DNA from: Rhodosorus marinus CCMP1338
Lineage: Eukaryota > Plantae > Rhodophyta
Direction: 5' to 3'
Length of the DNA: 64,000 nt
NCBI GenBank assembly: GCA_029953675.1
Contig: JAMWBK010000004.1
Span: forward strand, 682,001 to 746,000
In this document: piece after piece, positions 1-64,000 of the stretch
How positions within the stretch are numbered: the stretch's first letter is position 1
How the letters are laid out: each line of letters opens with the position of its first letter
Notes under the pieces: generated by a model
Database searches by the model: none
What the model was told of the DNA's origin: nothing
Seen by the model: only the letters and a program-made list of their open reading frames with translations
Translations under genes and position numbers: made by a program

Positions 1-1
1 C

Positions 2-205
2 CCGTTCATTCTAACCGATCGTGCAAAGACGCTCAGAAAGGACCAAGGAATCTGCTGGTTGACGACAAAGGAGCTCGTCAAAGCCCTGAGCAACCTGTCC
101 GCTCATGACAACCCGGCTTTTGTCGAGGTTGGTTGGTCAAACTGGTTCGCAGAAGCGGGCGACTTGCGCAAGAAATTAGCTTCCGAGACATCCAACGAAG
201 AATAA
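2..205 (+). CDS. Possible 3' end of a gene entering from the left edge (unknown product)
   Basis: Frame +2 is open from base 2 to TAA at 203-205 (PFILTDRAKTLRKDQGICWLTTKELVKALSNLSAHDNPAFVEVGWSNWFAEAGDLRKKLASETSNEE*). No motif recognised. Confidence 0.4.
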   Translation, partial: PFILTDRAKTLRKDQGICWLTTKELVKALSNLSAHDNPAFVEVGWSNWFAEAGDLRKKLASETSNEE

Positions 206-435
206 ACGCGGCGAAGAGGGAATTCAGAGTCCCATGGTTCTCAAAGAAGATACCGTCGAGCTGGGATTACGGAAGGGATCCGATTGAAGTCCACTGAGGC
301 AAACAGTAGTCGAGCGGAGCTCTTTAATGGGCGAAGGGGGAAAAATAGAGCGCTTGCGTATTAATCGGTAGAAGATTTAATTTAAAGCCATCAGGGACAC
401 AAGTTTGTGTACGCCTCATCGAAATGTGAAAGCTT

Positions 436-744
436 CCCAGTCGAGTTGAGTAGTAATACTACTACAGTATCTGGACCTCGTCAGTTGTGCGAGGTCCAAG
501 AGAGAGGAGAGGTAGTGCTGCAACTTCGCACGCTTGGTCTGGATGTGGCCCCCAGTCGAGCTGAGTGGTAGTATTTGGACCTCGTCAGTTCTGATAGGTC
601 CAAGAGAGAGAGGAGAGGTAGTGCTGCAGCTTTGTGAGCTTGGTCCGGATAAGGTCCCCAGTCGAGTTGAGTAGTGGTATCTGGACCTCGTCAGATCTAA
701 GAGCGAGAGGAGAGGTAGCGCTGCAACCTGTTCATCCCAAGTCA
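436..744. repeat. Three diverged tandem copies of a ~85-115 bp unit
   Basis: Units start with CCCAGTCGAG at 436, 551 and 657, and each contains TGGACCTCGTCAG and GAGAGGAGAGGTAG(T/C)GCTGCA. Confidence 0.85.
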
Positions 745-951
745 GATGGACCGAGAGAGCTTTTGATGAATATGGAGCTGTTATTGAGCTGCGGCAAGAG
801 AGCGCGGAGTGTGAGCACAGGATGGTGTAGAGCATTCCATCCGAGCTCGGATGTGGTGAACGGGTAGGTGACATCCATTCAAGGCTCCGGCTCACTTTTC
901 TGTTTATTCTGGTGACAAGTCTGATAACTAGTGAGCGATCTGAGGCACGAT

Positions 952-2259
952 TTAACATCCAGAATTCGTGTATTCGTCTGAGCACCGGCTAATGGTCTGC
1001 CCGCTCGTGTTCTTGGGTAGGTTGCGACCGCAGAATGGGAAACCACCGATCAGGTTGTTGATACAGTTGTCCTGGCAGTTGAGCTTGGCTCCATATTGGC
1101 ATACAACGAGCTGGGTAAGCCGGCCGCCTGTATCGCAGGACACATCAGCACACCCAAGAAGTTCAGTGCCGCTCCATACCATGGCGGTGTAATGGCCAAC
1201 GACGCCGCCGTTAATCCTGGTACATGAGTTACTGGAGGGACCGAACCGGTAGTCATCGACCTCCTCAGCAAAAGCTGTTATGGACCGGCGCTCAATGTCA
1301 TCGGACGAGGAATATCCGGATTGATAGTAGAGGTTCTCTCCGAGGTATCCGTACTGGGTCGACCTTCGGAAGGCACTGGATGAGTGCTGCAAGACACACC
1401 CCCTGTTCTTCAACTCGTTCGCCCAGTTCTGTGCGCTCTGTGCGATCTCTGCGTCCCATATGGCAGGAGGGACTTTGACTTCATTTCGTAGCTTGTTGTG
1501 CTCAACGACCCACTCATTGCCGCCACCTCCACCTCCACCTCCACCTCCGCTGCACTTGGGAACCAGACAGACCTTGGCCTTGGAACCTACAGAAGCCTGG
1601 ACTCCGACGGCGACATCGCTCAACCCGTTCATGTACTGCACTCTGTTAACCAGATCGTTGTCGAGAACTTCAATCCTGATGCAAAAGTTGGGGGAAGGCA
1701 TCTTCACTGCCACGCCGTCAGCCCTTCCCCACTGGGTCCACTTGATGTTCAACGTGGTTCCGTCTGGGCTCCGTGTATATGAATCTCTTGGGGAACTGGG
1801 ATCGTCTTCGACTTCAACGCTTGCGCTCGGAGGTAGGTCACGGATCTCCATGCGGAGAGCTCCCTTCGTAATGCCGGCCTTCCTTTTGTTCACGATTACC
1901 AGGCTAGCCGTATTGCTCCTAGTGTCGACGTGAATCACTACTCGCGCCCTTCCCACTTTGATAAGCGGCTTCTGGGAAGTTTCCGCCTTCCGGTTGTATC
2001 CGTACCAGGTCTTCACGGATTGAGCGGTCTCTACAGCCTTCATCCGCCATGCCTTGGAGCCTCGCCTGACCTCCCACTTCTGTTCATCAGAACAGCTTCC
2101 CTGCTGACGGAAAGAAATTTTCGGTGGCGCTGAGAGCTCCACATTGGACACGCCCTGCTCGATGACCTCCCTGCCAGCGACCACACCATAAGCTCGCTCG
2201 CACACAAGCGCCAGTAACACAATCATAAACCCTGCAGCACAAACTCGGCTCTTCATCAT
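952..2259 (-). CDS. Secreted CAP/SCP/PR-1 domain protein with an unassigned N-terminal domain and a poly-Gly linker
   Basis: Signal-peptide-like MMKSRVCAAGFMIVLLALVCERAYG (first ATG at 2259). CAP motifs HNKLR, WDAEIAQSAQNWA, HS, GENLY, GHYTAMVW, LGCA and VVCQY. Gly10 linker before the CAP domain. Confidence 0.92.
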   Translation of the reverse strand: MMKSRVCAAGFMIVLLALVCERAYGVVAGREVIEQGVSNVELSAPPKISFRQQGSCSDEQKWEVRRGSKAWRMKAVETAQSVKTWYGYNRKAETSQKPLIKVGRARVVIHVDTRSNTASLVIVNKRKAGITKGALRMEIRDLPPSASVEVEDDPSSPRDSYTRSPDGTTLNIKWTQWGRADGVAVKMPSPNFCIRIEVLDNDLVNRVQYMNGLSDVAVGVQASVGSKAKVCLVPKCSGGGGGGGGGGNEWVVEHNKLRNEVKVPPAIWDAEIAQSAQNWANELKNRGCVLQHSSSAFRRSTQYGYLGENLYYQSGYSSSDDIERRSITAFAEEVDDYRFGPSSNSCTRINGGVVGHYTAMVWSGTELLGCADVSCDTGGRLTQLVVCQYGAKLNCQDNCINNLIGGFPFCGRNLPKNTSGQTISRCSDEYTNSGC

Positions 2260-2769
2260 GATGGCAAATCTTCGTGGTTTTCTGTTTTTTGGTGACCCTC
2301 TACCAACTACCCTCTGCTCATCCCATACACACCCCGCTACCCTGCGAGCTACCCTACCCAAGGCTGCACCAAGCTGCCCTATGTATACCTTCTCCCAACT
2401 CCCATCGAGCTTCCAACAAAACAAGAAATGCCGGGAGGGAGTTTTTCTTCGGAGATTCTACGCAGGTGGAGTTTTCGTTTTCTTCCTACTTTCCTTACCT
2501 TAAAAAGCGACAATTAGTTGTTATTCCTTTTGGGAGAGATGCCGACGGGGAGAAAGTTCGAAGTGTGGAGGGAGGGTGGGGGGGTTGGGGTGGGAGAGAG
2601 GAACGGGGTCAATCAAGCGCAACCACCCCCAAGAAAGATGGGTGGAAGTAGTTAGGTCGATTGGCACTGCCAAGTTCCCCTTTCCTTTAGGATGGGGAAA
2701 CCCGCGATGAGGAGCGCCTCTTACTCACCATGCTCCACCGGAAGTCCGGAGGGGGGGGGGGGAGAGAAC

Positions 2770-3560
2770 ATTGATCTTTTTGTTTGTTTCAGTGCCGCTT
2801 TGCATAGGAAAAGTTTACTACAAATGAAAGAGAGTATCAAGCTGTGAAAAGCTTAGCAAAAAAGGAGGGGGAGGGTATCGTTCAGGGGAGAGACAAAAAA
2901 AAAACAAAAAAACACGCTGGCGGTTTGTACCGCATTTTGACCCAAGAACATTGGGTTCACCAAAAAGCGATATTTTGGCCCAATCAATTTTTTAATTTCG
3001 ATGGATCCTATATTGGGAGGAGGAGGGGGGGGCAGGAAAAGTTTTCCGTTGTACATGTAACAAATCTCAGGAGGGGTTATTGCCACTAAAAACTCAGGTG
3101 TTTACCGATTAAAGCATATTTTAAGACAGTTTCTTCTTATCACGGTTTCAATCTGTACATATCTTCCCCCCTCCCTCCCGTATTGATCTTTTTGCAACTT
3201 TGAGGTGATCGGGGTGATCTTTGGCATTGGCCGTGCCAAGGGAAAAAATAACTAAAAATGAAAAACAATCTCGAGCTGTGAAAAGCTTAGCAAGAAAAAA
3301 GGGGCGAGTTATCTATCTGGTGAAAAAAAGGCCAATTTGATTCTGGAACGTGGGATTCCCAACGACAAACCAATTTGTCCCGATCAATTCTCCAATTTCG
3401 ATAGATTTGGTGGTTGGGCGCGGGGGGTAACGTGGTTTTTTGCGCTGTATATGCGACATTTCTGAGGAGGGATTTAGGGCTTCATTAAACTCAAGCTTTT
3501 ACTGATTAAATATTAGTTTCAGAAGGGTTTCGTCTTTCGCGTTGTTCAAATTGGACTTTT
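2770..3560. repeat. Diverged direct tandem duplication, period ~412 bp
   Basis: Shared anchors in the same order: ATTGATCTTTTT (2770/3182), AGCTGTGAAAAGCTTAGCAA, ATCAATT..AATTTCGAT, AGGAGGG, AAACTCA..TTTAC.GATTAAA. Confidence 0.75.
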
Positions 3561-5296
3561 TCGCTTCGTTGTAGACTCGTAATTGGAATCTTCACAACCC
3601 TCCCCCCCCTCCCCTCCTCCGCTTGAAAAAATTTTATTTTTCGCGTTGTTTTCTTCTCTGAGATTAAATCAATCCTGACAGTTGGCGCGGCGGACAGCTA
3701 GTGAGTTGTATTATTCTACCGATGAACCGAACTCGGCGAGTCCAAAAGGGGAATTGTGGTGGAGAGGGTTAGTGGTGGTGGTTGGGGCCTTGGTTCTTGT
3801 CTCGATCGGAGCAAGGCGTTGGGGAGGTGATTTTTCTTCTTAGAATCTTTTCGTCTGTGGATTCTTTGGTTTCTTTGTTGTGACTCCAGACAAATCTGAT
3901 GGAATATACTGGGTGTGCATGTATTACGTTGATTGCTGGGGGAAAGCTCGTGTCGAAGATGTGTAGTAGCTCCAAACTCGTTGTAATGTTCTTGTGGAAG
4001 GAGGGAAAGAGATATTTTGTGTGTTTAGTCCGACGGGAAGATAGCTCGTTGGTTGGGCGAGGTTTTTACACAGCACACTTTCGGTGGAACGATTTTACTT
4101 CCAAGGCACTATCGTCTCGTGAAAAGTGCTCGTCACCGACTTGCATTCATATTCGGTACAAGTCTTGTTAGTCTATTGCCTACAGCTCATTGCTCAGCCG
4201 AGGATATTTGAAGGTTTTCTCCGGATGTGCGATGTCAACCCACAGGGTTGCACGACGTCGTCCATTCCTGAAGTGAGTTTTCCATCAGCACAAGGGTGAC
4301 GCGACTATCAAAAAACAATGAACAAAGCAGAAGAAATAAAGTAGACAAAGCAGCATTGAATTGCTTCGGCACTAATTTTTTTAGGGACTGGGGTGGACCA
4401 AAAGCTGTGACTCTTGTGACGTAAAAATGTTCATGGAAATATAAACTTATTAAATAGGAAAAAAACGAATCATACCAACCAAATTCTAGACAATCTAGCC
4501 AGATAAATAACACTCGCGATGTAAACGTTTAACCGCAAAATGCCTCCAATTTTCCAGCTAAAAATCTCCATATTCGCGCATCCCTGAGCTAATTTGAATT
4601 GTTCATTGAAATTACACATGCACGAGTTGATACCGTATGATTTATCAGAAATCGAATGATTCTATTTTACAGCGGTATGAGAATCTATGGCGCCACGTTT
4701 CATCCTCGGATCTGCGGTTGGTTAAAATTAGGTTAACGGAACATATTTCTGGACCGGAAAAATGACTCGATTTTCGTCACCGATCTCATGTTTAATGTAT
4801 TAAATTATGGCGAATACTTTATGGTCAAATCGTTTGTCTTTTGGGGTGTGGTTTTTTATTTGATTAAAAGCGATTAGCCGAGTCGGAGAAAGTTCCCTCG
4901 ACTCCGTCCAAAAACCGGCATGAAAAGGCGACACTTTCGCGACCCCCGGAAAAAAGATGAAAATCGAAAAATATCTATTCTAAATCTAATCATGAAAAAG
5001 TAACAGTAGCGAGTTTTGTTTTTCTGGGCCTCTTAAAAACAATCATGCGATAGAACAAAACGTTGAGACAGTTCTTCTAAGGGTAGACAGAAGTTGAAAA
5101 TCCCGTATAGTATGTGATTTATTGGGGGTGGTGAGGCAACTTTTTGGAGTGACCTAATTTGTATTGATAAATATACAAGCAATCGCCCTAGGATAGAGGG
5201 ATAGGGGTGGGTTGTGGATCTTATTTGTTCGTTTCACATACACCCCCCCTGCATGTATCACTTTAAATAGAAAGCGAGATTGTAGCTCAACCTGAG

Positions 5297-5378
5297 CCGA
5301 TGCAACATTTTAACCCGAACCGATGCAACATTTTAACCCGAACCGATGCAACATTTTAACCTAACCCGATGCAACTTT
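5297..5378. repeat. 23-bp minisatellite, ~3.5 copies
   Basis: CCGATGCAACATTTTAACCCGAA at 5297 and 5320, a variant at 5343 and a partial copy at 5366. Confidence 0.95.
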
Positions 5379-5828
5379 TGCTGGACTCTGCTCCTATCCG
5401 AAAAATGAAAGTGAATTCCTGTGGTCTCGCGACTCGGTGGGGCTGGTGTTTGCTTCCTTTTCGCGGACGCTATAGCTTTACTGTATTGTGCAGGTTCTAG
5501 CACTGTGTAAGTTATGGTTATCTATTCTAATTTCCCTTGCACCAATCTGTTTTGAGGAATGAGACCGATAAACAGCCGGAAGGACACCATGTGATGCAAC
5601 GTCATGCAAGTTTTGGAATGTTAGGTGAATTCTAGAATCCCCCTAAAGCATAGAGAACACTGGAAGAGGATTTCTAGTCAACCTTTTCGAGCGGAATTCA
5701 GTTGCGTTCAGACAGAGGCAGAGGAATATTGCACACGTAGTTTTCGGTACAATCTCATCCGGAATTCTGTAATCAGCGCGAAAAGGGAGGGGGACGAGAA
5801 TGAACGCTACCTACCCCTCTCCCCCACC

Positions 5829-5966
5829 CCCGTAGCCTTTACTCGGCAGCTACCTAGCGCAGCGAAATACCACTACTCCATCTTCGCTCTAAACTCACTT
5901 AGACCCCCTGTCCGGGGGTCTCATCTAACTTCTAGTTAGTGGGAATATCGACCGGTATGCCCGGTC
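5829..5966 (+). mobile_element. Fragment of the 5' coding region of a CRE-like retrotransposon
   Basis: Matches the reverse complement of ~40345-40475 (GCAGCTACCTA..GCAGCG.AATACCACTACTC...GGGGTCTCATCTAACTTCTAG..GGxAATATCGACCGGT). Confidence 0.75.
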
Positions 5967-6197
5967 TTTGTCGATCGCGTGCTGTACCAACTGTGCGTTT
6001 TGTTGCCATAGGATACGGTTCACTTGTCCTCTCACCGACGATAAATGCGACTCCCGATCATGGAGAGGTGCCGTGGATTTCGAAGGAGCTCCAGCCCTTC
6101 TTGTCCAAGTCGCCCATAGGTTTCAACCGCAAATGGTACTAAGATCGGCTCTCTCCCTCATTTGATATTGCTTCTGCGTAATGTGCCACTCTGCTAT

Positions 6198-6282
6198 CCC
6201 CTTAGCCTCTATTCGGCAGCTACCTACCGCAGCGAAATACCACTACTCTATCTATCTTCGCTCTAAGCCCCCCGAAGAGGGT
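6198..6282 (+). mobile_element. Second short copy of the same CRE 5' fragment
   Basis: TCGGCAGCTACCTACCGCAGCGAAATACCACTACTC, also present at ~5843 and (reverse) at ~40415-40455. Confidence 0.65.
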
Positions 6283-6329
6283 CGTTTCTCGCAACGTCCC
6301 GGCAACCTATGTTTATTCGGATGTTTCTT

Positions 6330-6550
6330 CGGAAGCCAAAACTCCCGGATTGCGTACTGAGAGAGTAAATCGTGCGCCTCCTACACCGAAGTACGCCACA
6401 ACGGAAACTTAAACGGGAAGAAAACGAAGAAATTCGATCTGGGCGCCCGCGGAACAGCTCGCGAAGCCAACGGGAGCCAACCGAATTCATAAAGCCCGAA
6501 ACTCTCAATGACCCAGGGCGAATCCCCGGGGCAAGACAACGCCCCCCGCG
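6330..6550 (-). mobile_element. Diverged family B CRE-like 3' fragment
   Basis: Minus-strand translation GFMNSVGSRWLRELFRGRPDR matches GFMDSVGSRWLRELFRERPDR in other copies. Confidence 0.75.
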
Positions 6551-7276
6551 CTCGTAGAACTTTGGCTTCGTTGTGGCGTCTCAGATTCGTAGCTGTAGCT
6601 CTACATCGCTCCTCTGCGACCAGAACCGAAAACGTAGCCTGAGGATTGGGAACAGGAGGGTCAGTTGGCGTTTTGACATCACCAGAGGAAATCAAAATAA
6701 CAACAACAATATCAGTTCAAAAATAATATTGATTCGATCTAGTTTTGTCCCGCCTCTGTGCGGGTTGGCTGGCGTTTCGGTAAAAATTAAGGAGAGTAGA
6801 ATGCATTTTTTTTAACGAAAAGTTGTCCCAAAGAAATCGACAAAGTAGTACTTAAAATCCATGAATTCGAGTACGTTGAAATGAAAGGAAAATTGGCTTC
6901 GTCTTAACCAGCACTACAGGTATGTTGTCGGGAACACAACGGCCGTGTTCCAGGCTACCGTAACTTAACAGTTTTTAATGCACGTGGGCACGTGGACTGT
7001 CGCCCAGTGTCACATCCTTCCTCGTGTAAAACACTTCCAACTTCGCTCCAAGAACGCCTGCCAAAAACAGCCTTCCTCCCAGCTCGTTCGCAACAAAGAG
7101 TTTCCTTCATTCAGGGCTCCCTAGGATCTTTTCTAACCCCTAAATCCTACCAAGCCCTGGTTAACCTTATCCTAGTGGCTTTGCTAGCGAGTACAATACC
7201 CATATGAGAGTTGGACAGTTTGTCACCATGCGAGACCGACTCCGAACCCCCTCAAGAAGTCCAGTCAATCGTTTCT

Positions 7277-7296
7277 TGAATGAATGAATTTGTTTA
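7277..7296 (-). mobile_element. Family B tail-only remnant
   Basis: TGAATGAATGAATTTGTTTA is the reverse complement of the family B terminus TAAACAAATTCATTCA(TTCA). Confidence 0.65.
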
Positions 7297-7403
7297 TTAA
7301 GGTCGACCTATAGACTCGCGATATGTAGACTCATAAAAACGTTGCTGGATGCTGGAGGTAAACACTCGTACCAACGGTGGAGCATTGAACGGCACAGAAA
7401 TTG

Positions 7404-7434
7404 GCCATTTTCTGGACTTTACTAGCCATTTTCT
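7404..7434 (-). mobile_element. Family A 11-nt micro-insertion with 10-bp TSD
   Basis: GCCATTTTCT-[GGACTTTACTA]-GCCATTTTCT. The insert plus adjacent bases give CTGGACTTTACTAGC, identical to the family A terminus. Confidence 0.75.
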
Positions 7435-8193
7435 AACACGTCGGATGGGGGACTGGCGTACCAAGCCCAGGCGGGCACAAAGCTCTGGAGGTTGGAAGTG
7501 AAATTGCTGTCCACTTTTAAAAAGCTGCTTCAAGTGTTGACTGTAATATGCATGATTTGAACCTTAGCGTGGTTGAAATATCTACCTCATCGTCATGGTA
7601 AGTCTGATTGCAAAAGTATCCCTGTAGTGCGGAGCCATTTATGGTACCATCACCACGTTTAATCGAGCACTCGAGCCAGAAACGGATTACTACATTGCCA
7701 GTTTTATAATGATTGTCAATCCGTCTTTGCCGAACGAGAATGGACGTGGACCAGGCCACCGATAGAAGTCGTCATAGCTCTTGTTGCGTTTTCGTTAAAT
7801 TCAGTTGGCTTCCGTTTATCATCGTGGCAAGAGAAACTGTTCACCTCTGGATTGAACTCGGTGGACTAGGCACACACACCTTACGCTGCCACGGTTCATT
7901 GGTTAGGCCTCTGGAGCGTGTTTAAACGCCGTCAGTCGACGAGGTCCGCAGGAGGATATGGTTCAGTGAATTTCGGGACGGCGGGTAGATATATCTCTAT
8001 CTCCTCACGTGCAGGTAGAGCCCAGGTCAGCGAGGTCGGTTGCACAGGGAGTCTGAGTACTGTAAAATGAAGAGTGTGAAGCGCGGAGAAATACCGATTC
8101 AAGGCCCCACCTCGCCCGTCTGTTTTATTGTGAAGTATAGTGGATGAATGATTTGGATAAGAGGCGAGGTTAGGTAGCCTCAGCACGCAGAGT

Positions 8194-9200
8194 CTACGCG
8201 GTGGTGGCGTTGTACTCGTCCGCCAGAGCCGACACTTATGGGAATAGTCTATCTGCTGGAGTTCATGGGTAAGTTTCGACCGCAGAATGGGATTTCACCA
8301 AAAGCGTTGTTAAAGCAGAGCTCCGGAGGTTGATATTCGAGTCATATCAGCATGACCTCGGTAACACCCAAGAAGTTCACTCATCCGCCTGACCACTGAA
8401 AGCAGTTACTACGCCCTTATCAATATCGTGATACGGTCTTCGGCAGCTTGTATATCTGATTTCTTTTCACATGGTCTCTCGTTTGCATTCGTACTAAGCA
8501 CTGCTTCGGAAGAACAGAAACCACCGCTCCCCTTGACACCCGCAGCGCCGCAAACTCGTTCCCCCAAGTTCCGTGCAAGCTCTCCGATCTTGGCATTCCA
8601 TACTGCAGGTGAGCTTTGGACTTCTTCCCGCGCTATGATGTGGTAGGCGATCCACGCGTCTCCTTTGCCACCGTTTCCCTCCCCATCTCAATTATTGCAC
8701 CTGGAAACCATCAGATCTCGGCCCGTGATCTGGGGCACCGGGGTAGCCCTCGGCGACAAAAGTCCGGCCAGTTCGTGTACGTCGATTAGACTGTTTTCCG
8801 TAAAAGGTACCTTCCAAGCAGAAAGTTGGGAGAGAATGTTGTAATTTAGATGCCGTCCGCCCTGTTCGTTTTGACGCAGTTACATCCGAAATGGTTGCCG
8901 CAATTCTTGCACGTCGCCGGAGCTGGGATCACCTTCGACCTAAAAGCTCGCATTACGGTGACGGGTTCGACCTCTCCAAGCTCAAGGTTGCACCCCTAGT
9001 GGCTTTGTCCTTCTTGTTCATGATGACCAGGCCTGTGGTGTTGGTTCGAGTGTGGTGTTGGCTCTAGTGTCGACTGGGGTGATCGCACCTTCAGGGATCT
9101 CCGGGATGTTTCACCGCGCTCATTGTACCCCTACCATTCACCCAGAGTCGGCGGATCCTCTTGCACCAGACTAACCTAACCCTATGCAAATCATCTTCAA
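8194..9200 (-). pseudogene. Decayed paralog of the CAP gene at 952-2259
   Basis: Frameshifted pieces VDTRANT / TGLVIMNKKDKATRGA, GDGEGNGGKGDAWIAYH..REEVQSSPAVWNAKIGELARN and ADEYNATTA* align with VDTRSNTASLVIVNKRK, GGGGNEWVVEHNKLRNEVKVPPAIWDAEIAQSAQN and SDEYTNSGC*. DNA anchors CGACCGCAGAATGGGA and CACCCAAGAAGTTCA are shared. The 5' end is approximate. Confidence 0.85.
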
Positions 9201-12200
9201 CACCTGGAGGGCTGTTTCCTCCAGCAACGAGGAGAGGAAAGCTTGGATCGCGAATAGATTAATCAGTGAGTCATGCTGTGGATGCTGATTGTGTCGTTCT
9301 GCAGGCAAGCGGGTCGAGGGGTACTCGGGTAGTTTAGGACTGGGATATGCTCCGTTATAGTATGGGACAGATTCTGAGCCGTATCAACGGTGTGTAATCC
9401 ATCCTTAACGTTTGATAACCACATGTTCGCGACGGCAATCTACTCGAGGTACGCTTCGATGAAGCGACACACCTGGATAAATCACCTCCTGGGGTGTCTT
9501 CACCCAACTTCATGTATTCAACGAGGAAGAACGTGGGTCGAAAGTGGCGGATAGAATCCGTGTTGGTGGTCTGGCTCAAACTTGCTCTACGTCCGCGCAG
9601 TTTTCTAAGTAAATTACCCTCGTGCGACTGTTTACGGCACGATCTGGGTCGGCTCGAGCACCGTCTCGCTGGGACTCCTCATTGCATTCTTCCCGCTTGT
9701 TGTTAGAGCAACGAGTGTGGAAGCCGGGCAGGAACTTTGATGTGTCTGAAGGCAGTATTGGAACAGATACAGCAACGGGCGCCGAGTATCTAAACCGGAG
9801 ATATCTCAGCATTGGAAGCTACTGCAATTGCACAGAAGACGGCGGGTTTTATGACATCTACAGAGTACTGTCAACACCAAAGTCCTTCGAGACAGCTTTT
9901 TCACAAGAAAACTGGGTAGAATGGTAGAGAAAAGCAGACGACAGTCCAAGATGTGTACTCAAGCCTACTCCACGTGCACGAAAAGGGTATCAAGCGGCCG
10001 GCCAGCTGGATTCAAGTCGTCGATCTGATTCTACAGAAATGGAGAGGATCTACTCGTGGTGGACCTAACTCCGAACTTGCCTGTGTCCTTGGTAACTTCA
10101 ACCATACAAAAACGCCGAAGATCAGTGGACCCTGAACGCTCACGTCTCAACGCAACTTTCCCAAGGCACCCGAATCGATCTCGTTGATACTCCAGAGATA
10201 GGTATACATGCAGATAATATCTCTTTCATCATGTCCGTTGCGGACACTCACCTTCGGCCTCTTAAGCCCACCCCCGCCGCACTCTAGTAGCACTAGTAAG
10301 ACTCCTCTCACCTGTGTCGCGAATAATTTCAAGATACAACTCTTGAAATTGTTCCACCACCCCGCCCACTCCAGTCTGTATTCACATCAGGTATCAACTT
10401 CTTATGATTTTGTATAAGCAAAAGGTTTGATTCAAATACGGATTTACTAGTTACGGGGTGGTGATCACTTAGTGCAAATAGGTTTGGGGACAACGGGCTT
10501 GGTGATTTTTCAAACAGGTAGGGAAGATGACAGGCACAGATCTGTGGGGCCGGTTGAAGACTCGATTGAAGGTAAGAAGTGTCCAAGAGTCTCTTCCTTC
10601 TGTTGAAGATACCAATTCTCGCCAACCCCTTGGACAAGGAGAGTGGTCTTTCGCCTCCCTCGCACTGGACTAGGCCTCCCTCGAGCGAGCCGTTTGATAC
10701 GCAAGATGAAAGATGCACGAAATGGTCCCTACACCTCGGTGAAACCAAGTGTATTCGGCTCGCGGTGCGGGATGGACTAGCTTAGAGACGTCCTCGAGGA
10801 GTATCCACCACGCCCGGAGACCCTCACATTGTCTGCTCAGCTGGTAGGCAAAGAAATGCCTCCGGCCGGAAGGAGGGAAAAGGCTTTTCGAAGAGACTCA
10901 GCAACAAGCTGAAGCTTCCTCCCTCCTTGGCTTGCAAACATCCTCTATCAAGACGCGATGGGACTCCTCCCTTCCAATTTGGACCATATCAAGCACGTGG
11001 GAAAATTTTATGTTTTTCAAAAACTCACAATTCCGGAACCTCCGAAAACGAACAAAAAACACGACCCTCGAAACCAAAAAAAATAAGAAGAAACGTGTCG
11101 TGCAGTTGAGTGTACTCAAGAAAGTGTAAATTTATTTACATGTTTCATTATTCAAAGTAGTACTGATGTAAAGAAAAGGAGAAAAATGTTATCGCCGATT
11201 TTTTCGCAGGAGAGCAAAGCCATATTTTGAAAAGAGGAAGAGATATTGACTATTCAGAAATAAATAAATATCCAAATTACAAAAGTTAGTAATTTCAAGT
11301 CCTGAGGTTGTTATTTAAATGAAATTAGAAGCTATTTTGATGTTTTCGAATGTTTTCAGTAAGAAAACGAATCAACTTCGGCCGGCGAAAGTGTTAAGAA
11401 ACGTGGCAGCTGATGATGAATTTGGTTTATGAAAATAATTTCGAAGACTAATTTTTTTTGTTGTCTATTTTGGATTTTCTAGAGGGTATGTCTCTGAAAA
11501 AGGAAAAGTTAGGGGCATATGTCTATTTTGTTTTATAGTCCATCAATCATCGAAAATATTGGAAAAGGTTTTACGATGTTAAACAATTAAAAAACAACAG
11601 AAAACAGAAAACAAGTTTGGTGCCGACAAAAAAGGAAATTAGCAGCGGGAGGAGCTGGGAAGGGAGCGGAGATGGGAGAGGGGATGGGAAGGGGAGAGGA
11701 AAGTTGCGGCGGAGGGGAAGGGAGGGGAGAGGGGAGGAGGGGTAGGTTGGTGAGATCGGCAAAGGATGCGAAAAAAGGAGGAATTTGAGTGTTTACTAGA
11801 CTGAGTTTTTGGGGGTATTACGATGTCATCTCTATCTGGTGTTCTTGTTTTGATTTCTGAGTGGGGTGGGGCTGGGGCGTGGGTGGGGTTTATACTCGAT
11901 GACGTCGTTTTTGACTAAGAAGAGCATGGAAAATGGGGTGGATTCGGTAGGATTTTTTTGGGTGGTTCCGTAGATCAAAAAAGGGGCTGGTAGTTCTCCC
12001 ATTAGGTTGGGGCTAACGCGTTAAGTGGCGAGCCTGTCGCTTTTCTAAGCTAGTGAGAACATCACCGTCTGAAACTAGACTAAAACAGATGTGGAAGTGA
12101 GAGCGATAGTTCGTAAGCTCCTTAACATCTCCAGACCCAGAAAGGAACACAAACGATTTCCTCCCCTCCTCCCGCACCCCTCCCCTTCATTCTATAAGAA

Positions 12201-14657
12201 AAATGGTTCTACCACTCTTTTTCTAGATATCTTCAAGGATATTCCTCAACTTGAGACACTCTTCCTCCGCCCCCCCCAACTCCCCACCCCACCTCCACAC
12301 ACTCTCACACCCACCCTTTCACCATCGTCCTCTCTGTTGTCATCAAGTTCATCTCCTTCACAATCGCATTTTGGAGACACGCCCTTCCTAAACGTGTTGC
12401 TCCTTGTCGTCCGTGTTTTTCTCTCTTTTTGCCCCAGAATCTAAATTGCATTATAAATAGACGGATTATACTTTCCTTCGACAACTCGTTTATAAAAAAA
12501 TCATTTTTTGATATGAAATAGGATATATTTTATTCCATTTTTCAGGGATGAACCAAGGGTTGATTTTGTAGTATAATACGTGAATTCAAAGCTTTTCTCT
12601 ACTCGCCACGGATGAAGACGTCCGAAAATTCTTCGCATTTTGTTTGCTGTCTGGGTGGAAATTAAATATTATTCATATTCTAGTGGGGGAAAGGACTAAG
12701 CAGTGTCTCGATGGAGGAAGGACTTCAGTTGGTGGGTTTCGGCTCTGTGGAGGGAGAGTCCTGTGAGGATTGAGCTGATGTTCATAAGGCGGTTTGCGGT
12801 GTTGTCTGGTGGAATGCGGGAGGAGAGGGGGGAGAGGAGGACGCTTATTGGCTGTGTGGCCTCGCTGTGACTTTTCACAGAGAATTTCGAGGGTAGACAA
12901 CCTTTCAACTGGACTGCGAGCAAGGTGCGTGAAGGGAAGAGAGCGAGAACGAGGGAGACCTGTTTTATGTTCGGATGAAAAATATTTTCCATGCTTGGCT
13001 CCAACAGATTGACTAGTGTCTCGTGGTAGAATCTGTGCCAGTGCTGAACCTCAACTTTAATGCTTCAATTCAGATTCTTCATGCTCATGCCCGCACATAT
13101 CTCCTCTCAAGTCCCACAGGCACGTAGGAACCTGTTCGCACGAAAGCTTCCTCGGATTGGTCTCTTGACAAAGATTTTCTTCAAATGTGCAGCTTTGTGC
13201 TAGTTAACGTGTAGCGCCGCGGTGGAGGTAGCGCAAAAGATGGTAACCTACGCTCAGAGGTAGATCCAAGTCGAGCCCGGACTGACTAGGAGTTGTTATG
13301 TCGCCCAGCCCGTCCCTGAACGTTTTCCGGCTCAGTGCTCCCCATTTTCTGCTTTCTGATCTAAAGCGGACCGCTTGCTTTGTTCTTATGGTTTGGTTCA
13401 TTCGAAAAACAAGGAGCTCGCAATACGTAAGACCTGCTCGAGAGTGCTGACTTGCACAGGATATGCAATGTAAGAACGTTTTTATAAGTTGAGCAAGTGG
13501 CGCAGTGCCAAGGGATTTAGCAGATCCTCAGTGTCCCCCAAGCAAAACAGCCGAAAACACCTCCTTTTGCACTTGGCTTGGGGTTGCACTAGCAAAAGAC
13601 GTGGTGAACACGCTTAAGATGAAAACCGGCAAGTGTTCCCTATTCGGTGAAACTGATCTCATGAAGTGCGAAAACGGATAATTTGGTCTAGCAATAGCAA
13701 AGAAACCCGCGCTTGCCCCAAACCTTAGTTCGCAGGTTACCCACCAAGAACACTTCCCTTTCTCACCCCCCCTAACAAACTTGGCTATTTTTCGCCGAAT
13801 GCTACAATTTCGTGCATACCCTCTAAAACTAAGTATTATATTATCCGCGGACTGATTCATGAGCACGAATTACCCATGGCATAAATGCTTAAATATTCAT
13901 TGCTTCGTTTGTACACCAAATGGCCAAATGCTTGGAAAATTGGCCTTGCTGGAAGACTTCCACGGTTTGCTTTCTCTGGGTTCCCATGAAGCGCCTCAGG
14001 ATGGTATGGCATTCCAGCGTTCTGAGAGAAGCTCTAGCGGAAAAGCCATGGCCTCCGCTGGAGAAGAGCGTGTCGATGTCCTTCAAGGGGTTCCCCAGGG
14101 CGGGTTTGGTGGAACGACATTCTTTTTAATAGATGTGACGCGGGAGTACGGGTATCTAGCTAAAGATGTTCAAACACCCACCGAACCTTTCAAAATTACA
14201 ACGTACATTTTACAGGTTTTGGTTATTTCAGCAATAGGCTCCCGCGGGGTTGGAAGCAAACAACTTCGGAGGCAAGGGGCGTCGCAGGGTGGGCAGACGT
14301 GAGAGAGGTTGGAGGGCGAATAAAAGATTACACAAATTCGAAACAGCGCATTTATCCGCTTCTGAAAAGCTATGAAGAAGAAGAAGCTTGAAGAACAGTT
14401 TGGCTTCATCAACTGGCTTCATCAACTTGCAAGGTCCTTTTGCACTTGGGTTCGGATGGTGTGAATCCTAACCATGCTGGAGCTTGCGCTTTTCGGTTCC
14501 CACTCGTCGGAATCAGTTATTTATTAGGCTCAAAAATAGGGTCACCACAACTTCCCCAGGCTTGGCAAAAGAAACTGAGTAGAGCAAAATCGATACACAA
14601 GAACCTTTGCGATCTTTCCAGGCAACTTGCACAACTTGTGTTTCAAGTCCGTTGGGG

Positions 14658-14810
14658 CCGGGGGCTTTGTCCTCTCTCGGAATTCGAGCTTCGGCTTTTG
14701 GCCCATCGCCTTGCACCCTTAGCAATTCACCGCATCGATTTCATGGATTCAGTTGGCTCTCATGAGCGCCCCAACGGGCTCTCCTCCCTGCTTACCCGCT
14801 TCAGTTACCG
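14658..14810 (+). mobile_element. Old, internally deleted family B fragment
   Basis: GGGGCTTTGTCCTCT..GCTTCGGCT..GCCCATCGCC..TTCATGGATTC.GTTGG.TCTC follows the family B consensus. Confidence 0.6.
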
Positions 14811-16248
14811 ACTCAGTAGCCTACTTTTTTCCTTTTTTCCTCAGCTAGGAAACACGCATGGATTCACTTGTGTGTACGAGCGAATAGGTTCGTGCCAAGA
14901 GCCGGCTCTGTGACCGTTCTACGTATTGAAGATTGGAGCCACGATGCTCGAAGTAAGGTTCGGTCTTCACAAGCAGCAGAGCTCCCTCTTGCGCATCGAT
15001 GCAAAATTTCTCTCCGTTGGAATATTATCCTCAGCGGAGTAGGATGCGCCTCTCTCATAGATACTGACAAAGCCGTATCTTCCCAAGAAGCTACATCCTC
15101 CCCCCCCCCTGCCTCATACGTATCGAAAGCTCGTTGTTTCAGTTCGAGATACAAGCTACTAACTAAGCAAAAAGAACTGCAGAGCGGAAAATTCACGTAC
15201 GTAGTGGTCAAATTATTCTCTATTCAACGGATCCGGGAGATTGAAGATGTATTTTAAAGTCTCCTCACCGTGCAGCTCGTCAGATCATCTCAACACGCCC
15301 CACAAACTGCTGAACCGACCAGGGTTGTGATATCTGATTCTCAGCCAAGGGAACATACGTTTCCCTTTGACTTCGATTCAGTCGTCTACTACAACTCGAT
15401 GGACTCCATGGTAAGCTCACTCACTGGATAGTTTGCCAGAAAAGAGGGCAAAAGTCTAGCTTCGAGTCCAGATTGCGAGTCCTCGGGGCCTGGTGTGTAT
15501 CTCTACCACGGTTGGAAAGATATGCGGCTGATAAGTTGGGTTAACCCGGGGTGCGGGGTTTTTTAAGCCCAACCTTTTCAATAGATAGTGATCGAGTAGT
15601 TGTTGCGCGGCATTAGGCAGCTGCCCAATAAAGGACATAGTTACCACCGAAATCGACCAGGGGAGGGCGAATCCCACGATTCGAAGCCAAAAGTTTTCCT
15701 TTTCAAAGAAAAGGGATCATCCCTTAACGCCAAAAGTTTTCATATCATCGCGCGCACTGGCAACTCGTGTGCTCAGCCCCCCCTAAATTTTCGGCTAGAA
15801 GATCCTGTTCAGCATGGCAGGCAGACAGTCCACGGCTGCATCTTGAAATTTCTGGGTTCAAGTTTGGGCAAAGACTAGCAAACTTTTGCTTTCCATCAAC
15901 CCCCTTCCACTGGCCCTCACGGCTTTTTTAACTTTTCGATCCTGTCAGGGACGGGAAGGCGTTCTCTGTTTGAAAGGTCGTGGAATCCTTCAGGAGAAGT
16001 AAAATATTGGGGGAAACGATCTTGCGTTTTCTTCTCTCCTCTTCTGAGAGCAAAGTTATTGACCGCAGAAAGGGGGGTCGTGGGCAACGTCACGCTCTTC
16101 TTCACACAAAAGTCAAATGGCAAAACAATTCCAGTTATGTTTTCGTATGGACGTCCAAGTCTTTGGAAGTGGTGTGCTTATCGTATTTCGCGCCACTTCC
16201 TCCCGCTGATATCTCGGATGGCCTCTCAGACAAGGGCCAAAATTCGGA

Positions 16249-16255
16249 TATAAAA
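16249..16255 (+). promoter_or_regulatory. Putative TATA box of Cys-rich gene 1
   Basis: TATAAAA 131 bp upstream of the ATG. The paralogs have a similar spacing. Confidence 0.55.
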
Positions 16256-16379
16256 GCGCCCCGTCAGGCGGTTTAGGATTCAGATGGTCGGGGAGTGGGA
16301 GGCCAAGACAACTGAAGAGGGGTGAAGACTTTTAAGTTGTTCTAAGGGAGGAAAATTGGACAGAGGAATTCGAAAAGAT

Positions 16380-17300
16380 ATGAAGCTTGGGATTAGTCTA
16401 TTGGTGATCGTCGTTATCGCAGCGGCGGCTGTGGAAGCTAGCTTTCCACCACCGCCTCCGCCTCCGCCGAAGAAGTGCGAGGGCAGCGTTCCGGGATGGC
16501 TGGTTGAGGACAAGAAGTTCGACTGTGGTGATAGCTGTAAACAGTGCTGCGACCACAACTGCAACCTGGTTACTTGCAATAAGTGCGACCCCTTCTGCGG
16601 AAAGACCTGTATTGACCACGCGCCAAAGGAGGAGGTTGTGTACACGGATATCACTTGCAACGTAGATGAGCACTGGAACATGGAATGCATTCTGTGCAAT
16701 TGTCCAGACCCGTGGAAGGCTGGCCTTCCTAAGTGCGTCCACGAACTACTCAAGAAGAAGCTGTGGCTGCTCGCCGTGAGGTCACGGCAGTGCAGGCAAG
16801 CACGTAGGTTGAGAAGCCTTACACTTCTCTGCGGAGATCCCAACAAGGACTGGAAGTCTGGCTTCGAACAACCCCTGTTCCAATGCAAACAGGCTCTTAC
16901 GAACAAATGTATTATCAGTGACCGGAGCTTCCCGAATGTTAAGATCACAACTTTGAGCGGCTGCAAGCTTGAGGGCCATGGACCCAAGTGCGATGGACGC
17001 CTCCAGGTTTACAAGACCGACTGCGAAAACTGCGATGAGACTACTTCAGTCACGAGGGAGGGTATCGTCAAACAAGTTACGAAGAAATGCTTGGACAATG
17101 GCGCCTACTGCAAAAAGGTTGACGACAGCTGCAAGGTCGAGTTTGATCGTATTCCTTGCACTCCAATCTGCAGGCACATCAACTTCCTGGATACTTGTGA
17201 CAAGTGTAAGGTTGGCCGCCGTAGGTTTAAGCCGAGGACTCCTCCTCTTTGCATTGCTGGCGGTCCAGATGCATTCAAGTCATGCAAGTTCCATCACTAG
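16380..17300 (+). CDS. Secreted Cys-rich protein, paralog 1 (32 Cys; unknown family)
   Basis: Signal peptide MKLGISLLVIVVIAAAAVEA followed by poly-Pro. Family motifs QCC, DITCNVDxxWNxECIxCxCP, FQCK, DRSF and PPLC. Confidence 0.9.
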   Translation: MKLGISLLVIVVIAAAAVEASFPPPPPPPPKKCEGSVPGWLVEDKKFDCGDSCKQCCDHNCNLVTCNKCDPFCGKTCIDHAPKEEVVYTDITCNVDEHWNMECILCNCPDPWKAGLPKCVHELLKKKLWLLAVRSRQCRQARRLRSLTLLCGDPNKDWKSGFEQPLFQCKQALTNKCIISDRSFPNVKITTLSGCKLEGHGPKCDGRLQVYKTDCENCDETTSVTREGIVKQVTKKCLDNGAYCKKVDDSCKVEFDRIPCTPICRHINFLDTCDKCKVGRRRFKPRTPPLCIAGGPDAFKSCKFHH

Positions 17301-17589
17301 GAATCAGGGACGGAATAGCTCGCTTACTAGCTTTCAGACCTCTTGATCTCTCCCAAGGAGAGGAGCACCGCGTAGTAGCACTGAGGCTTAGGCTTGATTA
17401 AAAGTTGGAATTCTCCATCGAAAAATTTCACAGTCTCACACCGGTCCACGTGGTGGCTTCTCAACAGCGAGCTCTTCTCCTTGTGCAACAGAACCTGCGT
17501 TCTGACCAGCTAACCGAGGACCACTTACCCCTCCTTGCAACCGCTGGATCGACTGGGTCCTCCTGTGCACGGATTCTTCTGACTATGAG

Positions 17590-17772
17590 ATGTGGAGTTC
17601 GATTCCCGTCAGGGGTGTGCGGAGTTGAGCATCTGAATTCCAAACTTGGAAGCGCGGGGTTCGATTCCCGTCGGGTGTGTGCTGAAGTGATCAGATGAGT
17701 TCTTAACTTGGAGTCTCGGGGCTATCCAATCCTATCGAGTATCTGCAGAGTTAATCCTCCGAGTTCTGAACT
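17590..17772 (+). repeat. tRNA-like 62-bp tandem repeat, block 1
   Basis: GTTCGATTCCCGTC at 17597 and 17659 (period 62). GAGTT(C/T)T(G/T)AACTT anticodon-arm-like motifs recur. Confidence 0.7.
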
Positions 17773-17796
17773 TATTACACGATTAGTTTTTTAGTT

Positions 17797-18040
17797 CTCA
17801 CAGGTCCCAGCCTTTCATTTTGGAAAGCTTTGAACATCTGGAAAAATCCAGCTTGGGAGTGTTGCGGAAATGTTTTACTGACCCTCCTGTTGAATACCTG
17901 GGACTTCTACGCCGATTAAGTGTCGCTCTGTGGCGATTTTCTAGCAGTATGCTTGCCGAGGCACGCCCTCGCTGCCTTGGTTTGCGTAGTTCCTAGTTCG
18001 CCTTCACGCCCTGCGTAGCGCCTCAGGCTATGCTAGTAGA
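17797..18040 (+). mobile_element. Diverged family A CRE-like 3' fragment
   Basis: Translates HRSQPFILESFEHLEKSSLGVLRKCF..EYLGLLRRLSVALWRFSSSMLAEAR, matching 53636-54190, and ends CAGGCTATGCTAGTA. Confidence 0.85.
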
Positions 18041-18079
18041 TCCATCTAGTTTTGTAGCAGGGAAACTTTTTCAGTATAG

Positions 18080-18360
18080 TCAGGTGGTAATGAATGAATT
18101 GGGCTCAGGTGGGAATGAATGAATTTTCTTAATCGGAGACTGAAAGAATTTCCGAAAAAACCCCGAGGCGAAGATCGCGAGCCTCCAACATCAAAACAGT
18201 GTTCATAAGGCCACAAGCAAGAGAGTAACGGCTAAGCAACGAGGTCAGGGCGTCCGCGCAACAATTCCCAAAGCCAGCGAGAGCCAAAGGAATCCAGAAA
18301 CCCAAAGCACTCAACGACCAGAGGTACCAGCTCGATGAACTGGAGCTGAAACACGAATGC
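18080..18360 (-). mobile_element. Family B 3' fragment preceded by a duplicated tail
   Basis: GAATGAATGAATTTTCTTAATCGGAGACTGAAAGA...GGCGAAGATCGCGAGCCTCCAACATCAAA. TCAGGTGG is repeated at 18080 and 18105. Confidence 0.85.
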
Positions 18361-18444
18361 CATAGGGCCATGGGGCCATTTCTAATACTATTTCATTGCC
18401 CTATACGCTAGATATAATTTTAATTGAATGAATTGGTTCATGCC

Positions 18445-18530
18445 CTCTGGATTCCGTTGATTCTCGTTGGCTTCGAGAATTTGTTCCACGAACGCCCTGA
18501 CCGTCGGTCCTCGTTGTCTCTTGCTGTGAC
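18445..18530 (+). mobile_element. Short internal family B fragment
   Basis: TGGATTCCGTTG.TTCTCGTTGGCTTCG...GAACGCCCTGACCGTC. Confidence 0.75.
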
Positions 18531-18533
18531 GTA

Positions 18534-18659
18534 TGAAATGAATGAATTTGTTTAACCGGAAAGACTGAAAGAAAAAACGCCGAGGGGAAAAAAGATTATG
18601 GGCGGCGAAGATCGCGCGCCTCCATCATCAGCAGCGTTCATACACCGCATCAAGAAAGA
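18534..18659 (-). mobile_element. Family B 3' fragment (left arm of a head-to-head pair)
   Basis: GAATGAATTTGTTTAACCGG.AAGACTGAAAGAAAAAACGCCGAGGGG...GGCGGCGAAGATCGCGCGCCTCC. Confidence 0.85.
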
Positions 18660-18688
18660 ATGAACGCTGGTTTAATGGTAGACCTACC

Positions 18689-19137
18689 AAAATGATGAAC
18701 GACGAGTGACTGACCTCGTGGTCACCTGTGACGATAGCCGGCGTTCGACGTACGTTGATCTTGCCGTTCCTAATCCTCAGGCTAGTCGTTATCTGCAGGC
18801 TGCCGGAGAGCACCGTGGATTTGCCGCTGACAAGTATGAGACGTCGCAAAGAGTTGAAATACGCTGGGGCTTTGTATTCCCCAGGCGTTCGCGCTTCGGC
18901 TCTAGCTCACCGCTGGTAACTCTGGTCATTGAGTGCTACCGGTTCCTGGATTCCGTTGGTTTTCGTTGGTTTCGGGAATTGTTCTGCGAACGCCCTGACC
19001 GTGGGTTCTCGTTTACTCGTTCAAGTTTCTTGCTGTGGCGTGTATGAACGCTGCTTTGGTGTTGGAGGCGCGCGGTCTTCGCCGCCCATACTCTTCGGGG
19101 TTTTTTCTTTCAGTCTCCGATCAAACAAATTCATTCA
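18689..19137 (+). mobile_element. 5'-truncated family B copy including the RLE region
   Basis: NDERRVTDLVVTCDDSRRSTYVDLAVPNPQASRYL..., ending CCGATCAAACAAATTCATTCA. Confidence 0.9.
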
Positions 19138-19169
19138 GTTTTTACTGCTTTCCGGAGGTGGTGGGGTGG

Positions 19170-19350
19170 GGACGAGGGTTCGATTCCCGTTGGGTATTTT
19201 CTGAGCTGATCACCCGAGTTTTGAACTTGGAGACCCGGGGTTCGATCCATGTCAGATATATGCCAGATTGGTCCTGAGTTTTTTGAACTGGACGTAGTGT
19301 CGGCTGGATTGATCATCTGGTTTCTGAACTTAAGCGCGCGAGCTCGACTT
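19170..19350 (+). repeat. tRNA-like 62-bp tandem repeat, block 2
   Basis: GTTCGAT at 19178 and 19240 (period 62). Stem-loop CCGAG-TTTTGAA-CTTGG at 19214-19230. Confidence 0.7.
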
Positions 19351-19659
19351 CAGGAAGAGGAAACCTTGATTTTGCTAGCTAAACCTGGTTTCGTTTACTG
19401 CAGATCTGCCAGCGCGTTATGGCGGTTTAGCTCTAGCAAATGCCGTTGCGTATTGATAAGGCGGATATGTCGTTTTGACTTGAGAGGAAGACTGCTGTGG
19501 CGGGATCTAGGAGATGTTCTGGGGTAGTACAGTCCTTCGGTTGCCAATCAAGCCTGATCACCACCGTTTTGATTCGACGTCCTTGGCTAAACTTGGATGA
19601 AGGACAGTTTTAGCGGACATGTACCAGTAGATAGATTCATGATCATGGGCTTCAGCTTT

Positions 19660-20037
19660 AATTATCTCGGCCTAGTCGTTATTTGCCGGCTGGGGGATGG
19701 CGCAGTGAATTTGCCGCTGACAAGTATGAGACGTCGCAAAGAGGTGAAATATGCGGGGGTTTTGTCTTTCCCAGGCATTCGTGCTTCGGCTCTAGCTCGT
19801 CCCCTGGTACCTCTGGTCATTGAGTGCTTTGGGTTCATGGATTCTGTTGGTATTCGTTGGCTCTGGGAGTTACTTCGCGAACGCCCTGACACTCTCTCCT
19901 CGTTCTTGGCCCGTTTAAGTTTCCTGCTGTTGCGTATGAAAGCTGCTTTGATATTGAAGGCGCGCAATCTTCGCCGAGCGTTGTCTTTTTTTCCCTCGGG
20001 GTTTTTTCTTTCCGTCTTCGATTAAACAAATTCATTC
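19660..20037 (+). mobile_element. 5'-truncated family B copy
   Basis: MRRRKEVKYAGVLSFPGIRASALARPLVPLVIECFGFMDSVGIRWL..., ending CGATTAAACAAATTCATTC. Confidence 0.9.
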
Positions 20038-23000
20038 TTTCTGGAACTCTGGCAATCCCTGCATAGGTGTCTAGGCCTTGGGCGAACAGCAAACGGTGAG
20101 TGGAAGAGTCCTCATTTCACAAGTTGAATAGTTACAGCTCTGAAAAATATACTCACAGTTTTCAAGTAGCAGTAAAGCCGTGGCCTCAAGGACGAAGGTG
20201 AACATCTAAGCTAGACTTAGTGGTGCTCGTGCCGGAGGAGGAGAAGAGGAAGAGAGAGGGAGAAAACAGAGCTATAACAGGCGAGGTCAAATTCTTCCGG
20301 ATTTTTTTTTTTTCTTTCCCCTGCGAATTTTCTCCTATTAGATAGAAATCTAGAGCCCGCAATGTCATGTAAGCCCATTTCCACCAATTATGCTTGGGAG
20401 ATTCGACGCCACCATAGCGTTTTCTCTATTGGCTTCCAGCAGGATAGCTGTGGGTAGACTCCATACAGCGCAACGCGCGCTCCATCGACTCCCAAGCTGC
20501 CATATGACTGGAAGCGATACCACAGAGGAGATGGAAACTTGCAACGGCTCAGAATGTCGAAAATAAATGTCTGTCGATCGTGAGCGGGTAATGGAGCTCG
20601 GGCGTCGAAAACAAATCATAGTGCAACAATTTTCAAGCTAAACTCGAACAGTCGCAATATTGATGCACTCTTTCGCCGCTAATATCGGTTAACGGCATCT
20701 GGTCCTCCCGATTGTCCCGAAGAACAAAAGACAATGCCAAACCGGAGGGGTACGCCTCTCTTACTTAGCAAAACACTCCTTTATAGCCAACCGCCGTTCT
20801 GTCTCGTACAGGTCCGTGCCGAAAGATTCACTCGGAACACACAGCAGATGAGCTGAAGACATGGCACTTATCGAACGATACCAGCTCACTAGACTAGAAC
20901 CTTTTCTTCTTCGATATATATAGCGCCGTCTAGGGTGGAGGAGTTATGTAGGTGGAGTGTCGGAGGTGGAGAGATGGCGGCGGAGTGATGGAGATGGTAT
21001 ATTGGAACTTCTATAGTAGAGATCTGGGGAGTAGGTACACGCAAATATTAGTCCGAGCTATTCTCCAGTCAGCCGGAATCTTTCGAAGCTGGGCGTAATC
21101 AACACACTGCGGACCGGCCTGAAAAAGTAACACAAAAAAGGTGTCCCCTTCCGTGTTCCTGAGATCCACCTTGACGAAAGATGCTCAAGGGAGTTCTTCC
21201 AGAAACGCTTCCAGGGACCTCCCCAAAACTTCCAACCCAAGCAACCTTACCTTGCCACAACCATCTCCCCCAAGACGAGAGTTTCCAACATGCAACTACC
21301 CCGGGACAAAACAATAGATTCATATCTTCCAGAGCAAATATGCCTTCGTCGCTCTCCCATTGAGAAGCCCTGGAAACTGCTTTGCGGAATGATCGCTAGA
21401 GGACGCCGCTCGTGGATAGGATTCTGCCGCTTCCTCTACCCTCTTGCTCAACAAGAATTGTTATCAACCACTGAATTCAGATTGTCTCGAACTTTGGACC
21501 AATCATAACTCTCATAGACGAATATGAATAAAAAACTATATCGAAAGCTTATCTTGAAAAGGGAAATATGTAATATTTATCAACATTCGTTTTCTTAACA
21601 TGTAGACGAATCTACCGTCCATTGACACAGGAACTGGTAGGGAAGAGCGGGTTTCCTCCCCCTCATAGGGTCGAGGGAGTAGGATGTGAGCAAAAAAATC
21701 TTCGTGGTGTATAGGGATTCGAAGCCGGGTTGAATTTCAGATGGTTCCGTGTCACCAGGCTGTTCCAGTGTCTTTCCCAGATTTTTTTGCTCGCTTTTCT
21801 GCGGCGGCTTAAGAATCATCGTGGCAGAATGCCTACAAGGATTGTGTAGAACGAGTAAAACATAGAACGCGACGCGCGGAGATAGCTAATATTAGATTCA
21901 GATATCACGATATGAAGGGCTTTTTCAGGATGAAGGGTTAGCAAGGACCGCACTCTCCACTCCCCACTCCTTCCTCACTCGCAAAGTAGGGATGTGGAGC
22001 GACAGTTTACATTGGGCTGCCCTCCTCCCCAGGCAGGCGGGTCAGTATGACCACGGAGGGGAGGGTTTGGACGTGATTCTAATTCTGAATCTGAGGAATC
22101 AAAAATAAGTTTTCCTCACAGCAGACGTCAAGATCCTCGATGTCTCTGTAAAAGTGACTTGCTTATTCTGACCCTCGTACGAGCTGTCCCCTCTTACCCC
22201 GGAAGTGATTGGGGCGTGCCGCTGTATATCAGGTTACAGCTCTAAGTCGCGAAATTTGACTGTAAAAACCTCACCCGAACACCCAATACGCAAACCAGGG
22301 GATCTCTCCATCGGTTGGTTCTCCTCCATCTCACAAACCAGCGAGCAAGTTGGTTGGTTGTGGTGGAAACCCTCTTCACCCGGAAACTCTTTACGGTGCC
22401 CCGCAAAAGAAATATCTAGATCATCCATTCTATCGTTTGCGCGCTTTCTATCGATTTAGAGTCCGTATGCAGTCTCTCAACAAGATACACCTCCTGAATC
22501 ATGCCGGTTCTCTTTTACAGGTTTACTCCACTTCCTGATTCAATGATTCTCAAAACGAATATCCCAGCGACGCGCGCAAGGACTCCAACCCGCTTGCAGC
22601 AGGCCGAAATTTCTCGGCAGAAAAGGTTTTCGACTATCAGAAAACAACTCTCGCTCACCTCTCTCGGTCACCTCTTCCGAAGAGCTCTTCATGGGATAAT
22701 ACGTAGCGTTTTACAAACCTCCTCAAAACCTATAAAGGAGCAACGAGAAGCGGACCCTCCCCATTCTCGTCCATCCTCCCCCTCATCGTTCACCACGTCG
22801 CCACTCCCGTTCACTGTCCTGAAATCGGACTATCCTTGAATTTCTGAGTCAATCATTTCGCGTAAACGCCTGTATATTATTTGACCAGACGATATGCATC
22901 TATCCAATGCAAAATGAATATAAATAATCTACTATAGATTCAACCATTTTAATCACTCTTTCATAGAAACACCTTAAAAGATCTCAACAATAAAATTAGA

Positions 23001-25857
23001 TTTTCCTTGGTTATCCATATTATCCAATATAATTAGAGGAAACATATCTTTCTTAGAATTTCTCAAATACATTGCATAAGGTCGGAGATTTCAGGTACAA
23101 TAGCCAGGTTTCTCCATCGCCTCTCGAAAGATTCAATATTATACTTTAATTTGAGTACAGTGTCATGAATAAGAGAATTTAAAAATGATATATATCAGGG
23201 AGAGGGAACCAACAAAGATGACAACATAATGTTCTAAATTTCATGATTTTAGGGCCTGTCCGATAGATGTCGCCAACGGCCTCCTTAATAGAATTTTCGT
23301 CCACTCGCCCCAATGACAAAATAGAAAGGACAGCAAAAGATGAGAATATAATTTTCCCATTTCTCGATATCAACAAATGAAACAAAGAAAAACGAAAAAA
23401 ACAATTGATCATGGTAAATATATGGAAAAGGGGAGGGGGGTATGTGTGTAAGTGTAATCAAATGGAGACTTAGTTTTTTTACAACTAAACAATGACGCAG
23501 TTCAATTTTTATCAAGATCGAATACAAAACAACAAAAAACAGGATGAGTGAGCGAATGAATAGACGCGGAGTGTCTGGAAAAGTAAATATAATTCGTACT
23601 GTTGATGAAAAAATGTTTCTCCCCAGCAAATGTTCGCCAATTATATATATATTGAAATTAGATCGTTTTCAATATTCCCGTCGTTGTTTTTTATTCATTG
23701 AGAAAATTTGTCTGACTGCAAAACTCGTTTTTTCCTTTTCTCGATGAGCGAGGAGAGGGCTGTGAGAGAAACGCGAGGAGGGATTGGGGGGGGGGGGAAA
23801 GCGATGGAGAGGAATGGAGAGTTGTTTTTTTTTTTCCACTTTCCTTTTGCCGGTTGTAAGTGAGATCAGATACGTGCGGGAGGTTACGTAAGTGTGTGTC
23901 AGTAGGGGGGGTGTTATGAGGATTGTTTTGGAGGGGGAGGAAGGAGGAGCTTGAGTAAGTTTTTTTCTTGTTTTGTTCTTTGGAGGGGTGTGTGTGTGTG
24001 TGCGTTCGTGCTCAACGCTGTTCCTCCACCAACTTTTGATCGAAATACTGGCGAAGATGTTGCATACGGGTTTCTTCTAGATCGGCACCTGTGGGGCGAT
24101 GTTTTGCTTTTTCCGCAGGTTGGGGGGGAGGGGGAGGGTTTATCTAATGCTCATTTGGATGGGAGTGGTTAGCCCTCACCCGGGAGAACCTTTTTTTTTT
24201 CACGGTTTGGGGGTGAAAGGTGATGCTCTGTACTCTTGACCACGCTGAGTAGGTAGTTCTTCTAGATTCACTTCATAACAATGCGTTGCCACTTGGTCTG
24301 GAGTAGCGAGAATTATTGTATGGTGGTTTTGTATCGAGCATCATCATTTGGCAATTTGGTCTTCTGTGTCCGACGCGATGCTAGGTCACGTTCCCATAGA
24401 CTTGGGAATCAGTATTTTGCGGGCTTGCATAGCGAGAGCCTGGTCCTCTGTGGTTTTGCTTTTCGGAGCGCAAGGCACGCTTTGGCCAGTAGCAAAACAC
24501 GTTTTGGGAGGTTGTGTAGGTGGTGTGCCACTTCGTAGGGAAGATTACGATCGAACCTCTTCGATGAGGGTTCCCTGAGTATCCGTACCCCGACTTACAA
24601 AATTCAGCTTAATTTGGCTGCAACAACAGTCCTTAATGCCTCTCCTTTGTTACTTACTCTGCATTCCTCTACGGGGGATTTACGAGAATACGTTTTTGCC
24701 CCTATAACTTCGTGACTCCATAAGAACCAGCACCTTTGCTTTCTACACACACATCCAACGTCGAATTATTCCTTCGCATGATTCGAGAAGGTCCCAAGCC
24801 ACTCCCGCCAACAGCCAAGGTCTACGTTCTGCTTTGTGGGACTGTACCTTCGGATGCTCCACAGGCCGATACAGCAAAAGGGTCGGAAATCATCTGCATC
24901 CTTTTCATTTCTTCGGGCGGCAGGGTCCAAGAATGAGAAAGATTCTTGCCATATCAAATCGAAATTACAGCACTGTGTGTTTCTCGACAGCTATCTAAGT
25001 GCACGGAAAGGTGGACCGTGCATAGGCTGGTGGATTCTATGTTAAATTCATATCGACACAAAAACCATTACCGCAGTGTCCCAGGCGTGGGTCACTCCAA
25101 TTGCACGGACTCACTTTCTATCGTGCGTTTCAAATTGGCAGGTTTTTTCACCGCAAAGACTTGATATTCTCGTGGTAGAGATACGGCCACGCTCTCCACC
25201 TTTTCGTCTTGACTGACAACAAGTACTGCCAGAAACAGTTCCGAGCGATGAGGAGACAAGACTTGTTCCCGTCCCCCCTACCCCTTTCTTTTTCTCGCCA
25301 TGTTGCGTCTGGAAGGGGAAGTTTTTTTTTCTGAGCGCTTGGAGCACCTCTCTTGAAATGACCGAGAGGGCAATTTCGTCGGGGAGAACTCACCCCCCCT
25401 TCCACCTCGTCGAGCGTGGATGCATACACTTTCTCCCAGAACCGGCCTTCCCTGGAATGCCCCTAGGTTCCTGGTGTTGAAAAATTCTCCTTTTCACTTC
25501 TTTCTCACCCGCGCGCTCTGGATTTCTCTCTAAAGAGGCAATACACCCTCCCCCCCCTGTTGCTCGCTGAGGTGTGTCGATACCAAAAACTTGGGGGGCT
25601 TGCTTACCATGACGCCCCCGAGATATCGTCTCACAGTCTAGCCGGCTTCCACGAGCACACTTTGATACACAGCCATCCCTCCGAATTGTCAGGGAAAAAA
25701 GGGACAAAATAGGTCATCTCACTGGTTCGATAGGCTCCTTATTGGGCCAAGCTCCTTATTGGGCTATTTCGATGGCGAAGAAAGTTGGTGAGATACAACT
25801 TGAGCGACAATAACACAATAGATATGGAGCCCGTGGAAACCTTGATCAGAGTGAGAG

Positions 25858-25864
25858 TATAAAA
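25858..25864 (+). promoter_or_regulatory. Putative TATA box of Cys-rich gene 2
   Basis: TATAAAA 130 bp upstream of the ATG at 25988. Confidence 0.55.
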
Positions 25865-25987
25865 GGCTGCAAAGCTTGGATGCTGAGGTGGGGATCTCGA
25901 GGAGTATCCAAGACAAGTTCACAAGGAGATTGGGTGAAGTAGTACGAATCTGATCTCAGAGCTGAAGAGTCAATTGGAATTGCAACG

Positions 25988-26995
25988 ATGAGAGGACAGT
26001 ATATCAGTGTGTTGGTTCTTGCACTTATCGGGGTTGCGCTTGCAACGCTGTCGCCGCCAGTACCACCACCAACACCATCGAAGACGTGTAAGGAGATAGC
26101 TAGCAAGATCCCCGGAATTATGACAACCAGGGAGAAGAAATGTAACGCGAGGAAGGAGTGCTCGCAGTGCTGTGATGAGCATTGCAATATTGTTACGTGC
26201 AATAATTGCGACGATGACTGTCCCAAACAGTGCTTTGACCACCCGAAGGTGATCGATTTGTATGTTGATATCACCTGCAACATTGACGACTACTGGAACG
26301 TTGAGTGCATCGTCTGCGACTGCCCCGAAGAGGGTAAATTTGACTGGGAGGCGGTCGCAAAGATGCTCAAGGAGAAACTCCTCTGGCAGCTCACTGAATC
26401 AGACCAGTGCAAGATGGGCAAGATGTTCAACGATTTCAAGCTCACCTGTGGACTCTCTACCAAGAAATGGAGTTCTGACGGCTCGGTCGTACCTGCTGCT
26501 AACGACACTGGCGTGTCCGCGAGGACCCAGACGAGCTGGCCGAAATACTTCCCATTCCAGTGCAAGTTTGATAATTGGATGTGCATCTTCACTGACCGCA
26601 GTTTCAAGGACGTCCACATCAGGATTGAGAAGAAATGCCACCTGGTCGGAAAGCCCGCGTGCAGAATGTCGATCAAGAAGACCGTTCCCGACTGCTACAA
26701 CTGCGACGCTGACAGTCAGACCTCTTGGAAACTGTCGGGCAGGGTCTTCAGTACCCACAAGACGTGCAAGGAGAGCGGCCCGGCCAACAAGTGCGTCCAG
26801 CCGCCGCCAGAGATCACCATCGATTTCACCGGCGGATGCTCGGAGCTCTGTCTTCATGCCGACAAAGGAGACTCTTGCAACCTTTGTACTGATAAGTTCG
26901 GTAACAAGACAGACAGGATACCTCCGCTCTGCGTCAGTAAGAACCTGGACCGGGGTCTATACTATAACGATTGCAGTGGGAGTGAACCACGGTAA
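25988..26995 (+). CDS. Secreted Cys-rich protein, paralog 2 (30 Cys; unknown family)
   Basis: Signal peptide MRGQYISVLVLALIGVALA, Pro-rich linker, and the same 30-Cys framework and motifs as the other two paralogs. Confidence 0.92.
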   Translation: MRGQYISVLVLALIGVALATLSPPVPPPTPSKTCKEIASKIPGIMTTREKKCNARKECSQCCDEHCNIVTCNNCDDDCPKQCFDHPKVIDLYVDITCNIDDYWNVECIVCDCPEEGKFDWEAVAKMLKEKLLWQLTESDQCKMGKMFNDFKLTCGLSTKKWSSDGSVVPAANDTGVSARTQTSWPKYFPFQCKFDNWMCIFTDRSFKDVHIRIEKKCHLVGKPACRMSIKKTVPDCYNCDADSQTSWKLSGRVFSTHKTCKESGPANKCVQPPPEITIDFTGGCSELCLHADKGDSCNLCTDKFGNKTDRIPPLCVSKNLDRGLYYNDCSGSEPR

Positions 26996-28802
26996 AACGT
27001 GTTCCGGGTACGGTGTGTGGCTGCTGAGCAAGTTTAGGCGATTCTATTTCCTAGAGTTGTTTATCCTAGCCCTCCCACTATACACCTCAATAAAGCATCT
27101 AGATTGAGGTCTCCTAGTCCCATCATCGGAGCAAAGCCTGTCGAAATAGTGCTCTCGCACTTCAATTCAGCAAAATATCTACTACTCCAGTCAATTCGAC
27201 TGGATTTCTGCACAATCGAGCACCGATGTAGGAGGCATAGAGCTGAGACGGGATGTAGCAATCACGGGCCATGCTAAACCACTTTTTCAGGTTTTATCCA
27301 GAAAAGTGTCGGTCACATCAAGCCGCGAGAGTGAGCCCGGGGAGCTTGGTCATCTGGGGACAGATTTTGGAGATCACGCCTTTAACGGGTGGTTTAGTCT
27401 GGTTGCTGCATCTTCCAACTACCGAAAATACTGTTGGGTGAGGACTCTTGTCAACTCGACTGAGATCAATATCTAACCTTCTCGTGCATCTCGGATGATG
27501 AGGTTTTGTTTTAGCCCTTATTAGCAACACCGTATGTGGGGTATGACACTTAAGTTCCTGGACCTTCTCTCCCCGTGCCTGAGCTCTTCTTTGTGCCGTA
27601 ACCTGTAGTTTAATACCATTGGTTAAGGCACTGCCGCGAGCATGTCCATACGTATCAGTTATTTACATCGTTGTTAGGAACCTCGACTTGAAATTCACAT
27701 ATTTGCGTTTTCCTTAATTGTATAAAACGATAACAATCGACGATATTAAGCAACTTCATCCTATCTATTAATATACCCTGAAACCCTGACGCAGCTTAAA
27801 GCGAACATGAAAAGACAAACTAAAGAGCGCTAGCAGAAGCGGCGCTAGTGCGCCTATGGTATCATTCTGCTAGAGGCAAATATTATGTTATTGACATAGA
27901 GGTTCCGATCTGCACTGGGGGCGGAAGCCACCTTTCACACGCATACGCGGCTAGATCTTCGGGCGATGCGAGTCTACTAGCTAAAGCTTAGACTCTGCCC
28001 ACTATCCAGATGCTCTAGGTGATTAGGGCAGCTTCCTCCTCGTCCACTTTATGGTAGAGGCATTAGAAAATGTACTATACACTCTGCAGGGCGGTCGCTA
28101 AAAAAAAAAAAAAAACTTTTGCGAGGACATGCCAAGCATGACTTGTCAAGGTGGTTAGACCTTTCCACAATGAAAACTGAAACCTCTTTTGAACTCTGCC
28201 CGCACGCACGGGGTGTGGAGGGAGGTTCGCAGTGCTCTTGGAAAACGCAGTAAAACCATCTCTAACCAGAAGGTTCCCCTAGACCGTTAAATTTCATCAA
28301 TACCAGGGTTAAATCCCAGACCATGGTGAAAATGAAGCCAAACCGTACCTCCGCGGTAGTCCCCTACCCCATTCCAAACCTGGGGGCTAGTAGACACCAC
28401 CTCAGTAGTCCCAACCATCGAAAAGTGTACCAAAACACAATAAACCGGGCCAAAAGAATCGAAACACATGGACAATGACTTGAGCGAGGGTTCTATATTA
28501 AGAACACAACACCCAGAATAACCTTTGTAGCCCAGGTTTGATCTAGACAAATCATTTTTATGAAAAAATAGACTTTATCTAGAAACTTCTGGCGAAATTG
28601 AGTGCTCATGTTGCGGAGGCGGGGCCTCTCTCAATTCGAGGCCGGACTGGGAGCAGGTAGGGCCGACCGGGGAGTTCGTGTGCGAGAGGCCGATGAGAGC
28701 GTTCAAATAAGCAGGCAAGAGGTACGTGCGGAGGTCAGGAGTCAACCTCGGTTGAGAAAGACACTCAGATAATATTGAATGTTGTTCTGCCAATCCAACC
28801 CA

Positions 28803-28834
28803 AATGGTCCGATCAAACCAATTCATTCAATAGT
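28803..28834 (+). mobile_element. Family B 20-nt micro-insertion with imperfect 6-bp TSD
   Basis: AATGGT-[CCGATCAAACCAATTCATTC]-AATAGT. Confidence 0.6.
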
Positions 28835-29572
28835 CGGGAAAGACCCTGAGAGCCGTTGACGCTAAAAGACAGGGTAAATGGAGCTGGTTGTACAACCAAT
28901 GCCAGAACGATGTTCAGGAGGAGAGAGACAGCTCCTCAGCGTTCTTCTTGGTGACAAAGTAAACTTGACAACCACCCGAATTCCGAGCGCGGGGAAGCAG
29001 AACTGAAAGGTTCCACCATCTGCGGGTCGAATAGCCCCGGAACGGATCGATTGGAAACGGTATGTGGCAGCCGAAAACTGCTAGCCGTGGACACTGCTTT
29101 TGGATATGGTCGCTCGCGTTACCAATTCTAAAGCTCCGTCAAGATAAGTTGGAAAACTGAATGTAGGTCGAAAATCTCAGGGAAAAAGTCCATTGGAAAA
29201 TCCTCCTCACGCCCGTGAGACACCTTGTGACCAGTACCCTTGTTTTGAACACATATTTCCTTTCCACAGCACAAAGACGTGGTCCAGCCGCAGCGACATT
29301 CCCCCACATCAAGGAAAACCGGCATCGGAGGATGGCAGAAGACCTCCAAACTCAACCCAAAAGGTCATCTCCTCACGGACGCTAGCTCTAAGATTGGTCC
29401 TTCAAGTAGACCCAGCACCCCGTGAGAATATCTCGCCACCTCCGTCGCCAATTCATAGTGTTCCTCATCCGCGTTGTATCATATCTTAGCGCTGAACCTC
29501 TCCCTGGACTCTTCCCCAAGTCCCGGTTTGCTCAAGCTCAGTCCTAACCTCTACCCTGGCCCGCAACACGCC

Positions 29573-29615
29573 TACCAGGGACTGAAATGAATGAATGAAT
29601 TTGTTACCAGGGACT
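29573..29615 (-). mobile_element. Family B 21-nt tail-only insertion with perfect 11-bp TSD
   Basis: TACCAGGGACT-[GAAATGAATGAATGAATTTGT]-TACCAGGGACT. Confidence 0.9.
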
Positions 29616-32600
29616 AGGGCAGTCAGCAAACCCCTATCTTCGAACAAGCGTCAACGTAGAAGCTACTTTGGGCCCAGTGTCCCGATTCTTGTTATGATTT
29701 TGTGCAAAATAATTGTTCCGTCTTGAGGAGAGATATCGGCGAACTCGGCTGATCAGTTTCAGAACGGGTTTTCTCTCTGTGTCTGTACGGAGAGGGTGGC
29801 TTAGCATACCTTGAAACGGGATGGAACAGGCGTATCCCTGAGATAAAAAGGAGGGACAATTGTGCAAATCTAGCGCATGAGAAAATGTCGATAGGGTTTT
29901 AGTAACAAGCTACTAAACCAAAGCCACTATCAAACGCAACCCAATGAACGGGATGGAAAGAGCCGTGCAAGACTCTACGTATCCCAACGACAGGGCTGGC
30001 GCTACTCGCGGCCGGGGATGGGGGGGGAAGGTGCTTTGTAAATGCTTCACACATGGGTCACGGTGAGGGGTAGGCGCTCGGGGGAGTTTATTTTCGGGAG
30101 CCAGCTGAGACGCTCCCCTCAGCAATCTGTTGCGAAATGAATCTGTTCTTGTGGACTGTCCGTACCTGAGAGTTGCGCGCACATAAAACTTCGCTAACTC
30201 CTATTCAGCATATCAAATTCAAACCCTTGAAGTCACTAGCTCTTATTTCTTGTATCTATTTCCCTAGTGCTTATTGCCCGTTTCACTAATACACATTCTG
30301 CTTTGGTGAGGAGGTGTGGTCTCCCCAAAAAGAACCTTTGCGCTTGTTGAGTTTGACCCTTTTTACTGTTAGACTGCTACTCATGCTAACCAATCCTGTC
30401 GACCATGTCTGAAGCGAGTTCTGGGGCGATTTGATAAGCTCCATGACGTTACCGTCAGGTCAGAACATATCCCCGGAGGAAAACCCGTCTTCAATGCATC
30501 AGCGTACGTCTGTGCGCTCATCACATAATGTTTGCCTTTGATACATTGTCTGGAGGTGGACAGCCTGTCTTTTGAGGATAGTGACTAGGTGAAACTTGTA
30601 CCGGCACCCAAACATCTCCACCGATAACGTTGTGCTTGTTCAGTTGTTGAGGCCTGCATGCCGTCTTGAAACTGATCTGATCTGTCGGTCAGCGAGCATT
30701 TTAAACCATTTTACTGGGTACCGTTTGGTTGAGGCGCGCCAGTTTTTCATACTCAACACCATCACCCCTACCCAAGAAAGATAGGCAACACCAAACCCCT
30801 AAACTCTCCTCCCTTTCCCTCCTCTAAAGTTCCCACCAACTCTGCCCGTTTCCCCGCAACCAAAACAAAACAAAAACCTGAACTCCGATCAAATTCACCA
30901 ACTCTAACTCTCTCTAAGAGGCAAACTAAACTACTAGAATTCAATAGACTAGGCAAAGTCCATATCGCGTCGAAAATACGTATCGAATTTCGCCTAACTT
31001 TCACTTTTTGTGTTTCGGAAGAAAATAGATTGGGAAAATACAATATTTTTTTATATCTTCTTAGGATGAGATATTTTCTGTTCAGCCCATTGAAATAAAA
31101 AAAAACAGACGAGAAAAGTAATCAAAAAGAATAGATTTTTTTCGCCCTAAATTTTTTTTATCGGAACGTCTCTGTTCGACGGGTTTTTGTAATTTTTGCT
31201 AAGAAAGTGTTCTCAAACTCGACGGGTTTTTGTAATTTTTGCTAAGGGGGTGTTCTCAATTATATCTGGGTGGTTGGACAAGAGGAAGAGAGAAAATATT
31301 GAAGCAAATCGTTTTTTGTTTGATCAGGAAAAGGTGAAGGGGAGATGGGGGTGTGTGAAGAAAGGGGTATTGATGAGGTCAAAAGTATGCCGATGGGGAC
31401 GGTTTTTGGATTGATTTACGTTCATGAGTTCGTTGTAGAGTACAAGGAAGAAAGTAGGAGATGGGGCGTTATAGATATAGGATTGTACCAAGTGGGTCAG
31501 CTTTTTCGCCGTTTACGACCCAGAAAGTGGATAAACCCGCGAAAACAGAGGGGTTTACCGTCCTCTGCGACAAACCCGACCCACTTGGCAAAAACCAGAT
31601 TATAGACACTGTAAGGTGACTGTATTGACTAATTTCCTTGTCTTTTTGTTCGTTAGAAAGGTTGACAAAATGGGACGTCAAATGGCTTTTGTCAGCGAAA
31701 AGGGAGAGGAGAATGGAGGGGAGGAGGGGAAAAGAGAACGATTGCAGCGTGCACATGTTGAGTGAAGTTTTTTAGTTTTTAAACACGAAATGAAAAACTG
31801 ATATCGACGAGCCAGGTGTGTCAGAATGGGGGGAGAGGAAAGCTAGGTAAAAAAAAAAAGGGGGAGGTTTGGGTTCAGGACAGTAGCGTGGAGAAACTGG
31901 AAGCAACTGTGGAGAAGGAGAAAGAAGAGGGTATGAGGGTGGAAGGGGTCTTTTTTTTTTTTTTAGGGTTTTGGGGGCTTTCTCTGTTGATTTGTCGGGA
32001 ACCGTTGATGGAAATAAAAGGAACAAGAAAATTTGATTTCGTGGAGCGAAAAAACAAACAAGCAAAAGTAGTCTAGGAAGTGAAACACGTTCAATGAAAC
32101 ACACACTCCCAGCGATGCCTTCGTAGTGATGCTCTTCACAGGACGTTTCGGGAGAAGTGAGGGGCAAGAAACAACGAAAAAGGGTCTTTGCTGTTCCTCG
32201 TTTGGTTATTTCGAATTACCTTCCTACGTAGCGGCTTATGCCTAATCAGAGGAGTTGGTGTGCTGTGGAAAAGGGAAGGAGGGAGGGGGGGGGAGGAGAA
32301 AGTGGGCCATCCACTTTTTTTGCTTTGGATTGACAGTGTTTAGAATTCATCGAGGAGGTTGACTCCTGGCCAAAAAAAAGGAAAAAAGACTTCTCGGTTG
32401 TGTGTTGATTTTCCAGCGAATTTCTTCCCGAGATAATGCCGAGCCTCCTCGCAGTACAGAGACAGTGGTCTACCAGGTTGCACATTTGCCCTTCTTCGCC
32501 GGGGGGAAGGGGGGTGGGGGAGAGGTGGGAGAGGGGTTTCTCCACACAAGTGAGACGCCGCTCCTATGGCACTTTCGCCCTTGAGATTCAGCTGCTTAGA

Positions 32601-34810
32601 CTTGAAAAATTCATCTTGAACACGTTTCAGCATCTGAGTAGTTGCTGTAATCTGCGTTCAAAGCTTTTTACTCCTCACCTTCCAAAGGTCTGGATGCTAT
32701 CCTGCTAAACTGGCTGACGTTCACCTTGTTAAAGACAACGGCAAACTTTACAGTTTAAGCTTAACCGTGAGAAAATACCGCAGCACTTCCTTGTTTGCTC
32801 CCAACCGAAACTGGGCAAAGGGCATTGAGAAACAACAAGGTTAGCTCATCTTTGGATGACGATACATCAATTAGAGACGGACAAAATCAATTTAACCAGA
32901 GGCTAAGGTCCTCTATCCTCATACCTCTACCGGCTTAAGTGAATTTCGTAAAGAATTTACCCAGGCGCCAGCTAGTCCATTCGTACGGGTTCGGTCCACT
33001 ACCGTACTTTTAGCTTTGAGGAGGGAGGGAGATGGTTTTACTCAGGTGCTAGGTGGGCAAAAGTTGGTTAGGAGCACCGTGAACAATCCTTGGAAAAGTT
33101 CTGAAAATTGTGTGTCGACGCTCTATCTGAGGACTAAGCACAATGGAGCCCGCCGGGTTCAGACGCATCCCTGATGAGAGTAAGAATTAATTAGGGGCGT
33201 TAAATTCGAGCTATTTTTGTTCCTCCTCAGTGCTCGAAAAACACGCTCATGGCTACTTTGTGGGTATTCTCTCCATGTCAATCGATGCAGTTGGCTACCC
33301 CCCCTAAGTCTTTCAACTTTTCCTGGCAGGCGGTCCGCAATTGTGGTTTTTTTTCTTTTCGTTTCTCAGAGTCAATCTCACTTTTGGTGGGATTTCACTC
33401 CTTCTAAGACCAGGTGGCAAAGCGAGTCAGGACAGGAGTACAGGAAATATTTACTTATCATCGACATCGGAATTTACCCACTGCTGATACAATCGGTCTC
33501 CAGCAAGCCCGGCTGCTCCTTTGCAATCGCCGTCCAGGCGACAGACAAGAAAGGTGAACGGCTTTGGGACAAGGAAGCAGTTTGAAATCCCTCAGAAAAT
33601 CTCTGCATTCCACATCCTTCCTCAGTGCTCTAAACAGCCGGGCCGTTGATGTGTAAGAGCTTCCCCTGAGATTTCACTTCTCTAATCTGCACATGGCCAT
33701 AGTGGGGATCCGTTGTTCCTGGCACCCCCCGTTGGAAACGAGCGTTTTGACGGACAGACTTCATCCTCAAATGGCGAACCTGATTCGGTCCCTTAGTAAT
33801 ACTTCAAGCAAAACGGTTTTGCGCGAAGCTTTTGTAACAGGAAGAAAACCCTTGAGAAAGCTTAGGGCGAACTGCTTTGCAAGTCGTTGTCGAGCAACAA
33901 CCTGATACAATAGTTGACGAAGATGCTCGCTCGCTTCTCCAAAGATATGGCTATCCAAACCCGCGAGTTGCAGGCAATTGCAAACCACAGTGGAATTTTT
34001 TTTGTTTTGGCTCCTTGTTGGTGCACTGTTCGAGATCCTCCATTGCCAAAAAAGCTCCGCACCGGAGTTGCAAAGTAGCCGTCGATGACATTCAGAACGC
34101 GAGATTTTTTTCAGCGATCGGGTATTGAGACTGAAACGGGGATGGAGGATTAATCCCCAGTCTTTTAGATATGGACGGGTCCTTGTCTATGGCGATATGA
34201 TTGAGGATTCAATATTGTTACTCAAAAGTGCAAGAAAATTGGCGCTCCTCTGGCGGAACTACACCAGACCAAGACAAATTTTTGGCCAACACCTACTTTG
34301 CAATGGGGCGAAGAAGATCTTAGCTTAGTGGGCCCGGTGACCGTATAGAACAAAAAAATTCATCCTCCCCTGAAGACAATGAGGCTGTTGGGTTATCTTG
34401 TTTAGCTTTCCGCATGTTTTTTGTTTCATTCTCACCACAAAAAGAAAAAAAAAGGGAGGGGACAAGCTCGCCTCTGGAGGGAACCAGGGAGCGAGGGGGG
34501 TTGTCCACTTCTTTGTTAGCGCTTGTATTGAAAGCGACTGATTCTCACTCCAAACTATTGACCTGTAAGAAAAGTCCTGGTCTGGGAACGTAGCCGGTTC
34601 TCTCAAGGTTTCGCTCTAGATATGGATCGATCTAGCGGCACTTTTTGATCTGGCAAGAAAGCAGGGCAAAAGGACAAGAATCGACTGTGGTTCTGGGTTT
34701 TGGAGCTCGACTACGGCCTAGGGCGTCTTTCAGAACCCGAATGGAAAATATTGAGATACGCCTCTAAGCTGTAGAGATACAAGCAGTGTAGAAAACTGGA
34801 TTTGGATAGC

Positions 34811-34817
34811 TATATAA
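34811..34817 (+). promoter_or_regulatory. Putative TATA box of Cys-rich gene 3
   Basis: TATATAA 124 bp upstream of the ATG at 34935. Confidence 0.55.
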
Positions 34818-34934
34818 GGGTAGAAAAGCTGGCTGGTAAGGAGGGGAGTTGGAAGAGTCAGTCAAGCAGGAGGATAAGGCGAAGGGTGGGAAAAAGAGTA
34901 TTATCTTCAGAAGAACTCAGACTGTGATTGCACA

Positions 34935-35876
34935 ATGAGAGCTGCGTACATCAGTGTACTGGTGCTTGCACTGGTCGGGGCGGCCATTGCCAGCGAGCCC
35001 CCAACGTGCAAGGACCAAGTGGTCCCTGGTATCATGACCATTAAGGAAAAGAACTGCAGTGCCAATAAGAACTGCAGCCAGTGCTGTAACGAGTACTGCG
35101 AGATTGAGACCTGCAACAACTGCGATGAGGACTGCCCTGAACGAAAGTGCCAAAAACCAAAGGTTTGGGAGTTCTACGTTGACGTCACGTGCAACATTGA
35201 CGACTACTGGAATGTGGAGTGCATCGTTTGCGACTGCCCTGCCGACAAATGGGAGTGGGATTATGTCGCTGAGGTACTTCAGGAGAAACTCAAGTGGGAG
35301 CTTCTTGAATCGAACCACTGCAAGATGGCGAAGATGATCAACAGTTTCAAGCTTTCTTGCGGAATCTCTACCAAGAAATGGGATTCTAATGGTGATGCGG
35401 CCGCTGTCGATACTGCAACTTCACCGGTCACCTGGCCATGGGGTTTCCCCTTCCAGTGCAAGAACGAGAATTGGAAGTGCATTTTCACCGACCGCAGTTT
35501 CCCTGGTGTTCACATCAAGATCCAGAAGAAGTGCAAGCTTTTCCCAGGCGCCAAGTGCATCTCGAAGTTCAAGAAGACCGATACTGCATGCGAATACTGC
35601 GACAAAGAAAACGACGCCTCCTGGATTCGCTTTGGCAAGGTTATCTCTATCCACAAGTACTGCGAGAACAAGGACGGATATTGCAAGAAACTCAAGCCCG
35701 ACATCTGGGTTCGCATTCCGAAATGTACCGAGATCTGTCTGCATGCCGACTTTGGAGAAAGCTGCGATTACTGCACTGACATCTGGGGCGCGAAGACGAA
35801 GAGGACGCCACCTCTCTGTGTTCCTAAGGATCTCAACCCTGCTCTGTACAAGAACAATTGTGGTGGAGGTCATTAA
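34935..35876 (+). CDS. Secreted Cys-rich protein, paralog 3 (30 Cys; unknown family)
   Basis: Signal peptide MRAAYISVLVLALVGAAIA. Motifs DVTCNIDDYWNVECIVCDCP, FPFQCK, IFTDRSF and TPPLC. Confidence 0.92.
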   Translation: MRAAYISVLVLALVGAAIASEPPTCKDQVVPGIMTIKEKNCSANKNCSQCCNEYCEIETCNNCDEDCPERKCQKPKVWEFYVDVTCNIDDYWNVECIVCDCPADKWEWDYVAEVLQEKLKWELLESNHCKMAKMINSFKLSCGISTKKWDSNGDAAAVDTATSPVTWPWGFPFQCKNENWKCIFTDRSFPGVHIKIQKKCKLFPGAKCISKFKKTDTACEYCDKENDASWIRFGKVISIHKYCENKDGYCKKLKPDIWVRIPKCTEICLHADFGESCDYCTDIWGAKTKRTPPLCVPKDLNPALYKNNCGGGH

Positions 35877-36779
35877 TAAAACCGCCGCCACGCTTATCAG
35901 ATCTCTCCTTATAGGATCTATCGTAGTGCTTCCTAGTACGTGCTTCAATAAAGATCGGAAAGAGACAATTGATGGCTTTCGTATAAACATGTTTCCAGTG
36001 AAGAAAACAGTCACGGTCGACGCTTCTGATTCTGAATCCAACCCCGGCTCAGACCAGTACAACTAAAGGCAACCGTAAAAACAGTGAAGCGGGTTTGTAA
36101 CTCGCGCATGGTTATGCACTTTTTACAGTGGTGGTTGTAATAAGACCTGCTCACGGCTCACTTGTTTGCCATGGCCGTGTCGCTTTATCTTCTAAAAAGA
36201 TGCGCTTTTGTCGGGTTATGTGCCCTGGCTACCCTCTGTGTACGATCGCGTTTAGCTGTCCTGAGCGGAGCATGGATTTCCTTGTGGTCGTATCCTTACC
36301 CTCTCCCCCATGTTCTAACTTCCTTAGCCAGCGCAGGAAGTGCATTTCTCTCCACAGTCCGCGTACATGCGGATATCGGTACATTTTAGACTGCCTCTAA
36401 CTCGAAATACGACCTGCATAGCACATTAAGGCTCACGAGTTTTCAGGCCGATGTGTTTGCATGGACAGCTGTCCTTAAGCACCCTGTGCTTAGTATCAAA
36501 GATTTAACTGCCTACGCAATATATGAATGATAAAACATGTACAAAAGGTAAAATAGATTTGTTTATTGTATAAAAATACTCAAAGTACGATATTAAGCGG
36601 TCAGAAATACGGTGCGAATGGAACAATAAAACCCAGCAATTCTGGCTAATCACAAATCTGCTTCTAGTGAAGAAATTTATCAGTTATATTTTAGTCTCCC
36701 GATGAATTGAAAGTGTTCGAGCTTCTCGATAGAATCAGAATGGTTTTTATATATTTTGGGCAGGTGAAATGTACAAGTA

Positions 36780-37120
36780 TTGATTTTGAAGCGGAATCGT
36801 GGGCTGATGGTGGCTAACTTGTTTGAAGTGGCTCGACTCGCCGGGTTTGAACATGACTATAACGCTAACTGTAAACTTTACTGCGTACACTGCCTAGCGC
36901 ACAGTGCAACACTAGTTCTATCACTATCTAAGGAAAATGATCGGACTTACCCCGCAACCCGGGCTCTCTAGCCACGATAAAAGAAAAATAAGGTACGATG
37001 GCTGGTCCGACTGATCCACACGCAAAGCCCCTCAGGCAAGCTCTGCGTTCCCCGCCCAAAGTGTTCTGTTGATTTGAGCGCTCACGTTTCTCGGCTCGTA
37101 CTACTTGGTCAGCATGTGAC
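36780..37120 (+). mobile_element. Possible decayed hAT transposase fragment
   Basis: HCLAHSATLVL resembles the hAT CxAHxLNL motif. A broken DG(G/A)xNL-like segment lies ~28 codons upstream and an SRFS.SYYL (TRWxSxY-like) segment lies downstream in shifted frames. Confidence 0.35.
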
Positions 37121-38094
37121 CACAGCCTTTTCGCAGAAAATCATGGATCATTTAGCCAGTCTTCCGGAAGGTTTCTATGGCAATCGAAATCAGTTTGTCA
37201 TCTGGGTGCTCTGTCGCCATTGCCTCCTTATAGTGGGCAACCGGATCAGGTCGTAGATTTGAGTTCGTGAAGTAGTCTGTAGGTTCTTGCTTAATATTCC
37301 TGAACTGCCATCTGTTAAACCATCTCGATGGTTCGGTACAGATCGCGTCATGTCTGCGTTACCAGAACCCGTCGAGATCTGACAGTAATGGAAATCTTTG
37401 TACGTCATGTGTATGATGTTTACCATTGCAGGTAGTACATCGCTCGGTCGTTCCCAGTACCGGAATCGGGAGTCCCAGCATTTGTCTGATATTGAGGTGC
37501 CCGTCTGGTTGGCTCAATTTTCGTGGTCCGAAATAGCGGAAATCGCGTTGCAGCAGACACCCGAACCAGCTCGCGCAGCAGAGTTCTGGTGCCGTGTTCG
37601 GGGTCTATCGTCGGGTCCCTGACCAGCCGGGTGAAGCAGCTTGGTGAACCTCTCTCGAGATGGTGTGTTGTACTGAACCATGTTTCAGTTCGGGCTGGTC
37701 AGGAATGTGTTGTTCGGTACGAACGGTTGTCAGGTGTGTAGGGCATGCAAATCTGCGAATGCCGGGGGAAGTTTCCGGTGTCATTCTCCGCTTGATATCA
37801 GTACTCGCATCTAGAATTTGGTAGTGGAGGTCGCAAGTGGAACTTGGCAGGCATCGGGAATGGTTGAGGGGTAGTGTAGCAGCTTTGAGGGTCCCTTCGA
37901 AGATGCCTTGTCAGGTACGGCCAGTAGCCATGATTAGCTCCGAACAGTTGCATCCAACCCGCGTAGAAGGAGATGGGTTGGCTGCGCCTTCTTGTGCAGA
38001 ATCCTAGTCCTGCCCATGCGGGGAGGGCAACCTGCTGCAGGCAGGGTGTGTGCCATCAGGATCGTCCGCATTAGTTGTTAGTAGACAGCCGAGC

Positions 38095-40530
38095 AGGCGT
38101 GAAAAACGGCACAGGGAAGAAAAAAGACTAAGCGCGGCGAAGATCGCGCGCCTCCAACATCAAAGCAGCCTTCATCGCCCAGCAAGAGACTTAAGCGGGT
38201 AAACAACGAGGGTAGACGGTCAGGGCGCTCGCGGACCAGTTCTCGAAGCCAACGAGAACCAACGGAGTCCATAAACCCAAAGCACTCAGTGGCCAGAGGT
38301 ACCAGGCGATGAGCTAGAGCCGAAGCACGAATGCCCGGGGAGACAAGGCCCCCACATATTTCAACTCTTTGCGACGTCTCATATTGGCAGCGGCAAATCC
38401 ACGGCGCTCTCCTCAGCCGTCAAATAGCGACCAACCTGAGGATTAGTAACAGCAAGATCAACGTACTTCGTACGGCGGCTATCGTCAGGGGTGACCACGA
38501 GGTCATCCACGCGACGTTCATCATTCTGGTAGTCTGCGACAGGCAGGGGCTTCTCACGTTCAATTTCAAGACCGGCTTGCCGTACGATAAATCGAAGTTC
38601 GAGGTATAACAGGTTCAAGGTCAACGTATGTCGTCGGGTTCGGGCGCCTTTCACGGCGGGGCAGCTGGCGAGTAGGTGGGCGCCAAAATCCGCGGTATCT
38701 TCGTTCTGAGAGCATAGAGGGCACGGCGAACTCATCTCGGAAGGCCAGGGCGGCTGATGCAAACCGAGTTATAAACGTAGAGAAGTGTGCACTTCGAAAT
38801 CTGTCAGTGTGAGTGGCGGAAAAGCGGGGGCGCTCATGAACCGCTGTGAGCTTATACACCCTCCAAGACTACGCAGCCGGGCGCGATCTCCGGAAGATGA
38901 GACCATCTGCGGCGTCTAGTAGGGTCAGGGTAGCGGCTTCGCTTGCTATCTTCGTCCAAATTGGCAGACCAGAGTCCGGAGCGTAATAGTCCAGCCTAGT
39001 TTCCGAGCAGTATCAAAACAGGACAACTTGCGTGTTACGTTCTTCGGGTGGAGGTGAGATATCTCCTTCTCCAAAACTGCAGGTTCGTTTTAGAGGTTCC
39101 GCATCACTTCCTCCACATGGTTCCTGGTGCCGATCGGGATGGAGTGAATAGTAACTCCTTCCCCGGAAACATTGAGATCCGCCATGTGGCTGGTAACTAG
39201 CCGAGGCGAGGCAATGTGGTAGCGAAAGAAGGCGCACTTATGAGGCTGGAGTTGTGCCCCAATAGTGAGCAGGTACTCTGACTCCACAGTACGGCAGCTT
39301 TTACGTAATCCAGAGACCCACGAGCGTAATATCAGCACGTATAGCAACAGTAGTCAGCTCGGCGTGTTTCTGGCGCAACGCTTGGGAAGGCGCCAATGAG
39401 AGGGCGTGCATTGCAGTTCCAAAATGGTATCCTTGCTTTAATCCGGTCTTCGCTTGTATATGGAGTCGATCCGGGTGCAGGCTGCGATCTGTCGCTTTGG
39501 ATGCCAGCCGAGGAGCCTAGGCGAGTCCTCACAGTCACTGCCATATCCCAGCCTGTAGATGGCTACCAGTCCAGGGTAGTACTGGTTGAGTAGTAGCTTA
39601 GCGATGCGCCGATGAAGCGATTGAATAGATTCGAGAGGTCGAGTCGAAGGACTGCCGATTGTGGTTCGCAGTATAGATGAGCTCGCAGTGCATGCACGGA
39701 CCGTTCGCAACCTCCACTGACAGCAAGGCCAAGTTTCAGGGGTACGAGGAGCTCTAGAAGTCGTGTCAGTGGACCAAGTACCCGCTGGGTCGTCAGCTCC
39801 CGGAGGACCTCAGGAGCGCCGAACGGTCGAACACGGCGGGGTTCGTATGAGAGGGGCCTGTAGTACAGGGCTTGACGAAAGGCAGGGGCCTGCTGCTGCG
39901 TAGAGCCCGTATTAGGAATTCCGGGAGCCGCTTGGGAGCTGTGGCCAGTTTGTCTCAGGAACCGTACGAGGTGCGATTGTACACATGGTCTGAGATCTTC
40001 CGCCCGGAGCCCAATGGATCCAAGACACGTGTCCTTGGGAAAAGTCAAAAGCCAATTTTTACTTATTCTTATCAATTTTCTTAATTTGCGAATCTAGACT
40101 CGTCAGCAGCTTCACTGGTGAGCCACCTCCCCCTGAGTTTGGCGTTGTCCCGTGCAAGTAACTACTCTGAAGGGCTTTCTGTGGAGAGGTGATGTCTGCA
40201 GGGTCTGGAAAGAGGCCTTCGAGCTGAATCCAGGTGTGAGCGTTACATTTGCAAGTTGCGCAGGCCGTGAGGCGATGTGCGGGGGCTCATCCGAAGCAAC
40301 GACAGCCTCATGGTCTACCTGTACGGCCCCGTCCGGGGACCGGGCGGACCGGTCGATATTGCCACCGGCTAGAAGTTAGATGAGACCCCTGGACAGGGAG
40401 TCAAGTGAGTTGGAGCGAACATAGAGTAGTGGTATTGCGCTGCGGTAGGTAGCTGCAGAATAAAAGCTACGGGGTCGAAGCTTGGGGGTCTGCGTGTGTA
40501 GCGGACGCAGACCCCACGGGTCTGCGCAGA
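38095..40530 (-). mobile_element. Decayed near-full-length CRE-like non-LTR retrotransposon, family B (RT + CCHC + RLE)
   Basis: In shifting frames: RPFGAPEVLRELT, LGLAVSGGCERSVHALR, VLRLDLSNLFNR, TGLKQGYHFGTAM (GVxQGD motif), AIRADITLVG (YxDD-like), ARLRSLGG, CPLC..HLLASC..RRH, ERRVDDLVV..YVDLAV..RRKELKY..ECFGFMDS. Many stops and frameshifts. Confidence 0.9.
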
Positions 40531-41430
40531 CTACAGCGCTAGAGAACGCGAAAACAAGAAGAAAATGTAAGGAACCCCCTGAACTAGGGCTGCTAACTAG
40601 ATTCTAAGCGAACAATACTGTTTGGTGACGAATCGTCTTAACCGCTGGGGAAGAGCAAGGTCTGCACCTTGGGAATGACAAATCAAGGCACGGACACGTA
40701 TACCAGCAAAAGTAAGTATTGGAGTAAAATGTAGGGTCGATGTTGGGAGTTTTACGGGTTGGAAGATGCGGGTTGTACTGGCATGGTTCACCAGGCCGTG
40801 GTCAAGCGCTAAAACTGGGATGATAGAAGCTCTGCATTCTAATGTAGGTCGTACAAAGCTCTACACATGTGTCGGATGACAAAGTACTAGAATAATGATG
40901 TAGCTCACGCTCAGGGGCCTTGAGAGCGACAGTATCTGCAAAGCATGGCTCCCACACCTCTAGCGATCGATGTTATGCTTTGTATTCCATATTCCACCGC
41001 GGACTATCAGTGCGTGCAATGCCAAAGTCCTGGAACAATGATATGGGAAACCGTCTACCCATCTGCTGGATAATATCGTTTCGCCCACTCCACGCGTCCT
41101 GGCACGCTCGGTGTGAGTTGTATTCTGGTATTGCCTCTACCCTAACGCGGATCGGTTCAGTTCAGCCGCCGAATTGGACGTCAGTCATCCGCGTTAGTTT
41201 ACTACCGGCCAGACTGCGCGAAATTCACCCGAAACCTGTCGCGCTGAGTTTGCTAAAGCCGCCATCCCATCATTGCCGGGCTTAAAATTCCTAGGGCCAA
41301 AAAAGCCACCTCGTTTCTCGCTTAGACCTGCACTAGCTCAATTTCTCCGATCAAAAAAAGAACAATAAGGACTATACACCACTTCATGCACTGATCGGCT
41401 TTTCCCTTCGTGGTATCTCCTAGCGCCTCT

Positions 41431-41737
41431 ACTGGACTTTACTGGACTTTACTAGCATAGCCTGAAGCGCTACGCAAGGCGTGAAGATGAACTAATAACT
41501 AGGGAGGCAAGCATGCAACCCCAGGCGCCGATGGCGCGCCTCGGAAAGCATGTCGCTGGAATATCGCCAAAGGGAGACACTTAAACGCCTCAAGAGCGCC
41601 AAATATTCAGTAGGATGCTCAGCAAAACATTTCCGCAACCACTCTAAACCCGACTTATCCACGTGACCAAAGCTTTCCACAATGAATGGCTGGAACCGGT
41701 GAGAGCGACCCTCAGGACTTTACTAGCATAGCCTGAA
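41431..41737 (-). mobile_element. Young 5'-truncated family A copy with a second 23-nt 3' terminus fused at its 5' end
   Basis: Tail ACTGGACTTT x2. The body differs from 53585-53850 at one position found by eye. GGACTTTACTAGCATAGCCTGAA is repeated at 41715-41737. Confidence 0.92.
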
Positions 41738-42492
41738 CCTTGAACCCAGCGGGGAGCCCGTTCCAAGAAAAACAGCACAAGCTCGACGACATGGCCGCAC
41801 TAGGAAGACCCCCCATCAGACTGATCAGGATCATAGGAAACCAACCCCCCCTCCTCCCTGTCAATCACTCAAGGTCTTCAAGCAAATGCCCCCACACCGA
41901 GCACTCACCCTCCTCCCTGATAACAAAAGACAGACTGTTCTACCAAGGAAAACGCATCGTCAGCACTCACCCTCCAAATGCATCCAATCATATACTTTAT
42001 GAACCAGATAATATCCAATCGAAGTCAAGCATTTTAACGACTATGAGTTAGCGGAAGACAATTCGTAAAACACATAGAATAAATCTTTATGACTCGTCCA
42101 AGCCAGAACAGTTTTCGTCATCCATTCGTCTATAATTATCTATTTAAAATTTGTTTTGAGGGAAGACTATATTAATTCTTAAATATGATTTAATATCATG
42201 TTCTGATTCGTGCAATCTAGAACATCTTTTTCGGAAACTTTGACAAGGATCAACTCGAGATTTGATTCGTAGAAGGGAGTTTCGGCTTGTTTTTGTATTC
42301 TGATAGTTTTAGAACCGTTGACATCCCGAGGAGAAATGCTGAGTGAGTTGCGAGAGATTCAGTCTTTTAGCAGGGCGAGTGCTGAGAAGAGGGAACTATG
42401 ATTGGGTCACGGGGACAGTTGGCGGGATTCTCTCTCTCTGATAGGGTAGACGTTGATGTCGAGGTAAATAATGATTATGATTTTGTTTTTGG

Positions 42493-42496
<4 letters not shown>

Positions 42497-42528
<32 letters not shown>

Positions 42529-42546
42529 TGTGTGTGTGTGTGTGTG
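42497..42546. repeat. Compound microsatellite (AG)n(TG)n
   Basis: About 14 AG units followed by about 10 TG units. Confidence 0.95.
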
Positions 42547-43711
42547 GGAGTGGAGGTCGGCTCCACGCTCACAGCGACGATGTGGTGAATGAGCAAAAAC
42601 TGGCTTGGCTGCTTTGAGGAGAAGGCTGTTGCGCGAGGACACGTACGGATGCCGTCTTGTAGAGCTCGATTCTATGCTAATTTGCTCTTGATCCGTGAGG
42701 TTCGGTGAGGGTACAGAGCTTCGTATCTGTCCCTACTTGGGGCCCTTTGGATCGCTGCGGTGGTAGTTGGGAAAGGTGAGCTCCTGCCAGTGCTTATCGA
42801 GAACGGAAGATTGTACAGTGGGACCTTGATTGCAAGTTTCTAGTCGGGTTGGAATGGACGCGGCCATTGAGCATCTAGAATCACCCATTGGCGTCGGGAC
42901 GTTGCACCAAGATACTGAAGACTCGCATCTATTGAGGAAAGCGTTTTGTGCCCGGCTTGCCCATGGCTACAACCGGAAAACGGCATGCCAATCCCACGCT
43001 CGCCTCAAAAGTTTGTCCTTTTTTACTGCAAGAAGTGAACGCTGAACTTTTAGAGCTCTGGAGTTGACACGAAGGTGCTCGATCTGAACGACGCACATTT
43101 AACGATAATTAGGCGTCCAACCCCGTACAGCTGGGTGTATGGTCGCAAACTGTCATCTTGTAGCCACCGAAACCCAAAACTAAAATTTCTCGTTCTGGGA
43201 AAACGAAATTCCTCATAGATTGATCCACAATCTCTCATGTACAGTTCACCGGCTTGTAAATGCAGCAGCCATTGGCCATCCATATCTGTGCCTTGGCGGG
43301 CAAGCCAAAAACCAAGTAGGATAGTACATAATTCCCATCACGGCCCGGATTAAGGGACCTGGTCGTCAACCCCTAGCCCGTCAATCCGTTCCTTGAATCC
43401 CTCTCACATCCCTTCAAAGCGTCTAGTCAATCCAAGGTAGCCATCTACTCCTCTCAATGTCCGCACCCCCCTCTTCGCGCCCCGGAAAATACCGGCTGCC
43501 AAGTCAGGTTGTCAGCCAAAATTGCGCGTTGAATGCTCCTTCGTCAAGGCCACCAAGAAAAACAATCAGAGAGACAGAGAGAGAGAGAACGCCTTCTGCA
43601 CCCTGACGATAGAGTAGGTAAACACGAGTAAAGGTGTAATCAAGAACAGCCCACCTTCTCCTTCAAGGGAAACAATCAATTAAAATGGAGAAAAAAACCA
43701 CCACCACAACG

Positions 43712-43745
43712 GGAACAGGATCCCCTTCACAAAGGATCCTGTTCC
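43712..43745. other. Perfect 12-bp hairpin
   Basis: GGAACAGGATCC-ccttcacaaa-GGATCCTGTTCC. Confidence 0.8.
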
Positions 43746-44244
43746 ATCGGTATTTGTTCTTGTTTATTTTTGCATGGCCTCCCCCTCATTTCTCGCTCAG
43801 TAATAACGTTCAGAACAAAACCAATTTCCGATGACAACGATCATCTTCTGCATAACTCATGTCTGTCTGCCTCTCTCTATCTCTCTGTCGCTCTGTGCTC
43901 TTCAAGGCTTACAGCTGAAAGGCTTGCCTTCTGGACGAAATTTCCTTAACAATTGATTTGTCAACAAAATATATTTATATTAAATTATTTTGATGATATT
44001 GGAGATATTTTAATATCATTGGACCAACTAATTGCAGATCTTATTTTTTAATGAGCTTTTTTGGTGTTGGAGAGCTCGGATGAGAATAGAGTTATGAGTA
44101 TTTAGAGGGGACCTATTGAGGGGTCTGGGGGTTGAGGATGTGGATGTTGGACTTGCAGGAGAAGACACTAGAGATCTATAAAGAGGCTTTGCTACATTAG
44201 GCTAGGATTTTTTATAGTTTCTTCTTCTTTTTTTCTGAGCAGCA

Positions 44245-44769
44245 ATGGAGTTTGGGAGTGTATGGATGGAGGAGGAGTCCGACGTTGTTGCATGGATGAC
44301 GGAAACGATGAGAGCGGCGAAGGCGAAGGCAGCTATGGCACAATTGATGAATCAACACAGCTCTCCGAGAGAGAGCATGGGTATGCCGATGGGGTTACCC
44401 CTTCCGACAATTGAGAAGAAGCGACCGGTGAAACGGAAGAGGACGTACACGACCGCCTCCTGTCCGATCTGCGAAAAGGTTTTCTTCAGAAAGTACGAAA
44501 TGATGCGTCACGTACGGGCAACCCACCTGGGAATGAGGCCTTTCCACTGCGACAGATGCTCGAGCAGTTTCTCCAGAAAGGCTCATCTGCAACTGCACCT
44601 GCTCAAGATTCACCACGTCGACGATCAGCCTATTCCAAATAGAGTTCCCGAGGTACCTGAAACTCAGTCGAGAATGGAGACCTTACCAGATTTACCACCT
44701 CTCCAGCCCGTTGAGGAAGATGTTTCCTCCCAGTTCGCTCTCTATGGAGGAAACTTTAGCTGGGTTTAA
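44245..44769 (+). CDS. C2H2 zinc-finger protein (two fingers), probable transcription factor
   Basis: CPICEKVFFRKYEMMRHVRATH-LGMRPFH-CDRCSSSFSRKAHLQLHLLKIH with a TGERPF-like linker. Basic KKRPVKRKR stretch. TATAAAG at 44177. Confidence 0.9.
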   Translation: MEFGSVWMEEESDVVAWMTETMRAAKAKAAMAQLMNQHSSPRESMGMPMGLPLPTIEKKRPVKRKRTYTTASCPICEKVFFRKYEMMRHVRATHLGMRPFHCDRCSSSFSRKAHLQLHLLKIHHVDDQPIPNRVPEVPETQSRMETLPDLPPLQPVEEDVSSQFALYGGNFSWV

Positions 44770-45658
44770 TGACCGCAGAAGTCGCCAGCTAGCAAAATAC
44801 CGAGAAGAATCTGTCCTTTTTCATCTATGTAACGAATTTACTCAGTAGATACGAACTGTTAATAAAAAACTCTCCAATTGACTAAGAATCAGAGGTATTT
44901 CCCGCCGTCTTCGGCGAACTAATTGCCCCAGGCGTTCTTCAAGTGACGGAACAAGCGGTAGGGACTGGGCTCCCGATTCGGAGCTGGCGAAAGTCTATCG
45001 CTAGGATACTTCAATGTGACCTTCATACAGCTGATCCTTGACGATCCTAGCCGATAAAGTGCATCGCAGCATAACACCGGTTCGAAAACTTTGCGCTCGC
45101 AAACACCACATGCAGTATTCACGAAAGGACCACGTGGATGGGTGGAAGGCCTGAGGTAAAGCATCCCGTACAGTAGCTTGACTGAAGCTGACAACAGACC
45201 TGGGCCGCGCTCTATAGCAGGCTAAAGATAGCCATGCGCTCGACGGCGACGACTCCCGATCGGATGCGGACACGTGTCTCGCTGGCATGATGTTATACAC
45301 TCCTCATCCAGCTGCGGCTTAGTGAGCTTTTTCTAGCCCAGAACGGGTTCCACAGGTTAGCCATCCGTCCGTAGTGATTAGCGGCTGCCTCTTTTTGCTC
45401 GAATCAGTCCGTTTAGCTGCTTTGCTATAACAACGGATCTACGTGGATGAGTGTCCGATGTGGACATGAAGGGTTGCTCCCCTGACTTTCGTGGCAACCA
45501 TAGACACTGAAAGGCAACACCCATTACATTCAGATATCTTCAGTTCCCCATGAAGTTTGTTATTTTTTTATTCAACACGTTTGGACCCTCTGAAGCTCAC
45601 AACAGGCACACTAAAGCCAGTCATCTAAATGTACAGAACTACCCTTTTGCGGCCAAAT

Positions 45659-46024
45659 TTATGCCGTGGACGGGTTAAGTGCATCGTCCCAACGGACGGT
45701 GAAGCATCTCCCGAGGTAGGGGTAGCAAACGGTCTCGGCTTGATTGTCATCTTCCCTGATTCCAGCAGACGGCTGAAAATTGGCGAGGAGATCCGGCACA
45801 TCTTCCTGCATGCCTTCGTCTATCCACTTTTTAAGCCCAACTTCACCACCCGGGAACCCACCGCAAAGGTAGTTCTTCCACACGCTGTTGTTGTCGTTGA
45901 TGATTTCTACTCCCTTTTCCGACTAGCTTTGATGCGTTTTCGCCATCTGCACTCGTGCTGGACACGCACGGCGTGCCTGAGTCGCCTTTCCACACAAAGA
46001 TCCAGCAGAAACTAATCCAATCAT
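45659..46024 (-). pseudogene. Pseudogene copy of the small putative plastid protein
   Basis: Same length as 54999-55364, but TGG has become TAG (plus-strand CTA at 45923-45925), giving ...HQS*SEKG. Confidence 0.8.
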
Positions 46025-47443
46025 TGTGATATACTTCTACTTTCGATAGAGGAAATTCCGCAAGTTGTTTTCTATATAGGTTGTTGTTGTCTTTCTCACT
46101 GTTGTGTCTGTCCTGGTCTCCCACCTCGATCAATGCCCTCTCACGCCTTCGTCCCTTCTTTATAGTCTTCCAGCGTTGATTCCAATACGATCGGTAATCG
46201 TGATCGGCAAAGTCTTTTGTAAAAACACAGCTGACTGACCAGCACGACTTCCACTCTTAAACACGAGTTCGCGAAAAGTTGGATTCGATCGGGGCTAAGG
46301 CCGTTGATCATAGAATGATTTCCTAAAGTGCTGAAACTGCTCTTGTGCACTTGTCCTCGCCTATCTCCACTAAACATGAATCAACGAAAGGATGAAAGTC
46401 AGCAATTGAATCAGTTCTCTATAGACTGTGCAGCGACGGTTCAAGCAAGGGCAATGAGACTCTCGCCCAGTCCATGCGTTCCAAACGTTGCGAAGGGCTG
46501 ACCACCACCTTTTCATGATCAGGTCGGTCCCTGCTCCGATCGGGCTGAAACCTCCGTTCGCAAACGCAATTCGATCAAAACTTGCCGAGGTGTTGGAGCA
46601 TACCTTCGAAAGGAGCGCAACGTCTACTGGGTGAGCTCATCAAGTGCTGGTAGGCTGCCTCGCTTGACGTACTCCCCAGCGCGCTCCCTCGCCTAACCGC
46701 TCATGGTTCCAGGCCACGTAAATCAAGCAATTCCCCAAAATAGATTAAGCGCAAATCACTTTACAGTCTACAAACATTACAAGCTTCATAGTACAGAACT
46801 GTTTTCTTTATTTGTCACTGAACATCCAAGTATAAGATGAATAACCCAAATAATTACAATAATAAAAATAATGCCGATATTAAGCTCAAATTAGGACAGC
46901 CTTTAATCTAGGAGGATACCACTGAATTGGGTATCTCGTCTAAAATATATATGTTTAAGAACAATATTGATTTGTATTGTTCATGATTAGGGTTTTTTGA
47001 TCATGATAAACATCGGTCCTACCGTAGATATAGGCACTCAAAGAATAGAATTTTATTCGTCCACGACTACGTGACGTGGATCCATTCATACATCTTTACT
47101 GATGATATCATGTAATTTGATTTGAAAAGGATTAATTTGGCGTCCGAATTTAGCGGTGTCGTCGATGAACTTGTAGAGGGTTTGGCAAACAGCTGCGCAA
47201 CTAACCTGGTGCTTTCCCAGAGGGGGAGCCAGCTCTGACTTCAACGCCTCATAGATTTATGTGCTGTGGGAGCGTGGAGGGGTGATGACTGATTACGCAC
47301 GTCAGGAGAGAATCTTTTTATTGGGAAAGCATTGGCCGAAAACTGTCGGACGGTTTCGTGCCTTTTGCCCCTCTCTGCAGGAATCCCTGCTTGAATGCTT
47401 TGGAGAGGCTTTCAGAACTTCAGTTAGACGCTTTTCGTAAACG

Positions 47444-47752
47444 AATGAATTTGGTTCAATCGGATGCTGAAAGAAAAGAAACCCGAGGGGAAAAAAAGAC
47501 TAAGGGCGGCGAAGATCGCGCGCCTCCAACATCAAAGCAGCGTTCATACGCCACCGCAATAAACTTAAAACGGGTAAACAACGAGAGAAGACGGACAGGG
47601 CGTTCGCGGAACAATTCCCGAAGCCAACGAGAACCAATGGAATCCATAAACCCAAAGCACTCAATGACCAGAGGTACCGGGCGATGAGCTAGAGCCGAAG
47701 CACGAATGCTTGGGAAAGACAAGGCCCCCGCATACTTCAATCCTTTGTGACG
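47444..47752 (-). mobile_element. 5'-truncated family B copy; empty site in duplicate copy 2
   Basis: MKYAGALSFPSIRASALAHRPVPLVIECFGFMDS... Flanks TAAACG / ACGGAAGGGCG correspond to TGAACGGCAGGGCG at ~56807. Confidence 0.9.
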
Positions 47753-47755
47753 GAA

Positions 47756-47990
47756 GGGCGATGTTTTCAGCTAGGATGGATTGCTGAATCCCCTTTAGCT
47801 TGATCTCAAGTCGGTGATGTTGCCAACGGGGATGGATTGCGGAACCCCTCAAAAAAAGGAAGAAATGTATTTGTTCAAGCGGGCGATGTTGGGATGGATT
47901 GCGGAAAACCCTTGTATTTGTTCAAGAGGGCGGTTTTGTCAAGCTGGGATAGGATGCTGAGCCTCCTTGTATTTGTTGAACAGGGCTTTT
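47756..47990 (+). repeat. Degenerate 54-bp tandem repeat, copy 1
   Basis: Recurring GGATGGATTGC(T/G)GAA and GTATTTGTTCAAG. Confidence 0.8.
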
Positions 47991-48799
47991 GGATGCTGCG
48001 CATTGGGTCTAGTGTATTTGTGCTATGTAGATTGGCGCCGTGGCCCCTGCCCGCCGAAACGAATCAACGAGTTTGCCAATTTCTACTTGAAGTTTGGTAT
48101 AGAGAATAGTCATGCACACTGCTATGAGATCCGGATGCTACTACGAACCCGATGGATAGCCTGGGCGTCTTCTTGATCAACAAAAAGGGCTTTTTTGTCA
48201 ATATCGATTTTCTACTGGCCTCTGACCCGTTTAACGATGTCGACCGATGCCGGTACCTCGCCCTAGACCGTAAAGATACCTGTGATTCAGTCGCTGGGTC
48301 TGGACCCGCGTGTGGGCTTTTCAGGGAGCCCTTGGACCCTTCTGTTCCAATCCACAACCAACCGGTACATTAACAGGCGAGGTGCCCAAGCGTCTGATCA
48401 GTTGACAATCCGCACCGGGCCTGAAGGATTAAAGGGCCTGAAACCAACTCATGCAAACACCAAATTTAGTAATCGTTTTACGGAAGTCCTTGTCGTCTAC
48501 GTAAAGGGGCGCAATGATGACATGGCTTTTGCGTGAATGGGTCTATATGTTTCTTGGTGAAGGAGCTCCAGCGTTGCCAAACGACGCCGTTTCTGAAACA
48601 TGTATTGCCCAGGCCCCGAAGCTCTTAGTATGAATTCATACGCTCTCAGCGTAAAGGGGAAAAGGTCCATCGGATGTATTTTGCGATCTGTACCTTGTCT
48701 GGTCTCGCTTCATCTTATCTAACTTCACTTGACTTCATGTGGATGTGAGCTCGTTTGAATATTTCAACTCGGCTAGAGTTCCTGTGAATTATAGTGATT

Positions 48800-49765
48800 T
48801 TATTCATCGGATGGCCTTCCTTCGTATAAATGTTCGATGTCCACCCACTTATTGTCTAAAAGGTTGTAGCTATATGCCCGATCATATCCGTCCCCACCAT
48901 TCACATAATCGTATTCACTCCCGTTGACGCTCAGGTCTTTGAATATGTCGTCTCCACCTTCTCCCCAAGCTGTGTCCTTGCCACCACCCAGACTAATCAC
49001 GTCGTTGCCCTCGCCTCCGTAGATGCTATCTTTACCGTTGCCGCCCTTAATTATATCATCACCGTCATCTCCAAAGATGAAATCTTGCGCTCCACTCCCA
49101 TGAAGGTAGTCGTTACCTCCGTTGCCGATTATCACATCTGCCTCCATTGTTCCGAAGATTCGATCATCAATATCGGTTCCAACGAAGAGGTGTGGGCACT
49201 TAATCTTCATCAAACACCCTCCAGTAGTTCCCCTACAACGCGAATCGTCGATAATAGCTTGTCTATTCACACCATTGTACTCGATATCAGCCACAATTGT
49301 CAGCGTTCTGAAGGTTTTACAGCAGTTGGAAGCCGCTGGACTCATTGTGTAGTCGTATCTGACGACAGTTAAGTTGTCCCCAGATTCATCCAGTTGAAAA
49401 TCGTCCAGCTTGTGAGCCTCGTCCACTGAGCCCTCCAGGAGACCCACACGCACCCTCTTGATGTAGTAGCCGAGTCTCGTCGTTCTGAAGGTCAGCTTTG
49501 CGCTTGTTACCCCAGTAGTGCGATCGTAGTTATTCTTCATACACACTGAAACCATGATATTAAACTGGTCCCGCATATCTCGACAGAAAGTGTCTCGTGC
49601 CCAGAACACCCTCCGTTCAGGAACTGGAACTGTAGCCGTGTCGCCAGGTGGGATCGACACTTTGGCAAAAGGAGGCATTGGGAAGTCCGAACATGTGCTC
49701 TGCGCTGATGCATAGTTCACCGCCACTACCATCGCCAGAAGGCTCAACTTAATAAACGTTGTCAT
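48800..49765 (-). CDS. Secreted protein: Cys-containing N-terminal domain plus RTX/hemolysin-type Ca-binding repeats, copy 1
   Basis: Signal peptide MTTFIKLSLLAMVVAVNYASA. GGxGxD-type nonapeptides GNGGNDYLH, GDDGDDIIK, GGNGKDSIY, GGEGNDVIS, LGGGKDTAW, GEGGDDIFK and GGDGYDRAY. TATA-like element ~123 bp upstream. Confidence 0.93.
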   Translation of the reverse strand: MTTFIKLSLLAMVVAVNYASAQSTCSDFPMPPFAKVSIPPGDTATVPVPERRVFWARDTFCRDMRDQFNIMVSVCMKNNYDRTTGVTSAKLTFRTTRLGYYIKRVRVGLLEGSVDEAHKLDDFQLDESGDNLTVVRYDYTMSPAASNCCKTFRTLTIVADIEYNGVNRQAIIDDSRCRGTTGGCLMKIKCPHLFVGTDIDDRIFGTMEADVIIGNGGNDYLHGSGAQDFIFGDDGDDIIKGGNGKDSIYGGEGNDVISLGGGKDTAWGEGGDDIFKDLSVNGSEYDYVNGGDGYDRAYSYNLLDNKWVDIEHLYEGRPSDE

Positions 49766-50689
49766 TCTTCCTTAGTCAAACGAGTTGCTCTCAGACAAAA
49801 CCTCTCTGTCAGTACTCGTTGACTCTGTTGCTGGATCTTTAGGCTTGCACCATCCACACACAAAGACGCATAAGGATACCCTTATATAGCCTGGGCCGGA
49901 AGATTCTGCCGGAAGCCAGCCCGAGGTTTCCACGGAAAAGGCTTCTGTTTACAGTCAAGGTGGGAACGGCCAACGAGGTGGAGACGACGAGGTAAGTCGC
50001 CATGTTGCACATGCTAGGAATATCACCGGCTGCCGTTGGAATTGTCTCAACGTATGAATTCTATTGTACTACAGAAAAACTCAGAGGAAAGCTAGAGAGC
50101 TCAGTTGAGGAAGCATATGCTTGGAATATCATCAGCAGCCGATAGATTTCTCCCTCGTCTGGATGTTATGATACTAAAGCAAAATTCGCCCACGAAAGTG
50201 TAAAGAACCCAGTAGAGGAATATCTACTGTTTGCACTCCTAGTTCTAACGTGTGCTATTCTTTCATTTTGCGCGAAACCCCGAGTATGTGGAGCGGCAGC
50301 GTACCAACGTAGCTTACTCTCATTTCCAGAATTGGAAAATGGTCGTTGAGTGTTCGCAGAGAAAACTTCATAGAAAAACAAATCGAAATTTTTCTGCTTC
50401 CGTTCGGTCCCTGGCATCCGCTCCCCTTGGAAATGAGGCAGCGCCGACGTTCGCATTCTTAGAGAACCGCAGGTAGAACAATTGATGGACAAATCACCCT
50501 CGCTGATCCCAGCATTTCCATCGACTAGGATTGGTTGTGTATTCTATCTTGGCGTTCAACTCTCCAAATGAAAAAGACCAGTCGCCACGTCAGAAACATT
50601 CATTCATCCCACTTCGGGCAGCACTTCAGTCGTTATAACCATCGAGAACTAAACCGTTCTGCGGAGAGTTTTCCTCTCTCAATTCGACT

Positions 50690-50723
50690 GAATTGAAATA
50701 AAGGGTTTCCTTTATTTCAATTC
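50690..50723. other. Perfect 15-bp hairpin specific to duplicate copy 1
   Basis: GAATTGAAATAAAGG-gttt-CCTTTATTTCAATTC. Absent at the paralogous position ~59490-59520. Confidence 0.85.
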
Positions 50724-51083
50724 GATAAAACCGACGGGGTAGTTAAGTTGCTCCGACAAAGAAAGTCGTGGAGGCAAGGGAGTGATGCAGTTTCCGGAGG
50801 GACCACCTCAGCGGCGCTTTTCCGTCTCGCAGGCATACTTTATGATTGCTGCCAAGGCATTGAATGGATTGATATGGGCTGTCATAAATCGTCAGATAAA
50901 CTCTATTGAAATCCATAACAAATTTTGAGCGTGTCTATTTGAGATTATACACAAAAACGAGTCTGATTTCCATGTCCGATTAAACGCCTAGATTCAGTCA
51001 ACATCAGCCAATCATCAATCATCATCGGTACACATATTGAATCATGATTATTTCTTATAATGACAGACTGTCACTCCGGGTAC

Positions 51084-51569
51084 TGAATGAATTTATTTAA
51101 TCGCAGGCAAAACTGAAAACCCCCCGCGGCGAAGAAAAAGACTAAAAGCCCGGCGAAGAAAAAGACTAAAAGCCCGGCGAAGATCGCGGGCCTCCAACAT
51201 CAAAGCAACGTTCATACACCACAGCAAGAATCTAAAACAGGTAAACAACGAGGACAGACGGTCAGGGCGTTCGCGGAACAATTCACGAAGCCAACGAGAA
51301 CCAATGGAATCCATAAGCCCAAAGCACTCAATGACCAGAAGTACTGGGCGATGAGCTGGAGCCGAAGCATGAATGCCCGGGGAAGACAAGGCCCCCGCAC
51401 GTTTCAACTCTTTGCGACGTTTCATATTGGCAGCGGCAAAGCCACGGCGCTCTCCCACAGCCGACAAATAGCGACCAGCCTGAGGATTAGCAAAGGCAAG
51501 ATCAACGTACGTCGAACGGCGGCTATTGTAACAGGTGACCACGAGGCCAGCGACGCGGCGTTCATCATT
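51084..51569 (-). mobile_element. 5'-truncated family B copy with in-frame RLE region and an internal 24-bp duplication
   Basis: YVDLAFANPQAGRYLSAVGERRGFAAANMKRRKELK...ECFGLMDSIG. GCGAAGAAAAAGACTAAAAGCCCG occurs twice. Confidence 0.92.
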
Positions 51570-51605
51570 CTAGCAAACGACGGTTGGGAAATTCGATCAC
51601 TGAGG

Positions 51606-51845
51606 GGTGGTTTGCTAGCATAGCCTGATGCGCTACGCAAGACGTAAAAGGAAATTAGGGACTAGAGAGAAGAGCGTGCAAGCCCAGGGGGCGGTGGCGC
51701 GTCCTCGGCGAGAATGTTGCTGGAATACCGCGAGAGAGCGACACTGAATTGAAGTGTGCTAATCATTAGGCGACACTCATCACGCATATACGGAGTTGTT
51801 GATAATTCATGCTCGGCATCTGGTCGTGTTTGAAGGAGATGCATT
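51606..51845 (-). mobile_element. Old family A 3' fragment
   Basis: GCTAGCATAGCCTGATGCGCTACGCAAG. Translates SVALSRYSSNILAEDA..LGL. Confidence 0.75.
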
Positions 51846-52277
51846 GATAATTCCCAAGCCCAAGTGGAAGGTAGAGATGGAAGAGCGAGAAGACTGTTGG
51901 GAAAAAAGGGTTTAAAAAAGTAGACACAACTGCATTCTTGGGATCTGTGAAAGTTTTAAGTGGGACAGCTTATGGATCGTTTGGTGTTTGGGCTTTTGAA
52001 CAACATCAGTGCGAAGCAGGCACGTTCTCGCGCAGAAGATCGAAGTGTTGGTGACCAAACTTCGTCGAGACCATCTTTGCCTGTGGGATTAGTCGCGGGA
52101 GAGCATCAATCATTCGCTGAGGTTGATAATCGAGCTTTTGGTGGAAACTAGAGCGGTTGATATTTTAGTTTTGGATTTAGGGTAAGTAATGGTTTCTTTA
52201 TGAGTGGCGCACTACGATTTTCAATGTGGTTGAGAAAACGATTGATTATAAATCAATATTTATCATTGATTGAATAA

Positions 52278-52438
52278 TATCGGACGCCAACATGTCGTTA
52301 TCTGACAAATCAAGCGAATTGTTTTTGTTATTCAGACTTAATAAGCTTATATCGGACGTGTGCAGAGGTTAAACAATATAATTATTCCGTAATTGCATGT
52401 CCGATAAACGATCTGAGACCGTCCGATATTTATCGGAC
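52278..52438. repeat. Cluster of five TATCGGAC motifs in direct and inverted orientation
   Basis: TATCGGAC at 52278, 52350 and 52431. GTCCGATA at 52399 and 52421. Confidence 0.8.
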
Positions 52439-53149
52439 ATTTGTTTATCACATACAAACGACAACCAAGATTTTGATTTCGGAACACCCCGATTTGAATG
52501 AATTGGTTTACTGTCTTCAGTTCTCCAACACATAGAGGTTCATCAACCGTTAGGAAGAACAGCATCTCCTTCCAAATATCCTCTGCGTAAGTTTTCACGA
52601 AAAGAGTCCTTCCCACTTTATGGCTGCAACCCCGGTTTCTTTGGTTCAGTATGCCAACAGCGGGATTGGCTGTAAGTGATGATCAGCGGGACCGATTAGC
52701 TCATCGACTAGCTCACCATAAGTTTTTCACTCATCTTGAATACATCCGTCGTCAGCAAAGCGAAAACCTCTAAAAAAAAACTAGAAACTCTGGTTGCCGT
52801 GCGAACCGCCCTGCCGCTCCCGGAGCGGACTGATCGTTAGCACAGACGTTTTAGCGATGTAGCCCCGTGCCGTCTCTGCCCGCGTAGTGTTCTTCTTCTT
52901 TGAAATACCTCCTCGGTACTTCGCCAAATTGCGGTTTCCGTAACGACTTCAGCCCTTCCAAACTATTTAGATGGAAGGTCCAGAGATACTTCAACCCTAA
53001 ATTTTTTTTTCAGATAAAGCACGAGAGTGCATAATGCGGTTGTCCCGAAGCAGTATTTCACTTCGCTGGTATTTATCCTGGAAAAAAATACCGCCGTTCA
53101 GTAACCGCACCGAGGACGCAATTAATTGGGGCTTTGGGTATATGGATTC

Positions 53150-53446
53150 TCTGCGCTGCGGGAGTTGTTCTCCAGGCATTCGTGTTTTGGCTGTAGCTCA
53201 TCGCCTGGGACCTCTGGTCATTGAGTGCTTTGGATTTATGGATTCCGTTGGTTCTCGTTGGCTTCGGGAATTGTTCCGCGAACGCCCTGTCCCGTCTGTC
53301 CTCGTTGTTTACCCGTTTAAGTTTCTTGCTGTGGCGTATGAACGCTGCTTTGATGTTGGAGGCGCGCGATCTTTGCCGCGCATAGTCTTTTTTCCCCAGG
53401 GGGGGGGGTTTTCTTTCAGTCGCCGATTAAACCACTTCATTCGTAT
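53150..53446 (+). mobile_element. 5'-truncated family B copy
   Basis: PLVIECFGFMDSVGSRWLRELFRERP..., ending CGATTAAACCACTTCATTC, which is part of a 17-bp hairpin (53430-53468). Confidence 0.9.
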
Positions 53447-53584
53447 TTTATATACGAATGAAGTGGTTATAAACTAAATCCTTGTAATTGGTAGCCATTG
53501 TTCTCGGCCTAGTGACCGCGAAAGTCTGCCAAATAGCAAAAGAACGAGAAAAATCTGTCTCCTTTTCATAGATGTATCGAATTC

Positions 53585-54165
53585 ACTGGACTTTACTAGC
53601 ATAGCCTGAAGCGCTACGCAAGGCGTGAAGATGAACTAATAACTAGGGAGGGAAGCATGCAACCCCAGGCGCCGATGGCGCGCCTCGGAAAGCATGTCGC
53701 TGGAATATCGCCAAAGGGAGACACTTAAACGCCTCAAGAGCGCCAAATATTCAGTAGGATGCTCAGCAAAACATTTCCGCAACCACTCTAAACCCGACTT
53801 ATCCACGTGACCAAAGCTTTCCACAATGAATGGCTGGAACCGGTGAGAGCGACCCTCAGCGCAAGGCAGACTGGCCATGCTCTCAGCATACCGTCGTTCC
53901 TTAACTCTTCGAAGGGCTGAAGCCGCGGCCCCCCGGCGGCGGGCGGCTGCGGTGAGGTGGGCGCTGGCCACGGGGCAGGTAATCGCAAGGTCCACATATG
54001 TTGAGCGTCTGGCAGCAGCGTCGGAGACGAGGAGATCGGCTATACAACGGGGCGGTGCAGAGTCCGAGATGGATCTGGGCAGTTCCGACTCAACCTCAAC
54101 CGTATGCCCTATCCGAGTCAAAGATTCGCTGAGGATGTACTTGAGGCGAGTCCTCAGTGGATGCG
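53585..54165 (-). mobile_element. Young 5'-truncated family A copy with an open RLE domain
   Basis: Open frame ..HPLRTRLKY..VEVESEL..IADLLVSD..TYVDLAITCP..RVKERRY..FQPFIVESFGHVDKSG..RRLSVSLWR. Tail ACTGGACTTT. Confidence 0.93.
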
Positions 54166-54998
54166 AAATGTTAGCAAAAAAAGCTCTCAAAAAAATGGAC
54201 TCAGAACAGCCGTATTTTCCGCCGTCTTCAGCGAACTAATCGACACGCAGTCGTTCTGCAAGTGACGGAACAAGTGGTAGGGACTGGGTTCCCGATTCGG
54301 AGCTGGCGTAAGTCTGTTGCTAGGATAGTTCAATGTGACCTTCATACCGTTGATCCTGAACGATCCTATAGCCGATAAAGTGCATCGCAGCATAGCACTG
54401 GTTAGAAAACTAGGCCGCAGGCACTCCATGCAGTTGTCTTAGTTCACGGAAGGACCACGTGGATGGGTGGAATGTCTGAGGCAAAATATCCCGCACAGTA
54501 TCTTGACTAAAGCTGAAAACAGACCCGAACCGCGCTTTTTAGCAGGCTAAAGATAGCCATGCGCTCGACGAGGACGACTCCCGATCCGGTTGCGGACGCG
54601 TGTCTCACTGGCATGATGAGATTCACCCCTCATCCAGCTATGGCTTGGTGAGCTTTTTCTAGCCCAGAACGGGTTCCACAGGTTAGCCACAGGTTAGCCA
54701 CCCATCCGCAGTGATCAGGGGCTGCCTATTTTCGCGAATCAGTCCATTCAGCTGCTTTGCTCTTGCTATAACAACGGATCTACGTCAATGAGTGTCCGAT
54801 GTGCACATGAAGGGCTGCTCCCATGACTTTGGTGTCAACCATCGACACTGAAAGGCAACACCCATTACATTCAGGTATCTTTAGTTCCCCATGAAGTTTG
54901 TTATTTTTTATTCAACACGTTTGGACCCTCTGAAGCTCACAACAGGCACACTAAAGCCAGTCATCTAAATGTACAGAACTACCCTTTTGCGGCCAAAC

Positions 54999-55364
54999 TT
55001 ATGCCGTGGACGGGTTAAGTGCATCGTCCCAATGGACGGTGAAGCATCTCCCGAGGTAGGGGTAGCAAACGGTCTCGGCTTGATTGTCATCTTCCTTGAT
55101 TCCAGCAGACGGCTGAAAGTTGGCGACGAGATCCGGCACATCTTCCCGCATGCCTTCGTCTATCCACGTTTGGAGGCCAACTTCACCACCCGGGAACCCA
55201 CCGCAGAAGTAGTTCTTCCACGCGCTGTTGTTGTCGTTGATAATTTCTACTCCCTTTTCAGACCAGCTTTGATGAGTTCTCGCCATCTGCACTCGTGCTG
55301 GACACGCACGGCGTGCCTGAGTCGCCTTTCCACACAAAGATCCAGCAGAAACGAATCCCATCAT
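54999..55364 (-). CDS. Small (121 aa) putative plastid-targeted protein of unknown function
   Basis: MMGFVSAGSLCGKATQARRACPARVQMA resembles a red-algal transit peptide (F near the N-terminus, Ala/Arg/Ser-rich, no acidic residues). The mature part contains WKNYFCGGFPGGEVGL..W..G. TATAAAG ~138 bp upstream. Confidence 0.6.
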   Translation of the reverse strand: MMGFVSAGSLCGKATQARRACPARVQMARTHQSWSEKGVEIINDNNSAWKNYFCGGFPGGEVGLQTWIDEGMREDVPDLVANFQPSAGIKEDDNQAETVCYPYLGRCFTVHWDDALNPSTA

Positions 55365-56655
55365 TGTGAAATATTTCTACTTTCGATAGAGGCTATTCCA
55401 CAAGTTATGTTCTATAGGTTGTTGTTGTCTTTCTCACTGTTATGTCTGTCCTGGTCTCCCGCTTCGATCAATGCCCTCTCACGCCTTCGTCCCTTCTTTA
55501 TAGTCTTCCAGCGTAGATTCCAATACGATCGGTAATCGTGACCGGCAAAGTCTTTAGTAAAAACACAGCTGACTGACCAGCACGACTTCCACTGTTAAAC
55601 ACGAGTTCGCGAAAAGTTGGATTCGATCGGGGCTAAGGCCGTTGATCATAGAATGATTTCCTAAAGTGCTGAAACTGCTCTTGTGCACTTGTCCCCCCCT
55701 ACCTCCACTAAACATGAATCAACGAAAGGATGAAAGTCAGCAATTGAATCAGTTCTCTATAGACTTTGCAGCGACGGAGTAAGCACGGGCAATGAGACTC
55801 TCGCCCAGTCTATGCGTTCCAAACGTTGCGAAGGGCTGACCGCCACCGTTGCGTGAGTAGGTCGGTTCCTGCTCCGATCGGGCTGAAACCTCCGCTCGCA
55901 AACGCAATTCAATCAAAACTTGCCGAGCCGTTGGAGCATACCTTCGAAAGGAGCGCAAAGTCTTACTAGGTGAGCTCATCAAGTGCTGTTAGGCTGCCCC
56001 GCCTGACGTACTCCCCAGCGCGCTCCCTCGCCTCACCCCACGCGCATGGTTCCAGGCCACATAAATCAAGCAATTCCCCAAAATAGATTAAGAGCAAATC
56101 ACTTGATAGTCTACAAACATTTTTTCATAATCAACTACAAACTTCATAGAATAGAACTGTTTTCTTTATTTGTCACTGAACAAATCCAAATGTAAGATGA
56201 ATCACCCAAAGAATTTCTATAATGAAAATATTGAGGATACTAAGCTCAAATTAAGACAAATGGATGTAGACCTTTAATCTAGGAGGATACCACTGAATTG
56301 GGTATCTCGTCTAAAATCTATATGTTTAAGAACAATATTGCTTCGTATTGTTCATGATTAGGAATTTTCTGATCATGATAAACATCGGTACAACCGTAGA
56401 TGTGTTCAACCAAAAAGAATAGAATTTTATTCGTCCACGACTAGGTGACGTGGATCCATTCATATATCTTTATTGATGATATCTATGTAATTTGATTTGA
56501 AAAGGATTAATTTGGCGTCCGAGTTTAGTGCTGCCGCTTCGGTAGAGCATGGCGAACGGCTGCGCAACTAACTTGGTGCTTTCCCAGCGGGGGAGCCCTC
56601 TGTGACTCCGACGTCTTCTCGTAGCTTTCTGTGCTGTGGGAACGTGGAGGGGTGA

Positions 56656-57469
56656 TGACTGATTACACGCGTCAGGAGAGAGACTTTGTATTGGAAAACC
56701 ACTGACCGAAACTGTCGGACGGTTTCGTGCTTTTTGCCCTTCTCTGCTGGAATCCCTTCTTGAACGCTTTGCAGAGACTTTCAGATCTTCAGTTGGACCT
56801 GTTTCCTGAACGGCAGGGCGATGTTTTCAGCTTGGATGGATTGCTGAATCCCCTTTTGTTTGTTCAAGAGGTGTTGCCAACGGGATGGATTGCGGAATCC
56901 CTCTGTATTTGTTCAAGAGGGCCATGTTTTCAGTTGGGATGGATTGCTGAGCTCGCTCGTATTTGTTCAAGAGGGAGATGTTTTCAGCTTGGGTGGATTG
57001 CGGAAACTCCTCGGATTTGTTCAAGAGGGGGATGTTGTTGGCTGGGATAGGTTAATGAGCCTCCTTGTATTTGTTGAACAGGGCTTTTGCATGCTGCGCA
57101 CGGGGTCAGGTGTCTTTAAGCTGTTTAGATTGACGCCGTAGCCCCTGCACGTCGATGCGAATCAACGAGTGTGCCAGCTTCCACATGAACTTTGGTATAG
57201 AGAACAGTGTGAAGCACAATACTATGAGTCCGGATGCTACTACTACGAATCCGATGGATAGCCTGAGCGTCTTCCGGATCAAAAGAAAAAGTCCGCTTTC
57301 GTCAATATCGACTTTCAAATGGCCTCTGACCCATTCAACGATGTCGGCCGAAGCCGCCCTAGACCGCGAAAAAACCTGTGTTTCAGTCGTTGTGTGTGTA
57401 ATTGCGTGTGCGCTTTTCAAGGAGAAGTCCGATCCTCCCGTTCCAATCCACAACCAGCTAGTACATTAA
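56656..57469 (+). pseudogene. Decayed gene with 18-aa Cys-rich repeats, copy 2
   Basis: CSRGPCFQLGWIAELARI / CSRGRCFQLGWIAETPRI repeats, RINEC..FGIENS, ASDPFND and VPIHNQLVH*. Frameshifts differ from those in copy 1. Confidence 0.5.
56817..57080 (+). repeat. 54-bp tandem repeat, ~5 units, copy 2
   Basis: Unit GAGGGxxATGTTTTCAGxTxGGATGGATTGCxGAxxxxxxTCGTATTTGTTCAA. Confidence 0.9.
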
Positions 57470-57937
57470 CTGGCGAGGTGCCCAAGGGTCTCAGCAGTTG
57501 ACGATTTGGAACGGGCCTGAAGGATTAAAGGGCATGAATCCAACTCATGTAAACACCAATCTTAGTGATCGTTTTACCGCAGTCCTTGCTGTCTACGTAA
57601 AGGGGCGCAATGAGGACATGGGTTTTGCGTCGATAGGTCTATACATCTCTTGCTGAAATAGATCTAGCACTATCAAATGACGCCGTTTCTGAGACACGTT
57701 GTGCTGAGCCCCGCGAATTCGTAGATTCTAAGTGGAGCGTAACAGAAAAACTCCCATGGGAAGTATTTTGCGATCTTTACTTGTTTTGTCTCACTTCATC
57801 TCACCTAACTTCGTTTGAGCTCATTTTAAATGTGACCTTGTTTGACTACGTCTGCTAGATTTCATGTGAATTACAATGATTTATTCTTATCCTCTTTCCC
57901 GACTCCTTGACATGCTTCTAGTTACTGAATGAGAAGA

Positions 57938-58903
57938 TTACGGAGAGGCACGGATTCCTTCGTATAGATCGTCGATGCCCACAAACGCATTGTCGTCAAC
58001 GTTGAAGGTATATGCCCTATCATACCCTGCCCCACCATTCACGTAATCGTATTCACTGCCGGCAAGGCTCAGGTCGTTGATTATGTCGTCTCCACCTTCT
58101 CCCCAAGCTTTGTCCTTGCCACCACCCATATTAATCACGTCGTTACCGTCTCCCCCGTAGATTCTATCTTTACCGCTCCCGGCCTTAATTCTATCATCAC
58201 CGTCATCTCCAAAGATGAAGTCCTGCGCCTCCTTCCCATGAATGTAGTCGTTGCCTCCGTTGCCGATTATTACGTCTGCTTCTTTTGTTCCGAAGATTCG
58301 ATCATCAGCATCGGATCCAACGAAGAGGTGCGGGCACTTAATCTTCATCAAACACCCTCCAGTAATTCCCCTACAACGCGAATCGTCGATAATAGCTTGT
58401 CTATTCACACCATTGTACTCGATATCAGCCACAATTGTCAACGTTCTGAAGGTTTTGCAGCAGTTGGAAGCCGCTGGACTCATTGTATAGTCGTATCTGA
58501 CGACAGTTAAGTTGTCCCCAGATTCATCCAGTTGAAAATCGTCCAACTTGTGAGCCTCGTCCACTGAGCCCTCCAGGAGACCCACCCGCACCCTCTTGAT
58601 GTAGTAGCCGAGTCTCGTCGGTCTCAAGGTCAACTTTGCGCTTGTTACCCCGGTAGCGCGATCGTAGCTATTCTTCATACACACTGAAACCATGATATTA
58701 AACTGGTCCCGCATATCTCGACAGAAAGTGTCTCGTGCCCAGAACACCCTCCGCTCGGGAGCTGTCACTGTAGCCATGTCGCCAGCTGGGATCTTCACGT
58801 TGGCAAAAGCAGGCATTGGGAAGTCCGAACATGTGTTCTGCGCTGATGCATAGTTCACCGCCACTACCATCGACAGAAGACTCAACTTAATAAACATTGC
58901 CAT
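57938..58903 (-). CDS. Secreted RTX-repeat protein, copy 2
   Basis: First ATG at 58903 (MAMFIKLSLLSMVVAVNYASA). Same length (966 bp) and architecture as 48800-49765. Confidence 0.93.
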   Translation of the reverse strand: MAMFIKLSLLSMVVAVNYASAQNTCSDFPMPAFANVKIPAGDMATVTAPERRVFWARDTFCRDMRDQFNIMVSVCMKNSYDRATGVTSAKLTLRPTRLGYYIKRVRVGLLEGSVDEAHKLDDFQLDESGDNLTVVRYDYTMSPAASNCCKTFRTLTIVADIEYNGVNRQAIIDDSRCRGITGGCLMKIKCPHLFVGSDADDRIFGTKEADVIIGNGGNDYIHGKEAQDFIFGDDGDDRIKAGSGKDRIYGGDGNDVINMGGGKDKAWGEGGDDIINDLSLAGSEYDYVNGGAGYDRAYTFNVDDNAFVGIDDLYEGIRASP

Positions 58904-59986
58904 TATTCCTAGGTCAAACGAGTTGCTCACGACGCAAAACTTCTCTGCCTGTACTCGTTGATCTGTTGCTGGATCTATAGACTAGCACCATCCACTTCCA
59001 AGGTGCAGAGGGATACCTTTATATGGCCTGGGCCGGTAGATTCTGTCGGAAGGCAGTCCGAGGTTTCCACGGAAAAAGCTTCTGTTGCGGCCAAGCGGGG
59101 AACGGCCAACGAAGTGACCTCGCCGAGGTAACTCGCCATGTTTCACATGCTTGGAATATCACCGGTCGCTGTTAGTGCTTTCCCAACGTCTGGGTTTTCT
59201 TATACCACAGAAAATTTCGCAGACGAAAGTGTACGGAACACAGCAGATGAAGATCTGCTGTTCGTACGGCTGGTTCTAACGGGTACTTTAGTTCTTCTTA
59301 CGTAACCCCAAGCACGCGGAGCGGCTGTGTACGCGCTGAATACATTGCCCTCATTTCCAGCTTTGGAATATGGAGGCAGGCGTTGAATACTCGCAAAGAA
59401 AGGTAATAAATAGGCGGATTGGGGAAAAAGCGGATGGGGCGCATCGGTCTTCAGAACTTTTGAAGACGACGTTTTGCATTTCCGATCTCAATTCGACTAA
59501 ACCCATTGTGTCATACCAATAAACCCAACGGGGTAGTTAAGTTTTCTCCGATAAACAACAAAGAAAGCTGAGGAGGCAGGGAGCGACCCCAATAATTTCC
59601 GGAGAGGGACCGCCTCGTTGGAGCTCACTTGTGGCGGACACACTGAGGAATTGCTCGCAATCTACGATGGGTTGTCATAAATCGTCCAATAAATCTTAGA
59701 GAGTGAGAGATTAATGAAATCCATCAGAAAATTTGGGCATGGCCATTGAAAATTGTACATAAAAACGAGTCCAGTTTCTCCGTCCGATTAATCGTTCCCA
59801 GATTCAGTCAACGCGAGTCTAGCAGTCAATCACTTCTGGCACACATATTGAATCATGATTATTTCTTATAATGACAGACTGTCCGTCTCATGTATTGAAT
59901 TGGGATTGCATCTGAGTTCCACAGCTTGGCCCCTCAACCTACTGCATTTTCGGAATGCTCAAACATGATTGAGACAGGCACGTTCT

Positions 59987-60222
59987 GAATGAATTTGTTG
60001 TATCGGAGACCGAAAGAAAAAACCCCGAGGGGAAAAGAAAGATTACGCGCGGCGCAGATCGCGCGCCTCCCCCAACATCATACGCCACAGCAAGAAACTC
60101 AAACTGGTAAACGAGGACAGACGGTCAGGGCGCTCGTGGAGCAATTGCCGAAGCCAACGAGAACTAACGGAGTCTACAAGCCCAAAGCGCTCAATGACCA
60201 GAGGTACCAGGCGATGAGCTAG
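59987..60222 (-). mobile_element. 5'-truncated family B copy with GTTCT TSD; empty site at ~52024
   Basis: CACGTTCT-[GAATGAATTTG...GAGCTA]-GTTCT-ACCGCAAAGGATCG versus copy 1 CACGTTCT-CGCGCAGAAGATCG. Confidence 0.9.
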
Positions 60223-60476
60223 TTCTACCGCAAAGGATCGAAATTGGTGACCAAACTTCGTCGAGACCATCTTTGGCAGTGGGATTGGTCGCATGAGGCC
60301 ATCACTGGCTGACGTTGACAATCGAACTTTTGATGGAAACTCGGACTGATATTTTAAGTTTCGACTTAGAGTAAGCAAGAACTTAGGTTTCTCCATGCGT
60401 GGCGAGCCCGCGCTTGTCAACACGGCTGCAGAAAAAAGGATCGAATATCAATCACAATTTGTCCTTGATTGAATAA

Positions 60477-60650
60477 TATCGGACGCCAAAAAGTAGTTAT
60501 CTGACATGACTCCTATTTTATTTTTTATTCAGTCTCAATAAACGTATATCAGACGTAAGGCAGAGTATAAACTATCTAATTATTACGTAATTGCAGGTCC
60601 GATAAGCTTTACGAGACCGTCCGATATTTATCGGACACTTTCTATCGGAC
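60477..60650. repeat. Cluster of TATCGGAC motifs, copy 2
   Basis: Motifs at 60477, 60547 (variant), 60597, 60619, 60629 and 60643. Confidence 0.8.
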
Positions 60651-60751
60651 GGAAGTGACAATCCTGTTTTTGATTCAGGACACGCCCACGATTTACTGGA
60701 CTTTACGGGACTTTACCCCCCCATTCATCAACCGTTGAGGAGAGCGGCCTG

Positions 60752-60812
60752 GTCTTTTCTTTTCCGCTCTCCTTTTTTTTTCTTTCAATCTCGGATTAAA
60801 CACGTTCATTCA
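60752..60812 (+). mobile_element. Very short family B 3' end, absent from duplicate copy 1
   Basis: TTTTTCTTTCAATCTCGGATTAAACACGTTCATTCA. Confidence 0.7.
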
Positions 60813-61584
60813 GTGCCCCTTCCAAATATCCGAAACCTAAGCGTTTACGAAAGGGTCCCTCCCACTCTATGCCGTAACATTCCTAAAACTCGTTTTATCC
60901 ATTTCCAACGGCGCCAGCACAATACGCAATACTGAAGTGTTAGGCCCTGGAGATGGTTTCTCTGGTTCCCTGTGCAACAGAGGAATTTTAGTTGTGTAAG
61001 TGATGTCGGGGTTGACCTACAAGCTCGTCAACACCCTCGCCATAGGGCTTTCACTCATCCGATATATAAATGTCGTCAGCAAAGCGAAAACCAAAAAAAA
61101 AAAATAGAAACTCTAGTTCCCGCCGCGCCAGCCGCCCTGCCGGATGGCGCGGGAACGGCCGCTCCAGGAGCGGCCTGATTTTCGTTAGATACGCGTTTTA
61201 GCCATGAGACCCTAAGCTCTCTCGGCCTGTAGCCTTCTCTTGTTTGAAATTCCTCCGCTGTAGTTCTCCAAACTTCGGTTTACGTAACTTACAAGTCGGC
61301 ACCTGACGACGGCTTCAGACTAATAGGTTTGAAGGTCCCTTCATTGTGCAACTCCTTTTTTCAAAGAAAAACAGGAGAAAAATAATACGTTGTCCAGAGC
61401 AAAATAAATACAGACCGGTATTTCTTTAATTCACTGGTAAAATTCTCTTAGAATTAAACGCATTCAATCATTCAGGAAAATTACCGAAGCAAACGCGCTG
61501 GAATCGAGGGTTTTTTTTTTTCATACCTCTGATCGAAAATACGTTCGTTCTGCACCGACGGAATCGATCATTGCCGCAAACGCT

Positions 61585-61672
61585 CCGATCAAACAAATTC
61601 ATTCAATAAAAACAGCGATTCTGCATCAACGGGATGGGGAGGATGACCCCAAATAACTGAATGAATTTGTTT
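61585..61672. mobile_element. Two family B tail remnants in tail-to-tail orientation
   Basis: CCGATCAAACAAATTCATTCA (61585-61605) and TGAATGAATTTGTTT (61658-61672). Confidence 0.75.
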
Positions 61673-61759
61673 ATATATGAACAACAACCGCTTTTTCCAT
61701 GGGCATCGTTTTTCAGTCTTCGCGAACAAGTACGTTCATTCAATGACCCATCCAAGCTG

Positions 61760-62170
61760 CTAGGACAACAAATGGACTTTTGCTACAGTTTGAGCTGCCG
61801 ATTTTTTTGACCTGCTTATAGCAACTGAATGAGAAGATTGGGAGGTGACTGGCCTTCCCTTGGTTATGTCTTCGATGTCTTCCCGCACGTTGTCGTTAAC
61901 GTTGAAGGTGTATGCGCGGTCAAACCCTTGCCCACCATTCGCGTAATCGTATTCACTCCCGAAGATGCTCAGGTCTTTGATGATGTCGTTTCCAGCTTCT
62001 CCCCAAGCTTTGTCCTTGCCACCACCCATATTCGTCGTTCCAGCTCGTCCGTGGGCGTGGTCTTTACCGTTGCCGGACCTAATTATATCATCACCACGAG
62101 CTCCAAAGACGAAGTCCCAACCCTCCTTTGAATGCAGGTAGTCGTCACCTCCGTTGCCGATTATCACATC
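61760..62170 (-). pseudogene. 5'-truncated third RTX-repeat paralog
   Basis: YDVIIGNGGDDYLH..GSEYDYANGGQGFDRAYTFNVNDN aligns with the C-termini of copies 1 and 2. There is an in-frame TGA just upstream, no signal peptide or N-terminal domain, a 2-codon deletion in one repeat and a read-through C-terminus. Confidence 0.8.
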
Positions 62171-62597
62171 ATAACCGACTCATCCATCTTAGCACTGCCT
62201 AATAATCGCCGCAGATGAACGTAACCAGGAACGCTCCCGGAAGAACTGCGAAGTGGAGCCCCCCTAAGGGTAAAGAAGGAACCTATCGTTGCGTTACAAA
62301 CCCAAGAATAACCCCAGACGCCAGGAACCACCTCGGGCTGAGGATCAGATTCTTCGCTCCGCACTCGTGGTCAATCGTGGGATCGGTGACGAACCTGGTG
62401 AACCCTGCTTGGTGGGTTAACTCCAGGTGGGCCTTTTGAACCCCCTTTCTTTTAAGCCCAGCCTCCCGTAAGTCCCCATGAAGCTGAGGGGAATGCTTGT
62501 AGATATTTAAAGCATGTTTTGGTTCAAACTCGGCCTGGTTTCGAAAATAATTTAAGCCATTTAATTTCCCTAGATTTGTACAAATGGTGCACTTCCC

Positions 62598-63989
62598 TCA
62601 CGGCAGGTCCAAGTAGCTGCAGGGTAGCTGGAACGGTGGAAATGCAGTCGCAGAGGCAATAAGCCCTACTAAGGCTCCATAGGCGCCAACAACACATATC
62701 AAAACTGACAGGACGATCAAGAACGCGCAAGTCAGCTTCATGTAGATGCTCATTTCCTTGTTAAAAACAACCCAGTACGCGATGCATGGGAACAAGAACG
62801 TCAGGATCGTGCTGCTGAAAGCTCCCGTCAGACCCACCAAGTCACCGATGAACGGGATGAGAAGCGCTAGGAACAGTTGCAGAGTCACGAGCGTCACCCT
62901 GAGGAGTGTGCGGGTAACACCCGCTGGCATACCGTATGATATAGGTTTTCTCCAGCCGAGGAGTGGGATCTTCAGGATTGTTTGGATAGCCATCATCGAA
63001 ATAATGTTTCCGATGACGAGAGCTCCGAAGAAGGCGAGCAGCATGAGAACATTTCCGATGGTGACCGATACGTTCCAGGTAAAATTGTCGAAAATGTTGA
63101 GTTCTGCTTCAGTTCCGAACATGCCATAACCCAGGAACCCGACTACAATCATAGTAAATCCGAGCGTGGCGTAAGTCCAGTAAATCGACTGCTTGAACTT
63201 TTCTGGTTCTTTCATCTCCCTTCGGGCCTCTGGGAATATGGCATGACCTCCAAAAGCGAAACAGATTCCCGCGATTCCGTTGAAAACCGTGGTAACGTTT
63301 CCGATGTTGTAGCTGACCTCCTCAAGTCTTCCAGTGATGGCTATGTTCACCACGATCAGAACGAACAGCACCGTCATAGCAAACATACTGATTAGGTTAA
63401 CTCCGTAACTCTCATGGAACGTAGGCACCTGGGACAATACAACCGTGAATCCGTAGGAGATGACAATCCACCAGGTGTAGCACGGCTGAGGGAAGATCGC
63501 CTGGAAAAACTGGGCACAGAAACCCAGATTCGCCACGGAGATGAGAAAGTTTCCAATGGCTTGGGCAACCCATATTGTCCAGAAACCAGCTCGTCGCCCG
63601 TGTTTGCTCCCCTTGAAGAGCTTCGCGCCGACATACGCGCCCAAATCCGGATAACTCAGAATTTGTGGCTTACGTTCAGAAACTTTGTCCAGCATCAGAC
63701 CAGTGACAAGGCTGTGGGTCCAACCCCAAACCAGGACTACGACAGCCAGCACCCATCCCATGCCGGCGAAAAATCCGGGAACCATGAAGTAGTTGAGCGT
63801 CATCGCGGTAATCATAATGTAAGTTTTCCAAGGAGTAGATCGCCTCAATTTTTCTTCTTGTTCCTGCAGAAACGTATTAACACCTTCTGTGGCTTCTGCA
63901 CTACCATCCTTAATCGAAGTTTCCTCCGCATCATAGTCCGCATCGATATGCGGCTCCAGGTGCTCCGGATCCATGAAGTCCCGACCCAT
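62598..63989 (-). CDS. Amino acid/auxin permease (AAAP, Aa_trans) family transporter
   Basis: About 11 hydrophobic segments. Motifs MGW..V, SYPDLG, FAFGGHAIFPEARREMKEP..F, GYGMFG and LIPFIGDLVGLTGA. First ATG at 63989; the frame is open to the window edge, so the true start may lie outside. Confidence 0.92.
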   Translation of the reverse strand: MGRDFMDPEHLEPHIDADYDAEETSIKDGSAEATEGVNTFLQEQEEKLRRSTPWKTYIMITAMTLNYFMVPGFFAGMGWVLAVVVLVWGWTHSLVTGLMLDKVSERKPQILSYPDLGAYVGAKLFKGSKHGRRAGFWTIWVAQAIGNFLISVANLGFCAQFFQAIFPQPCYTWWIVISYGFTVVLSQVPTFHESYGVNLISMFAMTVLFVLIVVNIAITGRLEEVSYNIGNVTTVFNGIAGICFAFGGHAIFPEARREMKEPEKFKQSIYWTYATLGFTMIVVGFLGYGMFGTEAELNIFDNFTWNVSVTIGNVLMLLAFFGALVIGNIISMMAIQTILKIPLLGWRKPISYGMPAGVTRTLLRVTLVTLQLFLALLIPFIGDLVGLTGAFSSTILTFLFPCIAYWVVFNKEMSIYMKLTCAFLIVLSVLICVVGAYGALVGLIASATAFPPFQLPCSYLDLP

Positions 63990-64000
63990 TTTTCCCACAA

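Follow-up and report, generated by a model that had tools for sequence, protein, structure and literature searches.

What kind of protein do the three large, cysteine-dense open reading frames at this locus of Rhodosorus marinus CCMP1338 encode, and do they represent real genes? The window, a stretch of 64,000 nucleotides of contig JAMWBK010000004.1, carries three intact paralogous ORFs on the plus strand (Table 1), as a preliminary description made from the sequence had reported. That description took them for single-exon members of an undescribed, secreted family with a 30-cysteine framework. The three ORFs are genuine genes: they are intact, dN/dS against orthologs is low and ortholog transcripts exist for two of them, and their GC3 is native-like (0.63-0.68, equal to or slightly above that of neighboring nuclear genes). 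The explanation that we favor, and consider probable, is a lineage-restricted family of secreted, disulfide-rich extracellular proteins encoded by genuine old genes.

Table 1. Features of the locus, in positions of the window; net charges refer to the mature proteins.
Feature	Position	Strand	Remarks
CAP-domain ORF	952-2424	-	
Paralog 1, minimum transcribed span	16271-17425	+	inferred; collinear with ortholog transcript L003, positions 13-1156
Overlapping long ORF	16280-16987	-	treated as coding-frame by-product; no called gene
Paralog 1 CDS	16380-17300	+	306 aa, 32 Cys, net charge about +12
Putative signal peptide, paralog 1	16380-16439	+	cleavage between MKLGISLLVIVVIAAAAVEA and S, judged by eye (-3/-1 rule)
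Pro8 tract, paralog 1	16446-16469	+	directly after the putative signal peptide
Spacer 1	17301-25987		8.7 kb, GC 0.47; no called gene
Paralog 2, minimum transcribed span	25911-27114	+	inferred; collinear with ortholog transcript L002, positions 1-1177
Paralog 2 CDS	25988-26995	+	335 aa, 30 Cys, net charge 0
Overlapping long ORF	26262-27107	+	treated as coding-frame by-product; no called gene
Length-variable low-complexity loop	26471-26554	+	paralog 2, about aa 162-189, between 'CG..KKW' and 'FQCK'
Spacer 2	26996-34934		7.9 kb, GC 0.47; no called gene
Paralog 3 CDS	34935-35876	+	313 aa, 30 Cys, net charge +1
Overlapping long ORF	35389-36066	+	treated as coding-frame by-product; no called gene
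Overlapping long ORF	35421-36062	-	treated as coding-frame by-product; no called gene

The gene models are anchored by MMETSP transcripts of another, diverged R. marinus strain, in which orthologs of paralogs 1 and 2 are transcribed. Transcript L003 matches the paralog 1 locus at 83% DNA identity and L002 the paralog 2 locus at 85%, both without an intron-sized gap. Paralogs 1 and 2 are single-exon, since the ortholog transcripts cover both from UTR to UTR without gaps; the intact full-length ORF of paralog 3 suggests the same for that gene. Paralog 2 and the MMETSP transcript P0002 also fall into one 90%-identity cluster. The start codon of paralog 1 is the ATG at 16380, and the same Met begins the MMETSP ortholog P0005; an upstream TTG at 16356 was rejected as the start on this evidence. 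No ortholog of paralog 3 was found among the MMETSP transcripts, and no transcripts of the family were found from strain CCMP1338 itself.

The three proteins share 37-57% pairwise identity, and tblastn matches between copies (E 1e-34 to 1e-106) lie far past chance. Several sequence islands had been proposed as conserved. FQCK, DRSF and PPLC do occur in all three paralogs; the long motif opening with DITCN holds if written D[IV]TCN, as paralog 3 reads DVTCN, and KLxWxL holds for paralogs 2 and 3 but not for paralog 1, which reads KLWLLA. Across the family, the invariant non-Cys elements are D-x-TCN, DRSF-x-V-x-I, one His and R-x-P-P-L-C. The proteins had been called Lys-rich, and Lys does make up about 10-12% of residues, but this is offset by Asp and Glu. 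Net charge varies from -2 to +13 among family members, a range that does not fit a single uniform polyanion-binding role. Indels in the family concentrate mainly in the loop between 'CG..KKW' and 'FQCK'; in alignments, paralog 1 has about 19-20 residues fewer there than paralog 2. The dN/dS of this loop, 0.43, is relaxed, yet below 1. The Pro8 tract of paralog 1 corresponds to PPVPPPTP in paralog 2 and is nearly absent from paralog 3; a hydroxyproline-rich (extensin-like) glycoprotein was rejected, as the family has a single short Pro tract (0-10 residues) of varying length. No internal repeat was detected when segments of the alignment were compared with each other by hhalign (probability ≤0.5% for every pair).

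When the three proteins are aligned, 27 Cys columns coincide strictly and three more are shifted by 1-2 positions, so that the proposed register of 30 Cys is nearly exact for the trio in the window; the family-wide framework is smaller, with 26 Cys invariant across 10 members, and exactly four Cys are missing from P0008. The two extra Cys attributed to paralog 1 are real (32, against 30 in each of the others). These residues, C119 and C251, occur together in six of the 10 members and are jointly missing from the other four, and such joint gain or loss fits disulfide partners. Because most members have the pair, it was more likely lost in paralogs 2 and 3 than gained in paralog 1. The mature Cys count is even in nine of 10 members, P0011 being odd with 33. 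We infer that the cysteines form intramolecular disulfides, about 15 per protein; the disulfide scaffold envisaged in the preliminary description gains support from the paired gain and loss, the even counts and the conserved register.

The proteins may well reach the extracellular space. Every full-length member begins with basic K/R residues, a hydrophobic core (KD10 2.9-3.5; 3.47 in paralog 1) and a small-residue cleavage motif of the AxA type. Beyond this segment hydrophobicity stays low (maximum KD19 ≤0.86), with no later TM-like segment in paralog 1, and neither a TM segment nor a GPI-like tail nor a K/HDEL signal was found in any full-length member. By these sequence heuristics the family proteins look secreted, in agreement with what had been claimed for them.

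How widely is the family distributed? Strain CCMP1338 carries six copies, one of them frameshifted and the others intact, and five of these six lie within about 131 kb of one chromosome. The other members number five, three known from MMETSP transcripts and two from environmental contigs. When 1.84e9 representative proteins were searched exhaustively with hmmsearch, the 6 matches all belonged to the family, and a profile search of 5.8e9 clusters also gave 6; R. marinus is the only named source. A literature search returned nothing on the environmental samples (SRR31837515 and JGI 3300019039) and nothing relevant on a described Cys-rich protein of Rhodosorus. In the tree, every paralog of the window with a counterpart in MMETSP groups with it. 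Judged from these sequences, the genes form an old multigene family of small size, recorded so far from Rhodosorus alone. A viral or foreign origin was rejected, since codon usage is native-like and scans of viral (IMG/VR) and metagenome (JGI) contigs turned up no relatives. Pfam gave nothing consistent among nine members at E up to 10, NCBIfam gave 0 matches, and an hmmsearch of the PDB with the family profile gave 0 at E up to 10. The view that the family is undescribed and without a recognizable domain therefore stands, by Pfam, NCBIfam, PDB sequence and Foldseek alike. Of the two outcomes that had been named as counting against it, a match to a characterized family was not obtained, and lack of expression is contradicted by the transcribed orthologs of two of the three genes in the related strain.

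The surroundings of the genes are sparse. ORFs in spacer 1 gave no Pfam match and its sequence no Rfam match; a dispersed repeat, about 250-420 bp long, has copies there at 18.1-20.0 kb. Spacer 2 gave one sub-threshold Pfam match only and shows no similarity to spacer 1, and no transposon or RNA genes were found in either. The family genes thus sit in gene-sparse, repeat-bearing DNA near a CAP/PR-1-like gene in the same window. The N-termini of the CAP-domain ORF and of the RTX-repeat ORFs of the window are also signal-peptide-like. A recent segmental triplication was rejected, since similarity in self-BLAST is confined to the coding level and the flanks are dissimilar: paralogs 2 and 3 show 69% DNA similarity over the coding region only, and neither matches paralog 1.

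The AF2 model was of fair quality, with a pLDDT of 75.1 and a pTM of 0.63. Foldseek found no match for it (best E 0.24 in the PDB and 0.08 in BFVD, TM ≤0.18). A first AlphaFold run, on paralog 3 with five sequences, had reached a pLDDT of 52.6; Foldseek matches from that model were discarded, and the equivalent of the length-variable loop had low pLDDT in it. The model resembles no known fold in the PDB and BFVD and is possibly a new one. Our most far-reaching suggestion, which is speculative, is a new disulfide-locked fold of about 280 residues with 13 invariant disulfides and long β-hairpins around one helix, which would have arisen within Rhodosorus/Stylonematophyceae and would serve an extracellular function new to red algae, for example of the matrix, adhesion or defense class.

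It had been suggested that a rigid scaffold with variable loops points to recognition or adhesion, and under this explanation the loops would be hypervariable and under diversifying selection. The Cys framework is indeed kept while the sequence between cysteines differs by 45-65% between paralogs, and one loop varies in length. Between orthologs, however, the loops are conserved: pairwise Nei-Gojobori dN/dS is 0.20 and 0.18 at dS 0.41-0.44, and no sliding window of 40 codons exceeds 0.5 (maximum 0.47). The family is under strong purifying selection. The divergence of the paralogs is explained by their age, as dS between them is 1.2 or saturated, and about 5-6 copies per genome do not amount to a large variant repertoire. 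The variable-loop argument for recognition finds no support in these values; a fast-evolving recognition molecule is unlikely, and diversifying loops on a rigid scaffold are quite improbable. The same selection values bear on a role in defense, in which disulfide-stabilized, Lys-rich secreted proteins would damage or bind microbes around the alga. Such a role would suit a Cys-rich, secreted-looking, multi-copy and lineage-restricted family whose genes lie next to a CAP/PR-1-like one in a region poor in genes and bearing repeats, as well as the net charge of +10 to +13 in paralog 1 and several relatives and a predicted architecture rich in long β-hairpins. It is nevertheless doubtful. The near-zero charge of paralogs 2 and 3 weakens the antimicrobial suggestion, and three relatives are likewise about zero or negative; dN/dS of about 0.2 carries no arms-race signature, Foldseek gave no similarity to pore formers or defensin-like folds, and about 290 residues is much more than in typical antimicrobial peptides.

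Strong purifying selection would also be expected of a secreted enzyme or enzyme inhibitor, whose active or binding site could be formed by the invariant non-Cys residues; several polar residues (among them D181, R182, S183 and H266, paralog 1 numbering) are invariant in all members. Yet no similarity to a catalytic or inhibitor family was found by sequence or by fold, and we regard this as unlikely, more so than defense. Finally, P0009 bears the UniRef name '4Fe-4S ferredoxin-type domain-containing protein', which would imply metal or iron-sulfur binding. A C-x2-C-x2-C-x3-C string occurs in P0006, P0007, P0009, P0010 and P0011 (five of 11 sequences) but is absent from the three window paralogs and from P0002, P0005 and P0008. 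No member has a Fer4-type Pfam match even at E up to 10, and the signal peptides and the paired gain and loss of Cys point to extracellular disulfides. This explanation is scarcely credible, and the label is most likely a pattern-match artifact.

For the secreted, disulfide-rich family that we favor, we propose the following. The protein would enter the secretory pathway via its N-terminal signal peptide and leave the cell in soluble form, with a length of about 280-315 residues. Its fold, as predicted by AlphaFold only, would be one non-repetitive, mostly β unit with long hairpins and one helix, lying between two Cys-dense segments, one N-terminal and one C-terminal. It would be locked by 13 family-invariant disulfides and 2-4 lineage-variable ones, with C119-C251 of paralog 1 among the latter. 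It is possible, and we put it forward tentatively, that outside the cell the proteins form a stable part of its covering or mucilage and have a structural or binding role there, the old paralogs having diverged in charge and loop length.

The closest parallels are the lineage-specific secreted Cys-rich proteins, such as fungal or oomycete effector-like proteins and plant Cys-rich peptides, a likeness of kind and not of homology. Shared with this class are a signal peptide, a high and even Cys number, no recognizable domain and a narrow taxonomic range; the genes, with few introns or none, form small tandem or clustered families where other genes are sparse and repeats occur. The Rhodosorus proteins differ in being larger (about 290 mature residues, 13-17 disulfides, one non-repetitive unit), in being under purifying and not diversifying selection, and in belonging to a free-living unicellular red alga and not to a pathogen or symbiont. 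Giardia VSP, furin-like and TNFR-type repeats are similarly extracellular, with about 10% Cys and several CxxC motifs; in contrast to these and to EGF repeats, the Rhodosorus family has no Pfam match, internal repeat or membrane anchor. CAP/PR-1 proteins are also secreted and disulfide-stabilized and share the chromosomal neighborhood, but neither sequence nor fold is similar, and the CAP domain matches the neighboring ORF only.

The gene inventories of unicellular red algae are small and reduced, and to our knowledge almost nothing is known of the extracellular proteins of these algae. The family is one among very many orphan secreted Cys-rich families of eukaryotes; no new mechanism is indicated, and for now its value is moderate. 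As a compact, expressed and selected family confined to one genus and without detectable relatives in sequence or structure, it offers a clean candidate in two respects: as a disulfide-rich fold that may be new and as an instance of lineage-specific gene birth. With about 300 aa and intronless genes, it would offer a tractable way into the cell-surface biology of Rhodosorus.

The three cysteine-rich genes of the window (paralogs 1–3, in 5′ to 3′ order) belong to a previously undescribed family without known relatives. Pfam returned nothing consistent for nine members even at E up to 10, NCBIfam contained no match, and a family profile matched none of the PDB sequences. The AlphaFold2 model of paralog 3, built on a five-sequence alignment, was poor (pLDDT 52.6). 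An eight-sequence alignment gave for paralog 1 a mean pLDDT of 75.1 and a pTM of 0.63, with ten-residue block means mostly above 80 over residues ~50–300 and dips at ~150–170 and 200–240. We infer the family fold from this model: a cysteine-dense N-terminal segment with short hairpins would be followed by a long hairpin (83–106), a helix (118–133), two more long-strand pairs (177–215 and 226–254) and a cysteine-dense C-terminal segment. Foldseek searches with the model returned no match from either the PDB, where the best E was 0.24, or BFVD, where it was 0.08; TM values were ≤0.18 in both. The statement in the preliminary description that no domain is recognizable is therefore upheld, and, judged against these two collections, the predicted structure may represent a new fold. 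Segment-against-segment profile comparison revealed no internal repeat.

Features of the window and of related loci (contig JAMWBK010000004.1, 3.19 Mb, assembly GCA_029953675.1; window position 1 corresponds approximately to record position 682001; L006 is a stretch of the same contig upstream of the window)
Feature	Position	Strand	Remarks
CAP/PR-1 cysteine-rich secretory domain ORF	952-2424	minus	E 4.5e-17
Paralog 1 ORF	16380-17300	+	306 aa, 32 Cys, intact
Paralog 2 ORF	25988-26995	+	335 aa, 30 Cys, intact
Paralog 3 ORF	34935-35876	+	313 aa, 30 Cys, intact
RTX-repeat (HemolysinCabind) ORF	48800-49765	minus	321 aa
RTX-repeat (HemolysinCabind) ORF	57938-58930	minus	330 aa
Truncated third RTX copy	61760-62170		
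Amino-acid transporter (Aa_trans)	62598-63998, beyond window end	minus	E 1.3e-42; long uninterrupted ORF
Dispersed repeat copies	18113-20041, 38113-38532, 47439-47752, 51144-51571, 53157-53450, 59985-60222; also 6369-6513	both	
Inverted pair of family copies	~88-95 kb upstream of window		same contig
Intact copy of the pair (P0010)	L006 2988-3890	minus	301 aa
Inactivated copy of the pair	L006 10253-11132		~88 kb upstream of window
Further CCMP1338 family copy	contig 13		

The three intact reading frames and their common cysteine framework, as first proposed, agree with our coordinates, cysteine counts and three-way alignment, in which 27 cysteine columns are strictly common and three more are displaced by 1–2 positions. 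Pairwise amino-acid identity is 37–57% (tblastn E = 1e-34 to 1e-106). Of the motifs originally listed, FQCK, DRSF and PPLC occur in every paralog; the long island reads D[IV]TCNxDxxWNxECIxCxCP, paralog 3 having DVTCN instead of DITCN, and KLxWxL is not matched by paralog 1.

The three genes are real, and orthologs of two are transcribed. The MMETSP R. marinus proteins P0005 and P0002 share 90%-identity clusters with paralogs 1 and 2 (85% and 84% amino-acid identity, respectively). Their transcript contigs, L003 and L002, span window positions 16271–17425 and 25911–27114 from UTR to UTR at 83–85% DNA identity with no intron-sized gap, which establishes single-exon structure for both paralogs and transcription of their orthologs in a related strain. 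The earlier single-exon assignment thus holds for these two, and the lack of expression that would have counted against the initial proposal is not seen for their orthologs. Sequence searches including MMETSP found no transcript counterpart of paralog 3 and no family transcript originating from CCMP1338 itself. For the 31.2 Mb CCMP1338 genome, 8,392 genes with 24,821 introns are reported (PMC10250338), so a gene occurs every 3.7 kb on average and has ~3 introns. Three intron-free paralogs that are the sole called genes across 21 kb are unusual in comparison.

A k-mer-seeded search with paralog 3 returned only itself and one MMETSP cluster. An exhaustive hmmsearch of 1.84 billion representatives, with a profile built from five sequences, gave six proteins at E ≤ 0.001, all family members; 5.8 billion clusters, searched with a profile of nine sequences, likewise gave six. 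Every organism-named member comes from R. marinus; the two others are short contigs (Logan assembly SRR31837515 and JGI sample 3300019039), and no relative turned up among the IMG/VR or JGI metagenome contigs scanned. Five of the six genomic copies lie within ~131 kb. The inactivated copy is 94% identical to its inverted intact neighbor and carries a 9-bp and a 2-bp deletion, the latter destroying an invariant cysteine codon and shifting the frame; its public annotation is a truncated 158-aa model (P0009). It appears to have been inactivated recently, or may reflect an assembly error.

A recent triplication of the paralogs is ruled out. In the window self-comparison, paralogs 2 and 3 share 69% DNA similarity over ~600 bp of coding sequence alone, paralog 1 resembles neither at the DNA level, and the flanks lack mutual similarity. 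Paralogs 2 and 3 are separated by a dS of 1.2, and dS between either of them and paralog 1 is saturated. In a neighbor-joining tree, each window paralog with an MMETSP counterpart groups with it, and together with dS this places the duplications before the split of CCMP1338 and the MMETSP strain. At the DNA level, the L002 and L003 transcripts are ~15–17% divergent from the CCMP1338 genome, and dS between orthologs is 0.41–0.44, so the two strains under one species name are deeply diverged. The family is old and conserved and, across the sequences compared, confined to one genus. Its GC3 (0.63–0.68) equals or slightly exceeds the 0.53–0.63 of neighboring nuclear genes, giving no sign of recent foreign origin.

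The proteins are probably secreted. By heuristic criteria, the N-terminus of every full-length member has a basic residue followed by a strongly hydrophobic run and then a cleavage motif of small residues, and no member has a later hydrophobic segment, a GPI-like tail or a K/HDEL tail. Disulfide bonding is likewise probable. Twenty-six cysteine columns are invariant among ten members, and counts excluding signal-peptide cysteines are even in nine (the exception, P0011, has 33); member P0008 lacks exactly four, all in the N-terminal segment. The two extra cysteines noted earlier in paralog 1 are C119, at the helix start, and C251, in a late strand. Both are present in six of ten members and neither in four, the joint gain or loss expected of a disulfide pair, and their distribution suggests loss by paralogs 2 and 3 rather than gain by paralog 1.

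Several neighbors also look secreted. In the CAP/PR-1 ORF, a sequence resembling a signal peptide begins at an internal Met (MMKSRVCAAGFMIVLLALV...), and a Gly9 run precedes the CAP domain; both RTX ORFs, 88% identical, likewise start with a signal-peptide-like sequence. Because nonapeptide repeats of the RTX type are usually found in bacteria, an old horizontal transfer may account for those in this red-algal nuclear genome. Both RTX genes are carried by a ~5 kb segmental duplication (44841–50091 and 54153–59229, 76–88% identity). The transporter is the sole clearly housekeeping-type gene recognized. The paralog spacers contain no called gene, above-threshold Pfam domain or Rfam family; with the secreted-looking neighbors, the region looks gene-sparse and enriched in genes that lack introns and encode secreted proteins. 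A dispersed repeat of ~250–420 bp (at least eight copies in both orientations, 72–88% identity, no Pfam-recognizable ORF) also occurs within these spacers. A 281-bp pair (41435–41715 and 53579–53859) is 98.9% identical, far closer than other window repeats, suggesting recent movement or gene conversion; a further copy (17796–18038) is at 75%.

We tentatively propose, as one possible role, that these are stable extracellular structural or binding proteins of the cell covering, whose paralogs may be specialized by charge and loop length. A defence or antimicrobial function, the latter suggested in the preliminary description, is unlikely: lysine makes up 10–12% of residues but is balanced by Asp and Glu, and mature net charge ranges from −2 to +13 across the family (+12, 0 and +1 for paralogs 1, 2 and 3), which weakens a uniformly cationic reading. 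An enzyme or enzyme inhibitor is somewhat less probable still.

Hypervariable recognition, proposed from the variable loops, is improbable, because Nei-Gojobori dN/dS between genome copies and MMETSP orthologs is 0.20 for paralog 1 and 0.18 for paralog 2, and no 40-codon window, loops included, exceeds 0.47. Even the most relaxed region, the length-variable, low-complexity loop before FQCK, reaches 0.43, still below 1; the differences between paralogs thus reflect age and not diversifying selection. Metal or Fe-S binding is very improbable. The UniRef label "4Fe-4S ferredoxin-type domain-containing" on P0009 derives from the string C-x2-C-x2-C-x3-C, which none of the window genes has and which the family as a whole does not conserve; the label is most likely a cysteine-pattern artefact.

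The Rhodosorus family, undescribed so far, falls within a familiar broad class, that of secreted cysteine-rich proteins specific to one lineage. It gives no indication of a new mechanism; its interest lies in a possible new fold and in the access it offers to the cell surface of red algae.

Follow-up and report, generated by a model that had tools for sequence, protein, structure and literature searches.

Folding of RTX block V of the Bordetella adenylate cyclase toxin is calcium-dependent and is nucleated from its C-terminal cap. Beta-roll enzymes secreted via T1SS mostly lack cysteines, and the R-modules of AlgE epimerases bind anionic polysaccharide and modulate activity. The cyanobacterial RTX proteins SwmA, oscillin and Sll1951 are extracellular, acidic and calcium-dependent, with structural or surface roles; they are also much larger than the algal protein considered here, devoid of cysteines and T1SS-dependent (PMC3034196). 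The nuclear genome of the red alga Rhodosorus marinus, a marine species, contains a small lineage-restricted family that combines a Cys-rich domain with a bacterial-type RTX block and is predicted to be secreted. We have analyzed two of its members, located in one window (the whole 64-kb stretch of DNA under study), together with their paralogs and relatives.

Architecture of the two RTX genes

Both RTX reading frames of the original prediction are intact and lie exactly where they had been placed on the minus strand: copy 1 (P0001) at 48800-49765 (321 aa, stop codon at 48800-48802) and copy 2 (P0002, 321 aa from the first ATG) at 57938-58903. The two are 86% identical without gaps, and their products are identical to those of the deposited NCBI gene models; the single-exon structure agrees with these models as well as with the colinear transcript of a homolog, in line with the earlier description of the genes as intronless. 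Each polypeptide would consist of four parts (all on the minus strand), namely a cleavable ER signal peptide (residues 1-21), a beta-rich orphan domain of ~170 residues, an RTX block of nine GGxGxDxUx nonapeptides and a C-terminal cap.

The predicted signal peptide (49703-49765 in copy 1, 58841-58903 in copy 2) was delineated by a hydropathy heuristic. Residues 5-19 have a mean Kyte-Doolittle hydropathy of 1.6-1.9 (1.75 in copy 1) and are followed by a putative cleavage site between A-S-A and Q, which in copy 1 places small residues at -3 and -1; these features support the earlier impression of a cleavable-looking signal. The same hydropathy analysis revealed no second hydrophobic segment elsewhere in the RTX proteins, and a signal-peptide-like N-terminus is conserved in all paralogs.

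The 8-Cys domain that had been noticed N-terminal to the RTX block spans 171 aa (residues 22-192; 49190-49702 in copy 1, 58328-58840 in copy 2), with cysteines at positions 25, 61, 75, 148, 149, 177, 184 and 190, all upstream of the repeats. These eight positions are identical in three paralogs, and seven of them are invariant alignment columns even among paralogs 30% identical; presumably, they would form four disulfides made in the ER. The domain has no match in Pfam (at E<=10) or among PDB sequences, and 1.84 billion representative proteins include no relative of it outside Rhodosorus. In a word-indexed profile search, 5.8e9 clusters yielded nothing but an MMETSP fragment, and scanning viral and metagenome contigs for patterns gave no relative. 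The domain is predicted to be all-beta, with 8-9 strands in low-confidence AF2 models. Structure prediction was weak in general (mean pLDDT 43.6 and 52.2), Foldseek searches with the predicted models gave no match at E<=1e-3, and comparison of a low-confidence model with Bordetella block V yielded TM scores of 0.51-0.53 (normalised to the target); the putative beta-roll (RTX) and beta-sandwich folds rest mainly on sequence.

The RTX block itself is bona fide, as had been proposed: Pfam HemolysinCabind (PF00353) is matched at 66-70 bits (cut-off 23; E 1.8e-18 in copy 1 and 1.4e-19 in copy 2), residues 193-321 match solved RTX domains with E-values down to 2e-40, and the organism-named relatives are all bacterial. 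The initial count of about seven repeats was too low. Residues 196-276 (48938-49180 in copy 1, 58076-58318 in copy 2) form nine in-register nonapeptides. In each of the nine, the sixth residue is Asp and the eighth is hydrophobic. They are followed by a C-terminal flank or cap (residues 277-316; 48818-48937 and 57956-58075, respectively) that includes a tenth GGDGYD at residue 290. This cap is well conserved between the two subfamilies described below (DY..GG.G.D....N at invariant columns), and alignments to solved RTX blocks continue through it, as do 63 of 118 bacterial alignments.

The latter observation bears on the idea that the GGxGxD repeats originated within the alga, through convergence or internal amplification, and share no ancestry with bacterial RTX. 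Short repeats rich in Gly and Asp can evolve on repeated occasions, repetition boosts E-values and no donor can be named; nevertheless, the similarity extends into a non-repetitive flank, and the exact nine-residue register, with its Asp 6 and hydrophobic 8, is kept in all nine units. Moreover, at the DNA level a tandem periodicity of 27 nt, which would mark recent amplification, is absent, and the repeats are therefore old. We regard such an in situ origin as highly unlikely.

Genomic setting and transcription

The genes reside on JAMWBK010000004.1, a 3,191,941-bp contig of the R. marinus CCMP1338 Nanopore assembly, an ONT long-read assembly with 13 contigs >1 Mb (PMC10250338). Copies 1 and 2 each belong to one of two tandem duplication units (44841-52944 and 54153-61288, delineated by blastn and repeat families D1-D20) with a period of about 9.1-9.3 kb, which by blastn share 88% identity in the far flank, 88% in the gene plus promoter and 76% in the 3' flank. 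A truncated third copy (61847-62170, minus strand), absent from the earlier description and detected by tblastn and alignment, is limited to residues 210-319 (RTX repeats and cap), with a 2-residue deletion and without start, signal peptide or N-domain; it gives 61-72% identity in tblastn, P0003 being the nearest, and is likely a duplication relic or pseudogene. The window also contains an Aa_trans amino-acid transporter gene (62598-63989, minus strand; 463 aa, PF01490 E 1.3e-42), a paralog of which (85% DNA identity between the two loci) adjoins P0003, an intact third RTX gene that lies some 25 kb further along the contig.

Besides this transporter, the eukaryote-type neighbours include a C2H2 zinc finger and a CAP-domain protein. 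A dispersed host repeat family occurs at 6.4, 18-20, 38 and 41 kb as well as inside both duplicated units and beside P0003, and only 19 ORFs >=150 aa are present in the 64 kb. The composition of the RTX genes is host-like, with GC of 0.49-0.51 (vs. 0.48 for the window) and GC3 of 0.53-0.57 (vs. 0.60-0.61 for neighbouring genes).

TATA-like elements (CTATATAA/CATATAAA) are located 120-123 nt upstream of both ATGs in the window, as TATATAA at 49882-49888 in copy 1 (123 nt) and as ATATAAA at 59018-59024 in copy 2 (about 120 nt), both on the minus strand. The predicted TATA box proved to be conserved also at paralogous loci outside the window, CTATATAA being found at -118 to -135 in four of the four loci examined (copies 1 and 2, P0003 and P0122), and bacterial promoter or terminator motifs showed no excess. 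A 1198-nt MMETSP transcript labelled R. marinus, which comes from an independent dataset and can be aligned colinearly for 975 nt (68% of nucleotides identical), shows that a Rhodosorus homolog of the window genes is transcribed. This divergent homolog carries two frameshifts and a stop, and the transcript has a 5' UTR of 91 nt or more, in keeping with the TATA spacing.

Bacterial contamination or a chimeric assembly could be invoked with reference to the assembly paper (PMC10250338), which does not state the algal cultures to be axenic, and to the abundance of RTX genes in marine bacteria. This explanation is, however, effectively refuted by the spread of five intact copies and a fragment over two long-read contigs of multi-megabase size, by host repeats interleaved with the RTX genes, by eukaryote-type neighbours, by a TATA box at every copy examined, by GC matching that of the host, by the homologous transcript in an independent dataset and by a gene density that is not of bacterial type. 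The genes are indeed, as had been supposed, embedded in eukaryotic DNA.

The gene family, its maintenance and its origin

At least five intact family genes are present on two contigs (P0001, P0002 and P0003 on contig 4; P0122 and P0124 on contig 1); they have a common signal-peptide, Cys-domain and RTX layout and form two subfamilies about 30% identical. With dN/dS of 0.46-0.60 (Fisher p 0.006-0.0002), the RTX genes are under purifying selection, the constraint being only moderate at dN/dS about 0.5. Such values might also suit a decaying family of recent duplicates under weak constraint and with no current function, as might the truncated copy, the lesions in the MMETSP transcript and the degenerate repeats of subfamily B. 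Decay nevertheless appears quite unlikely given that the five genomic ORFs are all intact, that dN/dS is significantly below 1, that Cys, cap and promoter are conserved across paralogs 30% identical and that conservation is higher in the gene than in the 3' flank (88% vs. 76%). Degeneration of the subfamily B RTX region (Pfam E 1.8e-6, about three canonical motifs) does imply that calcium binding may not be essential to the family.

Full-length homologs outside Rhodosorus were absent from the collections searched, including NCBI, UniRef and MMETSP proteins, and a widespread eukaryotic family is rejected on these grounds, as contamination is on the contig evidence. An ancient, vertically inherited eukaryotic family that was lost or diverged past recognition elsewhere would accommodate the fully host-like composition and the considerable age implied by subfamilies only about 30% identical; with no full-length or N-domain homolog in the other eukaryotes of these collections and exclusively bacterial organism-named RTX relatives, it is scarcely credible.

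Matches to the RTX part cover only the C-terminal portion of the query and comprise, in addition to the named bacterial proteins, unnamed metagenome proteins. The best bacterial matches have 40-50% identity, with similarity among repeats inflating their E-values, and because their scores are flat at 58-67 bits no donor stands out. From these sequence relationships the RTX block is likely to be of bacterial origin, and the horizontal acquisition originally suggested is consistent with the named relatives, its basis being taxonomic distribution rather than a particular donor. The companion idea of re-routing to the ER is partly retained: an ER-type signal peptide is predicted, but the underlying premise, that N-terminal signal peptides are absent from RTX proteins, was too strong. 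Among 107 related RTX matches from bacteria or metagenomes, 12 had a hydrophobic N-terminus in a crude hydropathy screen, so that about 10% of relatives appear to have such a signal, and at least five (P0048, P0073, P0039, P0046 and P0098) combine clear Sec-type signals with cysteines; therefore, re-routing may not have needed a new signal.

The order of elements in these five proteins (Sec-type signal, then cysteines, then RTX repeats) lends some weight to transfer of the whole gene for a Sec-secreted protein, including signal peptide, N-domain and RTX, from an unsampled bacterium; the bacterial signal would then function in the ER as it is, with neither fusion to an algal domain nor re-routing. 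A weak match between the N-domain profile and a bacterial surface-repeat protein with DUF11/DUF7927 domains (6 stretches, summed E 3.8e-6) points the same way. However, this DUF11-like similarity has an hhalign probability of only 13.6% over 57 columns, the family and P0048 are aligned by hhalign in the RTX part only (residues 195-270), and no bacterial protein aligns over the N-domain among 1.84e9 representatives. Domains with 8-12 Cys are, in addition, more typical of eukaryotic secreted proteins, and we consider whole-gene transfer unlikely.

Overall, it is fairly probable that these are genuine R. marinus nuclear genes for a genus-restricted small secreted family, in which a bacterial RTX block is joined to an orphan domain. 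The block would most likely have come from a bacterium and been joined to this domain before the subfamily split; since then, its composition would have come to resemble that of the host, and tandem and segmental duplication would have multiplied the genes. For the product we infer signal-peptide cleavage, disulfides, calcium binding and an extracellular location. The polypeptide would enter the ER from N to C, and calcium in the ER (roughly 0.1-1 mM) and then in seawater (about 10 mM) would exceed the RTX folding threshold; therefore, starting at the cap, the block would fold into a parallel beta-roll loaded with calcium, and it would keep this fold outside the cell. Rigid and acidic, it might serve as a scaffold or as a surface for binding, with the disulfide-bonded N-domain displayed on the cell surface or within the mucilage, while the adhesion, matrix or mineral roles suggested at the outset are speculation. 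The Rhodosorus RTX family is a real but modest example of a protein module, probably bacterial, that a eukaryote appears to send through its own secretory pathway.

Comparison with known RTX systems

Block V of the Bordetella toxin (PDB 5CXL/5CVW, 9P0C, 7USL) resembles the algal RTX region in having about nine nonapeptides and then a non-repetitive flank with a last GGxGxD-like turn (E 2e-40 against the multi-block domain and 1e-7 against block V by itself). Unlike the toxin, the algal protein has no toxin moiety, acylation or pore-forming region, multi-block array or T1SS context, and it possesses a predicted N-terminal signal peptide and a predicted disulfide-rich domain; nothing suggests toxicity. 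Serralysin-family metalloproteases and Pseudomonas/Serratia family I.3 lipases share with it an N-terminal functional domain followed by a short beta-roll of similar length (E from 8e-8 for lipase to 2e-5 for protease C among PDB sequences), whereas the algal N-domain is neither protease nor lipase, and matches no family, and export of the algal protein is predicted to proceed via signal peptide and ER. The median Cys count among bacterial RTX matches is 0, vs. 8 in the algal protein.

The Sec-signal bacterial RTX proteins (metagenomic P0048/P0073, 321 aa; P0039; P0046; P0098) are likewise small, with a hydrophobic N-terminal signal, few Cys and RTX repeats, but in them the repeats begin right after the signal and fill the protein, with no equivalent of the 170-residue 8-Cys domain. 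Cyanobacterial proteins do occur among the algal RTX matches, the likeness to SwmA, oscillin and Sll1951 being one of description. The R-modules of Azotobacter vinelandii mannuronan C5-epimerases (PDB 2ML2/2ML3) are stand-alone RTX modules matched at E 2e-5 to 4e-5; although the algal protein has no epimerase A-module, AlgE-like polysaccharide binding is a plausible functional parallel, given the anionic sulfated polysaccharide that coats the alga.

RTX repeat block and cap

Two genes on the reverse strand, at 48800-49765 (copy 1) and 57938-58903 (copy 2), each encode from the first ATG of the reading frame a 321-residue protein, and the two products are 86% identical in a gap-free alignment. 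Both belong to the RTX repeat superfamily PF00353 (HemolysinCabind), their tandem GGxGxDxUx nonapeptides scoring 66.5 and 70.1 bits (E = 1.8e-18 and 1.4e-19), where 23 bits is the gathering cut-off. The original prediction had about seven repeats, which proved to be an undercount: residues 196-276 hold nine nonapeptides, consecutive and in register, with Asp at position 6 and a hydrophobic residue at position 8 in 9/9, followed by a 13-residue spacer, a tenth GGDGYD turn and a short tail. By sequence, residues 193-321 match solved RTX domains, best of all the multi-block RTX region of the Bordetella adenylate cyclase toxin (E = 2e-40), with further PDB matches to family I.3 lipases, serralysins and AlgE R-modules. 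AlphaFold2 models of this part display 3-residue strands every 9 residues, with pLDDT of just 55-69 there, and Foldseek aligns it with block V structures at TM 0.51-0.53 (target-normalised) and an E-value of only 0.06-0.1. Recent in-situ amplification of the repeats was ruled out, because a 27-nt periodicity was looked for in their DNA and none was found.

Traits of RTX toxins (a pore-forming region with acylation sites, effector or cysteine-protease domains) were not found in these proteins, and the NCBIfam RTX_toxin model matches the repeat part alone (residues 194-299), at 48 bits vs. a cut-off of 1000. Nothing in the sequence suggests a toxin role.

Host genome setting, duplication and expression

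Both products are identical to gene models deposited on JAMWBK010000004.1 (contig 4; 3,191,941 bp), of which the window covers about 682-746 kb, and the CCMP1338 assembly is an Oxford Nanopore long-read assembly with 13 contigs >1 Mb (PMC10250338). Other genes of the window are of eukaryote type (an Aa_trans amino-acid transporter, a C2H2 zinc finger, a CAP-domain protein), some of the largest ORFs being without a family; gene density is low (the 64 kb hold 19 ORFs of 150 aa or more), and the RTX genes are close to neighbouring genes in GC and GC3. A dispersed repeat family present at 6.4, 18-20, 38 and 41 kb recurs within each duplicated unit and next to the third paralog, and so places a marker of the host among the RTX genes. 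Bacterial promoter and terminator motifs near the RTX genes are not above shuffled expectation, and a CTATATAA-type box lies 118-135 nt upstream of the ATG at 4/4 loci inspected, including that of a ~30%-identical paralog, in keeping with the TATA-driven expression proposed at the outset. Taken together, the neighbours, gene density, dispersed repeats, GC and GC3, absent bacterial motifs and conserved box speak against contamination or a chimeric assembly, both of which are effectively excluded. The claim that the genes are embedded in eukaryotic DNA is thus borne out, and the chimeric contig that could have overturned it did not come to light.

An out-of-frame ATG lies at 49851-49853, with an equivalent 5' of copy 2, ~30-35 nt past the TATA box and near the point where transcription should begin; were it transcribed, a very short uORF (of 4 codons in copy 1) would precede the main ATG. 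Near the start of the window, at 952-2424 (-), an ORF of 490 aa encodes a CAP (cysteine-rich secretory protein) domain (Pfam E = 4.5e-17) and is probably another secreted cysteine-rich protein.

The RTX genes sit in a tandem duplication (44841-52944 vs. 54153-61288) with a period of ~9.1-9.3 kb. A truncated third copy at 61847-62170, keeping residues 210-319 only, is found just downstream of the Aa_trans gene at 62598-63989 (-). The third intact paralog, P0003 (NDN08_002091; 69% identical), lies ~25 kb further along contig 4 and adjoins a second Aa_trans gene (12478-13869 of its locus, L001); the two transporter genes share 85% DNA identity and were duplicated together with the RTX genes. RTX copy and transporter are in tandem in the window and convergent at the P0003 locus, and this difference in relative orientation points to an inversion after duplication.

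Several further observations concern the same region. Copies of the dispersed repeat are found at 6392-6513, 18157-20005, 38116-38527, 41448-41537, 47440-47760, 51090-51700, 53168-53444 and 59987-60222 of the window and at 7039-7259 of L001; they are 76-91% identical, occur in both orientations and contain ORF fragments sharing the motif ...SRWLRELFRERP..., to which an intact-looking 184-aa ORF at 53636-54190 (-) is more distantly related. The repeat ORFs lack a Pfam match, and the family is probably a transposable-element remnant; one copy contains a perfect 24-nt tandem repeat (51127-51183, 2.4 copies). About 800 nt downstream of each RTX gene there is a 54-nt tandem array, which has grown from 2 copies (47888-48003) to 5 (56815-57090) in unit 2, the one carrying copy 2. 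A sub-block (45564-46374 vs. 54904-55712) is 97% identical between units, well above the 85-88% of the RTX genes, which points to gene conversion or a more recent insertion. It contains an annotated 121-aa gene (54999-55364, minus strand), a doubtful model given that the unit 1 counterpart is broken, leaving a 74-aa ORF.

Beyond contig 4, two neighbouring paralogs on contig 1, which we term subfamily B, bring the intact proteins to at least five: P0122 (NDN08_005340), ~30% identical and likewise made up of a signal peptide, a Cys domain and an RTX block in that order, and P0124 (NDN08_005336), found by further search. A fragment, P0121, comes from an MMETSP transcriptome labelled R. marinus. 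The MMETSP transcript (L004, 1198 nt) aligns colinearly with the window ORFs along 975 nt (68% identity) and therefore supports a single-exon structure, as expected from the intronless genes of the original prediction; it shows transcription in an independent dataset for a divergent homolog only. The whole protein can be read from the transcript only by disregarding two frameshifts (one at a G7 homopolymer near nt 215) and a single in-frame stop within the RTX part, so that the sequence represents a transcribed pseudogene or else comes from an error-prone assembly; its first cysteine is changed to Phe. Among the three contig-4 genes, dN/dS is 0.46-0.60, significantly below 1 (Fisher p 0.006 to 0.0002), and between units the gene plus promoter is 88% identical vs. 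76% for the 3' flank, both of which indicate that the RTX genes are constrained, though not strongly.

Putative secretion signal and N-terminal domain

Residues 5-19 have a mean hydropathy of 1.6-1.9 and are followed by ASA/Q, a putative cleavage site that meets the -3/-1 rule; elsewhere in the protein the top 19-residue window reaches 0.6-1.0, without a second hydrophobic segment, and none of the C-termini (...PSDE, ...RASP, ...GRPV) ends in K/HDEL, i.e., an ER-retention tail is absent. On this heuristic hydropathy reading, the architecture appears to be that of a eukaryotic classical secretory protein, with a cleavable signal peptide and neither a transmembrane segment nor a retention tail. 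All paralogs share the signal-peptide-like N-terminal segment, and to that heuristic extent the signal peptide first proposed is confirmed.

Classical RTX exoproteins lack an N-terminal signal peptide and carry an uncleaved C-terminal secretion signal of ~60 residues (PMC3034196). Here only 45 residues follow the ninth repeat, most of them belonging to the conserved cap. The signal of type I secretion systems (T1SS) has no searchable consensus; T1SS components (ABC transporter, membrane fusion protein, TolC-like protein) are absent among the ten largest other ORFs of the window and from the gene calls around all paralogs, and the host is a eukaryote. Given the N-terminal signal, the lack of room for a 60-residue signal past the cap and the lack of T1SS context, these proteins are not classical type I secreted RTX exoproteins.

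The underlying premise that RTX proteins come without N-terminal signal peptides nevertheless needs correction. Among the 107 related bacterial or metagenomic RTX matches that start with Met, a simple hydropathy screen picks out 12 whose N-terminus is hydrophobic, and P0048, P0073, P0039, P0046 and P0098 within this broader bacterial/metagenomic set have a Sec-type-like signal peptide, then cysteines, then RTX repeats. Since relatives combine the two features, a signal peptide with RTX repeats is unusual and not unique to R. marinus. The existence of such proteins also lends weight to a live rival explanation, transfer of the whole gene from an unsampled bacterium; yet the 8-Cys domain is missing from all five, whose alignment is limited to residues 195-270, and we regard a whole-gene transfer as unlikely. 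P0048 and P0073, considered as full-length homologs for their shared length of 321 aa, signal peptide and cysteines, were rejected, as the RTX part alone aligns.

The 8-Cys N-terminal region anticipated by the original prediction is real: Cys 25, 61, 75, 148, 149, 177, 184 and 190 all precede the repeats. Across the five intact proteins, seven of the eight fall in invariant alignment columns, with the eighth shifted by one position, and subfamily B has four extra cysteines. The cap pattern DY..GG.G.D....N is kept in both subfamilies, and the RTX repeats of subfamily B are degenerate, giving a weak pass for PF00353 (28.3 bits, E = 1.8e-6).

By sequence comparison, this N-terminal domain appears to be an orphan. 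Its HMM (residues 22-192) retrieved only Rhodosorus and one weak bacterial match from 1.84 billion representative proteins; a word-indexed profile search of 5.8e9 clusters gave nothing outside Rhodosorus; there was no Pfam match at E<=10, PDB sequences at E<=10 yielded just chance glycogen synthase matches, and scans of viral and metagenome contigs gave nothing. That weak bacterial match, a DUF11/DUF7927 surface protein of 2355 aa, was set aside as an unproven relative (hhalign probability 13.6%). The bacterial RTX proteins P0012, P0036, P0041, P0067 and P0109 cover more of the query and were examined for a reach into the N-terminal domain; their alignments begin at residues 127-147 in D/G-rich sequence and look like over-extension of the repeats, and were likewise not accepted as homology. 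Two AlphaFold2 runs (4 and 5 sequences, all the depth obtainable) reached mean pLDDT values of 43.6 and 52.2, too low for a fold of the N-terminal domain; the two poor models agree on an all-beta N-terminal domain and on short strands that recur every 9 residues along the RTX part. Foldseek found nothing in the PDB at E<=1e-3, and weak Ig-like/beta-sandwich matches (adaptin appendage, GH2 sandwich domains, FN3) are a hint only.

Origin, proposed folding route and comparison with known systems

All 117 non-Rhodosorus relatives retrieved for the RTX part are confined to the C-terminal half of the query, and every organism-named one is bacterial. The best bacterial RTX matches (40-50% identity over 80-115 residues) have flat scores of 58-67 bits. 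Full-length relatives were found in Rhodosorus only, and the widespread eukaryotic homologs that would have spoken for vertical inheritance did not appear. Pfam and InterPro list some eukaryotic PF00353 matches; among the RTX matches retrieved, the distribution appears patchy, comprising one eukaryotic lineage and otherwise bacteria. The RTX similarity is arguably homology rather than convergence, because the alignment runs into the non-repetitive cap. The block is integrated in the recipient genome, and expression is seen for the divergent MMETSP homolog. For the horizontally acquired module originally proposed, no donor stands out among the flat bacterial scores. A bacterial origin of the RTX block is the best reading, based on distribution rather than a tree, the repeats being too short and repetitive to align reliably. 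For the fuller scenario, in which a bacterial RTX calcium-dependent folding module was domesticated by a eukaryote, joined to a disulfide-rich domain that is lineage-specific and possibly de novo, and sent out via the ER in place of type I secretion, our confidence is tentative, a little short of an even call.

The proteins already have NCBI and UniProt entries, labelled hypothetical or calcium-binding, and the open-access papers searched included none on red-algal RTX proteins or on signal-peptide RTX proteins in eukaryotes, one apparent match proving irrelevant. RTX beta-rolls are a textbook domain tied to one export route, that of type I secretion with calcium-triggered extracellular folding. 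A eukaryotic family in which an ER signal peptide and a disulfide-bonded domain precede a full RTX block with its cap would show the module to be portable across secretion systems and domains of life; if true, this would be a natural demonstration of RTX beta-rolls folding and functioning in a eukaryotic secretory pathway and would suggest that algae have a new class of proteins at the cell surface or in the mucilage. Red algae have a reduced gene inventory, and the family, limited in scope to one genus and known here from sequence alone, offers a concrete and testable example of how a single domain may pass from bacteria to a eukaryote, here a red alga, be fused there and have its genes amplified locally. 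It may also open a first way into the extracellular proteins of unicellular red algae, which are largely unknown, and, in practical terms, supply a naturally ER-compatible, calcium-switchable scaffold.

As we propose it, transcription would begin from the TATA promoter, and the protein would be translocated co-translationally, with its signal peptide cut at ASA/Q. The N-terminal domain would fold oxidatively, forming four disulfides, and the RTX block would undergo calcium-driven folding, nucleated at the cap, in the calcium-rich ER lumen and stay folded in seawater. The expected product is a soluble, acidic extracellular protein (the mature chain has 49 D+E vs. 31 K+R), in which a rigid beta-roll carries the orphan domain. 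The calcium gradient driving folding would thus run from the cytosol to the ER lumen and seawater, vs. from the bacterial cytosol to the medium in type I secretion. By analogy, the protein may plausibly act at the cell surface or in the mucilage of sulfated polysaccharide: AlgE R-modules offer a parallel for a polysaccharide-associated role, and cyanobacterial RTX surface proteins (PMC3034196) offer one for a role at the surface.
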